Shown in pieces: positions 1 to 64,000 of a DNA stretch of 64,000 nucleotides. The translations under genes were made by a program, and so were the position numbers. The stretch comes from a virus, in the IMG/VR virus record IMGVR_UViG_3300024520_000050, positions 32,001 through 96,000 of that record, one strand, 5' to 3'. How positions within the stretch are numbered: the stretch's first letter is position 1; the number at the start of each line of letters is the position of its first letter. The notes beneath the pieces are model-generated. The model had not been told where the DNA came from and ran no database searches. It saw only the letters and a list, made by a program, of their open reading frames with translations.

Positions 1-190
1 TTGAATTTAACCAAAAACTTTTATGAAATTCAAACTTGAGTCCATTACATGTTTTAGTCATTCTACCTTTAGTGATGAATAATATTCTATCATCAATAAA
101 TATACCATGAGTAATTACAAGAGCAACCATAGGTTTATTTTCTTGTTTGAATAATTTAGAAACTCTTTTAATTTCTTCTAAGAAGTTCAT
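1..190 (-). CDS. Hypothetical protein, runs off the left edge (partial)
   Basis: ATG at 190 opens MNFLEEIKRVSKLFKQENKPMVALVITHG... with no stop before position 1. It is preceded by the TACTCAAA leader shared with neighbouring genes. Not in the ORF track. Confidence 0.7.
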   Translation of the reverse strand, partial: MNFLEEIKRVSKLFKQENKPMVALVITHGIFIDDRILFITKGRMTKTCNGLKFEFHKSFWLNS

Positions 191-216
191 AATGATTAAA
201 TTTGAGTATAAAAGAA

Positions 217-242
217 AACATCCTCACGTTAATAAGGATGTT
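217..242. terminator. Intergenic stem-loop (AACATCCT/AGGATGTT)
   Basis: Perfect 8-bp inverted repeat with a 10-nt loop between leftward genes. Confidence 0.35.
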
Positions 243-313
243 ATATTTGCAAATTATAGTTTAATCCTACAAACGTCCGTAGACTTGGAATGGTAACTAT
301 TAACCAAATATTT

Positions 314-610
314 TTATGCTGACATAGCGTAACGATCAAAAGTAATTACTTCTACGCGTTCGCTAAAATTATATTTATTTTTAGCAGATTCTAATTGACA
401 AGGTGAATTATATAAATCAATAAATAACTGACAGTGCCAATCATACATGTTCATACCACAATTTTGAAAGAATGACATCATTTGATCTGCATTCAAACCA
501 GTCTTGAGAAGACTTATAATGATGGTATATGTATCAGTTAATATATTAGCATTATGAATCCAACCAGTTGCAGATATAGGTTGATTCTTATTTTTCCATT
601 CGAAAGCCAT
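314..610 (-). CDS. Hypothetical protein (98 aa)
   Basis: ORF with A-rich leader and TACTCAAA motif at 627-634. Confidence 0.75.
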   Translation of the reverse strand: MAFEWKNKNQPISATGWIHNANILTDTYTIIISLLKTGLNADQMMSFFQNCGMNMYDWHCQLFIDLYNSPCQLESAKNKYNFSERVEVITFDRYAMSA

Positions 611-700
611 GATTTTATATTTTGAGTTTGAGTATTAAATAATTAGAACTTACTTTTCATCGAAGAACACGTCGTACATAGTACACGAAAGTTTATAAAA

Positions 701-730
701 ATACCACTACTATGAATTATAGTAGCGGTA
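701..730 (-). terminator. Stem-loop (12 bp, one G-U on the minus-strand RNA)
   Basis: TACCACTACTAT/ATAGTAGCGGTA. The mismatch is a G-U wobble only on the minus strand and is followed there by a T-run. Confidence 0.5.
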
Positions 731-1349
731 TAGTTTCTGTTATTTATGACCTTAGTCAATTGCCTGAATTGGCAACACAGTACTCCTACTGCAACCGTAT
801 CCTTTTATTTACGAGGTTGTTTGTTTCGCCGACACTGGTCGATCCTTCCTCGGATAGTTTCATCCTACTAGCGTACATAAATGCACTTGGCGCGGTTAAC
901 TATCAAACTAATAACTGTTCGAATACCTTGACAGTCAAAAAGCCGACATAATACCATATCACTTAGTCTGGTATAAATAACTCTGTAACTCTACAGTAGT
1001 TAATATGTCTTTAAATTATGGGAACGCTGGTGTGAATGCCATAGGCAAGCGTTGTAGTCTTCCGAGATACATCCTCGTACTACTACTGTCCCTTAGTTGG
1101 TGTGCCCTATAGCATGCTGACGTATAGCATGCGTAGCTGTTTAAAACTGGAGATTTCCTCCTCAAGTTGTTGTTCATATCGAAGAGATATAATCTCTCCT
1201 TTATAAAATCTAGTATGCGTGAATAAAAAATAACCACTCTCCTTCCATATATTGCTCCAACTCGATGGATTGACTCAATGGCTTTTCTGGTGGTTGTGAA
1301 ATATGATTAATAAAATAAGGTTTACGATACCTCAAAACGTAGTTCAGTA

Positions 1350-1889
1350 TTATACTGCTTCATTAAAAACAGGACCTTTATGCCAATCAACTTTATATTC
1401 ATCTTTATTGAGAGTATTCCAATCATCTAAACTCATTTCGTTACTACGTGTTCTATAAGATGCAGTATACATTGATTCACTTTCAGTGCCAGTTTGGCTA
1501 GATGCTAATTTCTTAGCGGATTCTGTATCTAATTCAGAAACTTGTTCGCGTAGTAATTGAAGTTCATCAGCATACTTACTATCAAAAGAATGACTAACTT
1601 GAATACTTTCATATTCATAACAATCATATTCAATCATATCTGTTAATGGATTATAATTGAGATTGTAGAAATACTTAAGTTCACCATATCTTTTAGACTT
1701 CAATGGATATAACTCCATTGTTGTTGGTCTACCTAAAAGAATGAGTATTGCATTCTTTCTTTGATAAATAGGCATGAATAATATCAAATCTTTTATATTA
1801 TCTGATACATTATGTGTACTAAGTAAAGCCATAAAAATGATTAAATCTTTTTCTGCTTCTAATGCGTTATTTTTGTTTGAACGTGCCAT
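1350..1889 (-). CDS. Hypothetical protein (179 aa)
   Basis: Long ORF with a TACTCAAA leader at 1908-1915. Confidence 0.8.
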   Translation of the reverse strand: MARSNKNNALEAEKDLIIFMALLSTHNVSDNIKDLILFMPIYQRKNAILILLGRPTTMELYPLKSKRYGELKYFYNLNYNPLTDMIEYDCYEYESIQVSHSFDSKYADELQLLREQVSELDTESAKKLASSQTGTESESMYTASYRTRSNEMSLDDWNTLNKDEYKVDWHKGPVFNEAV

Positions 1890-1970
1890 AATATTATATA
1901 TTTTAAGTTTGAGTATTAAATTGATAACTGTGTTACTTAAGCCCAGTATAGCCCTCGTCTTACGACTGAT

Positions 1971-2018
1971 AAAATCATAACCGACTACAATGGAGTATTG
2001 TAGCCGTATTATGATTTC
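1971..2018 (-). terminator. Long intergenic stem-loop
   Basis: AAATCATAA/TTATGATTT outer arm plus CGACTACAAT/ATTGTAGCCG inner arm. The wobble works on the minus strand. Confidence 0.5.
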
Positions 2019-2019
2019 C

Positions 2020-2505
2020 TTATATTTTTACAACTTCAAATGTGTAAGAGTAATGCTTTAATCTACTTACTAAATAAAGCATATCACGAACACATAGTAA
2101 ATCTAAACGTACTGTATTATTTTCTTCTAGTTCATCAACGCAATAGAAATTTCTTCCGTTTTCATTACTGATATTCTCTATCTCACGAAATGTACTTCTA
2201 TCTCCACTAAATACAATGTTTACACGTCTATTAGATTTACCAAAATGGTCTTCCATTTCAGCTATAAGTTGAAATAACTTATTACGTAATCTCATTCGAA
2301 GATTCATATTATCAAACTTACTGATAATCTTTTCAACTTCAACAATAAAATCAGCTACGTTTGGTGAAAGTTGAATGTCATAAATAAAATGACTCACTAT
2401 AGCTAATAATTTGGCAAGATTATGAAAGTCCTGTAGTTCTGTATCCTGCATAGCAGTTGTAATTATTGATGTTACACTTGCTATTAATTTTTGTATGTTT
2501 AGCAT
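2020..2505 (-). CDS. Hypothetical protein (161 aa)
   Basis: ORF with a TACTCAAA leader at 2511-2518. Confidence 0.8.
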   Translation of the reverse strand: MLNIQKLIASVTSIITTAMQDTELQDFHNLAKLLAIVSHFIYDIQLSPNVADFIVEVEKIISKFDNMNLRMRLRNKLFQLIAEMEDHFGKSNRRVNIVFSGDRSTFREIENISNENGRNFYCVDELEENNTVRLDLLCVRDMLYLVSRLKHYSYTFEVVKI

Positions 2506-2539
2506 AATATTTTGAGTATTAGTATAAGTTGAGTAAATA

Positions 2540-2559
2540 CCCGCAACGAGTGTTACGGG
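2540..2559 (-). terminator. GC-rich stem-loop
   Basis: Minus strand reads CCCGTAAC-ACTC-GTTGCGGG, followed by TATTT. Confidence 0.5.
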
Positions 2560-2567
2560 CTTATTAT

Positions 2568-2894
2568 TTAAATTCCTTTAAGTCTTTTCCATATATTAAC
2601 AATACCACTTATTCTATCCTCATCTATTATCTTCTGTAAAGATGGAACAGGAATATGTGCTGTTGTTTCAGCATAATTGTGATAAGCTGTATGAATTTCA
2701 CTTAAAGGTAATGACCAATTAACTTTCTCACCTTTTGAGTTGGTGATATCTTTAAGTACTACATATCTTCCTTCATGTGTCAATGGCTCAGAAAAAGTTC
2801 CTTCAGCACATTCTAACCAACCACATAAGTGTTGGTTAATATCTTCAATCATTCTATCTACTGATATTTCTAGGGATACTGTTTGATTAGGCAT
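2568..2894 (-). CDS. Hypothetical protein (108 aa)
   Basis: ORF with a TACTCAAA leader at 2918-2925. Confidence 0.8.
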   Translation of the reverse strand: MPNQTVSLEISVDRMIEDINQHLCGWLECAEGTFSEPLTHEGRYVVLKDITNSKGEKVNWSLPLSEIHTAYHNYAETTAHIPVPSLQKIIDEDRISGIVNIWKRLKGI

Positions 2895-3230
2895 AATATA
2901 TATGTTTTAAGTATTAATTTGAGTAAATGAGATGTGAATATAAACAAAAATAGTACTATTAAGCTGTGTTATAACTATAGATTAATTCTATCAATTATTA
3001 ATATAGGCTTAATAGTACTATTGTTATTGTAAAACGGTAATGGGTTAATGTGGGTTTATATATGGGTATGTTGTGTGTTAAATGTATACTAATACAAACA
3101 ACTTTATATGCACTTGAACTATGTCTTATAGGAGAACTAGCCCGCCACCTGCCCAAGGTACAAAAAATATTTGACACTAAATACCACTTTTTGACAAAAA
3201 CAGTGAAATAGTTTAAAATAAATGTAAAAC

Positions 3231-3271
3231 TTAACATTAAATTAACATTAAATTAACATTGGGTTAACATT
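3231..3271. repeat. Four TTAACATT direct repeats with 11-bp period
   Basis: Copies at 3231, 3242, 3253 and 3264, separated by 3-nt spacers (AAA, AAA, GGG). Confidence 0.85.
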
Positions 3272-3367
3272 AGTTGATTATATAGACTTGAACTACATGC
3301 AGGCATTTAACCTGAAATCAATGTTATTATAATTATATAAGGTTATTGGTTTATATCATATATATAA

Positions 3368-3400
3368 ACAAACTAACTACCCTTGTGGTAGTTAGTTTGT
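3368..3400. terminator. Perfect 14-bp stem-loop just downstream of the 3406-3981 gene
   Basis: ACAAACTAACTACC-CTTGT-GGTAGTTAGTTTGT. Confidence 0.6.
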
Positions 3401-3405
3401 AATGA

Positions 3406-3981
3406 TTACGGTCCAGCAACAACTGCAGGCGCTTCAGCCGTAGCAGTTGGTGCAGTAATCATGGCAGCAGCAGTCTCCGCAAGGAGCAATTCTACCATAC
3501 CTTTAGGAGCTCCGACGAAGGAGGAATCCGTAAGGGATTTAAGGCAAGTCATTGCCGTCTCAGAAACAACCCCGTCTTTCCATTCTCTCTGTAAAGCAAC
3601 ATGACCTTTGGGAATGTTGATTGCAGGGAATGAACGGTGACTGCCGACGATAGGAGCAGGATCCGTTTTTAATACATAAACCCAAGACACCAATGGTGCG
3701 TTGGTTAAGAGGTCTCTACCTCTTAACATGTATCCGTCTTTTAACGGATTAGAGCATACCGTTTTGGTAGGCTCAACAGAAGTGATGGCCACAGCACGAT
3801 AAGAGACACCGTCTCGTTCGACTTTGTCGATTTCGATTAATGTGTTGGCAGCGTGAGCAGCCATGAACATTACCTCATGTCCAGCTTCGTTGGACTTGAT
3901 GATTTGAAAAGAAGTCTCCTTCTTTGCTGCCGCTTTTGTGGCATCGATGGCTTTTTGAGCCATGATTTCTTGATATGTCAT
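3406..3981 (-). CDS. Hypothetical protein (191 aa), GC-rich, first gene of the leftward arm
   Basis: Clean ORF. Hand count gives about 47% GC over 3421-3960, with many C/G-ending codons. Confidence 0.85.
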   Translation of the reverse strand: MTYQEIMAQKAIDATKAAAKKETSFQIIKSNEAGHEVMFMAAHAANTLIEIDKVERDGVSYRAVAITSVEPTKTVCSNPLKDGYMLRGRDLLTNAPLVSWVYVLKTDPAPIVGSHRSFPAINIPKGHVALQREWKDGVVSETAMTCLKSLTDSSFVGAPKGMVELLLAETAAAMITAPTATAEAPAVVAGP

Positions 3982-4029
3982 ATCAAAGTGGTTTAAGAGT
4001 TAATTGTCAATACGACCTAGGGGCTCCAT

Positions 4030-4051
4030 CCCCCGTAAAACTTAACGGGGG
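4030..4051. other. GC-rich hairpin in the divergent intergenic region
   Basis: CCCCCGT-AAAACTTA-ACGGGGG, followed by a long A-tract at about 4096-4121. Confidence 0.6.
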
Positions 4052-4167
4052 TTCAAAGGATATGTGCTATCACCCGTTTCACACACATATTCTAGAAAAA
4101 ATAAAAAAAAAATAAAAAAAATTAACAGTTTTTCACTTTTTTGTGCACTTTATCAATATATTTACTG

Positions 4168-4175
4168 TATATTTG
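4168..4175 (+). promoter_or_regulatory. Bacteroidota-type -7 promoter element TAnnTTTG
   Basis: TATATTTG 47 nt upstream of the first rightward gene, with TTTG at 4140-4143 as a possible (long-spaced) -33 element. Confidence 0.55.
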
Positions 4176-4222
4176 TAATAACATAACACAAAAATGTTAA
4201 ACATAATACAATTTAAACAATA

Positions 4223-4513
4223 ATGTTATTATTAGAACTAACTACTTTGACATCCTCAGCACGATCTCGTAAACTCGGAATCAACATAGATGAAGATGAC
4301 CTTATTGAAGTAAGAACATCCATTAATATAGATGCTATTACTCATTTAAGTGAGCATCCTGAGAATGACAGACTAACTAACATTTATTTAACTAGTGGAG
4401 GATATGTAACTAGCCCTGCATCATTTGATGACATACGTAACTTACTTGATCCAGAGCAATCTGACCTACCTGACCTTCCATTTAACACAGATCATGTCCA
4501 ATATAAACTATAG
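4223..4513 (+). CDS. Small hypothetical protein, FlbD-like beta fold possible
   Basis: Pattern INIDAITHLSE...TNIYLTSG...SPASFDDI resembles FlbD-like phage proteins. Confidence 0.6.
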   Translation: MLLLELTTLTSSARSRKLGINIDEDDLIEVRTSINIDAITHLSEHPENDRLTNIYLTSGGYVTSPASFDDIRNLLDPEQSDLPDLPFNTDHVQYKL

Positions 4514-5018
4514 TAAGAATAACGAAAATATTAACACTTCATGTAAGATCGTACGTTACGGTAAATACCAGGAAACCTACAATGGTCCTGGAGATATAAC
4601 AACAAAGGTAATCAAATCAATATCAATTGAAGCATTTTTTAGATTATATCTAGAATTAAATAATGTAATTGGATATCGTAGAATGGGTTCGGAAATAGTC
4701 GACATGCGACTAGCTAAGACGCCAATCGACTTGTTAATTCATTTAATGATGAAAGATAGAGACTACACGATTGTATTTAGAAATAAAGATGCAACACTAG
4801 TTAAATTAGGAAAAGAATTAGGTAAGAGTGCCTCGTCAATTTATGCTACATTAAGTAAATTACGTCATGCAGGATATGTCATCAAGGATGAAGATAATCT
4901 ATTAGTATTAAATCAAGAATTAACTGATTTAATAACAGATGCGCGTAAATATACTGATACGGACGAACCACTCAAATTTGATTTTCTATTTAAATTCTGT
5001 GTACTAGATCCACAATAA
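4494..5018 (+). CDS. Winged-helix DNA-binding protein (RepL/MarR-like)
   Basis: TLVKLGKELGKSASSIYATLSKLRHAGYVIK is an HTH-wing. ATG 4494 is preferred over the track start at 4425, which lies deep inside the upstream gene. Confidence 0.65.
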   Translation: MSNINYSKNNENINTSCKIVRYGKYQETYNGPGDITTKVIKSISIEAFFRLYLELNNVIGYRRMGSEIVDMRLAKTPIDLLIHLMMKDRDYTIVFRNKDATLVKLGKELGKSASSIYATLSKLRHAGYVIKDEDNLLVLNQELTDLITDARKYTDTDEPLKFDFLFKFCVLDPQ

Positions 5019-5021
5019 TAT

Positions 5022-5333
5022 ATGTCACGTAGATTAAAGCAAGATGATTCATTAGTACCACGTGTAATGAAAGAAATAGCAAAGGAATTAAATATAAGTG
5101 AAGACCTAACCAGACATGCAATACAGCACTTCTTTCAATGGCAACGAGATGCATTTAATAATTTAAAATATACTAAATTCTTATGGAATTACTTTGGTAC
5201 ATTTTCTATATTACCTAAAAGGTATGAAAAATGGATTCAATCAGACAAATATAAAAAACAACAACTGGACTTAAGGAAGAAATTAAAAGCTTTAAAAGAG
5301 TCTGAACAACAATTAACTAACAAAGATAAATAA
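5022..5333 (+). CDS. HU/IHF-like DNA-binding protein
   Basis: VMKEIAKELNISEDLTRHAIQHFF...FLWNYFGTFSILPKR matches the HU/IHF helix-helix-FGTF pattern. Confidence 0.65.
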   Translation: MSRRLKQDDSLVPRVMKEIAKELNISEDLTRHAIQHFFQWQRDAFNNLKYTKFLWNYFGTFSILPKRYEKWIQSDKYKKQQLDLRKKLKALKESEQQLTNKDK

Positions 5334-5340
5334 TAAAACA

Positions 5341-6141
5341 ATGAGTAAAAAGAGTAGACCAACCAAGACACGAATTAAAAAAGCAAGTTCATACGTTGAC
5401 AATAGAAAACGTCAAGAAAATGATGAAACGCGTGAGAAACAAATTAACGCTATTCTACAAGGTCAAGAGGCTATTGATAAATGGAATACTGAATTAGTAG
5501 GTACAACCGGTTGGAAGAAAGATGTAAACCTAGTAGAACATTTCAAAAATGTACAATTAGAAACAGGTTTAATCGTTCAAATGTACATGGAAAACCCAAT
5601 TAAGAATATCGCACGTAATACAGAAACTGGTAAAGTAGTACAGTTAGAATGGAGTTTACGTCAAATAGATGCACGTGTACGTAGTACAGATAAAAACAAA
5701 TGGGTTAATACACCATTCCCTGTCATTGATAAAGGTATGATTATGGCTATCTCACCGTCTACATTAATTTGGTATCATGAACAAAAAGAAAAACTAGCCA
5801 AGTACGATTCTGTTGCTGCAGAAGCTTTCATTGTACCTAAAGTAGGTGATATCGTATATACCAAGTTATTTAGGTTTAAAGATAACAGATATTACGTTAA
5901 CAAACAAGAAAAGTGTGAAGACTTTATTATGAATCAAGAAGAGATTCGTTTGAAGCATTTTCAGAACTTATTCTTAATTGAGAACTTTGATATTGAATCA
6001 ATTGTACGTCCTGGTAAACAAAATGATATGAGCGATAAACAAATCTTAATTGATGATAGATATGTTGATATCGATCCAGATCCAGAAGAAATTGTAGCCA
6101 ACCCAGATGTAGATAACAGTGATCACCTAATCGAAAACTAA
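5341..6141 (+). CDS. Putative enlarged GroES/Gp31-like co-chaperonin
   Basis: LETGLIVQ, KGMIMAISP, PKVGDIVY and LFLIENFDIESIV line up with the GroES strands PLxDRVIV, GEVVAVGP, VKVGDxV and YLILRESDILAIV, with long insertions. Confidence 0.45.
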   Translation: MSKKSRPTKTRIKKASSYVDNRKRQENDETREKQINAILQGQEAIDKWNTELVGTTGWKKDVNLVEHFKNVQLETGLIVQMYMENPIKNIARNTETGKVVQLEWSLRQIDARVRSTDKNKWVNTPFPVIDKGMIMAISPSTLIWYHEQKEKLAKYDSVAAEAFIVPKVGDIVYTKLFRFKDNRYYVNKQEKCEDFIMNQEEIRLKHFQNLFLIENFDIESIVRPGKQNDMSDKQILIDDRYVDIDPDPEEIVANPDVDNSDHLIEN

Positions 6142-6219
6142 TTGAACGAAGAAACAATAAAAGGAATAATAGCATGGATATTACTATTAGGATTAATAGT
6201 GATATTCATTGCTCTTTAA
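6142..6219 (+). CDS. 25-aa single-pass membrane micro-protein (TTG start)
   Basis: MNEETIKGIIAWILLLGLIVIFIAL. It starts immediately after the stop at 6141 and fills the gap. Not in the ORF track. Confidence 0.5.
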   Translation: MNEETIKGIIAWILLLGLIVIFIAL

Positions 6220-6229
6220 AACTTAACAT

Positions 6230-6601
6230 ATGAATATAGATAAAAAATACATAATAGTAATTGCATCAGCAGCATCATTGATTATTTTAATGAACATTAT
6301 AATGCTAGTTATAGCTTTCAGACCTAATGAAGCAATAGAATATAATAAACAAGGTTTCCAAATGATTCAGTCTAGATTAGATAAAATTGACAGTACCTTC
6401 ATTGCTGAGCAAACACGTATAGACATTAAACTAGACTCATTAAATATGGATCAGTCATCACTATTTGCGGACATAGATAAATATAACGACAACCTAACAA
6501 ATTCTGTAAATAAGATAAAACGTTACAAGAATGAAATTATCAAACATAATTATCGTGATAGTTCTTCTACTGCAATCATTAACGGCCTTAACGCAAGATA
6601 G
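6230..6601 (+). CDS. Inner-membrane spanin-like protein
   Basis: N-terminal transmembrane helix followed by a predicted coiled coil. Overlaps the next gene by 71 nt. Confidence 0.45.
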   Translation: MNIDKKYIIVIASAASLIILMNIIMLVIAFRPNEAIEYNKQGFQMIQSRLDKIDSTFIAEQTRIDIKLDSLNMDQSSLFADIDKYNDNLTNSVNKIKRYKNEIIKHNYRDSSSTAIINGLNAR

Positions 6602-7022
6602 TACTAGTTCAATAGTACAAGCATGGCAAGGACCTGACGGAAGTATATGTATGACCATGGGTAGAGCAGCTAAACTATTAAATGCAGAAGATAGTCTACA
6701 GATACTGTATATCCAGAATACAATGCTAGAGAATGTTATACTAGACGCTAATTTAGTTATATCCTTATCAGAAGAAGCAATGGATAACTTAATGATACAG
6801 AAAATGGTACTTCAATCTAAAATCAAGGTATTAGAGGATAGACTCAACTTAAAGAGTGATAAGATCATGTTATACCTAGAAGAGATAGATGAATGCTCAA
6901 TTAAGCTAACTAAAGCAAACAAGAAGTTAAAACGACAGAAGACCGCCACAACCATTACATCAGTAATAGGTAGTTCTGCTATCGTGGCAGTTATAGTAAC
7001 AGTACTAATAATTGTATTATAA
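6531..7022 (+). CDS. Secreted coiled-coil protein with C-terminal TM helix (spanin-partner-like)
   Basis: Signal-like N-terminus, long heptad region, hydrophobic C-terminus. No lipobox Cys. Confidence 0.4.
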   Translation: MKLSNIIIVIVLLLQSLTALTQDSTSSIVQAWQGPDGSICMTMGRAAKLLNAEDSLQILYIQNTMLENVILDANLVISLSEEAMDNLMIQKMVLQSKIKVLEDRLNLKSDKIMLYLEEIDECSIKLTKANKKLKRQKTATTITSVIGSSAIVAVIVTVLIIVL

Positions 7023-7052
7023 TTAAACATATAGTAAGATACTAACGTATTT

Positions 7053-7103
7053 TGCAGGAAAGGAGGGGCGGACCAGTCCGACGAGGTACACCCTTATACT
7101 GCA
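7053..7103 (+). ncRNA. Candidate small structured RNA (unclassified)
   Basis: GC-rich island with nested pairing TGCAG/CTGCA, AGGG/CCCT and CGGA(CCAG)TCCG in an AT-rich intergenic region. Confidence 0.35.
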
Positions 7104-7166
7104 TCATATATAGTACCAATACGATTTAACCAATAAAGATTTAAACACGTTAAAACCATATAATAA

Positions 7167-7865
7167 ATGAAGATTAACGGCTATGATATAACAGCTAAGA
7201 ATGTGTGGGCATACATACAAGGAACTGGGCGCAAAGCACTCAGTGAAAGATATTCAGATATATTTCAATCACCACAACATATCCAAGAGCAGATAGTCTG
7301 GCGCGAAGTGATAGCAAATAAGGAATGTTACACATCAGGAAAGTGTATACATTGTAAATGTAAAATGCCAGACAAGTTATATTCAGATAAAGGATGTGAT
7401 GATGGGTGTTACCCGGAAATAATGAATAGAGATGCATGGAATAACTTCAAACAGTTGTGTGCGCGTAATAAGAGTGATATGTATAATCGTAAGTTCGACT
7501 GGGAAACAGCTCTGGCGGACATGACTAGCTTAGGCCCTGTATCATTTCTATCTCTTATTAGTTCTGATAAAGCAAGCGTGCACCTCGGCGTGGGCCGAGA
7601 AGGTGATATACTCAATCATACATTCGAATTATTCAATCCACATCAAAAGAAACTAACTATAAATCATATACAACCTAGTTGTCATTGTACAACTGCAGTA
7701 CCAAAGTCATATGATATAGAACCTAATGAACATGGTGATATAGATATATTTGTTAATACAAAAGATCTAGAGATAAGAGATCATGAAGTGTGGTTAACAA
7801 TTAGATATAATGATATAGAACGAATTAGCTTACAAATAATTTATACTCTTAAAGAAAAATTATAA
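7167..7865 (+). CDS. Cys-rich Zn-binding domain fused to a DUF1573-like Ig domain
   Basis: GKCIHCKC...GC...CYPEIM...W in the N-half, and FELFNPHQKKLTINHIQPSCHCT (DUF1573 signature) in the C-half. Confidence 0.6.
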   Translation: MKINGYDITAKNVWAYIQGTGRKALSERYSDIFQSPQHIQEQIVWREVIANKECYTSGKCIHCKCKMPDKLYSDKGCDDGCYPEIMNRDAWNNFKQLCARNKSDMYNRKFDWETALADMTSLGPVSFLSLISSDKASVHLGVGREGDILNHTFELFNPHQKKLTINHIQPSCHCTTAVPKSYDIEPNEHGDIDIFVNTKDLEIRDHEVWLTIRYNDIERISLQIIYTLKEKL

Positions 7866-7887
7866 CTAACAACTAACAACTAACTAA

Positions 7888-8631
7888 ATGAAAAAGAAAT
7901 TTTACATGGATACTGAGTTCCATGAATATCAAAAAGATACTACATTACTAAAGGATGCAATTAATTCATCAAGTGTACATCAAACATTAATTGATACAAT
8001 TGAATTAATATCAATTGGTATTATAGATGAAGACGGAAATGAATACTATGCAATATCTAATGAATTTGATATAGATGATGCATGGAATAATGAATGGTTA
8101 AGAGATAATGTACTTAAGAATTTATTTGATAGTAAGATATCAGGTAATAAAACAAGTAGAGAATCAATGACTATTAAGAACTTTAAATCTTATATACTTT
8201 GTTGTGGTAAATCTAAATATCAAATAAGAGAAGAAATTAAATCATTTTGTGTAAATGGAGATTATACTGATGTGAAAAAGAGAATGGATGAAGGTTTAGA
8301 AACTATAGAACCTATTCCAGTTAATGATTACGAATTCTATGCCTACTATGGTGATTACGATTGGGTTGTATTCTGTTGGTTATTCGGAAGAATGATTGAC
8401 TTACCTAAAGGATTCCCAATGTATTGTAAAGATCTCAAGCAATTATTAGATGGTAAAGCAGAACTATTAAAAAAGAAAATATCTAATAGATTCTCTAAAG
8501 GTTTAGATTTTGATGAAGTATTATTTATTAAATCATTACATAATTATCCAACACAAGATAATCTCCATAATGCATTAGATGATGCTAAATGGAATAAAAA
8601 ATTACATGAATTTTTAAATGAATTGCAATGA
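7888..8631 (+). CDS. DEDDh 3'-5' exoribonuclease (Rv2179c/DUF5051-like)
   Basis: MDTEF, ELISIGII, YYGDYDWV and HNALDDAKW motifs. Confidence 0.85.
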   Translation: MKKKFYMDTEFHEYQKDTTLLKDAINSSSVHQTLIDTIELISIGIIDEDGNEYYAISNEFDIDDAWNNEWLRDNVLKNLFDSKISGNKTSRESMTIKNFKSYILCCGKSKYQIREEIKSFCVNGDYTDVKKRMDEGLETIEPIPVNDYEFYAYYGDYDWVVFCWLFGRMIDLPKGFPMYCKDLKQLLDGKAELLKKKISNRFSKGLDFDEVLFIKSLHNYPTQDNLHNALDDAKWNKKLHEFLNELQ

Positions 8632-8789
8632 TGAAATGGATCAAACAATTATTCTGTAAACACAATTATGAGAAAACATATAGTATTCATGGAGATATGA
8701 TTATTATGACAGGATATAAAAGAAGTGTATGGAGATGCACTAAATGTAAAAAACATAAATTTAGTAACTATTTAAATAAATTAAAATGA
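8628..8789 (+). CDS. 53-aa Zn-ribbon protein (DUF1660-like)
   Basis: MMKWIKQLFCKHNY...WRCTKCKKHK, with ATGA overlaps at both ends. Not in the ORF track. Confidence 0.75.
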   Translation: MMKWIKQLFCKHNYEKTYSIHGDMIIMTGYKRSVWRCTKCKKHKFSNYLNKLK

Positions 8790-9133
8790 AACAAGTAAAA
8801 GAAAATGCAGTAGTAGCAAATAACTCACATTCATATTCAGTTAATACATATACAGTTGGCCCTAATGGATTAGAAATAACTGGTGCTCAACCTATTAATT
8901 TAGTACGTGGATCTAAAGTAGATGGTGAAAATATACTTTCTAAACAAGATGGATTCTTAACTGAACAATTACTATGGATTGCACAAAATTATCTATCAGA
9001 AGTAAATGTAGGTGATATGAAGACTAGAGAAACATCAATTGCTATTACTAAGATACAAGAGGCATTAATGTGGATTAATAAGCGTCATGATGATAGAGTA
9101 GAACGTAAGGTGTTAAATACTTATAATAAATAA
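8786..9133 (+). CDS. tad1: Tad1-like immune-signal sponge (anti-Thoeris family)
   Basis: C-terminus DGFLTEQLLWIAQNYL...G...RETSIAITKIQEALMWINKRHDDRVERKVLNTYNK follows the Tad1 signature as I recall it (G-x4-LL-x-I...RE-x3-A-x-T-x3-EALMW-x-N-x-R-x2-DR-x-ER-x-VL-x-T). The N-terminal HxY is also present. Confidence 0.75.
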   Translation: MKQVKENAVVANNSHSYSVNTYTVGPNGLEITGAQPINLVRGSKVDGENILSKQDGFLTEQLLWIAQNYLSEVNVGDMKTRETSIAITKIQEALMWINKRHDDRVERKVLNTYNK

Positions 9134-9579
9134 TGATAAATAAGAAACATAAGCAAAGCATTCGTAAGTTATTAAGTGGTACTAATCTTGATCACTGGAG
9201 TTTAGCATTACAGATATTAACTGGTCAACTTAGTCGAGATAACGCTGAATCAATGATACTACAGTATATTATTAATATACATAATTATAAGATTGAGAGT
9301 AAAATGACAAGTAGTATTAGAACTTGGATTAAAGAGAAAATAATTAATGAGAAATTAATTAATTATTTCAATAGAACCTTTAAATACATAACTGGATTAC
9401 GTGAGCAATTAACAAATGGTCATACTGTACAACATAACGGAGTTCTTACATTATGTCAACTTGAAGACTGGTTTGACTCTATTATTACATCACGCAAACA
9501 AAAAAGTATTACATTGTCATGTGGAAAAGAAATAGCAGAACTATTTGATGAACTAATAAAAGAAGAAATAAATGTATAA
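9133..9579 (+). CDS. Chimeric protein carrying a 56-aa copy of an internal MCP segment
   Basis: Residues 88-143 align to MCP 314-372 with 29 identities (hand alignment, one 3-aa gap). Confidence 0.85.
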   Translation: MINKKHKQSIRKLLSGTNLDHWSLALQILTGQLSRDNAESMILQYIINIHNYKIESKMTSSIRTWIKEKIINEKLINYFNRTFKYITGLREQLTNGHTVQHNGVLTLCQLEDWFDSIITSRKQKSITLSCGKEIAELFDELIKEEINV

Positions 9580-9620
9580 TTGTCCACCTGGCGAACCATT
9601 AACATGGAAAACACAAAGAT

Positions 9621-10538
9621 ATGAAGAAAGGAGAGACTGGATCGAACGTAAAGGATCTACAATATAAATTAAAGAAAGTATTAAATCGTAATATATCAAT
9701 TGATGGTGATTATGGTAATACAACAAAACAAGCAGTTTGGGATTTTCAAGGATTATATAATCTATATGTAGATGGTGTAGCAGGAGAGAAAACAATGGCT
9801 GTATTAAATAGAGCATATAATGCCTTACATAAAGAAAATAGTAACTTACTTAATCTTGGAAAGAAACGATTTGTTATCTTTGTTGATGCTGGTCATGGCG
9901 GTATTAATGATAATGGCAACTATACAACATCCGGAAAACGTGCATACCATAATGGACGTGAACTACATGAACGTGGACACTACTATGAAGGTTATGAGAA
10001 TAGAATAGTTGCAGAAGCATTTATAGAAGCTTGCATGAATAAAGGAATCATGTGTATTCGCACATATCATCCATCCAAAGATACATCTCTTTCGTATCGT
10101 ACTGATTTAATTAGATCATATCTACGTAGAGGATATTATGGATATATGCATTCATTTCATTCTAATGCTATTGCATCATCTAACTCACAAAGTAAAATGG
10201 AAGCAACCAAAGGTTATATGGTATTTAATACTAGAGGAGATACATTTTCAGATGATATAGCTACTATACATTATAATAATGTTAAGGATGAAATAGGAGA
10301 AGGTAACTGGAATTTTAGAGTACAAAAACAAGATGATGGAGATATCGATTTTGAAGTCAATTTCCAAATGTTAAGGGAAACAGATTTAAATGAATTCGAA
10401 AACTTTGGTGCAATACTAGATGAATGGGGATTTCATACATCTGGTGAAGACTGTCAATTTATATTAGACAGTAGAGAACAACGAATAAACGCATGTCTTA
10501 AGACAGCACAATGGGTAAAACAAAAATTAAATAACTAA
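9621..10538 (+). CDS. Endolysin: PG-binding domain + N-acetylmuramoyl-L-alanine amidase (Amidase_3)
   Basis: VKDLQYKL...IDGDYGNTTKQAVWDFQ...VDGVAG (PG_binding_1). Zn and catalytic residues in DAGHGG, YEN, SFHSNA and LDEWGF. Confidence 0.9.
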   Translation: MKKGETGSNVKDLQYKLKKVLNRNISIDGDYGNTTKQAVWDFQGLYNLYVDGVAGEKTMAVLNRAYNALHKENSNLLNLGKKRFVIFVDAGHGGINDNGNYTTSGKRAYHNGRELHERGHYYEGYENRIVAEAFIEACMNKGIMCIRTYHPSKDTSLSYRTDLIRSYLRRGYYGYMHSFHSNAIASSNSQSKMEATKGYMVFNTRGDTFSDDIATIHYNNVKDEIGEGNWNFRVQKQDDGDIDFEVNFQMLRETDLNEFENFGAILDEWGFHTSGEDCQFILDSREQRINACLKTAQWVKQKLNN

Positions 10539-11116
10539 TGCCGAATTTTATTGCACAAACAGAAGCTCAGATTACTAGTGATCTGGCTACATATGGATAT
10601 GTTCATACGGAAACAACTAATGGGATAACTCCATTAGTTATGTATTTTACTGATTCATTAGGATCAATATTAAAACTTAGTGTAGATACAAGTATTCCAT
10701 TATCTACAGCAATGGTTTATACTAACAATGTAACCAATTGTCATCGAGAGCAAGTTGCTGTACTTGCCAGTTCAGTAGTTACAGATCTAGCATCATTAGA
10801 TGCTTTATTAATTGCCGTATATCCTGTTGTGGACCCTATGGTAATTAAAGTAGAAGAACTAGCAAGTGTCGAAGAAAGAGAAGTATTAGTACCCACAGGA
10901 ACCACATATTATACAGTAACTGAATTTACAGATGATGATTTAATTGTTTATAATGTAGGTGGTGTACAATCTCCATATCGAGATCGTACTTTATCTTGGG
11001 TACCAGTTACTCTCGTAGGACCAAGTTGGTTCTTAAATAATGATCTTACAGTACAAGTAAATACAGCAGATGTATTTAATATTGCTCTTGGTAACTATAT
11101 AGTAGTAAAACCATAA
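10538..11116 (+). CDS. Hypothetical protein, beta-rich (possibly virion-associated)
   Basis: T/V-rich composition, 1-nt overlap with the endolysin. Confidence 0.65.
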   Translation: MPNFIAQTEAQITSDLATYGYVHTETTNGITPLVMYFTDSLGSILKLSVDTSIPLSTAMVYTNNVTNCHREQVAVLASSVVTDLASLDALLIAVYPVVDPMVIKVEELASVEEREVLVPTGTTYYTVTEFTDDDLIVYNVGGVQSPYRDRTLSWVPVTLVGPSWFLNNDLTVQVNTADVFNIALGNYIVVKP

Positions 11117-11140
11117 TAACTAATAACTAACTAAAATAAT

Positions 11141-11809
11141 ATGAACTTATCAAATCGTTTATTTCAGATAATAGATGAAGAACCCGTATATTGTGTAATA
11201 CTTATAAATATTAAGTGTTACAAAGAATTGTATATGTTGGATAAAAGTGATGATAAACATAAATATGCACAACACTTAGTATATATATGGTATACTTGCG
11301 ATCCATCATCACCTTACTTTAATTCAGAAGAAAGAGAACTAGATGCAGCCATGGAAGTTTATGGACGTAAAAAAGTAATGACAAAGCAATTAAAGAAATG
11401 TATGACGGAATATAATAAACGTCAGTCAACCCCAATGATCCGTGCGTATAAACGTGCAATGAAAATAGCAGATCAACAGGAATCACTACTTAAAAAGAAT
11501 GCTAGTCAAGTACAAGAATTCGAAAGACTTATTGATGATGCAACAACATTAATGCGTACACTAGGATGTAATCCAGATGATATATTAACTCGTATTGAGT
11601 TAATGGAACGTTTAGAAGATCTACAAACTAAGAAGATTAAACGTGAATCTGATATGGCAGCATTAATACCAAAAATAAATAAACAGGTTAAAGATCTGTT
11701 AGAACTTAAAAAAGAAGTGGATAAAGATAGAATGCAAATAGATAGTGACGATAATAAAGATGCTATATCTAATTTTATTGTTGATGCATTCATAGAGAAA
11801 TATATGTAA
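11141..11809 (+). CDS. Putative terminase small subunit
   Basis: Directly upstream of TerL. The LDKSDDK...YIWY..D..SPY pattern is typical of the crAss-like pre-TerL gene. Confidence 0.55.
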   Translation: MNLSNRLFQIIDEEPVYCVILINIKCYKELYMLDKSDDKHKYAQHLVYIWYTCDPSSPYFNSEERELDAAMEVYGRKKVMTKQLKKCMTEYNKRQSTPMIRAYKRAMKIADQQESLLKKNASQVQEFERLIDDATTLMRTLGCNPDDILTRIELMERLEDLQTKKIKRESDMAALIPKINKQVKDLLELKKEVDKDRMQIDSDDNKDAISNFIVDAFIEKYM

Positions 11810-11818
11810 TAACTAACT

Positions 11819-14284
11819 ATGTATAAAACCAAACAAGACTTAAAGAATATACAATTAGAATATGATAAAGGTGTTTTACTTCCAACAGCAAAAGAGAAGT
11901 TGATAATTAATCCTAAGATAGCATATGAGGTAACTAATATTGATGTTAAACAATCAATACCTGAACATGCTATATTAAAAAGGATTGAACCTGTATATGG
12001 TATAATCAGTGACTTCTCTAAAGAATATACTCCGGTAGATAATCTATTGTGGGACTATTTATATTTTACTGATTCTAAATTATTCGCACCTGCAGGAGAA
12101 GCATTCATGAAAAGTCTTAATGCTACTAAAGGTAAGACTGGGTTAAAACCAACATATACTAAACACTTACCCGGAACAACAGCATACAACAGATTCTGGG
12201 AAGAAGAGTTCCTTCGTATAACAAAAGGATATGAACCAGAAATAGATGGTAAACCTTGTGGTATTAAGATACCTGGTGAGTTTTATTTTTATCTGAATTA
12301 TGGTTGGATGCAAAAAGTAGAGTTCAATGATAAAGGAGAAGTAATAAGTGATAAGTCAGGTGTTCCTGATTTTCTATCGATGGATTATTACTTCTATAAA
12401 GAATTAGAAGCTAGAGAAAATCCTGCTAAATATAATCTACCTTTTGAATATAAACAATCTATGTCAATTACTAAGTCTCGTCGTAAAGGATTTAGTTATA
12501 AAGCAGGGTCAGGAGCAGTATGGTGTACAGCATTTAGAGACAAAGCAAAAGTCCTTATTGCGTCAGCTCAAGGAAAAGATGCTACCTTGTGCTTTCAGAA
12601 AGCAATGGATATTATTGATCATATAACATTATATACTCCTTTTGGTAGAAAGAATCCAGGACATCCAAGTTCTAATGGAGGTTGGAAGCATATGACAATG
12701 AGTCAAACTAAGGATCATGGCGAGTTTGTTTTCGGGTTAATTAATACTCGTACAAGAATGAAGAAAGGAAGACGTAGTGAAATAGTTACAGCGTCTTTAT
12801 TTAATAAACCAGATGCTGCTTCTGGTGAAGGTCTTACAAGACTATATATAGAGGAAGCAGGAAAGATATCTAATTTAGCTGATGCATGGGTATTCTCATT
12901 AGAATCAATGCGTGTAGGTTCTGTATATCGTTCAGGGATTGCAGTAATATTTGGAACTGGTGGATCTATGGTATCTGCTTCAGGGAAGAAAGGTTCATCG
13001 CAAGATTTTGCTAATATGAATGATAGACCTGAATCAGTAGGATTAGCTGCATTTAAAAACATATATGAATATAAACCTACACAACGTAAATGTGGTTTCT
13101 TTGTATCTGATATGTGGGCTAACTTTGGTTCTAAGATAACCATAGATGGTAAAGTGCATTATGGTTTAGATAAAAATGGTAATGCATGTTTTTGGGTTGC
13201 TGAATTAGCATTAAATAAAGAACGTGCAGGTAAACGACCACCATTAGGTAAGAAAAGAATATTTGATAAATTCCTTACACAACGTTGTAAAACCCCAGCA
13301 GAAGCATTTCTTATTACAACTGGTAGTCGATTTCAAACTGAAGATCTTGTTGAACGTAAGACTAAAATAGCTATATCACGAGGAGGATTTGAATCATTAC
13401 GGATGCCAGGTGAATTAGTAGACATAGATGGTCGAGTAGAGTTTATACCTAAACCTCATGAAGAACCATTATTAAATACATATAATGAAGCAGAAAGAGA
13501 AGGTTGCTTCTTAAGATATGAACCACCATTAAAATTAGGTGGATCAATACCAGATGATGCATATATTATTTCAGTGGATCCAATTGGTATTAATACAGAT
13601 ACAGGTGGATCATTGACGGCTATTATTGTATTTAAGACAAGAAAGTATGAATCATGGTTAGGTCCTGAAAAGATTGTAGGTATTTACTTTGGTCGTAAGA
13701 AACTTAATCCACAAGGATATGTACATAGATTATTACTTAAATTATCTAAATATTATAATGCTAAGATAACTATAGAGAATGATAGAGATGGTGGTATACC
13801 TCAATACTTTATTCGTAAAGGAGAAGCTGCTAGATTAATGGGACCTCCTATTACTACAATGGAGAAGATTATGCCAGGTAGTAAAACATCACGTAGACCG
13901 TATGGTCATTCAATGTCAACAGTTCGACATAAACAAATTGGAGAAGATTTATTATATGAATGGTTAGATTTACGTGGATCTAATATAACTTATTATGATG
14001 AAGAAGATGGTGAAAAGACTATTGAATCAGGATTACGTAATATAGATAGATTAGAAGATCAACTACTAATTGAACAATTAATTAAGTACGAACGTGGTGG
14101 TAACTACGATTTAGTTATGGCAATGATGGGAATTGTAGTTCAATTAAAAGAATGGTACGATCCAGAAGATACAGATCCATATGAAGAAAATAGTATATCA
14201 GATCAACTTAATAAATGGAAAGTAAAACGATTTGGCTCATATGAAGACAAATTAAAATATAACAAAAGAAAATTTAAACGATAA
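11819..14284 (+). CDS. terL: Terminase large subunit
   Basis: Walker A-like TKSRRKGFSY, Walker B LYIEEAG, RNase H-like IISVDPIG and YDLVMA. Confidence 0.93.
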   Translation: MYKTKQDLKNIQLEYDKGVLLPTAKEKLIINPKIAYEVTNIDVKQSIPEHAILKRIEPVYGIISDFSKEYTPVDNLLWDYLYFTDSKLFAPAGEAFMKSLNATKGKTGLKPTYTKHLPGTTAYNRFWEEEFLRITKGYEPEIDGKPCGIKIPGEFYFYLNYGWMQKVEFNDKGEVISDKSGVPDFLSMDYYFYKELEARENPAKYNLPFEYKQSMSITKSRRKGFSYKAGSGAVWCTAFRDKAKVLIASAQGKDATLCFQKAMDIIDHITLYTPFGRKNPGHPSSNGGWKHMTMSQTKDHGEFVFGLINTRTRMKKGRRSEIVTASLFNKPDAASGEGLTRLYIEEAGKISNLADAWVFSLESMRVGSVYRSGIAVIFGTGGSMVSASGKKGSSQDFANMNDRPESVGLAAFKNIYEYKPTQRKCGFFVSDMWANFGSKITIDGKVHYGLDKNGNACFWVAELALNKERAGKRPPLGKKRIFDKFLTQRCKTPAEAFLITTGSRFQTEDLVERKTKIAISRGGFESLRMPGELVDIDGRVEFIPKPHEEPLLNTYNEAEREGCFLRYEPPLKLGGSIPDDAYIISVDPIGINTDTGGSLTAIIVFKTRKYESWLGPEKIVGIYFGRKKLNPQGYVHRLLLKLSKYYNAKITIENDRDGGIPQYFIRKGEAARLMGPPITTMEKIMPGSKTSRRPYGHSMSTVRHKQIGEDLLYEWLDLRGSNITYYDEEDGEKTIESGLRNIDRLEDQLLIEQLIKYERGGNYDLVMAMMGIVVQLKEWYDPEDTDPYEENSISDQLNKWKVKRFGSYEDKLKYNKRKFKR

Positions 14285-14295
14285 AATTATTATTA

Positions 14296-17028
14296 ATGAA
14301 ATACTTTTTAAATCAACGTATCTCTGCCAAGAAGAAGAATAAAGCATGGAGAGAGAAAATGGTTGATCATTACGTTGAACTATCTTATACTTGGTATGAT
14401 GATTGGGATAGAATTCAAGAGAATTATGCTCTTAAAAACAATCAACTAGATCGTAAAGAAATAGCAAGTATATGCAAAGGTCTTGGTTCGGAAGAACATG
14501 CTGATGTATTTATTAATGCATATAATAAGACACACAATGTTATTGATGCTTTGCAAGGAGAAGAATGGAATCGTCCGTTTTCATATGGTATTATTAATAA
14601 TTCCAAGCAAGCAATAGATAAGATTGATAGAGACAAAAGACGTGAAATAGATGAGTCTGCAGATGCAATCTTCCAATTAGAAATGCAACGTCAACAAGAA
14701 CTTTATGGAATAGAAGAAAAGAAATTAGGAGAAGGAGGAGACGAACAGCAAACTCAAAAAGCTATTCAAGAATTACAAGAACGATATGATAAATTATATG
14801 GAAATATTGTTGATCCTAAGACAATATTTGACAAGTATAAAAATATAACTACCGCAGAAGAAATAGCCATACATAGAATTATGACTATGCAAGCAGCCAA
14901 ACTTAACCTTAAGTTTGTAAAGAATCAAACCTTTGAAGATGCTATAATTGCAGGTAGAGAAGCTGTAGAAATTTACTCACTACACGAAGATGACTTACCT
15001 AGAGTAAAACAAATTAACCCATTAAATTTATTTTTTCAGAAATCTCCTGATGTAATGTGGATTCAAGATTCAGATTATGCAGGGTATCGTGAATTGATGA
15101 CTATAGATAAGGTACTAGAAGACTATGGTGAATTCCTCACCAAAGCTGAATTCAAAAAACTAACTGAAACAGGTGCTTATGGTGGTGCAGTAAAAGGACT
15201 TCATCATCCATTCACAGTTAAACCTGGACACAAACAACCTTCTGAAGATACAGAAGTACGTGGGTTTCGTGATATTCCTCGTGGTAGAAATGGATTAACT
15301 AGTGAAGATTATTTTGCATTAAGTGAAGAATATGGTGGACCGGACAATGGTTACATGAGTAGTGATTATGTTAGTCGTATAGGATTAAGTGCTACTAATA
15401 ATAGAATAAGTAATCTACGTGAATTTATTGATGTGTATACTATTTATTGGAAGTCACAACGTAAGATAGGACACTACAAATTTATCAATGATTACGGCGA
15501 ACAAGACGAAACATATGTCTCAGAGTCGTTCTCAATTCCTAAGCGCGCCACGAAAGAAACAATACCAGATGGTTATACTAAATCTAAAGTTATACATTAT
15601 TGGACAGATTCTAATGATGATACGCAAAAGTTCTCATTAGAATGGATCTGGGTGCCAGAAGTATGGAAGGGGGTTAGAATTGGTAAAGACATATATTGTC
15701 AGACAGCGCCAGTACAACATGCCTATCAATCATTATTAAATCCCTATGAAGTTAAATTACCCATTTATGGTTATGTATACAATAATAGAAATGCATACAG
15801 TGTTTCTATCATGGACAGAATGAAACCGTGGCAGAAGATTTATTATGTCATTATGGCTAGACTACTTAAATTAATTAGTCAAGATAGAGGTGTTCTTACT
15901 TTTATTAACATACATATGTTAGATAAGAATTTAGGATTTGAAGAAGCATTGCGAGTTGCAGACGATGGTGGTATTGTACCATATAATCCATTAAGTAATT
16001 CTAAAGGAGCTGGTGGTTTTGGTAATATGAATACTATGAAAGTAGCTGAACGCATTGATGCTACTAACTCTCAAGCTATTCAACATTATATCACTATATT
16101 AGAATTTATTGAGAATAGTATTAAACTAGCAGCAGGTATGTCAGATCAACGTATGGCTCAAACAAATGCTCGTATGACTGCTACAGATAACTATAGAGAT
16201 ACAATGCATTCAATTAATATTACAGAGACCTTACATGCCGCACATGATTTATTGTGGGAAGACGTGTTACAGGGAATGATGGAAATGACCCTAAAAGTTC
16301 TTAGTGAAAGTACGGGGAAGATACGAGGCTTTCTAAACGATGAAGAAAAAGTATTAGTGGATCTAGATATGTTAAGTTTGGAAGACAACTTCCGATTACG
16401 TGTAGCAGATAATTCTAAAGCGTTTAAAATACTTGAACAATCTAAACAACTTGCTCATGCACTTGTACAGAATGATAAAGCTAGTCTTGATACATTAATT
16501 GAATTAATGGAGACAGAAAACTTAAGTGAATTCAAACACTTAGTTAGAGAAGCTGAGGAGAAACATCAAGAACGTCAAGAGCAACAACAACAATCTCAAC
16601 AAGATCATGAGAAAGAGATGGCTGAAATGCAACGTAAACAGAATGAAGATAACCAAATTGCTAAATTAGATGAGATTTACTTAAAAGGTAAATTAGACTT
16701 TGAAAAAGAAGAAATGAAAGCTGATAAACAAGCTGCTTCATTTGATCCTGAAAAAGATTATAATAGAGATGGTATTGCTGATTACTTGCAACAAGATCAA
16801 TTGCAGCAGAAAATAGATAATGAATCTCGTAAAATAGATCTTGATGAGTTTAAAGCAGGAATGGAAGAACGTAAAAATGAACAAGATCAACAAATTAAAT
16901 TAGATGAATCTTTAAGACAAACTGAAAAGGACAACGCAGATCGAGAAGTTACATCTTCTGCAAATGCACAGAAAAGTAAACTAGAGGCCATGAAAATAAA
17001 GGCAATGAAAGATAAAAAGTCTACATAA
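14296..17028 (+). CDS. Portal protein
   Basis: 910 aa directly after TerL. crAss-like portal motifs WIPEVWKG.RIG and SIMDRMKPWQ, and a coiled-coil C-terminus. Confidence 0.88.
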   Translation: MKYFLNQRISAKKKNKAWREKMVDHYVELSYTWYDDWDRIQENYALKNNQLDRKEIASICKGLGSEEHADVFINAYNKTHNVIDALQGEEWNRPFSYGIINNSKQAIDKIDRDKRREIDESADAIFQLEMQRQQELYGIEEKKLGEGGDEQQTQKAIQELQERYDKLYGNIVDPKTIFDKYKNITTAEEIAIHRIMTMQAAKLNLKFVKNQTFEDAIIAGREAVEIYSLHEDDLPRVKQINPLNLFFQKSPDVMWIQDSDYAGYRELMTIDKVLEDYGEFLTKAEFKKLTETGAYGGAVKGLHHPFTVKPGHKQPSEDTEVRGFRDIPRGRNGLTSEDYFALSEEYGGPDNGYMSSDYVSRIGLSATNNRISNLREFIDVYTIYWKSQRKIGHYKFINDYGEQDETYVSESFSIPKRATKETIPDGYTKSKVIHYWTDSNDDTQKFSLEWIWVPEVWKGVRIGKDIYCQTAPVQHAYQSLLNPYEVKLPIYGYVYNNRNAYSVSIMDRMKPWQKIYYVIMARLLKLISQDRGVLTFINIHMLDKNLGFEEALRVADDGGIVPYNPLSNSKGAGGFGNMNTMKVAERIDATNSQAIQHYITILEFIENSIKLAAGMSDQRMAQTNARMTATDNYRDTMHSINITETLHAAHDLLWEDVLQGMMEMTLKVLSESTGKIRGFLNDEEKVLVDLDMLSLEDNFRLRVADNSKAFKILEQSKQLAHALVQNDKASLDTLIELMETENLSEFKHLVREAEEKHQERQEQQQQSQQDHEKEMAEMQRKQNEDNQIAKLDEIYLKGKLDFEKEEMKADKQAASFDPEKDYNRDGIADYLQQDQLQQKIDNESRKIDLDEFKAGMEERKNEQDQQIKLDESLRQTEKDNADREVTSSANAQKSKLEAMKIKAMKDKKST

Positions 17029-17062
17029 TAAATAACTAACTAACTAACTAACTAAATAAATT

Positions 17063-18625
17063 ATGCATAAAACAACAAGTACAATATTAACTGGAGTTAA
17101 TCTTCTGGTTGATACTGTTAAACAAACACTAGGAACAAAAGGTCGTACTATTTTATTTAATGATGAGAACAATAGAACTCACATTACTAAAGATGGTGTG
17201 ACTGTTGCTCGTCATATCTTTTCAGAAGATGATTATGAGAATATGATAATTACTGTATTACGTGAAGCATCACTTAAGACTATGAAGTCAAGTGGAGACG
17301 GCACTACAACAACAATGATACTTGCTCAATATATTATTAATGAAGGACTTAAATTACTTGATGAAGGATTAAGTTTTTATGAAATGAGTCGTCAAGTTGA
17401 TGAAGCTGTCAAAGATGTAGTAGATTATATTAATAATACTTCAATTAAAATAGAAGATAATCAAGAATTACTTCGTGAAATTGCAGCTATTTCTTCTAAC
17501 GATGAAAAGCTTGGAGATTACATTTATTCAATCATAGAAGAGATTGGATTATATGGAGATATTGAAGTTAAAGAATCTCAATACTCTGAAACTCGTAAGA
17601 TTCAAACTAAAGGAATGAAGTTACATAAAGGTTGGATGGAGAACTTTATGATGAATGATCCACGTGAATTAAAATTTAAAGCAAATGATTGCCATATTCT
17701 TATTATTGATGATATCATTCAAGCTATTACTGATATTGATCAGTATATTAGACACCTTAATGGAAAACCGTTGGTAGTATTCTGTGATGAGGTTACAGAT
17801 ATTACATTATCCCAAATTCAAAAATGGATGAGTACTACAGGTTATCCTGCATGTTTCGTCCACAATGATGGACACGGAGAACGTAAACAAATATTAATGA
17901 ATGATCTTGCTGCATTAACATCAGCATATGTTATTTCTGCACAAGATCCATTTGATCCTGATAATTTAGGATTCACTGGACAGATACAAGTTGGTGAATG
18001 GCATACATCTATATTAGATGGTGAAAGTGATACGGATATGATTGAAGCTATTACATATGATATTCAAGAAATATTAAATGATGATGCAAATGATGATGAA
18101 ACATTAATTACTAATGTAGATCGTAAGTTTCATAAAAAACGCTTAGCTAATTTAACAGGTGGATTAGCAGTAATTCATGTGGGTGGACGTACACAAATGG
18201 AGATGAAAGAATTGAAGGATAGATTTGATGATGCTGTATTGGCTGTAGGAAGTGCTATTAAACAAGGAGTTAATGTTGGGGGTGGTTCTACTTATATTAA
18301 CTGTCAGAAGATACTAAATAAAAGATATAAGGAATCTAAAGGTAGAGGATATAAATTAATTATAGATTCACTTGATTCCCCATTCAAACAATTATTAACT
18401 AATGCTGATCTATCTAGTCAATTTGGATTTTATAAGAATCAACTTACTAAAGGTAAAGCATTAGATCTTCGTGATAATAAATTATATAACCTTGCAACAA
18501 CAAAATATACAGTGTATGATCCATCATCTGTATTGATTGATTCGTTAATTAATGCAACTGCTGTAGCAAAATCATTACTATCTATAAAAGATGTACTTTT
18601 TGATGGAAAGAAACTAGGCGGTTAG
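17063..18625 (+). CDS. groEL: Phage-encoded group I chaperonin (GroEL-like)
   Basis: TLGTKGR, ITKDGVTVA, GDGTTT, RLANLTGGLAVIHVGG, EMKELKDRFDDAV and GGG. No GGM tail. Confidence 0.95.
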   Translation: MHKTTSTILTGVNLLVDTVKQTLGTKGRTILFNDENNRTHITKDGVTVARHIFSEDDYENMIITVLREASLKTMKSSGDGTTTTMILAQYIINEGLKLLDEGLSFYEMSRQVDEAVKDVVDYINNTSIKIEDNQELLREIAAISSNDEKLGDYIYSIIEEIGLYGDIEVKESQYSETRKIQTKGMKLHKGWMENFMMNDPRELKFKANDCHILIIDDIIQAITDIDQYIRHLNGKPLVVFCDEVTDITLSQIQKWMSTTGYPACFVHNDGHGERKQILMNDLAALTSAYVISAQDPFDPDNLGFTGQIQVGEWHTSILDGESDTDMIEAITYDIQEILNDDANDDETLITNVDRKFHKKRLANLTGGLAVIHVGGRTQMEMKELKDRFDDAVLAVGSAIKQGVNVGGGSTYINCQKILNKRYKESKGRGYKLIIDSLDSPFKQLLTNADLSSQFGFYKNQLTKGKALDLRDNKLYNLATTKYTVYDPSSVLIDSLINATAVAKSLLSIKDVLFDGKKLGG

Positions 18626-18700
18626 GCTTAGTATTAATGATTAAAGAACAATTATTTAAATAAAACAGATTATATTAACAACTAAATTATTAAATTACAA

Positions 18701-19912
18701 ATGAGTGATTATAACATTCCCGAAGCGGAATTAAACTTTAGTAGCTTTACTATTGATGATATTTCAAAAACAGTAAATGCTGCCCAGGCAGATGTTACAA
18801 AAGATAACACACCTGAAGAGGAAGAAGAAACAGTAGAAACGAATCAACCTATAAATGTTCTTACACAAGACGATATACGTACTGTCACTAAAAGTGAAGA
18901 AGATGAAACAATAGAAACAGAAGTTACACCAGAATCAGAAACTACTACTGAAAATGCAGAAGTAGAACCAGAAGGTAAAGCATCTTATGCAGATGAAGTA
19001 TATTCTGCAGCAATTCAATTAGCTAAAGAGAATGGTTTATTGAATATTCCAGAAGAAATGGAAGGTGAAATGACTGATGAAGTTTGGCAAGATCTTTTAC
19101 AAAAGAATGAAGTAGAACGTCAACAACGAACTATAAATAATATTCGCAATAATGCCAAAGATCCTAAAATTGTTGAACTCCTTGATTATGTTATGAACGG
19201 AGGTGGATGGTATGGATTTAATGAAATGCAAGATACTATTCAAGAAGAGATTGACATTACATCATTAGATGAAAGTAAAGAAGAAGATCAACGTTATTTA
19301 ATTGAGTTATATTTAAGTGATGGTTTGGATGCAACAAATCCAGCTCATATACGTAGATTACAAAATATCGATAACGAAGTTAATACTGCTTTTGATAGAC
19401 TTGAAAATGATGCATTATCCAAAGAAGCTAAAAATTATCTATTAGATAAAAATACAAAAGCTAAACAATATATTGCAGACCAACAACAATTACATCAAGC
19501 TCAACAACAAGAGGAAGTCAATCGTCAAGCAGCAGCTAGACAGAATTGGAATAATCAATTCAAAACTACTCTAAATGATCGTAACTGGTCACAGGATAAA
19601 AAGAATAATATTGTAAGTCAATTTGATATTGTTCAATTGGATAACGGAGCAGAGATGGAAATGTGGCAATATAAGTTTGATGCTATTTGGAGAGATCCTG
19701 CAGCAACTCAAATATTCATGGATTTCTTATCAGACTTTGATCCTAGCGCATTACAATTTAAAAAACAAGGACAAACTATTAATAAGCAAGTTACTTCAAC
19801 CATAAAGAACTTGATTAATAAAAAAGCTCAGACCAGCTCAAAAGGTCAACATGTTTCGAAACGTAGAGTCGCTGGAAAGCAATTACCAAAGATCGATCCA
19901 AACAACTTTTAA
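18701..19912 (+). CDS. Putative scaffolding/head assembly protein
   Basis: Acidic disordered N-terminus, helical body, immediately upstream of MCP as in crAss-like head modules. Confidence 0.55.
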   Translation: MSDYNIPEAELNFSSFTIDDISKTVNAAQADVTKDNTPEEEEETVETNQPINVLTQDDIRTVTKSEEDETIETEVTPESETTTENAEVEPEGKASYADEVYSAAIQLAKENGLLNIPEEMEGEMTDEVWQDLLQKNEVERQQRTINNIRNNAKDPKIVELLDYVMNGGGWYGFNEMQDTIQEEIDITSLDESKEEDQRYLIELYLSDGLDATNPAHIRRLQNIDNEVNTAFDRLENDALSKEAKNYLLDKNTKAKQYIADQQQLHQAQQQEEVNRQAAARQNWNNQFKTTLNDRNWSQDKKNNIVSQFDIVQLDNGAEMEMWQYKFDAIWRDPAATQIFMDFLSDFDPSALQFKKQGQTINKQVTSTIKNLINKKAQTSSKGQHVSKRRVAGKQLPKIDPNNF

Positions 19913-19959
19913 AAAAATTTAATTTTTTATATTAACAATCAACAAAACATTTAAAACAA

Positions 19960-21561
19960 ATGTCAGTAAAAAACTTTGAGAATGCTAAAGCGATCCATAA
20001 TGGACAACTTCGTCCAACTGTATTAACAGATGGCCTTTTAGCAACTGGTGAGATTACTGGTCTACACTTAAGCCAAGCTTTCGGTAGTACTGAAAATCTT
20101 GCGACAATTAATATGGGTTATGCACAAATCTTTAGTGCAACTAACCGATATCACAGCAAGCCTATCCTTGGAATGACTGAGGCTAAAGGTAAAGTAAAAA
20201 CAATTAATCGTAGAGGTTTCCGTTGGGAACTATCTGGAGGTAACACACAAAAAGCTCGTATTACACGTGTTGTTTGTACTGATGCTCGTCCAGGTCTACA
20301 TTTACAAACTTTTGATATCGTAGTTGATAAGCCATGGTTTAACGTATCTGATATTATTATTCCTCAGAATAATAAACGTCAATGTCGTGTAAGTACTTTT
20401 GGTAACGGTCAATCACGTAGACATCATCAAGTAGGACCTAACGCTTATCGTTATACTATTCAATACATTACTAATAACGGTAATGAATTCTTACCCGCCA
20501 AGTATATCCAAGAAGGACAAGAATGGTGTAAAGTTTCTAGTGCTGTAGGTGATGAAGATAACATCGATGCTGGTGGATTCCAATTCTACTCAATCTTCGA
20601 AAGTGAAGGTCAAATCCAACAACATGCAATTAAGGTAGAAGTATCTGATAAAGCTGCTCGTCGTGCGAAACAAGCACAAAAAGATGGTAGTGATACAGAT
20701 GAATTCGGTAAATATCTTAAGATGTTATGGGTTAAGTATGAAGACAAAGTAACAGGTGAACCAATGCACCGTTTCATGGCTTTATTAGATGCAGAAGCAT
20801 ATAATGAGTTATACCAAAACGTTGAATGGACATTAATCTTCGGTAAGACATCTAATAACATGGTGACACCAGAAGGACATCAAATCTTAACTGCTTCAGG
20901 ATTACGTCAACAATTAGAATCAGGTTATACACTTGAGCATAATGGTACATTATCTTTAGAAGAATTAGAAGACTGGTTTGATTCAATTATGAAAGACAAA
21001 CTTTCAGAAGGTGAGCAAAAAATCGTTTTATCTGCCGGTCGTGAATTCCGTAAGATGTTCGATAAGATGATCAAAGTAGATGCTAGAGCATTTACAACTA
21101 TTGATACATTATTCCTTCGTAAAGGAGACAACTTCCGTCATATGGATTTTGGTTCTTACTTTGCATCTTATAAAGGTTTCACAGTTGATATTTCTGTAAT
21201 GGAAAATCCAGCTTACGATAATCAATACTACTGCCCACAAATGCACCCAGTGCGTACAGAGGTTTGTATCGATTCATGGAGAGCTGATATCTTGGACTTC
21301 GGATCAAGTAAACAACAAGGAACTGGAGGAGAAACAGATAATATCTGTATGATTCAAGAGTCATACTGTGACTACAATATCACTTACAACGGTAAATGGT
21401 ATGGAGCACATGATGGTAAATCAGGTCAACCAATCACAGATGGTGGTTTAGGACAAGGTGGTGGAGTCTCAGGATATTCTATCCTAAGAGAGAAATCAGC
21501 TGGACTTATGGTTGCTGATGTAACTCGTTGTGGATCAATCTTCTTATCTTTTGACGATTAA
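19960..21561 (+). CDS. Major capsid protein (HK97 fold, crAss-like)
   Basis: 533 aa, position in the head module, Lys/Arg- and Gly-balanced codon usage (CGT, GGT) typical of a highly expressed gene, and motifs QIQQHAIK and GLRQQL..G..L.HNG. Confidence 0.88.
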   Translation: MSVKNFENAKAIHNGQLRPTVLTDGLLATGEITGLHLSQAFGSTENLATINMGYAQIFSATNRYHSKPILGMTEAKGKVKTINRRGFRWELSGGNTQKARITRVVCTDARPGLHLQTFDIVVDKPWFNVSDIIIPQNNKRQCRVSTFGNGQSRRHHQVGPNAYRYTIQYITNNGNEFLPAKYIQEGQEWCKVSSAVGDEDNIDAGGFQFYSIFESEGQIQQHAIKVEVSDKAARRAKQAQKDGSDTDEFGKYLKMLWVKYEDKVTGEPMHRFMALLDAEAYNELYQNVEWTLIFGKTSNNMVTPEGHQILTASGLRQQLESGYTLEHNGTLSLEELEDWFDSIMKDKLSEGEQKIVLSAGREFRKMFDKMIKVDARAFTTIDTLFLRKGDNFRHMDFGSYFASYKGFTVDISVMENPAYDNQYYCPQMHPVRTEVCIDSWRADILDFGSSKQQGTGGETDNICMIQESYCDYNITYNGKWYGAHDGKSGQPITDGGLGQGGGVSGYSILREKSAGLMVADVTRCGSIFLSFDD

Positions 21562-21606
21562 TCAAAAGAAATAAATACATTTTTATAACTTATTAACTAA
21601 CTTAAA

Positions 21607-22692
21607 ATGACTACATATATTCAAAACGATACTAGAAAAATTAGAATCGAACCAAATCCTTTTAGAAGTCAAGGTAACAAATTTAAAATGAAGACTAGGA
21701 AACTCAGTGGCGGACAGCCAGTTGTAAACATACATGGTAAACCTGTGTATACGGATACAACTCCTGAAGCATTATATAGAGTTCCTGGTACGAGTAAAAG
21801 ATTAGCTGCCGCAAGATCAAGTACAAATTCTTTGAGAACTGGCTTAGATCATCTTGTAGATAATCCGTATAAAAACTTAACGACTTATACACAAGAATGG
21901 GAAACTATATTAAAGGGAAAAGACGAAGTTTTACTGCAACACCTATTAGAATATGAATGTGATTATGAAATTAATTTCTTAACACACCGTGTTCAACCAG
22001 GAGCAATTGAATCTGATAAGGTTGATAGAAAATTCTTTGAATCTGTTGAATCAAAACCGAGATTAGATGGAGGTGTGAGCTTCTTAAATATGTCTAATCC
22101 AATACATAGAGTAAATTATTATACTCTATTAGCTCACAAGGCCGTAGCTAATACTTATGAGGAACTTCTTGATGGAGGGAATCTAGATGCTGAATGGTAC
22201 ATCGTAGACGAACAAGCTAAACACGTACGTGAAAAGTCTAAATCTATGAGAGTTGTAGAAGCAGGAGCCGCATTGAAAGAATTATCAGATAGTAATTCTG
22301 ATGCAATGCTTCAAATGGCTAAAGCTTTAGAACTATCAGAAGCAACTGATCGTAATCTTACAGTCGATAGAGCATGGAATGCAATATATACTTATTATAA
22401 TAAAAGTGCATCAAATTTTGATCAATTCATAGTTGTTTATAAATTATGGAAAGATCCAAATAACGGTAGAGATAAATTCGTCGCAATGGCTGATTTATTC
22501 AATTACCAACACCAAGGGTTAGTAAGTTATAAAAATGGAAAATACACATGGTTTAAAACTATTCCAGGAGAACCTACACAAACTTTCATGTTTACTGGTA
22601 AAATGGCGTTCATTACTGAATTCCTATTAGCACCACAACAACAAGAGAATGTAGAATTTCTTCAGGATGAATATGAAAACAAAATTAAATAA
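21607..22692 (+). CDS. Conserved post-MCP protein (crAss-like head module)
   Basis: Position and size match the gene that follows MCP in crAss-like phages. Confidence 0.55.
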   Translation: MTTYIQNDTRKIRIEPNPFRSQGNKFKMKTRKLSGGQPVVNIHGKPVYTDTTPEALYRVPGTSKRLAAARSSTNSLRTGLDHLVDNPYKNLTTYTQEWETILKGKDEVLLQHLLEYECDYEINFLTHRVQPGAIESDKVDRKFFESVESKPRLDGGVSFLNMSNPIHRVNYYTLLAHKAVANTYEELLDGGNLDAEWYIVDEQAKHVREKSKSMRVVEAGAALKELSDSNSDAMLQMAKALELSEATDRNLTVDRAWNAIYTYYNKSASNFDQFIVVYKLWKDPNNGRDKFVAMADLFNYQHQGLVSYKNGKYTWFKTIPGEPTQTFMFTGKMAFITEFLLAPQQQENVEFLQDEYENKIK

Positions 22693-22694
22693 CA

Positions 22695-23537
22695 ATGCGA
22701 ATAGAACAGGCGCATTATCAATTTGAACTCTTATGGGATCGGGTCGCATCAAATGATCGGCCCGACTTCATGCCTTGGGAAAAGGATGAGTTCTTGAATA
22801 ATGCACAATGGATATTTTTGGAAGAAAGATATGAGTTAAGTAAACTTCGAAAAGGTTTTGAAGTAGATCAACTTACTATATCTGAATTAGCCAACTTACA
22901 CATTAAGTCTCCTGAGCTACAACCCGCTGTTACTCCTACAGATTTAACTGGAGGAAGATACGAAGTAAGACTTGATAATTTAGGTAATAATATTAATGGT
23001 CAATACTTTAGATATTTATTTTTAACAAAAGCTGAGATTACAATTGTAAAAGATAGTTGTACAAAGAAAGTCAGGCTTAAGATTCATCAAACAGATGATT
23101 TAAAAACTACTTTTAATCAACCTGATTGGGATTGGAATACAATACATGGTCAATTTGGAAAGTCAACATTTATAGCAACACCTACTACATCAATTGTAAT
23201 AGATGATACATTAGATAGATTGATGGACTTAGTGGCTGTTCCTGTACTTGCAACCGGACGATTTAATAATGATCAGTTGCAATCTTTATATCTTGATACA
23301 ACCGATATAGATGATGTTTCACAATACACTGTAACTAGTGCATGCATTAGTTATATTAAGTATCCTAATAGGGTATTCATTGGGGGATATGATCATATAG
23401 ATGGACAATCAACTTCAACTACACCTCAAATTCAATTTGATATAGACGAAGCGTTTCATCCTAAAATTGTTAAAATAGCAGTAGATCTTGCTATGATGGC
23501 AAATGGAGAAAAACAACAAGCTAAAACACAAAAATAA
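22695..23537 (+). CDS. Tail ring / head-tail connector protein
   Basis: F....DRV.S...PDF...EKDEFLNNAQ...YIKYP...FH..IVKIAV pattern of P22 gp4-like ring proteins. Confidence 0.65.
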   Translation: MRIEQAHYQFELLWDRVASNDRPDFMPWEKDEFLNNAQWIFLEERYELSKLRKGFEVDQLTISELANLHIKSPELQPAVTPTDLTGGRYEVRLDNLGNNINGQYFRYLFLTKAEITIVKDSCTKKVRLKIHQTDDLKTTFNQPDWDWNTIHGQFGKSTFIATPTTSIVIDDTLDRLMDLVAVPVLATGRFNNDQLQSLYLDTTDIDDVSQYTVTSACISYIKYPNRVFIGGYDHIDGQSTSTTPQIQFDIDEAFHPKIVKIAVDLAMMANGEKQQAKTQK

Positions 23538-23572
23538 TATTAAACAATTTAATAATTAAATTTACTTAAACA

Positions 23573-24967
23573 ATGATAACAAAACACAGTCAAACAAAGT
23601 ACTTCGTATTGCACCCAAATGCAGTAGGTCCTACAGGAGTAGGTACTCTTTATAGTACAGCTACATTTTTACCTACAATGCCAGTTAATGCACTTGGATT
23701 TTATTCTCCAGTTGCAGGAAGTGGTAATCACAATCACTCTAATGGTGCGCCAGGAACAGCTTTTAAAGTAATCCAACGCAGAGATACTAGTGGTGATAAC
23801 TCACCTCTTTATAATCGTCCATGGGATGATTCAAGTTGGATTAACGCAAGTTGTTCAATAGGAGTTGTAATGAATCAAGTTAATGCTGCTTTAGGTAGTA
23901 ATGACTGTCACTTAGTAGGTAACCCTGCAGTTACTGCAGATGATATTGTTCCTGCTGATTTAACAACTTTTAGCTTACAAGCTTCAGGTCATGGTGATCG
24001 TACAGAATTATATAATAGTAATTATAGTACACCAACAACTTTTGGTACTTACACAACTCCTGATTTCTCATTGGGAACGTTGACAGTAGCACAACAAACA
24101 GATATGATCGTAGCTAATTTAGCTATGGATTTCAATAACAAATCTAAAGATATGTCATTCGTAATGGCATTATCTTCTGCAGGTGGAGCAGGAACAGGAG
24201 CAACTCCTATTCTTAATTTAAGCAATGGAACTGTTGCAGTTGGAACAGAAGTTATACTTGGATTTGATTCTAGTGGTAATACGCATTCTTTCATACTTAC
24301 ATCTGAAATGGTTACATCATTTGCTGCTTTAGAAGCTGCATTAGTAGCAGCACCATACTCTTTTGGAGCTGGAGCAGTTGACCTTGTACCTTATGTAATT
24401 CCTGGAACTACTGGCCCAGCCGCTGGATATGTTCGTGCAGGTCTTACTAATACAATGGACATGTTTGCGTTCATGGCTTTAGATGAAGGAAAAGCAATGT
24501 ATGACTACAGAATGGCTACTAAACGTAGAATTGAAATTGGTCTTACAGCTGGTCTAGACAACGTACCTCAAGTAAGAGTTGCAACTGGTGACGAAGGCGA
24601 AGGATATGCACATCAATTACAAATTGCATATAGAGAACATAACATGTATGAGCAGCATCACGTATCACGTATGCCTTATAACTCTTACAATGTTGAATTC
24701 CCTAATACTATCTTAGCTGATGGATTTTATGATTACTTCATTATAGAGCATTGTGATCAACGTACTGCAACTAGTGGAATGCCAACAGTTAATTTTGAAA
24801 CAACTGTAATAGCAGTAATCAATACAACTATTGGAGATGCTACAACTAATCCTTACTTTACAGGCCACGCATGGGCAGCAAACGCTGTTACACAACGTGC
24901 TTATTTAGTAACTGCATTACAATCATTCAATGCAACTAATTCATTAGGACAACCTACAATAACATAA
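23573..24967 (+). CDS. Virion structural protein (auxiliary capsid protein-like)
   Basis: A/G/T-rich, located after the ring gene in the head-tail block. Confidence 0.5.
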   Translation: MITKHSQTKYFVLHPNAVGPTGVGTLYSTATFLPTMPVNALGFYSPVAGSGNHNHSNGAPGTAFKVIQRRDTSGDNSPLYNRPWDDSSWINASCSIGVVMNQVNAALGSNDCHLVGNPAVTADDIVPADLTTFSLQASGHGDRTELYNSNYSTPTTFGTYTTPDFSLGTLTVAQQTDMIVANLAMDFNNKSKDMSFVMALSSAGGAGTGATPILNLSNGTVAVGTEVILGFDSSGNTHSFILTSEMVTSFAALEAALVAAPYSFGAGAVDLVPYVIPGTTGPAAGYVRAGLTNTMDMFAFMALDEGKAMYDYRMATKRRIEIGLTAGLDNVPQVRVATGDEGEGYAHQLQIAYREHNMYEQHHVSRMPYNSYNVEFPNTILADGFYDYFIIEHCDQRTATSGMPTVNFETTVIAVINTTIGDATTNPYFTGHAWAANAVTQRAYLVTALQSFNATNSLGQPTIT

Positions 24968-24979
24968 ACACATTAAATA

Positions 24980-26194
24980 ATGGCAGATCTCAATTTTTTA
25001 AATATAACAGATTGTGATGCTATAACATTTAATACTCCTACAACCCCAGGTCTACAGTATATCGAGTATATACTGGGATCTGAGGTTAAGGATTTTACAA
25101 ATGTTGATAAGTACACAATTACACATTCTACGAATTGTTGTTCGCCAGGTGTAACTACTAATGTTGCGCCACGCTATCAATTTGTACCTACAAAGGACTC
25201 ATGTGTAGCTGGACCTCCTTCTGGATCATATACTTTCCAGATAGCCGGAATGAATGGATTACTTATTCAGTCATTTACGATATCAACAGGGGGCCCACAA
25301 GCGCCATGGCCTTATGTTGTTACTGCTGCAGGGTTTACTTTTGTCGTACCAATTAATGATGCGCCAGGAGTTACTACAATAACAGTGGTAATAACTACAA
25401 TTTCTGGGTTTGAATATACAGTTGCTTTTGATGTTACACAATCAGGTGTATCATGTGATGGTACAATAGGTAATATAGTTATTACTTATCCAACATTACC
25501 TACTAATATAGTTAGTTCAATAGGGGAATTTGCAACTAGTGGGTTAGTCGCACCAGCAATAGGTATATCATTTACAATAACAGCTGATGTTAGAGGTACG
25601 GCAGGGAACAGCATATTAATTACATTGGATAATGTTAATACCATGGAGCAACTTGTTGCAAATTGGAATGCTACTTATCCAGCTAATACCTGTAGTATAG
25701 TTTATACATTAGGTTCAGGATACATATCTAATACACCAGTAAGTGTACAATTATCAGGTGGAGTTGCAGTACCTACAGCAGGAGCTGAATTATCACTTAA
25801 TTCTCTATTAGTTAAAACAACTTTGAGCGCAGGTACATACGAAGTTATCTTTTGCGAGGTACTTCAAAACGCAACTTCAACATGTATACAAAATCATATA
25901 TTTATTGATTGTGGGCCACTTAAGTGTGAAGTAGTTAATAAATTAGTACTATGTGTAGATTCTAACATAATGGATATATACAATGCGCTATCATGGGGAA
26001 ACTCTTGTACTGATACAGTTACTTATACTGAATTCTGTGCACTATATGAAATATTAACAATCATATTAGAAACAGATGGATGTTACGGTAGCCTGGATGA
26101 ATGTAACTGCTCAAGTGCAGTAACAATAGCAAATAGTCTTAGCCCAATAGCATACCCAACTCAATCAAACGGTAATCCGTGTTCAACATGTTAA
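24980..26194 (+). CDS. Virion structural protein with Ig-like inserts and Cys-rich C-terminus (tail hub-like)
   Basis: T/V-rich beta segments and a terminal C-x-C...C-x-x-C cluster. Confidence 0.45.
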   Translation: MADLNFLNITDCDAITFNTPTTPGLQYIEYILGSEVKDFTNVDKYTITHSTNCCSPGVTTNVAPRYQFVPTKDSCVAGPPSGSYTFQIAGMNGLLIQSFTISTGGPQAPWPYVVTAAGFTFVVPINDAPGVTTITVVITTISGFEYTVAFDVTQSGVSCDGTIGNIVITYPTLPTNIVSSIGEFATSGLVAPAIGISFTITADVRGTAGNSILITLDNVNTMEQLVANWNATYPANTCSIVYTLGSGYISNTPVSVQLSGGVAVPTAGAELSLNSLLVKTTLSAGTYEVIFCEVLQNATSTCIQNHIFIDCGPLKCEVVNKLVLCVDSNIMDIYNALSWGNSCTDTVTYTEFCALYEILTIILETDGCYGSLDECNCSSAVTIANSLSPIAYPTQSNGNPCSTC

Positions 26195-26197
26195 AAT

Positions 26198-26437
26198 ATG
26201 AACCCAAACTTAAAATGCCACTTTGTATCACAATTAGCTAAATTCTCACAACGAGTATTATATGGCTATAGATGTGAAATGGAATCATTATTTGCCGACG
26301 TTAAAACTGTTAGAAGATTCATTACAATTGAAGATAATATTGTAGAATGTGCAGTAAGTGGTACAGTAATTAATGATCTTAATAAATATAGAAAGACGTT
26401 GACAACTAATTATACAAGTGCCTGTAGAGGTTGCTAA
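26198..26437 (+). CDS. Small Cys-containing structural protein (hub partner-like)
   Basis: Coupled to the upstream gene. Ends in CRGC. Confidence 0.5.
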   Translation: MNPNLKCHFVSQLAKFSQRVLYGYRCEMESLFADVKTVRRFITIEDNIVECAVSGTVINDLNKYRKTLTTNYTSACRGC

Positions 26438-26486
26438 ATGAATAATATAACAATAATAATAATAATAATATAAAATATAAAATAAA

Positions 26487-28283
26487 ATGGCAATACCTAA
26501 ATTTTATTTAGATAATAGGTTTGATAATGCTCGTAGTAGTTCTCATATCGGTATGACTAAAAATACAGAGCTAGGATGGTTCATTAATAAATACATGAAC
26601 ACAGCAGGACCGACCGTACTTTTTGGTGATGGTACTGTACTATTACCATCTGTATCTAACCTTGGTGATACAAATACAGGTCTATACTTTACAACAGCTG
26701 ATGAGGTTTCTATCTCAACAGGTGGAGTTAAAGCAGCAGGATTTGGAACAACAGGACTTGAATTAGCATTAGACTTATTCTTCACAGAAGAAGTAAATCA
26801 TGTAGCGCAAGTACTTACATCAACTACAGCTACAACAGCAGGTGGTAATTTAACTATTTCATCTGGTATCGGTGCAACTACTGGCGCAGGTGGAATTACA
26901 ACAGTAATCTCAGGAGCTGGTGGTCTTACTGGAACAGGAGGAGCATTAACAATGTCTTCTGGAGCAGGAGGAGCAACTTCAGGTGATTCTGGAGTAGTAA
27001 CAATACAATCAGCAGATGAAACTAGTACTGATCTTTCTGGAACAGTATCAATTACATCAGGAACAACAGTAAGTGCTGATTCTGGAGCATTAACAATCGA
27101 TTCTGGAGCAGTAGCTACTCTTGGGGGATCAGGAGCAGTTACAGTAGCATCTGGTGCTTCATCAACTTCTGGATTATCAGGAGTAGTATTAATTACATCA
27201 GGAACAACAGTAGACACAGCATCTGGAACTATGACTTCTACTACAGGAGCTGTAGCAACATCAGGTAACTCTGGAGCAAATACAGTGTCAACAGGAGCCT
27301 CTACTACAGCAGGTGATTCAGGAATTATGAGTGTTTTATCTGGAGCTGCTACAACTGGAGATACAGGAAATGTAGAAGTTAAATCTGGTGATGTAGCTAC
27401 TTTAGGTGCATCTGGAACATTAACAGTTTCTACAGGAGTTTCTAGTACATCTGGTGCTTCTGGAGCATTAGTTGTATCTACTGGTGATACAGTTGATACA
27501 ACATCGGGTATAGCATCTATTTTTACAGGTGATGTATCTACTTCAGGTAACTCTGGAGCAGTTAGTATTAAATCTGGAGATTCTGCAGTAGCAGGAGATT
27601 CTGGTACATCAACTATTGATACAGGAGAAGTAGTAACTGGCGATTCAGGAGCTAGTACTCTTACTACAGGAGATGTAACAACATTAGGGGCTTCGGGATT
27701 AGCTGAAGTTTCAACTGGAGATTCAACTACTTCTGGAGCAACAGGAGCAATTAATATAGTTTCTGGTGACGCTACAATAGGTAGTTCTGGGGTAATTAGT
27801 ATAACATCAGGAAATACCGCGTCAGGTTTAGCAGGAGATATTATCTTAACAACAGGAACACATACATCTGCAACAGTTGTACCAATCGTACAATTGACTA
27901 AAGGTGTAGCACAAAAACCTACATCAACAGCAGTAGCAACTGGAGCAACAGCAACAGTTAGTGGTGTTATTAGTGGATGTTTAGGAGTTACAGGAACTAC
28001 AGGTAATGTTACACTTCCAACTGGTACTGAAATTAGTACTGCATTGGGATCACCAACACCAGGTATGTCTTTCGACTTTGTAGTTAATACAATAGCAATG
28101 ACAGCAGCTAACGTTGCAACAATTGTAGTTGCAGCAGGAATCGTAACACAGAAAATGATTTCAGCAGGTGATGTAGCCACAGACCAACTTTTAACTGTAA
28201 CAAATACTGCTAACGTAAATGTTGGTATATTTAGAATGGTTAATATTGGAGCTAACTCTTGGTCATTACATAGATTAGCATAA
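26487..28283 (+). CDS. Fibre/spike protein with G/S/T-rich 15-16 aa solenoid repeats
   Basis: N-terminal GDTNTGLY..ADEVSISTGG fibre motif, about 22 SGxxxIxSG/TG repeats and a globular C-terminal domain. Confidence 0.75.
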   Translation: MAIPKFYLDNRFDNARSSSHIGMTKNTELGWFINKYMNTAGPTVLFGDGTVLLPSVSNLGDTNTGLYFTTADEVSISTGGVKAAGFGTTGLELALDLFFTEEVNHVAQVLTSTTATTAGGNLTISSGIGATTGAGGITTVISGAGGLTGTGGALTMSSGAGGATSGDSGVVTIQSADETSTDLSGTVSITSGTTVSADSGALTIDSGAVATLGGSGAVTVASGASSTSGLSGVVLITSGTTVDTASGTMTSTTGAVATSGNSGANTVSTGASTTAGDSGIMSVLSGAATTGDTGNVEVKSGDVATLGASGTLTVSTGVSSTSGASGALVVSTGDTVDTTSGIASIFTGDVSTSGNSGAVSIKSGDSAVAGDSGTSTIDTGEVVTGDSGASTLTTGDVTTLGASGLAEVSTGDSTTSGATGAINIVSGDATIGSSGVISITSGNTASGLAGDIILTTGTHTSATVVPIVQLTKGVAQKPTSTAVATGATATVSGVISGCLGVTGTTGNVTLPTGTEISTALGSPTPGMSFDFVVNTIAMTAANVATIVVAAGIVTQKMISAGDVATDQLLTVTNTANVNVGIFRMVNIGANSWSLHRLA

Positions 28284-28305
28284 TAAGACAGGATAATAAA
28301 TAATT

Positions 28306-28335
28306 AATAATGGCAGACTTAGTTCTGCCATTATT
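28306..28335 (+). terminator. Intrinsic terminator-like hairpin
   Basis: AATAATGGCAGA-CTTAGT-TCTGCCATTATT followed by TT. Confidence 0.6.
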
Positions 28336-28349
28336 TTAAATAAAATATA

Positions 28350-28751
28350 ATGAATCCAGGAAAACATGCTGCACGTCAGCAAACTTCAGTGTCTGCATTA
28401 AATAAGATAATCTTAAGATTGCAGGAACTTAAAGCACAAACAGTAGCAACTGCTGCAGGATTGGCATCATTAGCAGAGCAACAAACCCAAACAGCATTAC
28501 TTACTACTATTGATACTAATATAGCTGATATAGAAGTATTATTAGCAAAAGGTAATTTGCAGATATTAGAACAAGAAGCTACCGATTTAGTTAAAACGTT
28601 TGCTTATTTAGATGCTGGAGCAGCTGATGAAAGAGTAAGTACTATTATATATACAAGTCCTGTAGATTTTCCAGCAATTACTGTAACTAAAACATTTGTT
28701 TATGCAGGTATAGCTGGAGCATATAGAGTAAGTACTATCACATTATCTTAA
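28350..28751 (+). CDS. Small virion protein (coiled coil + beta domain)
   Basis: Heptad N-half, beta-rich C-half, located in the fibre cluster. Confidence 0.55.
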   Translation: MNPGKHAARQQTSVSALNKIILRLQELKAQTVATAAGLASLAEQQTQTALLTTIDTNIADIEVLLAKGNLQILEQEATDLVKTFAYLDAGAADERVSTIIYTSPVDFPAITVTKTFVYAGIAGAYRVSTITLS

Positions 28752-28763
28752 TACTAAAAACTA

Positions 28764-29192
28764 ATGGCTATAAAAACAATACATAATCCTTTACTAGAAG
28801 AAGGATTTCAGAAACTAAATGATGTTAGTAATAGTTCTTTCGTACAAGAAATTACTTTAAGTGATGCCACTCAAAATACTATAACAGGTTCTAAAGGTAT
28901 TACTGATGATTCAGTACAATCTTTTATTTCTAGAGTGACTGCAATTAAAACATCAACAGGAGATGTATGGTGTCATGAATTTCGTGGTGCTATTAAACGT
29001 ATCAGTACTGTAACTTCTTTAGTTGATACAGTAGTAGATGTATACATAGCAGAAGACACTGCTACAGCAGCTTATGCTGTTGCATTTGTAGCTAATGCGG
29101 GTACAGATGAATTAGATATTAAAGTTACATCAGGTGATGCTAACGAAATTAAATGGAAATCAGAAACAGTATTTAGTGAAATAACATTTTAA
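28764..29192 (+). CDS. Small fibre-cluster protein
   Basis: Beta-rich ORF in the coupled cluster. Confidence 0.55.
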   Translation: MAIKTIHNPLLEEGFQKLNDVSNSSFVQEITLSDATQNTITGSKGITDDSVQSFISRVTAIKTSTGDVWCHEFRGAIKRISTVTSLVDTVVDVYIAEDTATAAYAVAFVANAGTDELDIKVTSGDANEIKWKSETVFSEITF

Positions 29193-29194
29193 TT

Positions 29195-29914
29195 ATGATA
29201 ATAAAAGAATTAACTAGCATAAAAGAAATAAGTAAGATGCGACATATTCCTTCTTATTATACAACATTTGATGCTATTAATGAAGATATAGATATGGGGG
29301 ATGCTGCAACATTACGTTTTGATAGAACAGATCCATTTAGTATATCATTCTGGGTGAATAATTCAGATTGGAATGCCGGCTTCATGGTATCTAAACGTGA
29401 AACTTCAGTTAATTACGCGGGATATATGATAATAAGTAGTGCAAATAAATTAAGAGTTATATTGCGTTCTACTCTCTCCAAAGCATTAGATGTAATTACT
29501 AATGCAACTCTCACTAATGGTCAAGATTACTTTATTACAGTGACTTATGATGGCTTATCTTTGTCATCAAGTTTAAAAGTATATGTAGATTCAATTTCCT
29601 CAGCATTAACAGTTACAACATCAACTTTAACTTCAAGTATAGCTAATAGTCAACCATTTAAAATTGGTAGTGCAAATGTTGGTGGATACTTCAATGGAAG
29701 TTTAGATGAAGTAGCAGTATTTAGTTCAACACTAACACAAGTAGAAATTGATTTATTATATGGTTTGGGTAAAACTGTTATGAGTAGTTACTCAGTAATA
29801 CCTACTTTAGTATCACATTGGAAGATGGATACATTAAATCCAGTTGATGAAACAGGAACTAATAATGGTACATCAGCCAACATGGACAGCACTAATATTA
29901 TAGAATTTTATTAA
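29195..29914 (+). CDS. LamG / concanavalin A-like lectin domain protein
   Basis: FSISFWV, FITVTYDG, KVYVD and FNGSLDEVAVFSSTLT motifs. Confidence 0.85.
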   Translation: MIIKELTSIKEISKMRHIPSYYTTFDAINEDIDMGDAATLRFDRTDPFSISFWVNNSDWNAGFMVSKRETSVNYAGYMIISSANKLRVILRSTLSKALDVITNATLTNGQDYFITVTYDGLSLSSSLKVYVDSISSALTVTTSTLTSSIANSQPFKIGSANVGGYFNGSLDEVAVFSSTLTQVEIDLLYGLGKTVMSSYSVIPTLVSHWKMDTLNPVDETGTNNGTSANMDSTNIIEFY

Positions 29915-29920
29915 ATAATA

Positions 29921-30226
29921 ATGATGAGTAGAGAATATTATAAAATAAAAATACCTAATCCTCAAAGTCAAATTCAACATACAATAGATGTTAGTATTGG
30001 TGTAGATGATACACAAAGGTACTCATTAGATGGTAAATATGTTATTATTAAAACTACACCATCAATCATCAATATAAAAATTAATACAGGAGTTAGTAGA
30101 GATACGATATTCCCGCCAGGACTTACTACTCAATTAACATATGAAGAAGCTCGTATTCTCATGACAACAGAGGATTGGCAAACAGATTTGAAAGTTTATA
30201 AAAAGATAAACAATGGCAAAGAATAA
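29921..30226 (+). CDS. Small protein typically paired with LamG fibre genes
   Basis: RYSLDGKYVIIK...LTYEEARILMTTEDW pattern. Confidence 0.55.
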   Translation: MMSREYYKIKIPNPQSQIQHTIDVSIGVDDTQRYSLDGKYVIIKTTPSIINIKINTGVSRDTIFPPGLTTQLTYEEARILMTTEDWQTDLKVYKKINNGKE

Positions 30227-30767
30227 AATAGAAAAATCAGATGGGCATTATCTTGCAGGAACTGAAGTAACAGTAGATACTGAAATTAATTTTGTTAATA
30301 CTTCAAATCCTGAAATAGATACAACTGGTGGAAGCTTTATATGGAAACTAATAACAGCCGTAGCTTCTGCATGGAAACTTAGAGATGATACAAAAGGACA
30401 AGACATAATTACTATTGACAGTAGTACTGATACAGTAACAGCTAATGCTACTGATTATACTTTTGTAGGATTTGGTGCTGCAAGCGCCGCAACAGCTATT
30501 GTATTTACAATTGAATCAACTAGTTATAATGCAGTCGCATTTGATTGGGTTGATATGACTACAGCTGGGACAGGTAAAACAGTTACATTCCCAGCTTCTC
30601 CAGTTGCTGATGATATTATAAAAGTATCTAAAGCAGATAGCGGAGTAGGAGTAATTACCGTAGATGGTAATGGTAAAAATATAAATGGTGCTGCAAATGA
30701 CACGATCAATAGTCAATACACAATTGTTTCGTATCAATATAATGGTACTGAATGGCGTAAATTTTAA
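30213..30767 (+). CDS. Fibre protein with T4 gp9/gp10-like C-terminal beta domain
   Basis: TVTFPASP...ITVDGNGKNING...INSQY..V.YQYNGTEW. Confidence 0.6.
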   Translation: MAKNKIEKSDGHYLAGTEVTVDTEINFVNTSNPEIDTTGGSFIWKLITAVASAWKLRDDTKGQDIITIDSSTDTVTANATDYTFVGFGAASAATAIVFTIESTSYNAVAFDWVDMTTAGTGKTVTFPASPVADDIIKVSKADSGVGVITVDGNGKNINGAANDTINSQYTIVSYQYNGTEWRKF

Positions 30768-30780
30768 AACAGTAATTTAA

Positions 30781-31551
30781 ATGGCATATACAGAAATATC
30801 AAGAGATTTTTTAATCGAAGTAGCAAGAGGCAATGTACCAGGTCATTCTTTAGTACATAAGTTTGGACGAAACGCAAATGTACCTAATGGGACGTTTGAA
30901 GGAGTAACTCAATTATCTGAATCATTTAATTTTCTAACAGCAGCAAGTACTGTAAGAATTAAAGCAGGAGGAGATGCTGCAGATACAGCTGCAGGTGCAG
31001 GTGCACAAAGTATTACAATAGAAGGTTTAGATAATACTGGAGCTTTTGCAACTGAAACAATTGCAACAGCAGGAGTTTCAGCAAGTTCAGTTACATCTAC
31101 AAGTTTTTGGAGAGTATTCAGAGCATATGTAGGAGATGGAGGATGTGGTACTTATGGTGCTGCAAATACTGCTAATATAGTAATTGAAAATGGTACAGGA
31201 GGTACTAATTTAATAATGATAGCTATCGAAGAAGGACAAAGTCAATATGGAGCATATGCTATTCCTCTCGGTAAAACAGGTTATTTATTAAGTGTGAAAG
31301 TTCAAGCAGATGGAAGTAAAGCTGCAGATTTTAAATTATGTACACGAAATAATCTAACAGATTTCACTACACCTTTTAGTCCTAATAGAATTAAATTTTA
31401 TTGGGATGGAGTTCTAGGATCTGATACTTTAAATCCAAATTCACCGTTACTATCAATGTCAGCTCTGACTGATATATGGGTAGAAGCCGCAGGTGGTGGA
31501 GCCCAAACAGAAGTTAGTATAGATTTTGAGATTTTATTAGTAGACGATTAA
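30781..31551 (+). CDS. Conserved phage virion-associated protein
   Basis: IEVARGNVPGHSLVHKFGRN motif, common in environmental phage fibre clusters. Confidence 0.55.
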   Translation: MAYTEISRDFLIEVARGNVPGHSLVHKFGRNANVPNGTFEGVTQLSESFNFLTAASTVRIKAGGDAADTAAGAGAQSITIEGLDNTGAFATETIATAGVSASSVTSTSFWRVFRAYVGDGGCGTYGAANTANIVIENGTGGTNLIMIAIEEGQSQYGAYAIPLGKTGYLLSVKVQADGSKAADFKLCTRNNLTDFTTPFSPNRIKFYWDGVLGSDTLNPNSPLLSMSALTDIWVEAAGGGAQTEVSIDFEILLVDD

Positions 31552-31561
31552 AATAAATAAT

Positions 31562-31843
31562 ATGTATAGGATAGATAAAACACAAGCTTTAACAATAGCA
31601 GGTACAGATACTTATACTGTTACAGCTACTACAACAATGAGTTCTTACATTACAGGTGAGGCTATATTATGTATATTTACTAATGCTAATACTGGCGCTG
31701 CAACTCTAAATGTAAACAGTTTAGGTGCTAAAGCTATTCAAAAGAATGGTGGTACTGCATTAGCAGCAAGTGATATTAACGCAGGTCAACCTTTTTGGTT
31801 AGTATATGACGGAACTGATTATCAATTAGTAGGAACTGTTTAA
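31562..31843 (+). CDS. Short tail-fibre domain protein
   Basis: FTNANTGAATLNVNSLGAKAI...DI.AG....LVYDGT. Confidence 0.65.
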   Translation: MYRIDKTQALTIAGTDTYTVTATTTMSSYITGEAILCIFTNANTGAATLNVNSLGAKAIQKNGGTALAASDINAGQPFWLVYDGTDYQLVGTV

Positions 31844-31885
31844 ACTAATATAAATAAAAATTAAATAAAAATTAAATAAATAATA

Positions 31886-32770
31886 ATGAGTAGTTTATCA
31901 GTACAAGACGTTGACCTTATAGGAAGACTAAATGAATTTAGAGGAGCAGATATACCTTCTGCAGCTACAACAGATATAGCGATTGCTGATGGTAATCTTG
32001 TTCACGTAACAGGCACAACAACTATAGTAGGATTAGGTACAGCACCTCAAGCAGGATTATATAGAGTTGTAATATTTGACGGAGCATTAACATTGACACA
32101 TGATGTAGCTAAAATTAAATTACCAGGAGGAGTTAACATAACTACTGAGGCAGGAGATAAAGCAATCTTTGTATCAGATACCACAGCTATATGGGAATGC
32201 GTATCATACACTAGAGCAACAGGCGCTACTATAGCAGCAGATGCTATTGATACTGCAAACATTACAAACTTAGCAGTAACTACAGCCAAATTAGCCGTAG
32301 GAGCTGTAACTACAGCCAAAATCACCGCATTAAATGTCACCGCTACTGAAATAGCAAATAATGCAGTAACTACAGCTAAAATACTTGCTGCGAATGTAAC
32401 TGAAGCTGAGTTAGCTGATAATAGTGTTAGTATTAGAACTAATCGCTCTATGACAGTTGTAGCATTAGCAGATACAGTAACTACTTTGACTGCATCTCAA
32501 CTAGTCAATAGTAGTATATTTACTGCAGTACCAACAGCGGCAAGAATTCAAACTACTGATACAGCAGTCAATATAATTGCAGCTGTTCCTAGTTTTGCTG
32601 TAGGAATGCAAGTTGATTTTGCTATGATAAATACAGCAGCATTTACAGAAACTATTGCTGCGGGTGTGGGAGTAACACTAGTTGGCGATATGGTTACTAA
32701 TAATAGTTCTGCAACATTTAAAATATTAATGACAGCAGCAGCAACAGTATCTATTTTTAGAGTAACTTAG
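31886..32770 (+). CDS. Fibre protein with VTTAKI 10-aa repeats
   Basis: AVTTAKL/AVTTAKI/NVTATEI/AVTTAKI/NVTEAEL repeats between two globular domains. Confidence 0.7.
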   Translation: MSSLSVQDVDLIGRLNEFRGADIPSAATTDIAIADGNLVHVTGTTTIVGLGTAPQAGLYRVVIFDGALTLTHDVAKIKLPGGVNITTEAGDKAIFVSDTTAIWECVSYTRATGATIAADAIDTANITNLAVTTAKLAVGAVTTAKITALNVTATEIANNAVTTAKILAANVTEAELADNSVSIRTNRSMTVVALADTVTTLTASQLVNSSIFTAVPTAARIQTTDTAVNIIAAVPSFAVGMQVDFAMINTAAFTETIAAGVGVTLVGDMVTNNSSATFKILMTAAATVSIFRVT

Positions 32771-32852
32771 TAAGAAAATAAAACCAATTAATAATTATAA
32801 TGCGTCCTAATAACAATCGAATCAATATCCCTTATATTGATAATAAATAATA

Positions 32853-33455
32853 ATGAAAACACTTTTTGGAGAACACATATTTACAGCAATCTCATCTATG
32901 TTTGGGCATAAATCTTTACTCCTAATCAGCTTTGGTATAACTGGAATAATTTCAGCAATAAAATCATTTTTAAAAATAGAATTTCTTGGTTTCAGCATGG
33001 CTGTACTAGGATTCTTAATAATTTTGATAATCTTTGATTTTATTACAGGGGTTAAAGCAGCAAAATATAACGGAGAAGAACTATCTTCACGTAAAGGATT
33101 ACGTAGTGTTGATAAACTAATGTCATACTTTATGTTCATTTGTTTTACAGCATTAATGCAATCATTACTACAAGATGAAAACTATCTATGGAGTATATGG
33201 TTAATATCTAATTTTAAAATATTAGTATTCGCTTCTATTTTCTTATGGGAGTTCCATTCAATTGGAGAAAACATTAAAAAAAGATATGGAAGTAAGCCTC
33301 GTATATTTACAGTACTTGATGTAATAACTAGAATCCTTGAGAGAAAAGTTATACATAAAATAGATAAAAATGCAGTTATCCCTGCAATGAAAGATGAAAT
33401 AAAAGAACTAGAAGAAGTCATCATAGAAGATGAACTTAACAAAGAAAATATTTAG
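32853..33455 (+). CDS. Holin (Phage_holin_4_1-like)
   Basis: Several TM helices, with DFITGV.AA, LSSRKG and EFHSIGEN signatures. Confidence 0.82.
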   Translation: MKTLFGEHIFTAISSMFGHKSLLLISFGITGIISAIKSFLKIEFLGFSMAVLGFLIILIIFDFITGVKAAKYNGEELSSRKGLRSVDKLMSYFMFICFTALMQSLLQDENYLWSIWLISNFKILVFASIFLWEFHSIGENIKKRYGSKPRIFTVLDVITRILERKVIHKIDKNAVIPAMKDEIKELEEVIIEDELNKENI

Positions 33456-33481
33456 TTAGTTAGTTACAGCCTTATTTTTAC

Positions 33482-33511
33482 AGCCTCTATTTATTCAAAT
33501 AGAGGCTTTTT
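33482..33511 (+). terminator. Intrinsic terminator after the holin
   Basis: AGCCTCTATTT-ATTC-AAATAGAGGCT followed by TTTT. Confidence 0.8.
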
Positions 33512-33580
33512 CATTTATTGCCCCCTTTAAGTCAAGTAATATGTGTATATTACATCATTACTAACTAATTAACATAAATA

Positions 33581-34522
33581 ATGAAAAATTTCAATAATTC
33601 TCCTAAGATAGAAAGAATTAAAAACAAAATAAATAAAGCTTTTTCTGGTCTAGCATTTGATGAAGAATCTCATACTTATATGGTTAATGGTAAACAGTTG
33701 ATATCTGTTACAACCTATTTAAAACGCTTCTCAGACTCGTTTAATTCATACTTTGCATCAGAAGCTAAAGGTAAAAAGATGATACGTTTAAACAGTACTG
33801 ACAAGCGTACAGGTCAATACTACAGACAACGTTGGAAGTTTATCCGTGATGAAGCTGCTTTTATGGGAAGTCGAGTTCACTTATTTGCAGAAACAGCACC
33901 TCATTTTGATACTCCAATTGATTGGAGAGAACAAGCTGTTTTAGATTTCTATGAATGGTTGCCTGCAAAATATGAAGTGTTATTTTTAGAATTAAGAGTA
34001 TATGATGAAGATACAGTTCATGCTGGTACGGTTGATGGATTGGCATTAAATACTGAAACAGATAAATTAGTTATTTTTGATTGGAAGACTAATAAACGTA
34101 ATATCAATGAATTATATAAGAATAAGAACTTCAAAGGTGCATTTAAACATCTTAAAGCTACATCATTAAATAAGTTCTCAATTCAACTATCTGATTACTC
34201 ACATGTAATTACTAAAAATACAGGATATGAATTTGAAGATAGATGGGTTATATGGTTAAGAGATACTCCAGTAAATAAGAAAGACTCTGATAGAAATTCA
34301 GATTACACTGTAAAACGTGTCAAGCCGGACGTAGATCAACCTAATTTTAAAATATATAAAGTTAAAGATTACACTAAAGAAATAGCATTAAGTTATAGTA
34401 AAACTAAAAAGGAGCTTAGAGAAAAATCTAAACCTGCTGTAGTTAAAAAGAGCTTATTTGCAAAGACACAAGATACGTCTTATAAAAGTAAAAAGAAAAA
34501 AGGTTTATTTTCAAAAAAATAA
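33581..34522 (+). CDS. PD-(D/E)XK (Cas4-like) nuclease
   Basis: FDEESHTY..NG..LISVTT, GSRVH, AGTVD...IFDWKTN and QLSDY. A nuclease of this class is typical in crAss-like late regions. Confidence 0.85.
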   Translation: MKNFNNSPKIERIKNKINKAFSGLAFDEESHTYMVNGKQLISVTTYLKRFSDSFNSYFASEAKGKKMIRLNSTDKRTGQYYRQRWKFIRDEAAFMGSRVHLFAETAPHFDTPIDWREQAVLDFYEWLPAKYEVLFLELRVYDEDTVHAGTVDGLALNTETDKLVIFDWKTNKRNINELYKNKNFKGAFKHLKATSLNKFSIQLSDYSHVITKNTGYEFEDRWVIWLRDTPVNKKDSDRNSDYTVKRVKPDVDQPNFKIYKVKDYTKEIALSYSKTKKELREKSKPAVVKKSLFAKTQDTSYKSKKKKGLFSKK

Positions 34523-34525
34523 TAA

Positions 34526-35218
34526 ATGGCAAATTTATCAATACAAGGTATAGTTGATTTAGTTCGTGAAGCTGTTAGAGAAATATCTGATGATAGTGTT
34601 TATCCAGATAAATACATCTTTAGATTAGTTCTAGAAGCTCGAGCAGAATTATTAGATCAAATGAAAAAGCAGAATAAAGAATTTAGTCCATGGCTATATC
34701 AACGATTCTGTTTAAAATTATGTCCATCTACATTTATTGAATGTGGGTGTGCACCATATAGTTTTGCATGTACAGTTTATAAAAGCGTGAATCCATTACC
34801 TCAACCTATTGGTAATGATTCATTAGAATTAAATATTAGTGAATTATTCGGTGACCACATTAATCGTGTTACAGAAAAACAATATAGACTATTAAAAGAT
34901 AGAAAGTATAGACGTTCATATTACTATTATATTGGTGATGTACAAGGTGCTAAACATCTATTTATATTAAGTGAAAATACTGTTATACCACCTAAATATA
35001 TTAAAGCTGAAGGAATATTTGAAGATCCAGCTGATGTATTATCATTTGCATGTTCAGATTCTGCATGTCCGAAATTATCAGGAACAGGATTTCCTTTTAC
35101 ATTGGCAAAAGAATCTGCATTAATTAAAATGGTGGTAGAATCATTATTAGCATCTAAAAAACTACCTGAAGATTTATCCAATGATGCTAAATCAACACCT
35201 GACCAACTAATTATATAA
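34526..35218 (+). CDS. Tail ring protein
   Basis: ISDDS....KYIF......RAELL...GIFEDP pattern of crAss-like ring proteins. Confidence 0.6.
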   Translation: MANLSIQGIVDLVREAVREISDDSVYPDKYIFRLVLEARAELLDQMKKQNKEFSPWLYQRFCLKLCPSTFIECGCAPYSFACTVYKSVNPLPQPIGNDSLELNISELFGDHINRVTEKQYRLLKDRKYRRSYYYYIGDVQGAKHLFILSENTVIPPKYIKAEGIFEDPADVLSFACSDSACPKLSGTGFPFTLAKESALIKMVVESLLASKKLPEDLSNDAKSTPDQLII

Positions 35219-35757
35219 TGATTGACAAAAGAGTATCTAGTATAGGTATGAGTTGTAAAACTTTACCTTATAAAAATGAACCTAAACATAAGAGACATTT
35301 ATCAGATAAGTTGTATAAAAACATATTAAACTTATTCTTTAAGAAGATAGTATATTATATGATACGTGATGGAAGTAAGTTTGTGATACCACAATTTCTA
35401 GGTACACTACAAATTACTAGATACAACTATGATCGTCAAGCAAAGAAATACAGAAATGGTGAAACTAAACGTGGACGCATCATGGTTGATTTTCATGCAA
35501 CTAAAAAGTTAAAGGAGCAAGGTATTAATAAGACTGTTAAACATACTTGTAGAACAACAGGAGGTTATTGGTGGAAACTACATTGGTTCAAAGCACACTA
35601 TGCTAGATTTCGTACACAAAGATTATACAGCATAAAGTTTTCTAGACCAAATGTAAGACCAAATACATATAATAAAGATAATCCAAAGTTATCAGTAGTT
35701 CCATACTTTAGAGATAAAGGATGGGAAATCTATGCAGAGATAACACCAAAAAGATAA
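35218..35757 (+). CDS. IHF/HU-like protein (crAss-type)
   Basis: YKNILNLFFKKIVYYMIRDG.KFVIPQFLGTLQI, plus the IMVDFHATKKL insertion typical of crAss IHF-like genes. Confidence 0.65.
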   Translation: MIDKRVSSIGMSCKTLPYKNEPKHKRHLSDKLYKNILNLFFKKIVYYMIRDGSKFVIPQFLGTLQITRYNYDRQAKKYRNGETKRGRIMVDFHATKKLKEQGINKTVKHTCRTTGGYWWKLHWFKAHYARFRTQRLYSIKFSRPNVRPNTYNKDNPKLSVVPYFRDKGWEIYAEITPKR

Positions 35758-35759
35758 AA

Positions 35760-36617
35760 ATGATTAAATCAAAATTAATACCAATTACAAGTGTATTAAA
35801 AGATATATATTTACTAACAAATGAGAGTTCTGTCACTGAAGATTTAGTGATGGAATTTGCTATAAGAGGAATGGAACACTTAGCAGTTAATCAAACATAC
35901 GAAAGAGCAGTATGTGTATTACCTGTAGTTAATAGCCAAGCTTCATATCCTAAAGGAATGTATGGTATTCATTCAGTTCTTGGTAATAGTGATCCTAGTG
36001 ATGATACTGTTAAATATTTAGTTACATCAACTACATCACTTGCAGTAACTGAAGATGATCTTACATTTGAAATAGTAGATGATCCTGATGGATCTACATT
36101 ATATAAATTAATAGATTTCAAGTCTATTAATTTTGCTCAGAGTGGATGGAAATACTTATCTCTATCTAATAGTCCTTGGGACAAATCTATAGTTTGTGCA
36201 GATTCTGTAAATTTATCATCATGTTGTGATGATTGGTTCTTACCAGATAATGCAAATAATAGATTCATTCTATCATTTGATTACGGTCATATTGCAGTAT
36301 CATATTTTAGATTCCCACAAGATGATAAAGGTAACTTCCTAATTCCTGATCATCCACTTGTAGCTGAAGCATTAGAGTCATATGTATTTTCTAAAATATA
36401 TCAACGTATGTGGCATAGTTCGCAACAAGGTGCTCAACAAAAATACTATCACTATTTAGAAAAGTGGCAACAACTCGCCGCAGCTGCAACAGGTGAATTA
36501 AGAATGTTAAGTTTACCAGGATATGTTAATTTAACTAAAGATAATACATTCTTCAAAGACTATGCGGCTACCAAAATGTATGGTGGTTGGGGACGTCAAC
36601 GTACTAATTTTAGATAA
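35760..36617 (+). CDS. Tail tubular / ring protein
   Basis: Y..FPQDDKGNFLIPDHP...EALESY...KI pattern. ATG 35760 is preferred because the track start at 35721 overlaps the upstream gene. Confidence 0.65.
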   Translation: MIKSKLIPITSVLKDIYLLTNESSVTEDLVMEFAIRGMEHLAVNQTYERAVCVLPVVNSQASYPKGMYGIHSVLGNSDPSDDTVKYLVTSTTSLAVTEDDLTFEIVDDPDGSTLYKLIDFKSINFAQSGWKYLSLSNSPWDKSIVCADSVNLSSCCDDWFLPDNANNRFILSFDYGHIAVSYFRFPQDDKGNFLIPDHPLVAEALESYVFSKIYQRMWHSSQQGAQQKYYHYLEKWQQLAAAATGELRMLSLPGYVNLTKDNTFFKDYAATKMYGGWGRQRTNFR

Positions 36618-39600
36618 TGATGAAGGATATACAACAAATAAATAAAGGTCTTGTAAAAGATATTAATCAGGAGTTCCAACCCGAAGCTACATATCGATTT
36701 ATGTTGAATGGAATGTTAGAAACATTAATTGGTGAGAAAGGTGGTGTTGCTAATGAACGTGGTAATGTTATCATCTTGGCAACTCCATCTGGTATAACAA
36801 GTCCTAATGTAATTGGAGATTGTTTATTGCCTAATCAAGATAAAGTAATATTTATCACAGGTAATGATGGGAATCAAGAAGTTCAAATTATAGGACTACA
36901 TAAAGAGAATAACACATTTGTTGAATTAGTACGAACTGAATGTCTTGAATTCTCTCAATGTGATCAAATAGATTGTATCTTTAAAGTACATAATGGTTGC
37001 GATATAATTATATATTTTACAGATCATGCAAATAAATATAAGAGTATTAATATTACAGCTATTGAAAATACTAATCGTTATATTAATCCTACTCATGCAC
37101 CATGGACAGGAGCTCCTGTAGGAACATTACCAAATATACCAACAGTAGATCCTGGTGTAGGAATAGGAACATATGGATGGCAATGTGATGCATTCTTTTT
37201 AACTCCAGTATCTGAGCATCCAAATATTTACTTTCATAAACAAAGTAGTAATGGTAACTTACGTACAGGAGCTTATACATTTTTTGTTAGGTTATTAGAT
37301 TTAGATTTAAATCCAACAGATTGGATTGCATGGTCAAATCCAATATACGTAAAACAAGGTGATTTTAATTTTAATACACCTTCGGATAATACAGATGGTT
37401 TCTATTCAGATGTAACAGTAGAAAAGTTTACACCTCGTTCACTTAGTTTAATTATAGATAATCTTGATATTAACTTTCAGTATTATGAAATAGGAATAAT
37501 GGAAAGAAGTTTAAATACAGGACTTCCTACATTTGCATATAGAACTGGTCAACGTAGAATACCACCTGCTGTAGCTCCAGCTACCAACGGAAGTGATATT
37601 TTCGTATTCAATGATGTAAGTGATTCAAGATTCATTACAACTGATATTGCATCATTACTTACAAAGACGCGTAAGATAGATGTGGTACAAGCACACAGTC
37701 AAATTAATAATAGATTAGTTGTAGGTAACATTGCTGGTACTACAAGAGATTGGTCATCATTTCAACAAGTTAGTAATGATATTCAAGTAGAATACTTTAC
37801 ATATAATAATGTTGGAATTGATGGAGTAAGTTGTGATGATAAGCATCATTTTGTTAGTACAGGTCAAATCTCATTAGATTATGAAATAGCAAATAACGTG
37901 GCAACGCCTGCTACTGCAGTAGGAGTTAATTATAGTTCTCCTGAATTCTTATCATATGGAATGTCACTTATGCGTGATGAAGTTTATGCATTAGGTATTA
38001 TTTATGTATTTAGTGATGGATCAGAATCTCCTGTATTTCATATACCAGGAAGACCTAAATTTAGTAATGTTGCATTAGATTGGACTATTGATGGAGATAT
38101 TGCAGTAACTGCATGGGATATTGGTGGTTACGATTATGCAGCTTATGCACAATTAATACAATCTACTTCTCATGCTACATTAGATGTATTTGCAGGAGCT
38201 GTATTAGCAGCAGGGTTAGGTTTGTTTGATGGTCAAGTATTAAGTCTTGGAACTGAAGGAGTTGGTGTACCTCATACTGATACAGGAACATGGGCAAGTA
38301 ATTTCCTTACTAATTTACCGCAAGATGATGTAATTTCAAATGTAGAAGATGATGAATATAAATATTTATATGGGTTTAAAGATCATATAACTTGTTGTTA
38401 TCATGTTCCATTTACAAATAATGCATGTCAAACAACTGACTTAGAAAGATGGCAATATTATAATACAGCAATACGTCGTAAAACTACAGCTGTGTGGATT
38501 GCTACTGCAGATGATAAACCAACACTAAGTGGTTCTAATCCAACGTATACATTCGAAGGTGGTTACCGTGGAGTTCCTGGTTACTTCAATACAGGTTTAG
38601 AATATCCTGCTATATTAGATTGTAGTGGAACTCGTATTTATCCAGAAGGGCCTGTAAGACATCATAGAATGCCAGATCATCGTATAGAACAAATATTCGA
38701 TTATAATGAAGCAACATATGATTTTTCTTTGCTCGGAGCTGGAGGACCAGCAAGAATGAATAATGCGGCATGGTTAGCATTAAGTAATATCCAAGTTGGT
38801 GCTAATTATGCAGCCGGAGAACCTTGGGCGATGAGTCATGCAGAGAAATCATTAAAATTATATCCTCTTGGTCTTAATCTACATAATGTAGAACCGCCAA
38901 CAGAATATAGAGATGAAGTCGTAGGATATTATATTGTTAGATCTGATAGAACTAATAATAAGACTGTAATTGATAAAGGGTTCATGAATGTATGTGATAC
39001 AAGCATTTCTGCAAGACATTGGCCTACAACGGGTTTTGGAGAAGGATTAGAAGCTGTTGACAAATTTAGTGCATTAGAGAATAATACAATGCATACAACT
39101 GATTTCTTCTTAACTCCTACTCACCCAGATCAAGTAACTGAATCTTTTTTCATCCCTGCAGATCCAACCAAAGCAGGTAATGGACATAGAATACCAACAC
39201 ATAGTTGGTGGAACATAATGGAGATACATACTCCTAAAAGTACATTTAATGAAAGAGAAACATTACAAGCAGATTATATTAAGTTAGAATCTACTGTATT
39301 TGGTGATATGTTTTTTGATAGTGAATTAATTCCATGGCCTACTACAATTACAGGTACATCATACGTAGAAAGATATGCAGCAACAGGATGGAATACAGGC
39401 GCAAGTCTTATGTTAAATAGACATAAGTATCCACGTGTACAAAATATATCTGCAAGACATGTTTGGTCATTTATATATAATATACCTCTTTCAGGATTAG
39501 CATATACTGATTATAATGAATCAACATCTACTTCAGGATTAGGACAAAATAGTACTACCCTTTGGAATAAGTTCCAGAAACAACGTAGTCTAGTAGCTAG

Positions 39601-41998
39601 ATATCATCAATCATGTACAGCAGTAGAACCACGATTTAACAATGATCCAGCTGCAGTATTAAGTATAGTAAGTGACACCGCGGCATTACTTTCTAATAAT
39701 AAATCAACATGCGATCTTAATAGACCATTTTATTATGATCAATTAAAGATGGATGTTATTGATGATTTTGCTAAAAGTATGTATTCGGCAACATCATTGC
39801 ACTATGGTATAGATAGATTTATGAATCGTGGAGATGCTTCAGCAGCATACTATGGTACAGAATCTTGGGCTCATTTTTCTAATGTAACTTCATATCATAA
39901 ATGGTCAATACCAAATTCACCATACATGTATTATGTTGGATTAAAATCAACAGCTGTACCTTATGAAGATTTCGATGCTATTAAGTACATCAAAATGCAT
40001 TCATACTTAATTCCGTTTGACCCAGTAACTAATCCAACAGTACAAGATTTTCCTGTAACTGGAGGAGATACATTCATTCAAAGATTTCAATTTGAAAAAG
40101 GAATGTGGGAAATGGAAGATCCAGCTAAAATTGGTACACCTAAAGATAATACTTTTGCTAAATTTTGTACATCATTGACAGTTGGTTATGTGGAATCAGA
40201 AATTAATAGTCAATTTAGACATTTACAGAATGGTGATTTATTTAGAACTTATCCATTTAATGATAGGAAAGGATATTATAACTTTCTTTATTATTCAAAT
40301 GAATTACATGGAACAACACAAGATGAAGTAGATGCATACCATTTAAAACAAGAAATATTCTATAGGTATAAAATAGATTATTCAAATGTTAATGAAGATG
40401 TTCCTGTATTTCCATTACCTAGTACATTTGATTTCTGTTCAAGTTGTTCAGAATCATTTCCAAATACAATACTTTATTCAGAAATATCATTAGATAGTCA
40501 AGTACAAGATTTCTATAAACTATTTTTAACTAATTCAGAGAAAGCTATTCCTTCATACACAGGATCTATTCAAGACTTATTTGTTAAGAATTCAGATTTA
40601 TATGTGCATACAGAAAATAACTTATGGAAGTTATCAGTAGCACCACAAACTATGAAGACTAGTGCAGATACAGTTGAAGTAGGTCAAGGTGAATTCTTAG
40701 AACGTGATCCAATTAAATTATTTAATAATGAGGACGGTTTTGCAAGAGGTGGAACTATTGATAAATTTGCGTCCGTATTTGGCTCAAATGGTGAACTCAT
40801 TTGGTTAGATCGTAATGGAGGAACAGTTTATGCTTTAAGTGGAGAAGGGCCCAAAATATTATCCAATAAAGGTATGTCTAGATGGTTTAGTAATAATTCC
40901 GAAGTTGAATTAGATACTCAATTTAGAGCATTAACATCTTTACCTTATCCACACAAAGGAACTGCATGTAATATAAATGTAGGATACAAGGGCGTATTGG
41001 ATCCAGAACATAATAGATATATCTTAACAAAGAAAGATTATAAATTATTACCTTCAGTGTTAGTTGCAAATGTAACTAATGGTCAACCTATAGCTGAATT
41101 GACTATTGTAGCTGGTGTATATAATCCAGCAACAATAATAGGTCAATACTATTATGATAATGATGGATTCTATGTAGGTATTGCAGTTGGTACAGATCCA
41201 GCATTAAAGAGTACATTAGTATCAGATATTGATTATAATGATGAATTACTTGCAGAGAATAAATCATGGACTATATCATACTCATTAAAGGATCAATCAT
41301 GGGCATCATTTCATTCATATATTCCTAACTGGATGTATAATGATACACATACATTTTATTCATTTGTAGATAATACTACAAGCAACATTAACTTGTCAAT
41401 ATGGGAACATAATTATGGTGAATTCACTGATTATTATGGAACTAAATTTGATTTCATTATAGATTATATATATAAGAAGAATCCATATCAAGAGAAAACA
41501 TTTGATACAATTGAATATACATCAAATGTATGGTTAGAAGATCTAAGTACAAACAGATGGATTGAAGTACCATTTACTACATTTGACAGATTCTATGTAT
41601 ATAACAACAATCAATTAAGTAATCTTAAAACTGTAACTGTTGGTAATTTAACACCTTATGCTAATTTAGCATATACGGTTGGTGATGCTACTGCACATAA
41701 GACTAGAAATATTTGGAAGATTAATAGACTTAGAGATATGGCTGTCAGTAGACTAGCTTTAAGTGAAAGTTTATTTAGTACAGATTGGTCTGAAGCAACA
41801 TATCAAACACAATTTGATAATGGATTTGGTTATATTGATCATGTTATTAATCCAGCTGCTATTGATGTAACTAAATCTGTTTATACAATTGAAAGATTAA
41901 CTGATAAATACTTGGGTGTTAGACTCTTTTTTAATCCAGCTAGTGATTACAAAATAACATTTAATTTACTAAGTGGACAAAAGCGCATAAAAATTTAA
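36617..41998 (+). CDS. Tail stabilisation / muzzle protein (P22 gp10-like)
   Basis: 1793 aa, with N-terminal KGLVKD........TYRFMLNG, MRDEVYALGIIY.F.DGSES.VFHIPGR and SWASFHSYIP motifs. Confidence 0.8.
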   Translation: MMKDIQQINKGLVKDINQEFQPEATYRFMLNGMLETLIGEKGGVANERGNVIILATPSGITSPNVIGDCLLPNQDKVIFITGNDGNQEVQIIGLHKENNTFVELVRTECLEFSQCDQIDCIFKVHNGCDIIIYFTDHANKYKSINITAIENTNRYINPTHAPWTGAPVGTLPNIPTVDPGVGIGTYGWQCDAFFLTPVSEHPNIYFHKQSSNGNLRTGAYTFFVRLLDLDLNPTDWIAWSNPIYVKQGDFNFNTPSDNTDGFYSDVTVEKFTPRSLSLIIDNLDINFQYYEIGIMERSLNTGLPTFAYRTGQRRIPPAVAPATNGSDIFVFNDVSDSRFITTDIASLLTKTRKIDVVQAHSQINNRLVVGNIAGTTRDWSSFQQVSNDIQVEYFTYNNVGIDGVSCDDKHHFVSTGQISLDYEIANNVATPATAVGVNYSSPEFLSYGMSLMRDEVYALGIIYVFSDGSESPVFHIPGRPKFSNVALDWTIDGDIAVTAWDIGGYDYAAYAQLIQSTSHATLDVFAGAVLAAGLGLFDGQVLSLGTEGVGVPHTDTGTWASNFLTNLPQDDVISNVEDDEYKYLYGFKDHITCCYHVPFTNNACQTTDLERWQYYNTAIRRKTTAVWIATADDKPTLSGSNPTYTFEGGYRGVPGYFNTGLEYPAILDCSGTRIYPEGPVRHHRMPDHRIEQIFDYNEATYDFSLLGAGGPARMNNAAWLALSNIQVGANYAAGEPWAMSHAEKSLKLYPLGLNLHNVEPPTEYRDEVVGYYIVRSDRTNNKTVIDKGFMNVCDTSISARHWPTTGFGEGLEAVDKFSALENNTMHTTDFFLTPTHPDQVTESFFIPADPTKAGNGHRIPTHSWWNIMEIHTPKSTFNERETLQADYIKLESTVFGDMFFDSELIPWPTTITGTSYVERYAATGWNTGASLMLNRHKYPRVQNISARHVWSFIYNIPLSGLAYTDYNESTSTSGLGQNSTTLWNKFQKQRSLVARYHQSCTAVEPRFNNDPAAVLSIVSDTAALLSNNKSTCDLNRPFYYDQLKMDVIDDFAKSMYSATSLHYGIDRFMNRGDASAAYYGTESWAHFSNVTSYHKWSIPNSPYMYYVGLKSTAVPYEDFDAIKYIKMHSYLIPFDPVTNPTVQDFPVTGGDTFIQRFQFEKGMWEMEDPAKIGTPKDNTFAKFCTSLTVGYVESEINSQFRHLQNGDLFRTYPFNDRKGYYNFLYYSNELHGTTQDEVDAYHLKQEIFYRYKIDYSNVNEDVPVFPLPSTFDFCSSCSESFPNTILYSEISLDSQVQDFYKLFLTNSEKAIPSYTGSIQDLFVKNSDLYVHTENNLWKLSVAPQTMKTSADTVEVGQGEFLERDPIKLFNNEDGFARGGTIDKFASVFGSNGELIWLDRNGGTVYALSGEGPKILSNKGMSRWFSNNSEVELDTQFRALTSLPYPHKGTACNINVGYKGVLDPEHNRYILTKKDYKLLPSVLVANVTNGQPIAELTIVAGVYNPATIIGQYYYDNDGFYVGIAVGTDPALKSTLVSDIDYNDELLAENKSWTISYSLKDQSWASFHSYIPNWMYNDTHTFYSFVDNTTSNINLSIWEHNYGEFTDYYGTKFDFIIDYIYKKNPYQEKTFDTIEYTSNVWLEDLSTNRWIEVPFTTFDRFYVYNNNQLSNLKTVTVGNLTPYANLAYTVGDATAHKTRNIWKINRLRDMAVSRLALSESLFSTDWSEATYQTQFDNGFGYIDHVINPAAIDVTKSVYTIERLTDKYLGVRLFFNPASDYKITFNLLSGQKRIKI

Positions 41999-42018
41999 TT
42001 ATAATTAAAATTAACAAA

Positions 42019-45000
42019 ATGAAAAAAATAACTTTGTATAAAAAGGGTGGTAAGCTTTACTACAAGAAAGGTGGTAAGATGTGCTTATACCAAGGTGGAG
42101 GCCCAATAAGATACAGAAAGAAAGCTAAGAACACACTTAATACTTATCAGAATTCTGGTACTATTGGATTCGACGATAATCCTTCATTCTCTAGTCAATA
42201 TGGTAATAATGATTACAATATTACTCAAAAGAATCCTTACAGTAATAATACTGTATTAGATCAAAGTGCTGGCAAAAAGAAAAATAGCTATAATAACACT
42301 ATGGGTCAAATTTCTAATTATGCTAATATTGCAGGAGCTGGATTAAGTATGATACCTAAAGAAGAAACTACATTTGGTGGTACAGATATAGGAAAGAGTG
42401 CTTTTGGTAGAAGTCATGGAACTACAGGAGATGTTCGTGGTTTTATGGATTCAACTAGTTCTGCTGTCCCTGTTTGGGGAGCGATTGCAAATGCAACTAG
42501 AGGATTAACAGACACTATAGACCAAAAGGATGAATATGGTGTGTCTAAATCAGGTGTAGGTGCATTCTTTGGTAATGCCATGTCACCAAGTAAATCAATA
42601 ACTGAATCTATTGGTATAGGTCAGGATTATGGTGCGGGAAGTGGAATAGCAAATTTCTTAACTTTTGGATTATCTGGTAAAGCACAAAAAGAAGCAACTA
42701 GAGGAAAAGTAGAAGCTGAAAATGATTGGTTAGATAATCGTAAAAGTCAATTTGATACAAGTCAAAATACAAATCAAAACTATGCTAAAGATGGTAAAGA
42801 TATTCGTATAACTCCATATAATTCAATTAATAATCCTAATATTGAGTATAATGCTGAAGTTGAAAATGGCGAAATAATTATTGGAGATGGAATAAGTTCA
42901 TTACAACATGGTGGTAATTCTACATCATCAATGGTATCTCCTTATGCAGTTAAACTTAGTGGAGATAAACATAGTCAAGATTCAGATGGCGATGGTCAAT
43001 ATGGTATTCCAGTTAAAGCTCAAGAAGGAATGTATGTTGCTTCTAATTACTTAGGATTAAATGGTAAGAAGGCTAGAAAAGGTCAAAAGACTGTTGCTAA
43101 ATCAATGGAGCCACTTGTAGAATCATTAGCTATGGCAGAGAAAGGTGGTGATGTATATAATACTAATCCAGAATTAGTTAAACATCAACTTGCTGAATTA
43201 GAAGTAATGAAGAATGAGGCTGAGAAGAATAAGGCAGCTGAAGAACTAAAGAAAATGTTAAGTAAGAAGGATCGTAATATGGCTGAGATTAGTCAGTTTA
43301 TTCAAGAGAATGCTGAATACTTAATGCCGCAACAAACACCTCAACAACAAGAAGGTCCTCTACCAGAAATGGCACAAGGTCAACAACAAATGGCTCAAAC
43401 AGGTGGTAAATTACAAGGACCCATCCGTAATGACTTAAAGCAACATGCAACAGATGAGTTAGGTGTTCCTCAATCTATGGTTGATCAAGCACAAGATGTT
43501 GATCCTGGTAAAATAGCTTTTGCAGATCCAGGAGCATATACGGGTCAATCAGGTCAAGAGTATGAAACAGAGTCAAGTATAAATGATCAAGTAATTCCTG
43601 CTAGTGAAGCAGAGGAATTTATAGTAGAAGATACTGATGAATATACTGATTCACGTGAAGGGGCTACTGCAGATGAAACAACTCTAGGAGAACGTGCAGG
43701 TAAATCAGAATATACTGGTACATCTAACTTAATTCAAGAGAAGATGCAAGAAGTATTAGGTCCTAAAATGAAATCAGGACAAGTATTCTCTGAAGATGGT
43801 GGATTACATCCAGATGTGATAGAAAAAGGTGTTAAAGAAGGTATTCCTCGTAAAGCATTAATGGACGCTACAAGAAAAAGTATTACTGATGGTCAAGTTG
43901 GATCATGGTTAGGTATTAAAATGCAAGATGCAATTGGCGTTCGTACATTAGGTGGAAAGAATAAAGTAGATCCAGCAGTTAGTGGTAGATCACAAAACTT
44001 ATATAATAATGAAGAATTAAACTGGGCTGAAAATATACGTCAGAAAATTGAAGATAATGAAGGTATAGTACCTTCAGAATATACTGATTTACCAGAAGAT
44101 CTTTTAACTCAACTTACTAATTTAGCTAGATCAGGTAAACAAGCTCATGAGGGTACATTTGGTACATCATTGTCTAATTCATTTAGAGAAGCTAATACAC
44201 GTGGTACTGAAGAAATAGATCGTCAAGAAGCTGTAACATATAAATCTGGAGAAGAAGAAGGAGATAGGATTGATAGAAATACAGATCTTTCAACTGATGA
44301 AAGAGCAGGTAATATTAAATCATTTGGCGATGCATTTAAATTTGCTAATAAGAGTGATGATTTAGCAGATGAACCTTTCTTTACTTATAAAGGTCATACA
44401 TACTCAAAGAAAACAAGAACAGAAGATCCTGAATTAGCTAAAGCATCTGATGCTGCTGCTATTGCAGGTGAACGAGAAATACAACCAGAAAGACAAACAA
44501 CAATTAAGAATCAAACAATAAACAAAGAAGTAATGAATCCGAATAGTAGATTAAGTAAAATCATGCGTAAAAAACGTGGTGGACCAATGAGATATCGTAA
44601 TGGTGGATTAACACAATATCAATCAGGAGACCCTATAGAATTATCAAAAATTCAACAATTACCACCACAATTTCATACATGGCCAAAACAAGCCCAGATT
44701 CAATTTTTGAATCAAACAGCTAAAACTAATCCAGAATTAGCTCGTCAGTGGGCAGCTGAATATCAACAAAATAATAAAGTTAAAATGGTTAATGGAGTAC
44801 CTACAAATGTTCCTAATAGTAGAACAGTAGTAACTGATAATACTCAAGCAGGATTTGATGCTAGAAATCTTGCTGCAGATAAGCAAAGACAAATTGATGC
44901 ACAAAATCTTAATAAAGCAGTAACTGATCCTACTAGTATACATACAAGTAGTAAGAGATTACCTGATGCAGGACAAACAGGAGTAAGAACTGTAGGTAAT

Positions 45001-45552
45001 ACAGAATACAACCAACCAATCAAAAAGGATTATAATAATCCTTCGATTAAAATGAATGGTGGATATACAAATGGTATGAACTATAATTATAGTGCTGCAG
45101 GAATGGTACAACCTATCTATCAAGCAGGTGGAGAAACAGGATGGACTAATGACTTAGCACATTCAACTGTCTTTCAAGAAGGTGGAATGATGCCAGGACA
45201 AGAGCAAGAAATGCAACCAGGAGCAGAGTCTAATGCACACGCGCAACAATTAATGGGAGAAGAAGGACAAGCTCCTATGGAAGGAGATCCAAATGCACAA
45301 CCTGAACAAGGTGGACAAGTACCACCTCAGATTGCACAACTTGCACCTGAAGTACAACAAGTGTTCATGCAATTACCTCCAGAAGCACAAGAACAAATCT
45401 TACAATTACCTCCTGAGCAAATGGAAGTAGCTATTATGACTATAGCACAACAAATGCAACAACAACAAGGTGGAGGACAACCACAACAAGGTGGACAACA
45501 GCAAGGACCAGGATCACAAGTCCCACAAGGAGTAGTTGATCAAATGGGTTAA
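42019..45552 (+). CDS. Internal cargo/ejection protein 1-like
   Basis: Gly-rich hydrophobic helices, NAEVENGE motif, Q/P-rich disordered tail and repeated QxGG motifs. Confidence 0.65.
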   Translation: MKKITLYKKGGKLYYKKGGKMCLYQGGGPIRYRKKAKNTLNTYQNSGTIGFDDNPSFSSQYGNNDYNITQKNPYSNNTVLDQSAGKKKNSYNNTMGQISNYANIAGAGLSMIPKEETTFGGTDIGKSAFGRSHGTTGDVRGFMDSTSSAVPVWGAIANATRGLTDTIDQKDEYGVSKSGVGAFFGNAMSPSKSITESIGIGQDYGAGSGIANFLTFGLSGKAQKEATRGKVEAENDWLDNRKSQFDTSQNTNQNYAKDGKDIRITPYNSINNPNIEYNAEVENGEIIIGDGISSLQHGGNSTSSMVSPYAVKLSGDKHSQDSDGDGQYGIPVKAQEGMYVASNYLGLNGKKARKGQKTVAKSMEPLVESLAMAEKGGDVYNTNPELVKHQLAELEVMKNEAEKNKAAEELKKMLSKKDRNMAEISQFIQENAEYLMPQQTPQQQEGPLPEMAQGQQQMAQTGGKLQGPIRNDLKQHATDELGVPQSMVDQAQDVDPGKIAFADPGAYTGQSGQEYETESSINDQVIPASEAEEFIVEDTDEYTDSREGATADETTLGERAGKSEYTGTSNLIQEKMQEVLGPKMKSGQVFSEDGGLHPDVIEKGVKEGIPRKALMDATRKSITDGQVGSWLGIKMQDAIGVRTLGGKNKVDPAVSGRSQNLYNNEELNWAENIRQKIEDNEGIVPSEYTDLPEDLLTQLTNLARSGKQAHEGTFGTSLSNSFREANTRGTEEIDRQEAVTYKSGEEEGDRIDRNTDLSTDERAGNIKSFGDAFKFANKSDDLADEPFFTYKGHTYSKKTRTEDPELAKASDAAAIAGEREIQPERQTTIKNQTINKEVMNPNSRLSKIMRKKRGGPMRYRNGGLTQYQSGDPIELSKIQQLPPQFHTWPKQAQIQFLNQTAKTNPELARQWAAEYQQNNKVKMVNGVPTNVPNSRTVVTDNTQAGFDARNLAADKQRQIDAQNLNKAVTDPTSIHTSSKRLPDAGQTGVRTVGNTEYNQPIKKDYNNPSIKMNGGYTNGMNYNYSAAGMVQPIYQAGGETGWTNDLAHSTVFQEGGMMPGQEQEMQPGAESNAHAQQLMGEEGQAPMEGDPNAQPEQGGQVPPQIAQLAPEVQQVFMQLPPEAQEQILQLPPEQMEVAIMTIAQQMQQQQGGGQPQQGGQQQGPGSQVPQGVVDQMG

Positions 45553-45559
45553 TACTATT

Positions 45560-45605
45560 TAGAATAAGTAGAGCGTGGGTTTATATCTATGCTTTACTTA
45601 TTCTA
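45560..45605 (+). terminator. Long stem-loop between cargo genes
   Basis: TAGAATAAGTAGAGC/GCTTTACTTATTCTA with a G-U-extended inner stem. Confidence 0.55.
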
Positions 45606-45669
45606 TCTATATTTTGTTTAAATTAATTCCAACCACAGCATAACAATTGTATATCCTAATTAAATAACC

Positions 45670-46941
45670 ATGGCTAAAAAGAAAAATAAAATACATATAA
45701 AGAAATCTAAACGTGGTACTTTTATTAAAGCTGCTAAGAAGAAAGGCATGTCTACTCAGGCATTTGCTAGTCTTGTATTAGCTAATAAAGATAAGTACTC
45801 ATCAGCTATGGTTAAGAAGGCTAATTTTGCTAAGAACTCAACTAAGTTCAAGCATCAAATTGGTGGGGATATTAATAAACAACAAGGAGGAAAGATTGTA
45901 CGTGCGCCCAGAGGTTATCATTGGATGAAACAAAGTAGTAATGACTACAACTTAATGAGACATGAAGATAATTTTATACCTCATACTAAAGCTTCACAAG
46001 AAGTTAAATTCCCTATACAGAAGAGACACCAATTAGGTGGCGACTTAACATTTCCTAATGCGAAGTCATATAATCAAATAGGAACTATTCCAAATAATAA
46101 AATAAATCATACTCCTTCAACTATGAAAAGAAATGAAGGTAGACCTATTATGAATTATCGCGATAAAGGTTTATTTCAATCAGGAGGTTCTATTAACATA
46201 AGCTCAATAGATCAAAATCAATTCTTACATCCAGCAGATTCAAATAGATTAAGTTATAAAACTAATCCTATAGGAACATCAATAATGATACGAAACAAAT
46301 ATCAATATCCTGCATTACATTTACCTGTATTAAAAACGAAAAATACAAATAGATTTAATATTGACTTAGGCAAAAAAGGATTTAAAGCAAAAGCTAATTA
46401 TCAGGTTAATCCTAATTTATCTATCACAGGACAATTTAAATATAAAACTAAACGAGGTCCACATGGACAAGTAGGATTAAAATATACACCAAATACTTAT
46501 CAACAAGGTGGGAATATAGCATCAACAGAACAAGAGTTCAAAAATGGATTAAATGATGGAATTAACGTATTCCAATTCCCCGGCAAAGGTCTAAAAAAAA
46601 TGACAATGAATCCAGAATCAGGAGCTATTGAATATCCAGTTGATTATAAAGGATATACAGATGGTGAACAAACTGATCAAGGTACAGCTAATCCAGGAGA
46701 AGACTTTAGTGTTAATGGAGATACTGTAGTTGAAACACCTAATCTATCAGAGATGGATTTTAATGCAGCCATTGCGTATGCAAATAAGAATAAATTACCT
46801 ATCTTTAGGTGGAGAGAAAATGACTATCCAATTAAGAAACATATGAAACGTCGTAAGAAGATGCAGGATGGTGGCATGTTTTCTAGTAAAGTAACAAATA
46901 AAGTAAAATTAGATCCAGGGTTCAGTCCTGATATACAATAA
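45670..46941 (+). CDS. Basic modular cargo protein
   Basis: N-terminal IHIKKSKRGTF...ANFAKN...KH module known from crAss-like phages. Small modules separated by six QxGG motifs. Confidence 0.6.
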   Translation: MAKKKNKIHIKKSKRGTFIKAAKKKGMSTQAFASLVLANKDKYSSAMVKKANFAKNSTKFKHQIGGDINKQQGGKIVRAPRGYHWMKQSSNDYNLMRHEDNFIPHTKASQEVKFPIQKRHQLGGDLTFPNAKSYNQIGTIPNNKINHTPSTMKRNEGRPIMNYRDKGLFQSGGSINISSIDQNQFLHPADSNRLSYKTNPIGTSIMIRNKYQYPALHLPVLKTKNTNRFNIDLGKKGFKAKANYQVNPNLSITGQFKYKTKRGPHGQVGLKYTPNTYQQGGNIASTEQEFKNGLNDGINVFQFPGKGLKKMTMNPESGAIEYPVDYKGYTDGEQTDQGTANPGEDFSVNGDTVVETPNLSEMDFNAAIAYANKNKLPIFRWRENDYPIKKHMKRRKKMQDGGMFSSKVTNKVKLDPGFSPDIQ

Positions 46942-46951
46942 ATTAATTATA

Positions 46952-49900
46952 ATGAAAAGAACTAAAAGAAATAGATTAGGATTACCTACATTTCAGAATG
47001 CTGGAACTATTGGCGACGATAAAAAATTTATGAAGCAAGTTGTGGATGAATTTGGTCTAGTTAGCTCAATATGGAAAGATGATAGTGGTGCTTACTTTAG
47101 ACGTCAAGAAGGACTAACTGTTAATGGTCGATTCCAAAGTATGGAACATACACCAGAAACTGAATTCGAATCTCTTAATAAAAAAGGAGTTGAAATATTT
47201 AATTCAGATAAATATAGAGATTTAAACTTTATACCTGAAAATGGTGCTGATGTCAGTAAGGAAGTATTATGGGCAAAAGGTACATTGCCTTCAGCTAAAC
47301 CAAAGGCAGGATTAGATGCACCAAATAGAGGAAATCTCTTTACTAGTAGTGGTAGGATTTACAATGCTAAAGTTTTACCAGATGGTAGTGTTGAATTATC
47401 TACACCTCAAGGTATTGCTTTACGTACTTACGCTAATGTTCAAGAATTTGAATCAATTATGAAAGTTAAACTTGATGATATAACTAGTACTGAACAAGCC
47501 CCACAAACTAATCAAGGTGGACCTAAAGATTATATTGATAAGATTCTTGATTATGAATTAAAACAAGGTGGTCCTGGAGGAGCTCCATTATCTTTAGCTG
47601 CTGCATTCCCAGATGTTGAAGGAATAGGAAAAGGTGCACCTGCTGAAGATAGAGTATTAGCTAGAAAATATATTGAAACTCTTGATGAGAAGTATAGTGA
47701 ACTTGGTTTATGGCCTGGATTAAAAGAAAGAGCTGTTGATTTTGCTGTTAATAGTGAAGATCCTAGAGCTGCATTATTAGAAGCTGCTGGTAAGATCACA
47801 CCTGAAGAAAAACTTCAATTATATACTAATGGAAAATTAGATGGAAAGAAAGTCGATAAGATATGGGATCAAGGATTTTTAGGACTTGGTAAAATATTTG
47901 ATGATCCAACATTTATACAAAAATTTGATCAAGCAAGAGATAGAAGTTATCAGAATACTAATGGAGCAGATGCAAATTACGAAGCTACTTGGAAACCAAG
48001 AGTACACTTATTTGATGATGTTCAACCAGAAGTAGTTACTCAACCTACTGTTGATCAAACAGGACAAAGTCCATTAAGTCAACCTGGTCCAGAACAAGGA
48101 TTTTACATGGATCCTACAACAGGACAAGTAGTAACTCCTGTTGAACAACCTAATATATTAGGTCCAATTGGTATGAATCAAGATGTACAACCTATTCAAC
48201 AAAATGTTGCTAAACCAGCAAATTGGACTAGAGATCCTCAATTAGATAATCAAATAAATCAATTTAATTTAAATCCTGAAGAATTAGATGATGATGGTAC
48301 ATTTGAAGAAGTAACTGACGAAGAGAACCCAACAGTTGTAACACCTAATGATCTTCCTGTTGTACCACAAACTCAAGAAGTACCTACTAATATTGCAACA
48401 ATATATGGTAAGAATACATATTCTCAACCTTATAATCAATCAGTACAATCTAATCAAGTACAAAAAGGTCCCAACTTCTTACAACAAGTTGGTCAATTCT
48501 TAGACCCAAGTGGTCAATTTGGTAGAGGAAATAGAAACCAAGGACAAAGAGTCAATCAATCAACTAATCAACAGAATAGATTTAATCTGAATAATGCAAT
48601 TAATAACTTAACTCAAGATAATAATCCACATAAAGGGATTTATGAAGATGATAGAGAATTACTTCAACAAAGTAGAGGTGATATTAAAGATGCAACTCAA
48701 AAGAATATTGCAGAAATAAGAGAATCGAATGCACAGCGTAAAATTGATCATAATAATAGAATATTAAATAGAAAAGCAGATAGGAATGTATTCTTAAAAG
48801 CTAAGCAACAAGAGATGGGTAAAACTCGTAAATATAAAAGATTTGCTAAAGAAGTTAGAGATGCTGATAAATTAGCTGATAAAATTGAAAGATTGCAAAA
48901 ACGTCATGATAAAAAACGTAATAGAATCGGTGCTATTGATGGTCAACCTAAATTTATGAATGATGAGATTCTACGACAACAAGCTACTAATCAAGTAGGT
49001 GGATATCAAATAGGTGGTAAAATTGAAACAAAACCTGCTGTAAAAACTGTAGTACAACCTAAATTACCTACAGTCTATCAAAAACAATTTAATAAAGTAG
49101 TTAATAGATATGCAACACCTAAAGTTGTAGTAACACCAAAACCTGTTAATACAGGTCCTAGGATTAAAGAGAATATGGATAAAATTAATCGTCATGGTGG
49201 GTATTTACCTACATTTCAAAAAGGTGCTTTAATTAATTGGGGAACACCAAATGGATTAATGACTGTAGATAAACCACAAAGTTCAAATGTTACAGATGTT
49301 CCTACTAATATACCAACATATAATTGGGATCCTAATAATGGTGATATGGTAGCTCCTGATTACGGACAATATTCAGTACCTGGTCAAACTAATAATAAAA
49401 CTAATACTATAGATTCAACTTCTAATTATAATCCATTTAAGTTACAAAATTATGGAAATAGATTACAAGAGAATGCAAATAGAGCAGTAGATACATTTAA
49501 TGTAAGTCAGCAATTACAACAAGCTCGTCCTAATCCATTAATTGTACCTGAAGATAAATCTAAGCATCAATTAGCTCAGGTTGATTATACAGCAGCAAAT
49601 GAGCAGGAAAATGTAGGTCGTCGTGCGATTGCTCAGAATAGTCGTGGGACTGCAGGATATATGGGTAATTTACAACAATTAGCTGCTAATATGGTTAAAG
49701 CTAAATCTAAGATCGCTAGGGCAGCTGCCGAAAAACAAAAGCAATATGATTCTACTTATGCAGGTCAACAGCAACAATATGCAAATGTAGTTGCTCAAGC
49801 TAAGATAAGAAAAGAAATGGAAGATAAAGCTGATTATGCTGCTGTAAAACAAGCTTTGAGTGATACTGTTACTCAACATGCTAAAGGTGAAATAGAAAGA

Positions 49901-50197
49901 GGACAGTTGTATAATGCTGAATTATTAACTAATAACCAGAAGGAATACGTTAATCAATTAAGTAATGAATATAAAGCTGTCACAGATGAGAATGGCTTAG
50001 TAAGTATTGTATTCGTACGTAATGGTAAAGTAGATCCTCAAAAGACTGCTCAAGCACAAGCATTAGGTAAGAATGGTACTAGTACGACTAGCACAACTAC
50101 TAAAACAGGTACTTTCCAATCAGGTGGAACTACAATTATGTATAAAGATGGTGGCTTAAAGAAAGGATTAAAAAAACGTAGAAATAGATTATTCTAA
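46952..50197 (+). CDS. Cargo/ejection protein with GH108-like lysozyme domain
   Basis: ILDYE..GG, AVDFAVNS and ATWKPRV resemble glycosyl hydrolase 108. Coiled-coil C-terminus. Confidence 0.55.
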   Translation: MKRTKRNRLGLPTFQNAGTIGDDKKFMKQVVDEFGLVSSIWKDDSGAYFRRQEGLTVNGRFQSMEHTPETEFESLNKKGVEIFNSDKYRDLNFIPENGADVSKEVLWAKGTLPSAKPKAGLDAPNRGNLFTSSGRIYNAKVLPDGSVELSTPQGIALRTYANVQEFESIMKVKLDDITSTEQAPQTNQGGPKDYIDKILDYELKQGGPGGAPLSLAAAFPDVEGIGKGAPAEDRVLARKYIETLDEKYSELGLWPGLKERAVDFAVNSEDPRAALLEAAGKITPEEKLQLYTNGKLDGKKVDKIWDQGFLGLGKIFDDPTFIQKFDQARDRSYQNTNGADANYEATWKPRVHLFDDVQPEVVTQPTVDQTGQSPLSQPGPEQGFYMDPTTGQVVTPVEQPNILGPIGMNQDVQPIQQNVAKPANWTRDPQLDNQINQFNLNPEELDDDGTFEEVTDEENPTVVTPNDLPVVPQTQEVPTNIATIYGKNTYSQPYNQSVQSNQVQKGPNFLQQVGQFLDPSGQFGRGNRNQGQRVNQSTNQQNRFNLNNAINNLTQDNNPHKGIYEDDRELLQQSRGDIKDATQKNIAEIRESNAQRKIDHNNRILNRKADRNVFLKAKQQEMGKTRKYKRFAKEVRDADKLADKIERLQKRHDKKRNRIGAIDGQPKFMNDEILRQQATNQVGGYQIGGKIETKPAVKTVVQPKLPTVYQKQFNKVVNRYATPKVVVTPKPVNTGPRIKENMDKINRHGGYLPTFQKGALINWGTPNGLMTVDKPQSSNVTDVPTNIPTYNWDPNNGDMVAPDYGQYSVPGQTNNKTNTIDSTSNYNPFKLQNYGNRLQENANRAVDTFNVSQQLQQARPNPLIVPEDKSKHQLAQVDYTAANEQENVGRRAIAQNSRGTAGYMGNLQQLAANMVKAKSKIARAAAEKQKQYDSTYAGQQQQYANVVAQAKIRKEMEDKADYAAVKQALSDTVTQHAKGEIERGQLYNAELLTNNQKEYVNQLSNEYKAVTDENGLVSIVFVRNGKVDPQKTAQAQALGKNGTSTTSTTTKTGTFQSGGTTIMYKDGGLKKGLKKRRNRLF

Positions 50198-50209
50198 TAA
50201 CTAACTAAA

Positions 50210-53200
50210 ATGAAGTGTAAGATAATATATAAGAGAGATCCAAATACTCTTAAAATTACAGATGAAATACAAGCAGTGAAGGCTCCCAATGGTAAGAGGA
50301 GCCTTCTATATGATGCTATACGTAATCAAATAAATAATGATACTAAAGCATTAACTCAATACTTTAAGGTTTATACTGATGAGTTTAAAGAGGATTTTGG
50401 TGATTGGGAGATGACTACAATAGATAGAGATGAATCAATAAATGATATTAAAAATTCTTATAAATTAGTAATTGAAAATAATGATAAAATTGAAGATTTA
50501 AATATTGATATTGAAGATGCTATTCAATTTGATAAGAATAATATTAATAGTGTCACACAAAAAAGTAAAGATATTATTGAACAGGTTAATAAAATTAGAT
50601 GGCAGGTTAGAAGAGTTAGTGATGGACTTTTGCGTGAAGAGTGGGAACAATGGTCCCAATCTGCATACGACGAAGTTAAATCTGAACTGAGTACTGATTT
50701 TTTAAGCACCATTGACGAAGGTCCCATGAAAGGGAGTATTAGTCCGGGAAGTGCGAGCAATCTTTTAATATTTAGATATTTATATCCTAAAAATAAAGGC
50801 ATCACTACAGATCAAGAACTTTTTGTAGGTGCGTTTATACAGCAAATATTAGATTGGAATGTAGATGGAAATTCGTCCTTATTGAATAAACTTAATAAAG
50901 AGAATGAAGCACTAACTGATAGTTTGAATGATAACCTAAAAAGCATTATCATTAATCCAGAAGAATTAAATAATATTTCATCACTTATTACAAGTTCTGA
51001 TGAAAGTAATCAATCTCTTGGATTAGAGATTCTTAATAACTATGTAAATGACAAACTAGATCAAAACGGTGAACCTAAATATGATGAAGTAAAGGATTTA
51101 TTTATTGATGAAGAAGTTGATGAAGGAATTACTGTGAAGGAAGGTGTTGATGATGTATTTAAAGATAATAAAGAGTTATCTAAAATAGGTACACAAGAAG
51201 AATATAGTCAATATTTGGATAGTATATTTCCTGATAGTAAGGTTAAAGATATTGTTTATCATGGAACTGATAAGGAATTTGATAAATTTGAATTACAGAT
51301 TATACCAAAAACAGCGTGGACTAAAGAACTACCCGGATTTCATTTTACAAACAATAAAGCTGTCGCCAAAAGTTATTTTAACACAAAAGAAAGAGTTAGT
51401 AATTTAATACCATTGTATTTACATTTAAATAAATTTGCTGCCGATGGTAAACTTTTAACAGAACAAGAGTTTGATGATATTAAAGCAGATAATGATTTAC
51501 ATACTGAAATAATGCAACAAGTTCATTATTATGGTGGGATGGGAATTGATAATGTTAAAACTTATAATGAGTATAAAAGACTCTTTACAGAATTCTCTAA
51601 AGATGAAGGTTTTGATGGAATGACGAGCATAAGTGATATATTTGATCTTCAACAAGATGAGTATGAAGCTGAAAGAGAAGCTGAACATTTTGGTCGTCCT
51701 TTTACAAGTACCTTTAAAAATCCTCTTGATAAATATAAGAAGTCTGAACCTAAAGTATTAAAGTCAGTTATATTAAATATAGAAAATCCTTTACTTGTAA
51801 ATGATATATCAGGTCAAAGATATGTTCAAAATGTGGAAAATATAAAAAGTAAAATTGAATCTACTAATGATGGTATTATTGCAAAAGATGTACTCGACGC
51901 ATTAGAGGATAAAGAGGGTACTTATCATGGTGATACAATAGTTGCATTTGATAATGAGCAAATTCACATATTAGGTTCTAAAAAAGACATCCAAGGATTC
52001 AAAGATTATAAATCTAATATTGATCAAGATATTAGTCCAAAAATTATTTCTCCTTCTGATAAGATCATTTATGGTCATCCAGGTATAGGTAAAACTACAG
52101 CATTGAAAGCTAATAAAGATCAATTTATTGATTGGGATGTTGAGTTTAATAAGAAGAGAGATAAATGGATTGAGAATAAAAGTAAATCTAAAAAAGGTAC
52201 TCCTAGTTATAAAAAAGCAAGAACTAAATATCTTGTTAATTATAAAGACAATCCTGATTATATGACTTTTGTAACTAAAGAATGGGGTAGAGCAAAAGCA
52301 AAAGCTAAGAAAGAAGGTAAGCAATTATTTGCTTCACCTCATATATTACTTGATTTATTTCCTAATGACTTTGATAAAGTTATTAATATGAATGATGAGC
52401 TATTTATAAAAAGAGATATAGATAGAGGTGGAATTGAGCAAAGTGCACGATTATGGAAAGAAGGTATTAATAAAACATTATCAAAAATATCTCCATCTAA
52501 GATTGTAACTACAGATAAATATTTATCTGAGATATTAGCATCCGATGAGGTATCTAAAGTAGAAGATACTGATCAATATTCACTAACTTCATCATCTATA
52601 AAACACCAAGGTCAACCTACAACAGTATCTAAAACTGATACAGTTAAAATTGATACTGATCCATTTAAATCTCAATTAAATGATGATGGTTATACGCAAG
52701 AACAAATTAAGATATTAGATACTTATAACGCAGCTACATCATCACTTACTGGTAATACAATTAAAGTTAAAGTGTCTGAATTACCTGCTAACTTACGTAA
52801 AATATTTGAATTAAAAGGTGAAGAATATGCTGAAGTATATGAAACTATTGATCACGAAACAGGTAAGAAAGGATATATAAATTATCGTGTATCTAATTTA
52901 CAAGATTTAAAGAAAGTAAAAGGACAAACTCAAAAGGTAGCTACAGCACAAGAACAAAACCCTAAATCTGTAATATCTAGACAACGTGGTACAGAAATGC
53001 ATAGTATACAAGAGAAGTTCTTAAGTCATTTTGCATTATCTGATAATGATACTTTTAATATAGATACTCTTAGAAAATCTGATGCTAATATATGGGCTCC
53101 TGAAGCACTAGCTGAATTTAAAAAAACAGCTGAATATAGAAAGATATGGGAAGAATCAATAGATATATTCTTAACTAAGTCGAAATCAAATAGAGAAGGA

Positions 53201-56200
53201 AAAACCTGGTCTACACATAATGCATCATTACAAGTTGATAAATTAGCTATGTCTATGTTACATTTGTATCATCAAATACAAATGACTCAACAAGCTATTA
53301 ATCTTGAGACAGGTAAGAATAATAAACCTATATTTATATTAGAGAAACCATTCCTAGATTTAGGTAATGATGTTGCAGGAACAATGGATATTTTTGTAAT
53401 ATTCAGTGATGGTAGTGCATCTATTTATGATCATAAATTTACTGATTTACAAGCAGAAAGAAAATACTTCAAGAATCCATCTACAGAGAAGAAAGCTGAA
53501 ATAGATCGTATTAGAAAAGCACAAGGGCTTCCAGTTAATCCAGAAACTAATTGGTACTTTCAATTACCTAATAATCTTAAATTATTTAAGAAAGAAGAAT
53601 CATGGAATGCTCAGATAGGACGTTATGCTCAAATGGCAAAACAATTGTACGGAGTTACACATATTAGACAAGCACGGATTTTACCTGTAGCTACAACTTA
53701 TACAAGAGTGGATAGTAAACGTGAGGATAAGAATGGTGATACTATTATGCATGTTGGTCCTGGATCACAAGTAGAAGTATTATTAACTGGTATTAATGAT
53801 GATTTAGGAGTAAGTCAAATAGCATTGAATATAGAACGTACAGGCGATGTAAATCTTGATAGATTTATTGATATGCTTATTAAGAATAAAGAAACTCTTA
53901 AAAGAGAGATGAAAAGTAAGAATGCATATGGAGATCCTAAATATGTTAATCGTATTAAAGGATTAGATGAATCTATTCAGGCATTATTGAAGAGTAGAGA
54001 TATTACACATATATCTGAAGCAATTGATGCATTGGCTAAACAAATTGAAAATGATTTAGATCCAAATGCAGAAGATCCTATTACATTTGAACAAATCATA
54101 CTTCATCTAGGTGACATTAATATGTTTAATACATTTATTGAATTGTCAGGTAATGAGATTGATAAACTTGAAGATAAAGCTAATAAGGAAGCTGAGGAAG
54201 CTAAAGAAAGAGGAGAAGAACCTAAAGAAAATCCTTATGTTACATTTAAAAATAGATTATCTGCTGCTAATTTTGCTTTGACTAATCAAGCTAGAAGGAT
54301 GCATGATAAGATGACACTTATGGTAGAAGAGATAAATGAAAAAGGTGGTTATATGAATGAAGGATTATTTAAATCATTTACCAAGCAGAAGGATATGAGT
54401 GGCGTGGGTGTACAATTTACTCATTTACGTGAGTCTAATCATCCCATTATATCTTTATTTAGTCAATTACTTGATAACATTGAAACTAATGTTATGTTAG
54501 AACGTAGTAAATTAGAACAAAAGTTAAAGAAAATAAATAAAGAATTAACTGAATGGGGTAGTTCAAAGGGATTAACTGGACCTGCTATATATAATGATAT
54601 AATTGATGATGAGTTTGGTAATTTAATTCGTAAGTTTACTAATTTTAAAAAAGATTTATTTGAAGATTATTCTGATCCTAAAAATCATAAGAAGAACATT
54701 GTATGGTTCAAAGAAAACTTTGAGCGTTCTGCTTCGGCTGAGAAGATATTCCAGAACAAATACAAACAAATACAAGAATATTGGAAAAGAGAAACCAAGG
54801 GTGATAAAAACGAATATAAGAAAGAAATACAAAACTGGTTGAATCAAAATGATATCACTCATGCACAAGGTGATAATAAAGCCTGGTATAATCCATTTGT
54901 GCAGCACTGGTTGACTCCAAAGAAACCAGACGACTATTATACTGATGAGTATAAGAACTTGCTTAAAGCGGAGAATAAACCGCTATTAGATTTCTATAAT
55001 ATTTACATTGAGCAAATGAATATGTTAGCTCAAAAAGCTGATTTTAGGATATATGAAAATGCTATTCCTAATATTAGAAAGGATATGATCGACACAATGG
55101 TTCAAGATGGAATGTTTTTAGGTGGCAAACAACAAATTGAAAATATAAGAAATTGGTGGTCTAAGACTGATACTGATGATGGGATGCAAACTATACTTAC
55201 TGAAGATGGATTAGAACGTAGTGTTCCTATTTTCTATCAAAATAATGTAGGTAAAGATAACAAGTCATTTGACTTAGCTAAATCATTAATGTTGTTCTCT
55301 GACTTTGTACATAAGTATGATGGTATTAAAAATATTGAACATGCATCATTAGCGATGAGAGAATTAGTTAGTAAAACAGCAGGTATTAAATCAACTATAA
55401 CAGGGGCTATATTGCGTAGTGAATCTGGAGAGATGTTAGTTAAAGATGGTGCTAGTGCAAGTAATGATAAAACACTTAGTGCATTTGACACGTGGATTGA
55501 TTACTATATTTATGGTGAGAGGAAAAAAGGAAATGTTAAATTGAATAAAGCTGTTGATGCTGTAACTGCAATATCTAGTAGAAAAGGAGTTGCACTTAAT
55601 CTTATTAGTGCAATGGGAGGACATGTAAATGCTGAAGCACAACTTCAAATGATAGCTAAAAAGACTACTTATTTTACAACTGACACTCTTAGTAAAGCTA
55701 GACGTCAAGTTAAATTAGGTATTCCTGCTTTACGTAAATCAAAAGAAGCTAACGAAATGTTACATAGTAAAGTTGTTTTTGCTAATTTATTCTTTGAACC
55801 ATCTCAAGAAGATATGAGTCATGAGAAAGCAAATAGCATGAGCTTATCTAAATTACGTAATAATTCATTAATGGGTAAAAAAGATTATGCTTACATGCTA
55901 CAACGTTATTCTGATGATATTATAGATAATACAACCATGACAGCTATGATGATGGATTATGGGATTGATCCTATTACAGGTAAGACATATCCTTTATCTA
56001 GATTGAAAAAGGTGTATGGAGAAAATGAAAGTGAATTTAAACCTGGAGTAAGATATAAAGATATTGAATTTAAATCATTATGGGATATGACTATGATGAA
56101 AGATGGAGATGTAGATCTTGGTACTGGTAAAACGGTAAGTATTAAACTTGCTGAAGATGGTACTCCGCAAATGATAAATCAATTTACAGAAAAAGCTATT

Positions 56201-57181
56201 GATAGTAAAACATTCACTGATTTTAGACGTAAGACTAAACAAATGATAGCTCGTACTAAAGGTAATATGTCAGCGGATGATATTGCTGGTTATAAAACTC
56301 ATTGGATTGGCAGGTTAGTAATGCAATTCCGTGGTTGGATTCCTGCTACATTGACGGAACGATTTAAAGGATTACAATATAATTTAACTATGGAACAAAT
56401 GGAAGTAGGTAGATTTGTTGCTGTTAGGAATATGGTTGGTAAAAACCTCAAACGTGTAACAGGACAATTTGTAAAAGAATTACTTCCTTTCATGAGAGGT
56501 AATTTTGGGGATGGAAAAGTGATGAGTGATGTCTTAGATGAACAATCTCCATTGGAGTTAAAATACAAGCAATTTATAGCCGATAATCCACACCTTAAGC
56601 CTGATCCTGAAAACCCTACATTAGATCAAGTAACATATGAGGATTTCTTTAATAGTCATGTTGGTGAAATGAGAGCATTAGCTAAAGAAGTGCAGATATA
56701 CTTAGCATTAGCTGTAGCATTAGGTTTACTAACTCTTGCATCAGGAGATGATGAATTGAAAGCTAATCCGTTACTCCGAGGTCCATCTGCTTTATTAGAA
56801 AGAGCAATGTTAGAGATTGGATTTTTTATTCCTGTTGCTGGGATACCTGAACAGATGACATTATTTACAAGAGCTCCTGCAGCATCAATAAGTTTATTCC
56901 AAGCTGCAGGTTATACTGCAAAGAATACATTCACTGAAGCATATGATTTATTTACTGGTGCTGGTTCTGGAAAAACATCAGTACCTACATTAGGAGATAA
57001 ACCTTGGACGTTAGATTATTCTAAACGTAATGATACATCTGCTCCATTTAAACATACAATTGGGTGGATACCACCACTTAAATTTATAGATAATATTATT
57101 GGATTTACTAATACTACTAAACGTGAAGACACTTGGTATGAGTATTTCCAGAATAGAAACAATGCTGATATTATGAGGTAA
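50210..57181 (+). CDS. Large polyvalent cargo protein (ART-like, P-loop, PD-(D/E)XK, helical C-terminus)
   Basis: APNGKRS...FGDWE; VYHGT...GFHFT...AKSY; GHPGIGKT; RGTEMH...AGTMD...IYDHKF...QIGRY; LVMQFRGWIP. Confidence 0.75.
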   Translation: MKCKIIYKRDPNTLKITDEIQAVKAPNGKRSLLYDAIRNQINNDTKALTQYFKVYTDEFKEDFGDWEMTTIDRDESINDIKNSYKLVIENNDKIEDLNIDIEDAIQFDKNNINSVTQKSKDIIEQVNKIRWQVRRVSDGLLREEWEQWSQSAYDEVKSELSTDFLSTIDEGPMKGSISPGSASNLLIFRYLYPKNKGITTDQELFVGAFIQQILDWNVDGNSSLLNKLNKENEALTDSLNDNLKSIIINPEELNNISSLITSSDESNQSLGLEILNNYVNDKLDQNGEPKYDEVKDLFIDEEVDEGITVKEGVDDVFKDNKELSKIGTQEEYSQYLDSIFPDSKVKDIVYHGTDKEFDKFELQIIPKTAWTKELPGFHFTNNKAVAKSYFNTKERVSNLIPLYLHLNKFAADGKLLTEQEFDDIKADNDLHTEIMQQVHYYGGMGIDNVKTYNEYKRLFTEFSKDEGFDGMTSISDIFDLQQDEYEAEREAEHFGRPFTSTFKNPLDKYKKSEPKVLKSVILNIENPLLVNDISGQRYVQNVENIKSKIESTNDGIIAKDVLDALEDKEGTYHGDTIVAFDNEQIHILGSKKDIQGFKDYKSNIDQDISPKIISPSDKIIYGHPGIGKTTALKANKDQFIDWDVEFNKKRDKWIENKSKSKKGTPSYKKARTKYLVNYKDNPDYMTFVTKEWGRAKAKAKKEGKQLFASPHILLDLFPNDFDKVINMNDELFIKRDIDRGGIEQSARLWKEGINKTLSKISPSKIVTTDKYLSEILASDEVSKVEDTDQYSLTSSSIKHQGQPTTVSKTDTVKIDTDPFKSQLNDDGYTQEQIKILDTYNAATSSLTGNTIKVKVSELPANLRKIFELKGEEYAEVYETIDHETGKKGYINYRVSNLQDLKKVKGQTQKVATAQEQNPKSVISRQRGTEMHSIQEKFLSHFALSDNDTFNIDTLRKSDANIWAPEALAEFKKTAEYRKIWEESIDIFLTKSKSNREGKTWSTHNASLQVDKLAMSMLHLYHQIQMTQQAINLETGKNNKPIFILEKPFLDLGNDVAGTMDIFVIFSDGSASIYDHKFTDLQAERKYFKNPSTEKKAEIDRIRKAQGLPVNPETNWYFQLPNNLKLFKKEESWNAQIGRYAQMAKQLYGVTHIRQARILPVATTYTRVDSKREDKNGDTIMHVGPGSQVEVLLTGINDDLGVSQIALNIERTGDVNLDRFIDMLIKNKETLKREMKSKNAYGDPKYVNRIKGLDESIQALLKSRDITHISEAIDALAKQIENDLDPNAEDPITFEQIILHLGDINMFNTFIELSGNEIDKLEDKANKEAEEAKERGEEPKENPYVTFKNRLSAANFALTNQARRMHDKMTLMVEEINEKGGYMNEGLFKSFTKQKDMSGVGVQFTHLRESNHPIISLFSQLLDNIETNVMLERSKLEQKLKKINKELTEWGSSKGLTGPAIYNDIIDDEFGNLIRKFTNFKKDLFEDYSDPKNHKKNIVWFKENFERSASAEKIFQNKYKQIQEYWKRETKGDKNEYKKEIQNWLNQNDITHAQGDNKAWYNPFVQHWLTPKKPDDYYTDEYKNLLKAENKPLLDFYNIYIEQMNMLAQKADFRIYENAIPNIRKDMIDTMVQDGMFLGGKQQIENIRNWWSKTDTDDGMQTILTEDGLERSVPIFYQNNVGKDNKSFDLAKSLMLFSDFVHKYDGIKNIEHASLAMRELVSKTAGIKSTITGAILRSESGEMLVKDGASASNDKTLSAFDTWIDYYIYGERKKGNVKLNKAVDAVTAISSRKGVALNLISAMGGHVNAEAQLQMIAKKTTYFTTDTLSKARRQVKLGIPALRKSKEANEMLHSKVVFANLFFEPSQEDMSHEKANSMSLSKLRNNSLMGKKDYAYMLQRYSDDIIDNTTMTAMMMDYGIDPITGKTYPLSRLKKVYGENESEFKPGVRYKDIEFKSLWDMTMMKDGDVDLGTGKTVSIKLAEDGTPQMINQFTEKAIDSKTFTDFRRKTKQMIARTKGNMSADDIAGYKTHWIGRLVMQFRGWIPATLTERFKGLQYNLTMEQMEVGRFVAVRNMVGKNLKRVTGQFVKELLPFMRGNFGDGKVMSDVLDEQSPLELKYKQFIADNPHLKPDPENPTLDQVTYEDFFNSHVGEMRALAKEVQIYLALAVALGLLTLASGDDELKANPLLRGPSALLERAMLEIGFFIPVAGIPEQMTLFTRAPAASISLFQAAGYTAKNTFTEAYDLFTGAGSGKTSVPTLGDKPWTLDYSKRNDTSAPFKHTIGWIPPLKFIDNIIGFTNTTKREDTWYEYFQNRNNADIMR

Positions 57182-57199
57182 TACCTGCGAAGGTCTAAA

Positions 57200-57235
57200 A
57201 AAAAGGAGTAGAACAATTAAGTTTTACTCCTTTTT
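57200..57235. terminator. Bidirectional terminator at the convergent junction
   Basis: AAAAAGGAGTAGAAC-AATTAA-GTTTTACTCCTTTTT. Confidence 0.85.
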
Positions 57236-57238
57236 ATA

Positions 57239-57568
57239 TTAAAGTGCTTCGTAAGCTTTAATCATCGAATCAAATATTCGATATTGGCTTCCGTTTATCT
57301 CTTTAATTATATAAGATGTTTTGTGACAATTGTAACCATCTTCCCCATACCATTCTTCCTCACCTGTCAGTTCTTCTAACCATTCTCTAGATTCCATAGT
57401 TTCGGTTTCTTCATTCCAATTATCCCAAAACTTTTCAAATAATTCAACACCTTTTTTCTCATCATTCCATTTAGCATCATTACTAACGTATTTTATAACT
57501 CCTCCATAATCTTGTGAACCATGAGGATCATAATAATATGTATATTCTGTTATCAAATAGTACTTCAT
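57239..57568 (-). CDS. Small acidic hypothetical protein
   Basis: About 22% D/E by hand count. ATGA-type overlap with the upstream gene. Confidence 0.75.
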   Translation of the reverse strand: MKYYLITEYTYYYDPHGSQDYGGVIKYVSNDAKWNDEKKGVELFEKFWDNWNEETETMESREWLEELTGEEEWYGEDGYNCHKTSYIIKEINGSQYRIFDSMIKAYEAL

Positions 57569-58419
57569 ATCAATTCAGATAATTGCATTGCCCGAATCAT
57601 TCGTGTTATTCCAATTCCTCCCCCACATCTAGGAAAGAAATTATGTTTTAAGAATTCTTCTAATTCAGCTTCAACTCGTTCTTTACCAAATAAATCAAAT
57701 AGACGTTGACAATAAGCACCATCTTCAATACTATAGAATGTATCACGCATCTCTTTTGGATTACAACTTCTTTCAGCTGAACCAATAGTTTCCTGCCCAT
57801 GTAGAATAACATCTACCTTCTCAGATATTGAAGCATCTTCTTCATTGCGTTTCATATTCCAAAAAGGACTTGTATATTCTGGAAAGTCTGTAATGAATAC
57901 AACATCTTTATCTTTGCACATTTCTTCTTCATGACCATGAGTAAGCTCTTCAACTCCATACATATCAGCAAAGAATTTATAAGTTTGTTTATTTTTTGGT
58001 TGTTGTAAAAATCCTAAATAATCAAGTAATTCTTTTTCAAGTTTTACTAGCTCGTCAACTCCACCAGGTAATTCAAATTCAAACATTGGAAAAATCATAC
58101 AATGACGTCCAGCTACGGGATCCGGTTCATTTCTATATGAAGTAGATACACAAAAGTAGCCAGGTACATCAGGTTTAGTTAATAATTCATGTTCTAACCA
58201 CATTTGTCCAGTTTGCGGCAAAGGCCATACTTCTCCCAAATATTCATAGGTTGCAATTGTAGTTGGATCTTCACATGCAGCCATTATACTTAGTCTATTT
58301 TGAGTATGTACTTCTAAGAATCCTTTATCTAAAAAGAATTGTCTCATACTATTAACGCACTCTGTAAATTGCTCTGGATCTATGATTGGACATAGTTCAT
58401 TTCTTTCTTCTTTTAACAT
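57565..58419 (-). CDS. Stand-alone class IIb aaRS catalytic-domain paralog (AsnRS/asparagine synthetase-like)
   Basis: Motif 1 FFLDKGFLEVHT, motif 2 TSYRNE...RH...FPMFEFE, ETIGSAER, motif 3 RCGGGIGITRM. No anticodon-binding OB domain. Confidence 0.85.
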   Translation of the reverse strand: MLKEERNELCPIIDPEQFTECVNSMRQFFLDKGFLEVHTQNRLSIMAACEDPTTIATYEYLGEVWPLPQTGQMWLEHELLTKPDVPGYFCVSTSYRNEPDPVAGRHCMIFPMFEFELPGGVDELVKLEKELLDYLGFLQQPKNKQTYKFFADMYGVEELTHGHEEEMCKDKDVVFITDFPEYTSPFWNMKRNEEDASISEKVDVILHGQETIGSAERSCNPKEMRDTFYSIEDGAYCQRLFDLFGKERVEAELEEFLKHNFFPRCGGGIGITRMIRAMQLSELI

Positions 58420-58499
58420 TATAATTTGTAATTAATATTATACATTATTGATTTTGGATATAGATACGACATTTAATTTAATGTAGTGCATCTATTAAT

Positions 58500-58991
58500 T
58501 TATTCTTCATCATATTCTTCAAATGAATTCCAAGCATGACAATATCCTGACCAGTTATCAACTCCTGAATTCTCCAAACATTCTAACCAATCTAAACGTT
58601 TTTTCATGGAATCATATTCGTCTTTGGGAATAGAAATCATCTCTTTCTTTTGTTCTGGAGCAGGGTTATAATACATCTCTACATCATCCCAACCACATAC
58701 TAAATTATGTCTATCATATCCTTTATAGTATTCTTTAGTTTCTGGATTAGTTATAGTAATATAATTATCTACATTTTGACTATCGTTATCATAATAACCA
58801 TCTGTTTCAAATTCTATAATCCATTCTTCTAATCCTTTCAACATTGATATATCAAACTCCTTAAAGTCTTCATCTTCTGGATCCCATGCGTTATAATCCT
58901 CAAATAATTCTTTAATAATTATAGGTTCGCATTGGGCTAAATAATTAGATATGGTATACTGATCTAATATAAATTTATCTTTTAATTTCAT
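58500..58991 (-). CDS. Acidic protein with a T7 gp1.7-like C-terminal domain
   Basis: ISIPKDEYDSM...WLECLENSGVDNWSGY resembles the gp1.7 nucleotide-kinase C-terminal signature (L.CLE..GVDNW.GY). Confidence 0.55.
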   Translation of the reverse strand: MKLKDKFILDQYTISNYLAQCEPIIIKELFEDYNAWDPEDEDFKEFDISMLKGLEEWIIEFETDGYYDNDSQNVDNYITITNPETKEYYKGYDRHNLVCGWDDVEMYYNPAPEQKKEMISIPKDEYDSMKKRLDWLECLENSGVDNWSGYCHAWNSFEEYDEE

Positions 58992-59296
58992 TCTTCCTCG
59001 TTTTCTGCTCTTATCTGCTCATTCCATTCATAACGATCAACTGGATTAACCCCACTTTCTAGATTAAGATCTTCAATAATTTTAATTGCTGCTAGATCAT
59101 CTGATACTTCCCAAAGTACTGTATCGTCCATAATGACACTAACATCACTATGCTTTCCTAGTACTTCACCAAAATGAATTTCAATCCCATTTTTTAATAA
59201 GTATTCAACTTCACTTTTATATGCAGTGAACAATCCTTCTAGATCACCACTACGGTAAGTTTCATAATGAAACTTATAAACTGCTCTCGTATTCAT
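58988..59296 (-). CDS. Conserved phage hypothetical protein
   Basis: YKF......GDLEGLF.A...FGEVLGKHS pattern seen in diverse lytic phages. Confidence 0.7.
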   Translation of the reverse strand: MNTRAVYKFHYETYRSGDLEGLFTAYKSEVEYLLKNGIEIHFGEVLGKHSDVSVIMDDTVLWEVSDDLAAIKIIEDLNLESGVNPVDRYEWNEQIRAENEEE

Positions 59297-59924
59297 TAAT
59301 TATTCTTTTCATTTCCCAAATCTTCGTTTTGATACTTTCTACGTTTTCAATTGTATTTATTACTTTGTCATTGAATAGTTCTGCTTCTGTAGATGGCAAG
59401 GGGTCTGGTTCTTTTACAAAGTCTATTCCACCATAAAAATGAACTCCTGAAACAGCAGTGTAATAATTATCACCTTCTCCTGTCCCCATATAATCACCAT
59501 CTTCATTATAAAGACTGCACTTAAAGTCTGTCATAGCTCCTTTACCTCCATCATATGTACCATCATCTGTATGAGTCTCTAATGACCATCCTGTTAGATA
59601 ATCTTGTCCACGACCACGATCAACAGCTTCTAATTCACTTATCGATAAACTTATTCCATAAGGCCAATCATATGGTTCAAAATCCATACCTTCTAAGAAA
59701 GTATATTTACCTTTACTCATTTCTTCTGTTACTGGTAACTTATCTTCACTTTGCAAGTAGGGTGTATCATTTCCATCATCGTAATGTAATATAATATGCC
59801 CACGACTATCATGATCGAGCCACACAAGATACTCACCTGCTTTAGTTGTTGATTCTTCTCCTTCCCAAGATGCCCGTTGACATTCCTGTAATTCTTCTTT
59901 TGTTAAATGTATTGCCATTTGCAT
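59274..59924 (-). CDS. Acidic hypothetical protein (216 aa)
   Basis: ORF coupled to the downstream genes, D/E/G/Y-rich. Confidence 0.75.
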   Translation of the reverse strand: MQMAIHLTKEELQECQRASWEGEESTTKAGEYLVWLDHDSRGHIILHYDDGNDTPYLQSEDKLPVTEEMSKGKYTFLEGMDFEPYDWPYGISLSISELEAVDRGRGQDYLTGWSLETHTDDGTYDGGKGAMTDFKCSLYNEDGDYMGTGEGDNYYTAVSGVHFYGGIDFVKEPDPLPSTEAELFNDKVINTIENVESIKTKIWEMKRIINEYESSL

Positions 59925-59960
59925 ATACTTTTTGTATTCATTATATTAGTTAAATTAAAA

Positions 59961-59990
59961 AAGGTCCCACAAAATTAATTGTGAGACCTT
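59961..59990 (-). terminator. Intrinsic terminator downstream of the RNAP gene
   Basis: Minus strand AAGGTCTCACAA-TTAATT-TTGTGGGACCTT followed by TTTT. Confidence 0.8.
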
Positions 59991-60019
59991 ACTATTTTTA
60001 AACCACTTAAAAATATATA

Positions 60020-63000
60020 TTATAAATTACACGGATCTTTCTTAGCTTTTTCTTCTCTAGCTATCCGTATATCATTTGCGTTTGTAGTCATTTTCGACTT
60101 AGTACTTATTAAACTGTGTTGTTCAGTTACTGGTTTAATAGAAGATGATAAACCTGTTGATAACATTATTGTTTCATTAAAAGATTTCGCTTTTTTCAAC
60201 TTGGCTTCTATCTCTTTAGCTTTAGCATTAGAAAGTACCATCTTACTCTGTTGTTTATGTTCCATTATATTCTCTGGTTTTTCAGGAGTAAATAATGGCA
60301 GATTTTTTGGAATAAATTTACCATAACCTTCATTAATTAATGATTCTATCAGATTCCAATCTAACATTTGAGATAGATCTTGTGATTGAGTATCTAATTT
60401 GAAATATTCAGCATTACCTGTTCCCGAATGAGTATCTCTTTCAGCTCTAACTTTTTCAAGTTGTTTCTTAAGTTTAATATTCTTAGGAAGATTATCTCTA
60501 ATCTTAAGTAAATTCACAAGAACAAAATCAGGTGATGATTTTTGTACTTTATTTGTTCCAGTTGCAGAATTTCTAGCAAACGCCCACAAACTTCTAGCAT
60601 TTTTACCATGAAGTTTTAAAGCATCTATGATAGCATGTTTAATATTACTACCATTTATTTGCTTTAAATTAGATAAATCAGAAGTATTCAATGTAAGCAC
60701 TTGGGTTCCTGTAGTTGATTTATTCTTATCGGCAACTGTAATAAATACATCACTACCAATAGCTTCATTTAACACAGTTACTAATTCTTTAAATACTTTA
60801 GTATTTCCTTTAGGACCAAATAAATAACCGTCTTTACTCATATTAGTAAATCTAACATCAAATAATGACTGATCACCTCTTAATTTTCTTTCCATTACTG
60901 ATATTTTACCATACTTTTCTGTATTGAAATTAAAATGTAATCCTTCAGGTCTATTGATCATAATATAATCATTAACCTTTTTAGGGCTTACAAATCCATG
61001 GAAGTTATTACTGACAGTTAAGTCTTTTTCTAAAGCTTTTAATTTATCTTCAGTAATAGTACCTTCATCAATAACAATATTATCCTTTTCTGTAATTACT
61101 AAATCTAATTCTTTCATTTGTAAAGCTATTTCACCAGCATTATCACCATACTTTCTATGTAGTTCATTTTTCATAAAGTTCTTGTAATGATTAGATTTAT
61201 TTTGATTTAAACTTAAATCATAACCCATAAAGAATCTACCATGTCCAACAAACTCACCTACTGCAGGATACATTTTAAGATACACAGCTCTTCCTCCTCT
61301 GCTACCATCATACGGTTTATTAGAAAAACGCATGATTTCATTTCCTTTTCCATCAATTGCTGGAATACCAACAATCCCTACTTTATACATAGTTTGTGTT
61401 TTACTATCAAACTTGTTCTGAAGTAAGAAAGGAAATTTAGCTTTTGGTGAACTAGCAAGTACACTATATCCATAAGTATCATTACCAACTGTTTTAACAT
61501 TTGGTACATATTGTGTATTACGTGATAAGAATTGATACTCAAATTGATTTAATAATTTAACTTGATCATCTTTAGATAATACATCAAAGTCTTCAAATGC
61601 TCTCTTAAGTATAACGCCCATGTCTTCATTAGGTATTAAATTACTAAAGGTAATAGGTGAATTATGATGTATACCTGATTGATTAATAGCAAGTTTAATT
61701 AAATCATTGTATAAATTAGTACCATTCTTCTCGTCAAACTCTTTGATTATGATAAACTCATTTCTCAATTTATTTGCTGTAGTAACATCTATTTTACGAC
61801 TTCTACTTTGAAGAGTAGAAAATTGAGCTAATGATTTTAACTCTGTATTTTTAATAAATTCTTTGTATGATTTATGTGCTTTAAGTGAACTAACTCCTAA
61901 TAACTCTTGAATTACTGCATTGTTTTTCAATTCTTTCAATGCAAGTACACTAGAGTTTTTAGCAACTTTACTAAATTTAGTTTTACTACTTAATAATTCA
62001 AACATAATTTCAGCAAGAGGAGCAGGATCACCATCTTTATTAACATAAGTATTATCTTTATGTTGTATAAATAGTTGATTAAATACAACCTCTGGATTGA
62101 ATTCATTAATTATCTTCTTACCGTTCTCATCAATTCCACGAATATCAGCCATAACAATAGCAGTAGATAGATCGTTATCAATAGTACTTCTCAATTTAGA
62201 TTTCTGATCAGAACTTACCGTTCCAGCACCTTCAATCGTATTGAACAGTTTACGTTTAGCATATGCTATCTTTTCGTTTTGTTCAAAGTAGTATAATTCT
62301 TTATACATCATAACAGCTTTCTCTATTATTTTAGTAGGTTCTGATACGATTGATTCATTCTTAATCTTATCTAGATTAGTAAATCTACCTTTGAAGTCAA
62401 CTAATTCAGCTTCTTCTAAGAAAATCTTGTTATCATCATTATTCTTCTGTGATCCTTTTGTATCAGGACTTGTAGTACGAATCATCATTTGGAAATCTTT
62501 AGATTGTCTTTGATATTCTAAAAACATATCTAAGATATCTATCTGTAATCCTTCATATATATTTTGGTTATCATTAAGGAAACTTAAAGTTTTCATAACA
62601 ACTCCTTCACGCTTAGCAGCATCAAATAAAATATATTCACCTAATCTTTCTGTACTAAACATTTTGTTTTCTTCGAAACGTTTAATTACATTCCAACGCG
62701 ATTTAATTAATTTATCAGCATTACGATCTACAGCATCTACAGCGGCTTTAGCATTAGGTAAATCATCTAATTTAAATGTTCTAAATAATTCATCAATTTC
62801 AGTATCTGCTTTTGCATTAATAGTAGAAATTAAAGCTTTGTATTCAATTGGAACACCTTGAGTAAATTGTTCAAAGTCACTCATTGCTCTTTCAACAACA
62901 TGTTTCTTAGAAACTTCACCACCAAATATCTTATTGAACATAGATTCATTAGCTTTCTGATATCTCAAGTACGTTTTAATAATAGGTTGAGAAATAAATC

Positions 63001-64000
63001 TTGTCACCCATTGTACTTCAGCTCCACCACGAAGTAAATAGAATACCATATTGGCAGTTCTGTTCGTAGCATTAATATCAAAAATATAAGGATCTGCTGC
63101 AATATCCACATAAGCATTCAAGAATGCAGACAATGTTTCAGATATCCATTCACCTTCAGAGTCTCTTTTAGCACTAAAATGTGCTTTACCCTTAAGTTTA
63201 GTATGAGGGAATATCCAACGTGGATCGGCAACATTATATTGTAATCCGGCTGCCATCGCTAATTGATGATGTGTAATATGAACTGCTGTTTGACCTACAC
63301 CTGCTTTACCAGATAAGAAGTAAACAAATTTATCAATATTAACCGATGGATCAACAATGTCAGCTAAAGCTTTATTAGCTCTTTCATCATTGTCTTTTTT
63401 ACCCCATTCCTTTATTTTTGTAAAGTAAATAGGAGCCATCGCTAAAGCAAATTTTAAATTACCTTCATCTGTTAAATTAACTTGTTGTAAATCAACAGGT
63501 TTACCACTGTGTGTGACAGTACCATTTGCATCAACTGCAAGATCACTTCCATCAATGAATTTACCATCCTTAGTAATAATACTTTCAATCACTTCATTAC
63601 GACCTTCAATTAATACTTTAGTAAGTTCATTTCGTCTTTCTTCACTTAAGAACATTTGATCAGTACTTCCTTCTGTTCCACCATACAAATTAGTAACACC
63701 ATTCTTGCTGTTCAATCCTCTAATATCAACTGCTTGATTCTTAGTAATAGTATCATCAACAGGTGCCATTAATTGTCTATAATTGTACGGTAATGACATT
63801 ATATCATTATGTAGATTAACCATCTGATTCTGTAGTCCTTCTTTTCCATTCTGTTCGACAATTGGTAATTTAGAAAAATCATCTTCATTTAAAGCTTGAC
63901 TTTTCTCTTGCTTATAAGTTCTAATAGAACCTTTAATTGCATCTCTGTAATCTTCTCTAACTTCATCCTTCTCTTTATTGATAGCTTCAAATGTTTTACC
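60020..64000 (-). CDS. Virion RNA polymerase (phi14:2 gp66-type), C-terminal part; 5' end outside the window
   Basis: The frame is open from 64000 (GKTFEAINKE...FSKLPIVEQN..GLQNQM). GKAGVGQTA and ISETLSAFLNAYVDIAADP...TANM..YLLRGG...RFISQPII match crAss-like RNAP segments downstream of the DFDID motif, which is not in the window. Confidence 0.72.
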   Translation of the reverse strand, partial: GKTFEAINKEKDEVREDYRDAIKGSIRTYKQEKSQALNEDDFSKLPIVEQNGKEGLQNQMVNLHNDIMSLPYNYRQLMAPVDDTITKNQAVDIRGLNSKNGVTNLYGGTEGSTDQMFLSEERRNELTKVLIEGRNEVIESIITKDGKFIDGSDLAVDANGTVTHSGKPVDLQQVNLTDEGNLKFALAMAPIYFTKIKEWGKKDNDERANKALADIVDPSVNIDKFVYFLSGKAGVGQTAVHITHHQLAMAAGLQYNVADPRWIFPHTKLKGKAHFSAKRDSEGEWISETLSAFLNAYVDIAADPYIFDINATNRTANMVFYLLRGGAEVQWVTRFISQPIIKTYLRYQKANESMFNKIFGGEVSKKHVVERAMSDFEQFTQGVPIEYKALISTINAKADTEIDELFRTFKLDDLPNAKAAVDAVDRNADKLIKSRWNVIKRFEENKMFSTERLGEYILFDAAKREGVVMKTLSFLNDNQNIYEGLQIDILDMFLEYQRQSKDFQMMIRTTSPDTKGSQKNNDDNKIFLEEAELVDFKGRFTNLDKIKNESIVSEPTKIIEKAVMMYKELYYFEQNEKIAYAKRKLFNTIEGAGTVSSDQKSKLRSTIDNDLSTAIVMADIRGIDENGKKIINEFNPEVVFNQLFIQHKDNTYVNKDGDPAPLAEIMFELLSSKTKFSKVAKNSSVLALKELKNNAVIQELLGVSSLKAHKSYKEFIKNTELKSLAQFSTLQSRSRKIDVTTANKLRNEFIIIKEFDEKNGTNLYNDLIKLAINQSGIHHNSPITFSNLIPNEDMGVILKRAFEDFDVLSKDDQVKLLNQFEYQFLSRNTQYVPNVKTVGNDTYGYSVLASSPKAKFPFLLQNKFDSKTQTMYKVGIVGIPAIDGKGNEIMRFSNKPYDGSRGGRAVYLKMYPAVGEFVGHGRFFMGYDLSLNQNKSNHYKNFMKNELHRKYGDNAGEIALQMKELDLVITEKDNIVIDEGTITEDKLKALEKDLTVSNNFHGFVSPKKVNDYIMINRPEGLHFNFNTEKYGKISVMERKLRGDQSLFDVRFTNMSKDGYLFGPKGNTKVFKELVTVLNEAIGSDVFITVADKNKSTTGTQVLTLNTSDLSNLKQINGSNIKHAIIDALKLHGKNARSLWAFARNSATGTNKVQKSSPDFVLVNLLKIRDNLPKNIKLKKQLEKVRAERDTHSGTGNAEYFKLDTQSQDLSQMLDWNLIESLINEGYGKFIPKNLPLFTPEKPENIMEHKQQSKMVLSNAKAKEIEAKLKKAKSFNETIMLSTGLSSSIKPVTEQHSLISTKSKMTTNANDIRIAREEKAKKDPCNL

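What the first reader, a model, noticed from the sequence alone, without database searches (positions are those of the whole stretch)
7888..9579. Candidate two-layer counter-defence operon: RNase + Zn finger + signal sponge + capsid decoy
Four genes are chained by ATGA/TAATG overlaps (8628/8631, 8786/8789, 9133): a DEDDh exoribonuclease, a 53-aa Zn ribbon, a Tad1-like sponge and the MCP-fragment protein, placed just before the endolysin/terminase/head genes. Established: Tad1 sequesters Thoeris (and some CBASS) signals, and capsid proteins trigger several defences (CapRel-SJ46, Lit via the T4 gp23 Gol peptide, a staphylococcal Thoeris). Inference: the phage co-expresses, ahead of MCP, a decoy for the sensor and a sponge for the second messenger. 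I know of no description of such a pairing.
Basis: partly seen in the sequence, partly recalled or inferred. Interest (0 to 1): 0.85.

Follow-up and report, generated by a model that had tools for sequence, protein, structure and literature searches.

The report
Tad1 sponge beside capsid-excerpt protein
A marine crAss-like phage keeps, in one swappable gene slot, a true Tad1 immune-signal sponge next to a small protein that joins a helical carrier domain to a copied piece of the phage's own capsid protein; relatives put other capsid pieces on the same carrier, a design with no published description that I found, whose purpose (decoy or assembly control) is untested.

Summary
The four translationally coupled ORFs exist. 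They encode an Rv2179c-like DEDDh exonuclease, a 53-aa Cys/His mini-protein, a true Tad1 homologue (PDB 7UAV, E 5e-11) and a 148-aa protein. Residues 87-143 of that protein are 50% identical to residues 313-372 of the phage's own major capsid protein (MCP; E 5e-18).

The four genes are not a dedicated operon. Together they fill a hypervariable slot between a conserved DUF1573 gene and the endolysin.

The new result concerns the 148-aa protein. It is an about 85-residue helical carrier domain plus an MCP excerpt. Relatives fuse the same carrier to two other MCP pieces: the C-terminal strand (E 5e-6 and 2e-6) and residues 54-86 (E 3e-8). One relative has about seven carrier paralogs in tandem next to its DNA polymerase gene.

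Tad1 and a carrier-excerpt gene are neighbours in this phage and in two closely related seawater relatives. Tad1 also occurs alone (Cellulophaga phage phi17:2), and carrier genes occur elsewhere, so the pairing recurs but is not obligatory.

A decoy function is possible but untested. The excerpt evolves faster (dN/dS 0.34-1.1) than the carrier (0.12-0.32).

This scan has already noted the same design, with other carrier domains, in T4-like and jumbo phages.

The parts
7167..7865 (+). Conserved left border of the island: a protein with a Cys-rich N-terminal part and a DUF1573 Ig-like part.
   Evidence: Pfam PF07610 at 6e-10. It is 47-56% identical in ten related loci.
7864..7884 (+). AACTAAC-repeat leader in front of the first island gene.
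   Evidence: Two overlapping exact copies lie here and one copy with one mismatch lies at 11118-11131, before the next conserved gene. The count is not above shuffled controls, so its function is unknown.
7888..8631 (+). Rv2179c-like DEDDh 3'-5' exonuclease (247 aa).
   Evidence: PHROG 2259 at 3e-46. PDB 4OKE and 6S0M at 1.3e-14. Pfam PF16473 gives 22 bits, below its cut-off of 27. D8, E10, D158, H227 and D232 are readable in the sequence. Orthologues at 45% identity lie in L006 and L022.
8628..8789 (+). 53-aa Cys/His mini-protein (C-x-H ... C-x2-C), a putative zinc ribbon of unknown function.
   Evidence: PHROG 7696 at 4.6e-8, a family of unknown function. Proteins with the same pattern lie in the L006 and L022 islands; they gave no tblastn match.
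8786..9133 (+). Tad1-family sponge homologue (115 aa).
   Evidence: Solved Tad1 chains at about 5e-11. PF24729 at 27.8 bits against a cut-off of 27. Matches the annotated Tad1 of phage SBSphiJ7. Mapped by eye from the alignment: R81 and T88 match the cyclic-trinucleotide residues R90 and T97 of CbTad1. R100 and R104 match pocket residues R109 and R113, while F82 becomes V73 and N92 becomes T83 (residue roles from the paper read).
9133..9390 (+). Carrier domain (residues 1-86) of the 148-aa protein: five helices of helical-repeat type.
   Evidence: AlphaFold2 pLDDT 84-93. Homologous to the N-terminal part of P0029 (E 2e-10) and to the L019 paralogs. dN/dS 0.12-0.32.
9391..9579 (+). MCP excerpt (residues 87-148): a copy of the helix-strand-helix stretch at MCP 313-372.
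   Evidence: BLASTP E 5e-18 at 50% identity. Nucleotide identity is 57% and synonymous sites are saturated. It keeps the MCP consensus residue at 18 of 26 MCP-conserved columns against 11 of 38 variable ones (P 0.002). pLDDT is 41-56 when folded alone. dN/dS 0.34-1.1.
9621..10538 (+). Right border of the island: endolysin (PG_binding_1 plus Amidase_3).
   Evidence: Pfam. It is 63-88% identical in L002, L010, L013, L014, L016 and L017.
19960..21561 (+). Major capsid protein (533 aa), the source of the excerpt; residues 313-372 are encoded at 20896-21075.
   Evidence: PHROG 11589 at 5e-29. Aligns to the crAss001 MCP gp32 (7QOF) at E 0.0019.

Best explanation
The four genes fill a hypervariable accessory slot that lies between two conserved late genes in an uncultured seawater crAss-like phage. 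The host is probably a member of the Bacteroidota.

One gene is a genuine Tad1-family sponge. By homology it should sequester cyclic-trinucleotide signals, and probably gcADPR or cyclic-dinucleotide signals as well.

The 148-aa protein belongs to a modular family: an about 85-residue helical carrier domain fused to an excerpt of the phage's own MCP. Different members of the family carry three different conserved MCP pieces.

I think it most likely works by mimicry. The displayed excerpt would occupy whatever normally binds that stretch of unassembled MCP, and the carrier would hold or block that partner.
- The partner is more likely a host factor, such as a capsid-sensing defence protein, than the phage's own assembly machinery.
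- The action is probably independent of Tad1 and not a coupled second layer.
- The exonuclease and the Cys/His mini-protein are co-resident accessory genes with no assigned role.

Shown here: the homologies, the modular architecture, the variability of the island and the selection on the carrier. Inferred: the mimicry, the partner and any anti-defence role.
For: Tad1: with residue roles from the paper read.

Modular family:
- MCP 313-372 is carried by the window protein and by P0003, P0004, P0005, P0020, P0021 and P0028.
- The MCP C-terminal stretch 510-528 sits on the homologous carrier in L006 and L022.
- MCP 54-86 sits on a carrier paralog in L019.
- L019 holds a tandem array of about seven carrier paralogs.

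Accessory nature: the slot between the DUF1573 gene and the endolysin ranges from about 0.4 to 2.5 kb with changing content, and several relatives lack these genes.

Co-residence with Tad1 in this phage and in two closely related relatives.

The excerpt keeps MCP-conserved residues (P 0.002) although synonymous sites are saturated.

The excerpt is predicted to be disordered on its own while the carrier is confidently folded, which fits folding on a partner.

From the literature: capsid proteins trigger several defence systems (review read), and protein fragments can inhibit by titrating native partners (papers listed).
Against: - No experiment or expression data exists for this protein.
- The excerpt is less constrained than the carrier. 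Its dN/dS is 0.34-0.56 in four pairs and about 1.1 in two.
- From general knowledge of the HK97 fold, the copied pieces look like core elements of the A-domain and the N-terminal region, not exposed surfaces. That fits a folded-capsid sensor poorly.
- A faithful mimic of a trigger might activate a sensor instead of blocking it.
- In this window the gene lies among late genes, which suits an assembly role equally well.
- Only this phage and one pair of closely related relatives (L006 and L022, 79-92% identical in five compared proteins) show adjacency to Tad1, and they may have inherited the island from a common ancestor.
- An earlier follow-up in this scan on the same design in another phage later priced the mimicry reading at only 13 in 100.
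Confidence: 0.4

Rival explanations
1. The operon is a coupled two-layer counter-defence unit: the MCP-excerpt protein decoys a capsid sensor such as Thoeris ThsB or a CBASS cyclase, and Tad1 mops up the signal that leaks through.
For: Tad1 and a carrier-excerpt gene are direct neighbours in this window, in L006 and in L022, even though the gene order and the MCP piece differ. In L010, Tad1 lies two genes upstream of a carrier-less 78-aa protein that resembles MCP 326-380. Capsid-triggered Thoeris and CBASS are reported in the review read.
Against: Tad1 occupies the slot without any carrier in phi17:2. Carrier-excerpt genes lie next to the DNA polymerase gene in L019 with no Tad1 in the 3.7 kb held. 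In L002 the two upstream genes are not Tad1. Too few independent lineages are known for a statistical association. No host defence system is known for this phage.
Confidence: 0.12
2. An assembly modulator. The excerpt binds the phage's own MCP or its folding machinery, which includes a phage GroEL. It would act as a chaperone, a timing brake or a dominant-negative regulator of head assembly, possibly aimed at competing related phages.
For: The gene lies among late genes, just upstream of the endolysin, terminase, portal, GroEL and MCP genes. Fragments of a protein often bind that protein's native partners (papers listed). The excerpt is disordered when modelled alone. All three copied pieces are conserved MCP blocks.
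Against: The gene is missing from several close relatives that keep the same head genes, so it is not a core assembly factor. In L019 the family lies beside replication genes. Expansion into tandem arrays is more typical of arms-race genes.
Confidence: 0.18
3. A capsid-address tag. The MCP-like tail docks the carrier protein into the procapsid so that it is packaged and injected, like T4 internal proteins or encapsulin cargo peptides.
For: The excerpts sit at the C-terminal end of a common domain, as cargo-targeting peptides do. Paralogs with the carrier motif are numerous among the genes on the phage's minus-strand arm. Earlier scan notes name the T4 capsid targeting sequence as a close analogue.
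Against: No virion proteomics exists. The excerpts are copies of MCP itself and not of a scaffold-binding motif. Three different pieces would need three different docking sites.
Confidence: 0.1
4. No mimicry. The MCP-like stretch is the remnant of an old recombination that now serves only as an ordinary structural part of a small protein with an unrelated function, or is decaying.
For: The tail has dN/dS near 1 in two of six pairs. The family is rare, with 10 hits among 1.84 billion representative proteins.
Against: Three independent MCP pieces sit on one carrier. The ORFs are intact in at least seven homologues at 31-65% identity. MCP-conserved residues are preferentially kept (P 0.002).
Confidence: 0.2

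Closest known systems
Tad1 (Thoeris anti-defence 1): CbTad1, CmTad1 and SBS Tad1; PDB 7UAV and the 8KB* entries
   Same: Full-length sequence homology (E 5e-11). The hairpin motif of PF24729 is present. The cyclic-trinucleotide residues (R81, T88), the hexamer-interface Met-Trp...Lys motif and two pocket arginines (R100, R104) are conserved.
   Different: The host range differs: a marine crAss-like phage, not a phage of Firmicutes. Two pocket residues differ (F82 to V73, N92 to T83), so the gcADPR and cyclic-dinucleotide specificity is uncertain. Binding has not been tested.
Bodo saltans virus ankyrin-repeat proteins fused to fragments of essential viral genes (Deeg et al. 2018, PMC5871332)
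   Same: A helical-repeat carrier, expanded in tandem, is fused to fragments of the virus's own essential proteins. The authors proposed a decoy role.
   Different: That virus is a giant virus of a eukaryote. Its carrier is an ankyrin repeat, its fragments lie at the 5' end and they come from polymerase and MutS. Here the virus is a phage, the carrier is a different helical domain, and the C-terminal fragments come from the capsid protein. Neither case has been tested.
Gol peptide of T4 gp23 in the Lit / EF-Tu exclusion system
   Same: A short internal stretch of a major capsid protein is what a defence system recognises (from my own knowledge, and named in earlier scan notes).
   Different: The free Gol peptide activates the defence. 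Here a blocking role is only proposed, and no Lit-like system is known for this host.
Engineered dominant-negative protein fragments (preprints 10.1101/2022.01.04.474984 and 10.1101/2023.12.19.572389, FragFold)
   Same: Fragments of a protein inhibit by occupying the native binding sites of the parent protein.
   Different: Those fragments are laboratory constructs. This is a natural gene, conserved across relatives, with a dedicated carrier domain.
Capsid and portal excerpt mini-proteins noted earlier in this scan in T4-like and jumbo phages (e1-4035658, e1-5690048, e1-5725004, e1-5759298)
   Same: The design is the same: one shared small module joined to different conserved pieces of the phage's own virion proteins.
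   Different: The carriers there are SH3-like barrels or short tags. Here the carrier is an about 85-residue helical domain in a crAss-like lineage, which implies convergence. Those notes are unpublished AI notes.
Rv2179c 3'-5' exoribonuclease (PDB 4OKE)
   Same: Sequence homology at E 1.3e-14 and a complete set of DEDDh residues.
   Different: The phage protein is about 80 residues longer because of insertions. Its substrate and role in the phage are unknown.

Membership tests
Tad1 (Thoeris anti-defence 1 sponge) | Sequence homology to experimentally characterised Tad1 proteins over most of the length | tested here: met
   phmmer against PDB: 7UAV and the 8KB* chains at about 5e-11, query residues 22-114. 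tblastn hits the annotated Tad1 of SBSphiJ7 at 2e-5.
Tad1 (Thoeris anti-defence 1 sponge) | Acb2/Tad1 hairpin domain (Pfam PF24729) at or above the gathering score | tested here: met
   27.8 bits against a cut-off of 27, E 3e-6. This is only just above the threshold.
Tad1 (Thoeris anti-defence 1 sponge) | Cyclic-trinucleotide site residues (CbTad1 R90 and T97) and hexamer-interface residues | tested here: met
   The alignment, read by eye with PDB numbering shifted by one, maps them to R81 and T88. The Met-Trp...Lys motif is kept as M95, W96 and K99. Oligomeric state itself was not tested.
Tad1 (Thoeris anti-defence 1 sponge) | gcADPR and cyclic-dinucleotide pocket residues (CbTad1 F82, N92, R109, R113) | tested here: inconclusive
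   R100 and R104 are conserved and invariant in the clade. F82 maps to V73 and N92 to T83.
Tad1 (Thoeris anti-defence 1 sponge) | Binds and sequesters immune signals and rescues the phage from Thoeris or CBASS | not testable with these tools
   Needs binding assays (ITC or native gel) and plaque assays.
Rv2179c-like DEDDh 3'-5' exoribonuclease (PF16473) | Homology to Rv2179c plus the DEDDh catalytic residues | tested here: met
   PDB 4OKE at 1.3e-14 and PHROG 2259 at 3e-46. D8, E10, D158, H227 and D232 are read from the translation. The Pfam score of 22 bits is below the cut-off of 27.
HK97-fold major capsid protein | A complete HK97 fold (N-arm, E-loop, P-domain and A-domain) | tested here: not met
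   Only residues 87-143 of the 148-aa protein match the MCP, at MCP 313-372. The rest is an unrelated helical domain. The protein is an excerpt, not a capsid protein.
Carrier-plus-own-protein-excerpt fusions (the Bodo saltans virus ankyrin type; proposed decoys) | One carrier domain shared by paralogs or orthologues that carry different fragments of an essential viral protein | tested here: met
   Carrier homology at E 2e-10 and HMM hits at 1e-33 to 1e-43. Three distinct MCP pieces are supported at E 5e-18, 5e-6 and 2e-6, and 3e-8.
Carrier-plus-own-protein-excerpt fusions (the Bodo saltans virus ankyrin type; proposed decoys) | The excerpt binds and diverts a host or viral factor that targets the parent protein | not testable with these tools
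   No host, no known partner and no expression data.
Dedicated four-gene operon | Its own promoter and terminator, and conserved gene content and order in relatives | tested here: not met
   No signal above shuffled controls. Content and order vary among thirteen related loci.

The most novel reading that the evidence does not exclude
Phages of unrelated lineages have convergently evolved 'excerpt-display' proteins. This crAss-like group uses a helical carrier; T4-like and jumbo phages use other carriers. Each protein presents the most conserved, least mutable pieces of the capsid protein in order to blind capsid-sensing bacterial immunity. In this lineage the genes sit in the same anti-defence island as the signal sponge Tad1, so the phage would counter both the sensing step and the signalling step.
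Probability: 0.15. Interest if true: 0.9.

Novelty: new variant of a known kind. Interest (0 to 1): 0.7.

Why it matters
Capsid proteins are among the commonest triggers of bacterial immunity. In my literature searches I found no phage-encoded protein described as copying pieces of the trigger itself.

One carrier domain that displays three different conserved capsid pieces, kept intact across diverged phages and housed beside a proven class of anti-defence gene, gives a concrete and testable candidate for trigger mimicry. If it turns out to act on assembly, it would be a natural fragment-based regulator of head assembly.

The result also extends Tad1 to marine crAss-like phages of Bacteroidota. 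It marks the slot between the DUF1573 gene and the endolysin as a hot spot where new accessory genes of this abundant phage group can be harvested.

Tried and rejected
- Complex prediction of the MCP with the 148-aa protein gave no verdict (score 0.00 against a mark of 0.32; three earlier tries failed because the machine was busy). This is no evidence either way.
- AlphaFold2 of the MCP from a 7-row alignment was too poor to use (mean pLDDT 38.5). I could not place the excerpts in a 3D model, so their domain positions rest on the alignment to 7QOF and on general knowledge of the HK97 fold.
- Foldseek against PDB and VIA-align wide (best Z 7.4, below the noise level for helical repeats) gave no specific relative for the carrier domain. 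The ESM Atlas gave nothing usable.
- tblastn of the 148-aa protein against 50,697 phage records found no match.
- The search for related loci with the protein or its alignment found no confirmed relative in viral contigs or metagenome contigs. An alignment that included the most distant members was too diverse to search with.
- Whole records of L006, L009 and L010 are not held, so I could not pair their excerpts with their own MCP.
- The 149-aa gene in L009 and the 147-aa gene in L010, first suspected as homologues because of their size and position, are unrelated. The L009 gene looks like a GIY-YIG endonuclease by eye.
- A carrier paralog next to the DNA polymerase gene in this genome has a tail that resembles the terminase stretch at residues 204-235 (pairwise E 0.002). 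This lies within the genome-wide background of matches between small and large proteins (rank 21), so I rejected it as evidence.
- Pfam gave nothing for ten carrier-family paralogs.
- No RNA holder was listed among public runs; the DNA is held only by seawater metagenomes.
- The sigma-70 promoter and terminator scan found nothing above shuffled controls.
- The weak similarity between residues 37-67 of the carrier and MCP 161-191 (E 0.045) was not supported further.
Full report
**1. The observation**

ORFs 7888-8631, 8628-8789, 8786-9133 and 9133-9579 exist on the + strand. They are chained by ATGA, ATGA and TAATG overlaps that can be read directly in the sequence.

Downstream lie an endolysin (PG_binding_1 plus Amidase_3), two unknown genes, the large terminase, the portal, a phage GroEL and the major capsid protein (MCP) at 19960-21561.

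The window is bases 32001-96000 of a 178.4-kb virus record that is rated complete. Its DNA is held only by seawater metagenomes.

Its MCP aligns weakly to the crAss001 MCP gp32 (7QOF, E 0.0019). It is about 21% identical to the MCPs of gut crAss-like phages and of Flavobacterium phage FpV4. This is therefore a distant marine crAss-like phage, and its host is probably a member of the Bacteroidota.

**2. The four proteins**

- *The 247-aa protein* is an Rv2179c-like DEDDh exonuclease. It matches PHROG 2259 at 3e-46 and solved Rv2179c at 1.3e-14. D8, E10, D158, H227 and D232 are in place. The Pfam score is below the cut-off.
- *The 53-aa protein* has a C-x-H ... C-x2-C pattern and matches only families of unknown function.
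- *The 115-aa protein* is a Tad1 homologue.
  - It matches solved Tad1 chains at about 5e-11 over nearly its full length, reaches the PF24729 gathering score and hits the annotated Tad1 of SBSphiJ7.
  - I mapped residues by eye, using the residue roles given by Li et al. (preprint 10.1101/2023.11.15.567273) and the alignment.
  - The cyclic-trinucleotide residues R90 and T97 correspond to R81 and T88. The hexamer-interface Met-Trp...Lys motif is kept. The pocket arginines R109 and R113 correspond to R100 and R104, which are invariant in the clade. F82 and N92 are replaced by V73 and T83.
- *The 148-aa protein*: residues 87-143 are 50% identical to MCP 313-372 (E 5e-18).
  - Nucleotide identity is 57% and synonymous sites are saturated, so the copy is old.

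**3. The genes fill a variable slot and are not an operon**

I used the conserved DUF1573 gene (7167-7865) as an anchor, together with Tad1 and homologues of the 148-aa protein, and collected thirteen related loci.

The interval between the DUF1573 gene and the endolysin (or the next conserved gene) ranges from about 0.4 to about 2.5 kb and has changing content:

| Locus | Content of the slot |
|---|---|
| L013, L014, L016, L017, L015 | Three unrelated small genes |
| L012 | One 136-aa gene |
| L011 | Four genes, no Tad1 |
| L010 | Tad1, then four small genes |
| L006 and L022 | Seven genes, including the exonuclease, a Cys/His mini-protein and Tad1 |
| Cellulophaga phage phi17:2 | A DUF1573-like gene, Tad1 and a 64-aa gene; a 177-aa gene then precedes the terminase |

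Tad1 is thus an old resident of this slot, and the other genes come and go. No promoter or terminator signal brackets the four genes.

**4. The main new result: a carrier domain with exchangeable MCP excerpts**

AlphaFold2 models residues 1-85 of the 148-aa protein as five confident helices (pLDDT 84-93). The MCP-like tail is poorly defined (pLDDT 41-56).

Homologues with the same architecture are P0003, P0004, P0005, P0020, P0021 and P0028, at 31-65% identity.

*Second MCP piece.* In the seawater relative L006, the 108-aa gene between the exonuclease and Tad1 has the same carrier domain (E 2e-10; HMM 4e-33). Its tail instead matches the C-terminal stretch of the MCP, residues 510-528 (E 5e-6). 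The orthologue in L022 keeps this tail (E 2e-6).

*Third MCP piece.* In L019, about seven small ORFs in tandem next to a DNA-polymerase-like gene (a call made by eye from the translation) all begin with the carrier motif. One of them is P0028, which carries the MCP 306-347 piece. Another ends in a copy of MCP 54-86 (E 3e-8).

The window's own genome has the same arrangement of carrier-motif ORFs beside its DNA polymerase gene, and further weak paralogs on the minus-strand arm upstream of the window. Only the 148-aa protein carries a robust excerpt.

*Shorter proteins.* Proteins of 63-88 aa that lack the carrier but resemble the same helix-strand-helix stretch lie in the slot of L001, L002, L010 and L011. 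The L010 protein scores 2.6e-5 against an MCP profile; the others are weaker.

**5. Selection**

Whole-gene dN/dS among four homologues is 0.25-0.51. Split by region, the carrier gives 0.12-0.32. The excerpt gives 0.34-0.56 in four pairs and about 1.1 in two.

The excerpt nevertheless keeps the MCP consensus residue at 18 of 26 MCP-conserved columns against 11 of 38 variable ones (Fisher P 0.002). This includes the His-Asn-Gly-x-Leu motif, which is invariant in the excerpt family and nearly so in the MCPs (one of seven MCPs has Tyr for His).

The carrier is clearly under purifying selection. The excerpt is held at key positions but is otherwise free or fast-evolving.

**6. Pairing with Tad1**

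Tad1 and a carrier-excerpt gene are direct neighbours in this window, in L006 and in L022. L006 and L022 are close relatives (79-92% identical in five compared proteins), so together they count as one independent lineage beside the window.

In L010, Tad1 lies two genes upstream of the carrier-less mini-protein.

Tad1 occurs without a carrier gene in phi17:2. It is followed by a different gene in L009, where the upstream DNA is missing. Carrier genes occur away from any Tad1 in L019. In L002 the two genes upstream are not Tad1.

Slots that lack Tad1 also lack carriers (L012 to L017).

The pattern is suggestive. It rests on too few independent lineages, and shared ancestry of the island could explain it.

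**7. Mechanism**

The architecture argues that displaying MCP sequence is the point of these proteins. Mimicry of unassembled MCP is therefore my preferred reading (about 0.4).

For a host partner (decoy):
- The gene is dispensable, sits in an island with a proven type of anti-defence gene and has expanded in tandem.
- The copied pieces are the least mutable MCP blocks.
- Capsid proteins are established triggers (review PMC13728456).
- An analogous decoy idea was proposed for the ankyrin fusions of Bodo saltans virus (PMC5871332).

Against a host partner:
- There are no functional data.
- The pieces look like core and not surface elements.
- A faithful mimic could activate a sensor.
- The tail is only loosely constrained.
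- The gene has a late-gene context in this window.

The rival readings are assembly control, a capsid-address tag and a functionless relic. Each is given above with the result that would refute it.

**8. Comparison and novelty**

The Tad1 gene is a new member of a known family in a new phage group.

For the carrier-excerpt family, full-text searches found no description of phage proteins that copy pieces of their own capsid protein. The nearest items in print are:
- the ankyrin fusions of Bodo saltans virus (a hypothesis only);
- the T4 Gol peptide (from my own knowledge);
- engineered inhibitory fragments.

Earlier notes of this scan describe the same design with other carriers in T4-like and jumbo phages. 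The present case is therefore a further and apparently convergent instance, in a crAss-like lineage, with a distinct helical carrier and a Tad1 neighbour.

I rate it a new variant of a known (proposed) kind, of high interest, with its function open.

Noticed in passing
window 17063-18625: A phage-encoded GroEL-type chaperonin (PHROG 5725, 1.8e-104) lies between the portal gene and the MCP gene. This suggests that MCP folding is demanding in this phage.
   Followed up: no
L019:322-3492 (Logan SRR25180570): About seven small ORFs in tandem all start with the carrier motif and have different tails. They sit next to a DNA-polymerase-like gene. Two of the tails are MCP pieces (306-347 and 54-86).
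   Followed up: partly
L020:268-1301 (G000 129267-130300, minus strand) and L021 (G000 18400-21800): The window's own genome has three carrier-motif ORFs just downstream of its DNA polymerase gene. A larger paralogous set of 100-140-aa proteins with a related N-terminal motif lies on the minus-strand arm upstream of the window. Pfam finds nothing in them.
   Followed up: partly
L020:577-930 (minus strand) versus window 11819-14284: The tail of the strict carrier paralog resembles terminase residues 204-235, which by eye look like the Walker-A-type block (pairwise E 0.002). The match is not above the genome-wide background.
   Followed up: yes
L010:8747-8980, L001:14-205, L002:318-524, L011:5260-5526: Mini-proteins of 63-88 aa lack the carrier domain but resemble the same MCP helix-strand-helix stretch, with an inserted Gly/Thr-rich or Cys-rich loop. 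In L001 and L002 they lie directly upstream of the carrier-excerpt gene.
   Followed up: partly
P0010 and P0012 (L006:8001-8351, L022:5083-5433): The Tad1 of the L006/L022 lineage has lost the cyclic-trinucleotide residues and the Met-Trp hexamer motif but keeps the two pocket arginines. It may be a Tad1 variant of narrower specificity.
   Followed up: no
contig of P0014 (Logan SRR12927082; DNA not readable): A Tad1 homologue and a Tad2-like gene (PF11195) lie 1.2 kb apart in another phage. This illustrates that sponge genes cluster.
   Followed up: no
L022:8708-12241: The large terminase of this relative is 1177 aa and carries a LAGLIDADG_3 hit, which suggests an intein or homing-endonuclease insertion.
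   Followed up: no
window 7864-7884 and 11118-11131: AACTAAC-repeat leaders lie in front of the first island gene and again in front of the conserved 222-aa gene. The count is not above shuffled controls.
   Followed up: partly
L011:4700-5119 and L012:3984-4391: In two relatives the slot holds a 136-139-aa protein with a His-rich helical motif that looks ferritin- or Dps-like by eye. L011 and L002 also carry a small HExxH protein.
   Followed up: no

What the first reader, a model, noticed from the sequence alone, without database searches (positions are those of the whole stretch)
8786..9133. Divergent Tad1-family sponge in a crAss-like phage
The C-terminal EALMW...R..DR.ER.VL.T ligand-binding segment, including its Arg residues, is retained. 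The segment I recall as SFQ...RENAC in Bacillus-phage Tad1 reads EVN...RETSI here, so the metal-binding Cys and some pocket residues differ. It may have altered signal specificity (gcADPR isomers, His-ADPR, cyclic di- or trinucleotides).
Basis: partly seen in the sequence, partly recalled or inferred. Interest (0 to 1): 0.7.

Follow-up and report, generated by a model that had tools for sequence, protein, structure and literature searches.

The report
Tad1-type immune-signal sponge, crAss-like phage
This small gene of a large uncultured crAss-like phage encodes a genuine relative of Tad1, a phage protein that soaks up bacterial alarm nucleotides, but it belongs to a large untested branch of the family in which half of the known ligand-contact residues are replaced in a conserved way.

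Summary
The ORF at 8786-9133 (+), 115 aa, is real and is a full-length Tad1 (Thoeris anti-defence 1) homologue. It matches CbTad1 by sequence (E 5e-11; family profile 2e-31). The AlphaFold model (pLDDT 93) matches only Tad1 structures (Z 10.4, TM 0.74-0.76). The phage is crAss-like (capsid protein PF23898, 2.8e-38) with a 178-kb genome.

The SFQ...RENAC comparison sequence is the Clostridium botulinum prophage Tad1, not the Bacillus phage one. The "metal-binding Cys" has no support.

All residues of the cyclic-trinucleotide site and hexamer interface are kept, as are the two phosphate-clamp arginines. Six of the eleven published gcADPR contacts differ (F82V, N92T, R78Y, F87M, H29N, N122Y). These replacements are not private. 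They characterise a 124-tip clade (of 235 sequences) that excludes the CbTad1-like sequences in the tree. Members of that clade lie just upstream of crAss-type terminase genes.

Most likely this is a hexameric sponge that binds cyclic trinucleotides, with a second pocket of altered, unknown specificity. It is a new member of a known family, of moderate interest. Ligand binding is untested.

The parts
8786..9133 (+). Tad1-family gene, 115 aa plus stop; single copy in the 178-kb phage record
   Evidence: ORF. phmmer to CbTad1 E 5e-11. Family profile to CbTad1 2e-31 and CmTad1 5e-20. PF24729 27.8 bits against a cut-off of 27. phrog_2428 2e-12. Only one copy in the genome.
8810..8902 (+). N-terminal antiparallel beta-sheet (residues 9-39), the part that distinguishes Tad1 from all-helical hairpin-domain proteins
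   Evidence: DSSP on the AlphaFold model gives strands 9-11, 16-25 and 28-39. VIA alignment to CbTad1 covers model residues 1-115.
8909..8953 (+). beta4-alpha1 loop (G42 to G56); G42 and K44 correspond to CbTad1 G55 and R57; the loop is 4 residues longer than in CbTad1
   Evidence: Family consensus I.F..G places G42 opposite G55. In the R57 column the query clade has K in 87 of 124 tips.
8960..9004 (+). Helix alpha1 (residues 59-73), carrying Y69 (CbTad1 R78) and V73 (CbTad1 F82)
9026..9082 (+). First part of helix alpha2 (residues 81-99). It holds the cyclic-trinucleotide site R81/T88, the hexamer-interface residues K89, Q91, E92, M95, W96 and K99, and T83 at the CbTad1 N92 position.
   Evidence: Ungapped alignments to CbTad1 and CmTad1 chains. 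Residue roles from Li et al., bioRxiv 10.1101/2023.11.15.567273.
9083..9130 (+). Phosphate-clamp arginines R100 and R104 and the C-terminal lid (L110, N111, T112, Y113)
   Evidence: R100 and R104 are invariant in 154-155 of 158 aligned homologues. Roles from Leavitt et al., bioRxiv 10.1101/2022.05.03.490397.
7888..8789 (+). Two upstream genes joined to the Tad1 gene by overlapping stop/start codons: a DEDD-type exonuclease-like gene (7888-8631) and a 53-aa CxxC-type ORF (8628-8789)
   Evidence: ORF ends. phrog_2259 3.1e-46 and phrog_7696 4.6e-8.
9133..9579 (+). Downstream gene whose start overlaps the Tad1 stop; function not examined here
   Evidence: Weak phrog_11589 (major head protein) match E 0.005. 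Earlier scan notes e1-5856968 and e1-5856985.
11819..14284 (+). Large terminase subunit (phrog_6681), 2.7 kb downstream. The same Tad1-then-terminase order recurs in related viral contigs.

Best explanation
The gene encodes a Tad1-family sponge, a small protein that protects the phage by sequestering nucleotide alarm signals made by bacterial defence systems. By homology it should form dimers that assemble into a hexamer. The hexamer interface and the two three-fold pockets that bind cyclic trinucleotides (cA3/cAAG type) are kept residue for residue. The most secure functional prediction is therefore sequestration of cyclic trinucleotides, which would blunt CBASS-type immunity. The second pocket, at the dimer interface, holds gcADPR or cyclic dinucleotides in characterised Tad1 proteins. 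Here it keeps the two phosphate-clamping arginines and the C-terminal lid, but the adenine-stacking, adenine-reading and ribose-linkage-reading side chains are replaced. Those replacements are conserved across a large clade. I infer that this pocket is functional but tuned to a phosphate-bearing signal other than, or bound differently from, gcADPR. Shown here: homology, fold, residue conservation, clade structure and gene context. Inferred: oligomeric state, every ligand, and the anti-defence effect.
For: The match to solved Tad1 proteins is full length: phmmer E 5e-11 and profile 2e-31 to CbTad1, 5e-20 to CmTad1. The AlphaFold model has pLDDT 93.2 with the Tad1 topology of a beta-sheet plus two long helices. 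The 20 Foldseek hits at E <= 0.001 are all Tad1, and the next hit is at E 0.077. VIA gives Z 10.4, rmsd 3.4 A over 106 residues; the first non-Tad1 chain scores Z 5.1. R81 and T88 equal CbTad1 R90/T97, whose mutation abolishes cA3 binding. K89, Q91, E92, M95, W96 and K99 equal CmTad1 K96, Q98, E99, M102, W103 and K106 of the hexamer interface. R100 and R104 equal R109/R113 and are invariant. In the 124-tip clade around the query, the pocket replacements are themselves conserved: T at N92 in 101 tips, V at F82 in 79, N at Q83 in 103, Y at N122 in 102, Y/H at R78 in 89. In that clade these pocket positions are better conserved than the trinucleotide site (R81 in 71, W96 in 76). That argues the pocket is under selection, not decaying. 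Close relatives P0005 and P0007 have lost R81, T88, M95 and W96 but keep V73, N74, T83, R100, R104 and Y113.
Against: No binding or anti-defence assay exists for this protein or, as far as I could find, for any member of its clade. The CbTad1 double mutant F82A/N92A loses gcADPR and 2'3'-cGAMP binding, so the dimer pocket could simply be inactive. Li et al. treat F/N-substituted homologues as non-binders. The gene sits in the long rightward gene block that holds the structural genes, not among obvious early genes. The oligomer could not be modelled with the tools available. The N-terminal part of the alignment (H29, R57 equivalents) is less certain than the C-terminal part.
Confidence: 0.75

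Rival explanations
1. It is an ordinary anti-Thoeris Tad1. The remodelled pocket still binds 3'cADPR/gcADPR, using V73, T83, Y69 and Y113 in place of F82, N92, R78 and N122, so specificity is unchanged.
For: All ten diverse homologues tested by Leavitt et al. inhibited type I Thoeris. Hadary et al. report that inhibition of CBASS and type I Thoeris is widespread among 20 Tad1 homologues drawn from IMG/VR, the collection this record comes from. R100, R104, the G42 backbone and the lid are kept.
Against: Six of eleven contacts differ, including the adenine stack, the Hoogsteen reader and three of the four residues that read the ribose-ribose linkage. The stored part of Leavitt's homologue tables contains RENA 109 times but RETS and VNVG never, so this clade was probably not among their tested proteins.
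Confidence: 0.3
2. It is a half-disabled sponge. Only the cyclic-trinucleotide site works, and the dimer pocket has decayed and binds nothing.
For: F82A/N92A abolishes pocket binding in CbTad1. Li et al. class F/N-substituted homologues as lacking the CDN/gcADPR site. The query keeps an intact R81/T88 site.
Against: The replacement residues are conserved across 124 clade members, and the arginine pair is invariant. Relatives that lost the trinucleotide site still keep the remodelled pocket. That is the opposite of what decay predicts.
Confidence: 0.15
3. It is a virion-associated protein with a Tad1-like fold, packaged in the head either as a structural element or as cargo, rather than a free cytoplasmic sponge.
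For: The Tad1 family profile matches residues 130-228 of PhiKZ gp184 (PDB 8y6v_I, E 6.8e-9). gp184 is a minor capsid protein on the inner capsid surface (PMC11297242). Several Bacillus phage homologues are annotated 'putative structural protein'. Here and in nine related contigs the gene lies 0-3 kb upstream of the terminase gene.
Against: gp184 carries an extra N-terminal region of about 130 residues that the window protein lacks. All ligand-site and hexamer residues that matter for sponge function are conserved here. The annotations are unverified. Packaging and sponge activity are not mutually exclusive.
Confidence: 0.1
4. It is an Acb2-family (anti-CBASS 2) protein rather than Tad1, because the Pfam match is to the hairpin domain shared by both families.
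For: The Pfam hit is PF24729 Acb2/Tad1 hairpin, covering only residues 79-99 and barely above the cut-off.
Against: No Acb2 chain appears in the PDB sequence searches at E <= 10 (single sequence) or E <= 1 (profile). All significant fold matches are Tad1. The model has the N-terminal beta-sheet of Tad1.
Confidence: 0.02

Closest known systems
CbTad1, Thoeris anti-defence 1 of a Clostridium botulinum prophage (PDB 7UAV, 7UAW, 8SMD, 8KBE-8KBH)
   Same: Similar length and the same fold: Z 10.4, about 31% identity over 106 aligned residues. It shares the cyclic-trinucleotide residues R90/T97, the arginine clamp R109/R113, the M-W hexamer contact and a C-terminal lid with L119 and T121.
   Different: F82V, N92T, R78Y, F87M, H29N, N122Y, R57K and C94I. 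The beta4-alpha1 loop is 4 residues longer. The host phylum and phage type differ: a crAss-like lytic phage rather than a Firmicutes prophage.
CmTad1, Clostridioides mangenotii prophage Tad1 (PDB 8KBB-8KBD)
   Same: All eight residues named for its hexamer interface and cA3/cAAG site (R88, T95, K96, Q98, E99, M102, W103, K106) are identical in the window protein. Fold Z is 8.9.
   Different: Weaker overall sequence match (E 1e-4). A Zn ion is reported in the CmTad1 crystal structure. No ligand set for it could be identified in the texts read, and the window protein has no cysteine at all (sequence).
SBSphiJ7 Tad1, the founding member from a Bacillus phage
   Same: About 38% identity over the C-terminal 61 residues. 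Same RE..A.AITK..EALMW..KR core.
   Different: SBS Tad1 is 142 aa and has the F/N pocket (YFQ...RENAM). It binds 3'3'-cGAMP, cUA, cA3 and gcADPR. The window protein has V/T at the F/N positions.
PhiKZ gp184, an inner minor capsid protein (PDB 8Y6V chain I)
   Same: Its C-terminal 100 residues match the Tad1 family profile (E 6.8e-9).
   Different: It is 230 aa with an added N-terminal region, and it is found in the capsid vertex complex. No sponge activity is reported in the paper read.

Membership tests
Tad1 (Thoeris anti-defence 1) family | Significant full-length sequence similarity to experimentally characterised Tad1 proteins | tested here: met
   phmmer E 5e-11 to CbTad1 over residues 22-114. 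Profile of 102 relatives E 2.1e-31 to CbTad1 and 5.2e-20 to CmTad1. tblastn hit to the annotated SBSphiJ7 Tad1 gene.
Tad1 (Thoeris anti-defence 1) family | Fold: N-terminal antiparallel beta-sheet followed by two long C-terminal helices | tested here: met
   AlphaFold model pLDDT 93.2 with strands 9-39 and helices 59-73 and 81-106. Foldseek TM 0.74-0.76 to CbTad1. VIA Z 10.4.
Tad1 (Thoeris anti-defence 1) family | Pfam PF24729 (Acb2/Tad1 hairpin) above the gathering score | tested here: met
   27.8 bits against a cut-off of 27, residues 79-99 only; 28.4 bits in the genome scan. This is a marginal pass.
Tad1 (Thoeris anti-defence 1) family | Phosphate-clamp arginines (CbTad1 R109, R113) | tested here: met
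   R100 and R104 in the ungapped alignment. Invariant in 154-155 of 158 homologues.
Tad1 (Thoeris anti-defence 1) family | Adenine stack and Hoogsteen reader (CbTad1 F82, N92) | tested here: not met
   V73 and T83. The F82A/N92A mutant of CbTad1 loses gcADPR and 2'3'-cGAMP binding. This is a feature of the characterised clade (F in 77 and N in 90 of 111 tips), not of the whole family.
Tad1 (Thoeris anti-defence 1) family | Readers of the ribose-ribose linkage of gcADPR (CbTad1 H29, G55 backbone, R78, N122) | tested here: not met
   N20, G42, Y69 and Y113; only the glycine is kept. The H29 column lies in the less certain N-terminal part of the alignment.
Tad1 (Thoeris anti-defence 1) family | Cyclic-trinucleotide site (CbTad1 R90/T97; CmTad1 R88/T95) | tested here: met
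   R81 and T88.
Tad1 (Thoeris anti-defence 1) family | Hexamer (trimer of dimers) interface residues | tested here: met
   K89, Q91, E92, M95, W96 and K99 are identical to CmTad1 K96, Q98, E99, M102, W103 and K106. The oligomeric state itself could not be modelled or measured.
Tad1 (Thoeris anti-defence 1) family | Binds and sequesters an immune nucleotide and thereby inhibits Thoeris or CBASS | not testable with these tools
   Needs purified protein and plaque assays.
Acb2 (anti-CBASS 2) family | Best sequence and fold matches to Acb2 structures | tested here: inconclusive
   No Acb2 chain was listed, while every significant hit is Tad1. The shared hairpin domain means a distant relationship is expected.
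crAss-like phages (Crassvirales), for the phage that carries the gene | Crassvirus-type major capsid protein, portal and large terminase | tested here: met
   PF23898 Crass_capsid 2.8e-38, 132 bits, for 19960-21558. The portal has 22-25% identity over about 80-99% of its length to crAss-like phages, including Cellulophaga phage phi14:2. phrog_6681 terminase and phrog_6547 portal.

The most novel reading that the evidence does not exclude
The window protein represents a large, mostly phage-borne clade of Tad1, linked to crAss-type terminase genes and nearly absent from bacterial genomes. Its dimer pocket has been rebuilt (Y69, V73, N74, T83, S84, Y113 around the invariant arginine pair) to capture an immune signal that characterised Tad1 proteins do not bind. 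That signal could be one not yet identified in Bacteroidota. As with Tad1 and gcADPR, the protein could then serve as a trap to purify and identify the signal.
Probability: 0.3. Interest if true: 0.7.

Novelty: new member of a known kind. Interest (0 to 1): 0.45.

Why it matters
Counter-defence genes of crAss-like phages, among the most abundant phages known, are poorly charted. The paper library held no description of Tad1 in them. A tblastn search of 50,697 deposited phage genomes gave 61 records with hits, none of them a crAss-like phage.

The result places a signal sponge in an environmental branch of this group, and the gene keeps a conserved position next to the terminase gene. It also shows that the F/N-substituted Tad1 proteins, previously counted as pocket-deficient, form a coherent clade with its own conserved pocket. 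That makes them a sensible next target for ligand screens.

Sponges have repeatedly led to the discovery of new immune messengers. A differently tuned Tad1 from Bacteroidota phages could therefore point to a signal used by their hosts.

Tried and rejected
- The contigs of the closest relatives (P0002-P0007) could not be read, and no dN/dS could be computed.
- **Failed locus search.** The search for related loci with the 102-sequence alignment failed for lack of a conserved stretch. A 12-sequence alignment worked.
- **Script problems.** A slow MAFFT setting timed out and was rerun. That version mapped columns wrongly because insert columns had been dropped. It was corrected by motif anchoring; only searches are used.
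- **Metal-binding Cys.** I looked for it in Li et al. and Leavitt et al. A Zn ion is mentioned only for the CmTad1 crystal, with no ligand residues named. 'Cysteine' and 'zinc' do not occur in the text.
- **Missing supplements.** The supplementary tables of Hadary et al., which would show whether this clade was among their 20 tested Tad1 proteins, are not held.
- **Uninformative searches.** A STING-domain search in 121 Flavobacteriaceae genomes found nothing, but neither did the controls. The sigma-70 promoter scan gave 48 sites against 53 expected, and no terminator-like site lies between 7888 and 9579.
- **Tad2.** A Tad2 gene (PF11195) was not found in the phage.
- **Acb2.** Acb2 membership was considered and set aside.

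Full report
**The object.** The window holds an ATG-to-TAA ORF at 8786-9133 on the + strand, 115 aa. It is the third of four genes joined by overlapping stop and start codons:
- 7888-8631, an exonuclease-like gene (phrog_2259, 3.1e-46);
- 8628-8789, a 53-aa ORF with CxxC pairs;
- 8786-9133, the gene in question;
- 9133-9579.

All lie in the long rightward gene block that continues with an amidase-type lysin, the large terminase (11819), portal, a phage GroEL and the major capsid protein.

**The phage.** The window is bases 32001-96000 of a 178,400-base IMG/VR virus record, rated complete by CheckV.
- The major capsid protein matches Pfam PF23898 (Crassvirus major capsid protein) at 2.8e-38, 132 bits.
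- The portal matches crAss-like phages, including Cellulophaga phage phi14:2, at 22-25% identity over most of its length.
- Terminase and portal fall in phrog_6681 and phrog_6547.

The phage is therefore a distant, large-genome crAss-like phage. Its host is unknown. Four hints point to marine Flavobacteriia:
- G+C content near 32%;
- a 119-base stretch at 83% identity to Cellulophaga phages;
- the best full-length cultured-phage Tad1 matches, which are in Cellulophaga phages phi17:2 and phi4:1;
- a 55%-identical relative from a Tara Oceans surface viral fraction.

**Family membership.**
- A plain phmmer search of all PDB chain sequences returns only Tad1 proteins: CbTad1 at E 5e-11 over residues 22-114 and CmTad1 at 1e-4.
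- A scan of 1.84 billion cluster representatives found 299 relatives at E <= 0.001.
- A profile of 102 of them hits CbTad1 at 2.1e-31 and CmTad1 at 5.2e-20.
- Pfam gives PF24729 (Acb2/Tad1 hairpin) just over its cut-off.
- The AlphaFold model built on that alignment has mean pLDDT 93.2, a three-stranded N-terminal sheet and two long helices. This is the topology described for Tad1.
- The 20 Foldseek matches at E <= 0.001 are all Tad1 chains (TM 0.66-0.76), and the next hit has E 0.077.
- VIA-align gives Z 10.4, rmsd 3.4 A over 106 residues to CbTad1, and Z 8.9 to CmTad1. The first unrelated chain scores Z 5.1 and covers only the helical hairpin.
- No Acb2 chain appears in any of these lists.

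**Residue mapping.** The C-terminal 59 residues align to CbTad1 without gaps. Query residue n corresponds to CbTad1 residue n+9 and CmTad1 residue n+7. Residue roles come from Leavitt et al. and Li et al..

- *Kept.*
  - R100 and R104 (CbTad1 R109, R113) clamp the diphosphate, and R109 also stacks on the adenine.
  - R81 and T88 (R90, T97) bind the phosphates of cA3; their mutation abolishes cA3 binding.
  - K89, Q91, E92, M95, W96 and K99 are identical to the CmTad1 hexamer-interface residues K96, Q98, E99, M102, W103 and K106.
  - G42 (G55), L110 (L119) and T112 (T121) are also kept.
- *Changed.*

| CbTad1 residue | Window residue | Role in CbTad1 |
|---|---|---|
| F82 | V73 | adenine stack |
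| N92 | T83 | reads the adenine Hoogsteen edge |
| F87 | M78 | buttresses the adenosine ribose |
| R78 | Y69 | reads the ribose-ribose linkage |
| H29 | N20 | reads the ribose-ribose linkage |
| N122 | Y113 | reads the ribose-ribose linkage |
| R57 | K44 | diphosphate contact (conservative change) |

The loop between G42 and G56 is four residues longer than in CbTad1. So six of the eleven published gcADPR contacts differ.

**Errors of detail in the finding.** SFQ...RENAC is the CbTad1 sequence; the Bacillus phage SBSphiJ7 protein reads YFQ...RENAM. The Cys of RENAC is not described as a metal ligand in either paper. Its CmTad1 counterpart M92 makes hydrophobic contact with the cA3 bases. The column is I, L, M, V or C across the family, and the window has I85. 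A Zn ion is mentioned only for the CmTad1 crystal.

**The substitutions are a clade character.** I aligned 235 non-identical homologues to the family HMM. They came from cluster representatives, IMG/VR loci and GTDB genome loci. I built a FastTree tree from the alignment. With midpoint rooting, the query falls in a clade of 124 tips (support 0.785). That clade excludes the CbTad1-like sequences P0150 and P0109.

| CbTad1 position | Query clade (124 tips) | Other clade (111 tips) |
|---|---|---|
| N92 | T in 101 | N in 90 |
| F82 | V in 79 | F in 77 |
| Q83 | N in 103 | Q in 77 |
| R78 | Y or H in 89 | R in 100 |
| F87 | L, V or M in 115 | F or Y in 93 |
| N122 | Y in 102 | variable |
| R57 | K in 87 | R in 41 |
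| H29 | P in 94 | H in 67 |

R109 and R113 are invariant in both clades.

Within the query clade the remodelled pocket is better conserved than the trinucleotide site (R81 in 71 tips, T88 in 80, W96 in 76). The 53-55% identical relatives P0005 and P0007 have lost R81, T88, M95 and W96 yet keep V73, N74, T83, R100, R104 and Y113. This pattern fits a pocket under purifying selection with a different chemistry, not a decayed pocket.

Caveats: the sample is biased towards the query. The tree is a quick approximate-likelihood tree on 112 columns. The root is arbitrary.

**Context in relatives.** In nine IMG/VR loci (L003, L006-L012, L053) the Tad1 homologue lies 0-3 kb upstream of a terminase gene. 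In L006 and L007 the two genes abut. The five of these terminases scanned (L003, L007, L008, L011, L053) fall in the same PHROG as the window's, phrog_6681. L012 also shares the DUF1573-like gene and the lysin. So the position ahead of the packaging genes is conserved in this phage group.

Among 64 hits in 185,579 species-representative bacterial and archaeal genomes, only two carry the VN...TS form. Both are short MAG contigs (L083, L084). The F/N or L/N form occurs in many phyla, often inside long chromosomal contigs. This fits a clade carried by non-integrating phages. It may also explain why the stored part of the homologue tables of Leavitt et al., drawn from prokaryotic genomes and gut viruses, contains RENA 109 times and RETS or VNVG never.

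Li et al. noted that 12% of nr Tad1 homologues have substitutions at the F/N or R/R positions, and coloured them as lacking the CDN/gcADPR site. Hadary et al. collected 1,587 Tad1 homologues from IMG/VR and tested 20, reporting only CBASS and type I Thoeris inhibition. Their tables are not held, so I cannot tell whether this clade was sampled.

**Mechanism.** The best-supported reading is a hexameric Tad1 sponge.
- *Step 1, homology and fold:* shown here.
- *Step 2, hexamer formation and binding of two cyclic trinucleotides per hexamer:* inferred from complete identity of the named residues. All four Tad1 proteins tested by Li et al. bind cA3/cAAG.
- *Step 3, a second ligand in the dimer pocket:* inferred to carry phosphates because of the arginine pair. 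It is inferred to differ from gcADPR, or to be bound differently, because the base- and linkage-reading residues are replaced.

Which signal that is cannot be told from sequence. Enzymes with the CD-NTase-type SMODS domain occur in 16 of 121 sampled Flavobacteriaceae genomes. Cyclic-oligonucleotide signalling is therefore plausible in the presumed host group, but the host is not established.

**Rivals.**
- An ordinary gcADPR binder, with specificity unchanged.
- A protein with only the trinucleotide site active.
- A virion-associated protein. The Tad1 profile matches the C-terminal 100 residues of PhiKZ gp184 (E 6.8e-9), an inner minor capsid protein. The gene here also sits with the packaging genes.
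- An Acb2-family protein, which is effectively excluded.

**Verdict.** The protein is a new member of the known Tad1 family in a phage group where I found no earlier description. What goes beyond routine annotation is the clade-wide, conserved remodelling of the gcADPR/dinucleotide pocket and the conserved position next to the terminase gene. Nothing about ligand binding has been tested. Interest is moderate.

Noticed in passing
PDB 8y6v chain I (PhiKZ gp184); no window coordinates: The Tad1 family profile matches residues 130-228 of PhiKZ gp184 (E 6.8e-9). gp184 is a protein of the inner capsid vertex complex whose larger part was not resolved. A Tad1-like domain therefore seems to be packaged in a jumbo phage head. 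The capsid paper does not mention this.
   Followed up: partly
P0052 (230 aa homologue from the representative search): Some members of the query's clade are fusions of an N-terminal RyR (ryanodine-receptor repeat) domain (E 6e-22 to RyR chains) and a C-terminal Tad1 domain. Many other relatives are 150-300 aa with unexamined N-terminal extensions.
   Followed up: partly
window 7888-9579: Four genes are linked by overlapping stop and start codons (ATGA, ATGA, TAATG): a DEDD-type exonuclease-like gene, a 53-aa CxxC ORF, Tad1, and a 148-aa ORF with a weak major-head-protein match. This may be a counter-defence cassette. The neighbours are not conserved next to Tad1 in the related loci, except for a DUF1573-like gene and a lysin in L012.
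   Followed up: partly
window 50210-57181: The 2323-aa protein carries an ART-PolyVal ADP-ribosyltransferase domain (PF18760, 1.5e-8) at residues 348-471. It has no PHROG match.
   Followed up: no
window 17063-18625: The phage encodes its own GroEL-type chaperonin (phrog_5725, 1.8e-104) between the portal and capsid genes.
   Followed up: no
L003:3594-6980: The terminase gene next to the Tad1 homologue of this IMG/VR contig is 1129 aa. It has an insert of about 380 residues that matches helicase-loader, primase and other terminase PHROGs. It may be an intein or a mobile insertion.
   Followed up: no
window 8334-8452: A 119-base stretch of the exonuclease-like gene is 83% identical at the DNA level to Cellulophaga phages phi19:3, phi18:3 and phi46:3. 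This is a hint to a marine Flavobacteriia host or to gene exchange.
   Followed up: no
P0005 and P0007 (53-55% identical relatives; P0005 lies on a 174-kb contig and in a Tara Oceans surface sample): These close relatives have lost the cyclic-trinucleotide and hexamer residues (R81, T88, M95, W96) but keep the remodelled dimer pocket. Sister phages may therefore carry dimer-only versions.
   Followed up: partly

Follow-up and report, generated by a model that had tools for sequence, protein, structure and literature searches.

The phage record studied here is 178.4 kb long, of the crAss-like type, and carries a crassvirus muzzle gene; the window, that is, the whole stretch of DNA analyzed, is a 64-kb part of it. 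The features of the window on which the analysis rests are the following:

7888..8789 (+), a 3′–5′ exonuclease-like gene and a 53-aa zinc-ribbon-like gene, the first two genes of a variable cassette (profile and annotation matches)
8786..9133 (+), an Acb2/Tad1-hairpin protein of the signal-sponge family, directly upstream of ORF148 and overlapping its start (PF24729, 27.8 bits against a cut-off of 27)
9133..9579 (+), ORF148 (P0001), 148 aa, a carrier domain with a tail derived from the major capsid protein (MCP) (start overlapping the upstream stop; protein on six contigs; orthologues)
9133..9390 (+), N-terminal carrier of ORF148, residues 1–86, a five-helix α-solenoid-like domain that opens with an LxxSxDxxNWxLA-type hairpin (AlphaFold, family, ω 0.23)
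9391..9561 (+), MCP-derived piece of ORF148, residues 87–143, corresponding to MCP 313–372, with an HNG motif and two putative A-domain helices (BLASTP, HHalign, ω 0.25)
9621..10538 (+), amidase (endolysin), a conserved landmark downstream of the cassette (PF01471, PF01520; synteny)
11819..18625 (+), terminase large subunit, portal, and phage chaperonin, a head-gene block on the same strand as ORF148 (PHROG 6681, PHROG 6547, PF00118)
17063..18625 (+), the phage-encoded chaperonin, between portal and MCP (PF00118)
19960..21561 (+), MCP, 533 aa, crassvirus type (Pfam PF23898, E 2.8e-38; PHROG 11589; crAss001 gp32, PDB 7qof)
20896..21075 (+), source segment in the MCP, residues 313–372, after the spine helix 275–293 (BLASTP, gp32 alignment, MCP model)

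The start codon of ORF148 lies in the stop codon of the Acb2/Tad1-hairpin gene (TAATG overlap). Late co-expression of ORF148 with the MCP and the sponge is likely because the gene is on the same strand as the amidase, terminase, portal, chaperonin, and MCP genes, and gene order and the TAATG overlap point the same way; a promoter scan returned promoter-like sites at chance level. The PF24729 hairpin domain is present in the neighbor (8786–9133) and absent from ORF148, which is an accessory, patchily distributed gene next to an anti-defense gene. We infer, rather than identify, a Bacteroidota host because identity to the closest annotated phage MCPs, which come from uncultured gut crAss phages and from Flavobacterium phages, is only 20 to 23%. 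Elsewhere in the window, a 2323-aa protein (50210–57181, +) has an ART-PolyVal ADP-ribosyltransferase domain at residues 348–471 (PF18760). In more distant phages, longer Acb2/Tad1-hairpin relatives occur a few genes upstream of the amidase (L018 583–1302, L021 2315–2959). In L005, a 341-aa gene (5437–6462), whose product may resemble a glutamine synthetase, is inserted immediately ahead of the terminase region.

Residues 87–143 of ORF148 align with MCP 313–372 with 30 of 60 positions identical (BLASTP, E 5e-18), and profile–profile comparison by HHalign gives a probability of 99.15% (E 3.9e-19); both were the checks named in the original prediction, which had described the gene as a free-standing, selectively conserved copy of an internal MCP segment. 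Its counts were reproduced at codon level: between ORF148 88–117 and MCP 314–343, 20/30 residues and 60/90 nt are identical, and 7 of the 20 identical residues are encoded by codons that differ from those of the MCP. Its overall figure of 29/56 departs from the BLASTP value through gap placement alone. The argument drawn from the synonymous codons is weak by itself, as the changes could stem from the MCP lineage alone. “Free-standing” applies to the gene but not to the piece, which is fused to a helical domain of 86 residues and forms the C-terminal 40% of the protein. In the 178.4-kb genome, MCP-like sequence outside the MCP gene is confined to the ORF148 piece; a resemblance between carrier residues 37–67 and MCP 161–191 (BLASTP, E 0.045) was taken as chance.

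Homology to the MCP does not make ORF148 an MCP. The protein gives no Pfam hit and thus falls outside the PF23898 family profile, and PHROG 11589 matches at E 0.005, covering only positions 245–347 of 495. The P-domain, the spine helix, and the E-loop with I-domain of the HK97 fold are absent from the alignment, and the confident part of the model of this 148-aa protein consists of the helices in residues 1–86. Judged by profiles and domains, ORF148 is neither an MCP nor a sponge, nor a member of any profiled family.

A reading of ORF148 as nonfunctional debris, as an assembly artifact, or as a silent cassette for recombination into the MCP gene is very improbable, and by these sequence data largely refuted, even though some pairwise dN/dS values come near 1. 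An identical protein is present on six contigs, so that the assembly chimera considered in the original prediction can be set aside. The DNA of the piece is only 58% identical to that of the MCP, with saturated synonymous sites, too low for exchange; the same two observations rule out both the silent-cassette and an antisense-RNA reading. When neutral drift to the same DNA identity was simulated (2000 runs), 15.6 ± 2.4 identical residues were retained, with a maximum of 24, compared with the 30 observed, and just 1.2% of the runs stayed free of stops. Intact orthologues down to 42% identity and ω values well below 1, given below, also count against decay.

AlphaFold models the carrier as five helices with a pLDDT of about 82. 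The tail is predicted to have helices at 107–118 and 132–147, with a pLDDT of about 50 and no strand. In the AlphaFold model of the MCP (mean pLDDT 40), which has low confidence outside the I-domain and served for the order of secondary structure only, the spine helix 275–293 is followed by a helix (333–347), a strand (354–359), and a helix (361–373). This helix–strand–helix order, together with the gp32 alignment, suggests that the piece corresponds to two A-domain helices of the HK97 fold, which agrees with the earlier placement of the segment after the spine helix, at the start of the A-domain. A complex prediction for ORF148 with the MCP scored 0.00 against a mark of 0.32; this is no answer and weighs neither way.

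The carrier belongs to an unnamed family with 13 paralogues in this genome, and with two tandem members in L017 and at least seven in L033. A fold search gave generic helical-repeat matches only (best Z 7.2), PADLOC, Pfam, and PHROGs gave no profile match, the Atlas gave no usable feature hit, and a DNA pattern scan with the carrier motif retrieved, for the most part, terminases and unrelated proteins. The tails of the family are hypervariable, mostly with no known source, and 11 of the 13 paralogues in this genome carry no piece of any large protein of the phage.

Intact orthologues of ORF148 (P0003–P0007, P0015) are 128 to 157 aa long and 42 to 65% identical to it. Four lie immediately ahead of the amidase gene, and one is in the same cassette with different neighbors. 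Pattern scans of viral and metagenome contigs yielded no orthologues, and the gene was not found in cultured phages. Selection was measured with codon models among orthologues only, leaving the MCP lineage out. The estimate of ω was 0.23 for residues 1–86 (2ΔlnL 72 versus ω 1) and 0.25 for the MCP-derived piece (2ΔlnL 37 versus ω 1), compared with 0.055 for the corresponding segment inside MCPs; the piece thus evolves four to five times more freely than the same segment in MCPs, under a constraint equal to that of its carrier. Pairwise dN/dS values on the piece range from 0.34 to 1.12 and are noisier than the codon models. Among the copies, conservation is higher at columns that do not vary across MCPs than at the others (mean 0.75 versus 0.54, p 5e-4), and HNG, D139, and K143 are invariant across the six orthologues with DNA. 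By these codon models, the piece has been under purifying selection since it was copied. The original prediction of an old copy under purifying selection, which was to be doubted if orthologues had frameshifts or dN/dS near 1, is therefore borne out: the orthologues are intact, and the orthologue-only ω is significantly below 1.

A tree of the segment groups the copies on one side of a branch with support of 83/90, which is not firm, but a position as sister to the MCP of the phage itself is rejected (AU p 0.003). This rules out a recent duplication of the phage's own MCP. Hence, the duplication that had been proposed is indeed old, but it does not pair with today's MCP of the same phage, and the carrier family bears other MCP pieces as well. 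Tree and rates together indicate that the capture is old and that the piece has since changed faster than its MCP source.

To find such pieces elsewhere, 5057 small ORFs were screened against MCP profiles; reversed controls reached 4.5 bits and shuffled controls 8.9 bits. All non-MCP matches of at least 10 bits were in crAss-like relatives. MCP-fragment ORFs in other crAss-like genomes, named in the original prediction as a check, thus do occur, and they derive from five MCP regions: 53–83, 110–133, 183–215, 306/313–348/373, and 502–526. The same carrier is joined to MCP 53–83 in L033:3112 (BLASTP, E 8e-7), to MCP 502–526 in L034:243 (E 2e-6; HHalign 96%), and to the A-domain piece, MCP 306–352, in P0014, also in L033. 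By sequence homology, then, one carrier family bears three different MCP pieces. Five small genes that have no carrier hold weaker MCP pieces, at most three genes from the amidase:

L034:86, MCP piece 110–133, 11.4 bits
L022:3887, MCP piece 183–215, 10.3 bits
L018:2153, MCP piece 313–348, 13.2 bits
L014:667, MCP piece 313–348, 10.4 bits
L067:5260, MCP piece 330–357, 7.3 bits

When the genes ahead of the amidase were scanned against the MCP at 18 loci, just seven genes, all with MCP pieces, scored. In L034, a sponge orthologue heads the cassette and is followed by the piece 110–133, the carrier with 502–526, the carrier with the A-domain piece, and the amidase. A sponge stands beside MCP-piece genes at two loci; none was called in the long P0004 contig, so the linkage is not obligatory. 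Relatives with 87%-identical MCPs (L006, L007, L051) have unrelated genes in the slot, and the MCP-piece genes are therefore dispensable.

Several further observations concern these small genes. L033 (322–3688) has its carrier-family genes around a DNA-polymerase-like gene, two of them with different MCP pieces and the others with sourceless tails. A second family, free of the carrier (L018 2153–2419, L014 667–897, P0017–P0025), combines an N-terminal MCP-like motif with a common C-terminal helical part. In this second family (88 aa), variable sites are concentrated in the MCP-like motif (9/33 versus 2/49, p 0.006). The tail of a carrier paralogue in L017 (4820–5191) weakly resembles MCP 63–93 (E 0.27; 1/100 shuffles). 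Related genes of 63 to 68 aa lie directly upstream of two ORF148 orthologues (L001 14–205, L002 318–524); their likeness to MCP 355–375, seen by eye, is not significant (20/100 and 77/100 shuffles). The additional stretches of three longer relatives (G001–G003) held no further MCP pieces. Outside the window, the tail of another carrier paralogue (G000:129929–129576, minus strand; L231:3577–3930) resembles residues 204–235 of the terminase large subunit, around the Walker A motif. This match (p 3e-5, about 0.04 after 1300 tests; 8/300 shuffles) is suggestive only; a search for relatives of the paralogue found none, and the gene is one of three in tandem, the others being 130300 and 129560.

A carrier family with hypervariable, mostly sourceless tails invites an explanation in which the MCP gene is simply a frequent in-frame donor to a fast-shuffling family whose 3′ ends vary, with the piece doing a job unrelated to capsids. 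This would fit with a piece that is constrained as its carrier is, and four to five times less than the MCP. Intron homing in the donor gene may have aided this process: the MCP genes of relatives have breaks near residues 53, 69, 217, and 396, three of them caused by insertions that contain homing-endonuclease-like ORFs, and two of the piece ends adjoin such sites. The coincidence of piece ends with interruption sites is not significant, however (p 0.09), and does not apply to the ORF148 piece, so an origin of the pieces as homing debris is unsupported. Moreover, the residues that are kept are the MCP-invariant ones, and when about 100 large genes were tested for partial matches in small genes, the strong ones came from the MCP only. 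We consider this explanation unlikely.

In the relatives concerned, the MCP gene is in four pieces in L050 (= L024; 6732–10577), with breaks near residues 53, 217, and 396, and in two pieces in L045 (4872–7499), with a break near residue 69. ORFs lie within three of these insertions, a LAGLIDADG-like motif being visible in two, and an Rfam search of the interruptions found no group I intron at the gathering score. In two other records (L017 16686–18291, and L025), the MCP reading frame shifts at residue 214, possibly through sequencing error because several further genes there are broken.

Many bacterial immune systems detect the MCP since a phage can hardly alter it. Phages are known to answer with escape mutations in the MCP and with sponges or enzymes that remove the immune signal. 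The reading that we favor, at somewhat less than an even chance, is that ORF148 is a late-expressed capsid mimic that would occupy a host MCP sensor without firing it. The stable helical carrier would hold the A-domain helices of the MCP in diverged form and would be made late, together with the MCP and the adjoining signal sponge. ORF148 would then bind the host protein that detects the MCP, and the bound sensor would stay unfired, either for lack of the remainder of the HK97 fold or because the carrier blocks the activating step. As relatives show different MCP pieces on one carrier, the slot may act as a changing kit of capsid look-alikes.

Several lines of evidence are consistent with such a decoy. 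Selection keeps MCP-like residues in the copies, and the patchy presence of the gene, the repeated capture of MCP pieces, and the more rapid divergence of the piece are in keeping with an arms race. The decoy reading also gains from the repeated captures in combination with the sponge neighbor. Avs7, Avs8, and Avs10 bind the penton- and hexon-forming face of the MCP A-domain (bioRxiv 10.64898/2026.01.04.697583), and Lit and CapRel read short MCP motifs (bioRxiv 10.64898/2026.01.04.697583; PMC9712102). Phages from which acb2 has been deleted escape CBASS via MCP mutations (PMC10419184); this links sponges and MCP look-alikes through a common threat.

Other observations count against a decoy. 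Avs sensors wrap the entire MCP fold (bioRxiv 10.64898/2026.01.04.697583), and Sau-Thoeris appears to need an MCP hexamer; a piece of 57 residues, modeled with no β-sheet at a pLDDT of about 50, would be a poor copy for either. A faithful piece could trigger motif-reading sensors rather than block them. The pieces are drawn from all over the MCP and not from one known epitope, and the carrier does not seem specific to capsids because most of its paralogues in this genome lack a piece of any large protein of the phage. The P0004 contig, where no sponge was called, and the pairwise dN/dS values up to 1.12 were also counted here.

The two helices, if they indeed belong to the capsomer-forming A-domain, could instead dock into an MCP–MCP contact, whereby ORF148 would poison or redirect the heads of a competitor or satellite, tune assembly of the phage's own head, or tag the carrier for packaging. 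The position of the gene at the front of the head-gene block suits such a role, and some copies have a higher score for a more distant MCP group than for that of their own phage (P0015: 146 versus 113), which suits a competitor as target. A regulator of the phage's own MCP would be expected to evolve in step with it; the copies instead form a separate branch with the sister position rejected. In addition, close relatives build heads without the gene, and five unrelated MCP regions are hard to reconcile with a single assembly role. Action on assembly is rather unlikely in our judgment.

The chaperonin gene between portal and MCP raises the question of whether the piece is a bait or adaptor for a folding or translation factor that handles the MCP, be it the phage chaperonin (17063–18625), host GroEL, or EF-Tu. 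The isolated piece is probably poorly folded, according to AlphaFold, and the MCP of T4 binds EF-Tu, as stated in bioRxiv 10.64898/2026.01.04.697583. We regard this role as improbable: the gene is patchy, whereas chaperonin homologues are present in about 20 of the head-block loci examined, and chaperonins are not known to need sequence-specific copies.

Returning to the decoy, a wider form of the same idea, which we put forward tentatively and with less confidence, is that this clade runs a modular decoy kit. The expanded carrier family would display pieces of the phage's own core proteins, from several MCP regions and possibly also from the Walker A region of the terminase, to jam sensors before they signal, with the sponge as a second layer. 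If so, the pieces would map the epitopes that are read by Bacteroidota immune sensors. Should the decoy be real, capsid look-alikes would constitute a further phage strategy, one that acts on the sensor itself; each captured piece would predict an MCP surface read by a host sensor, and the genes could be used as baits for Bacteroidota sensors. Should the target be a rival phage's head, ORF148 would represent a new kind of phage-against-phage weapon. The architecture, with one carrier, several MCP pieces, and selection on the pieces, stands whichever function proves right.

Among known proteins, the crassvirus MCP (PF23898; crAss001 gp32, PDB 7qof; PMC10172136) is the source of the tail, ORF148 87–143 being homologous to MCP 313–372, about gp32 290–349. 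Compared with the MCP, ORF148 holds 11% of the protein, lacks the E-loop, I-domain, spine helix, and P-domain, has its piece fused to an unrelated helical domain, and evolves that piece with the greater freedom described above. Avs7, Avs8, Avs10, CapRel, Lit/Gol, and Sau-Thoeris are host-side sensors, and the MCP (for Avs, its A-domain face) is the pattern that a decoy would copy. Within the part of the literature covered, no report of phages making an MCP fragment against MCP sensors was found. The Acb2/Tad1 sponges (PF24729), one of which is the direct neighbor of ORF148, counter signaling systems linked to capsid sensing by binding the signal molecule, whereas ORF148, which has no sponge domain, would act one step earlier, on the sensor.

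P4 Sid, PICI CpmAB, and PLE TcaP are capsid-binding assembly modifiers of satellites that are not known to derive from an MCP, and T4 gp24 is a full-length MCP paralogue whose whole HK97 fold is built into the virion. These are small or paralogous proteins that act on heads; ORF148 differs from all of them in being a partial, dispensable, MCP-derived fusion. Phytophthora PsXLP1 and vaccinia K3L are inactive or partial copies of recognized proteins that absorb a host defense protein, a function that has been demonstrated. The parallel is one of analogy, with no homology and with eukaryotic systems on the other side, and for ORF148 the decoy role is a hypothesis. The decoy mechanism is the leading hypothesis, at under even odds. 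On sequence grounds, ORF148 is a real, old, and selected gene, and it belongs to a larger pattern, undescribed in the literature covered, in which one type of helical carrier bears several capsid pieces beside an anti-defense gene.
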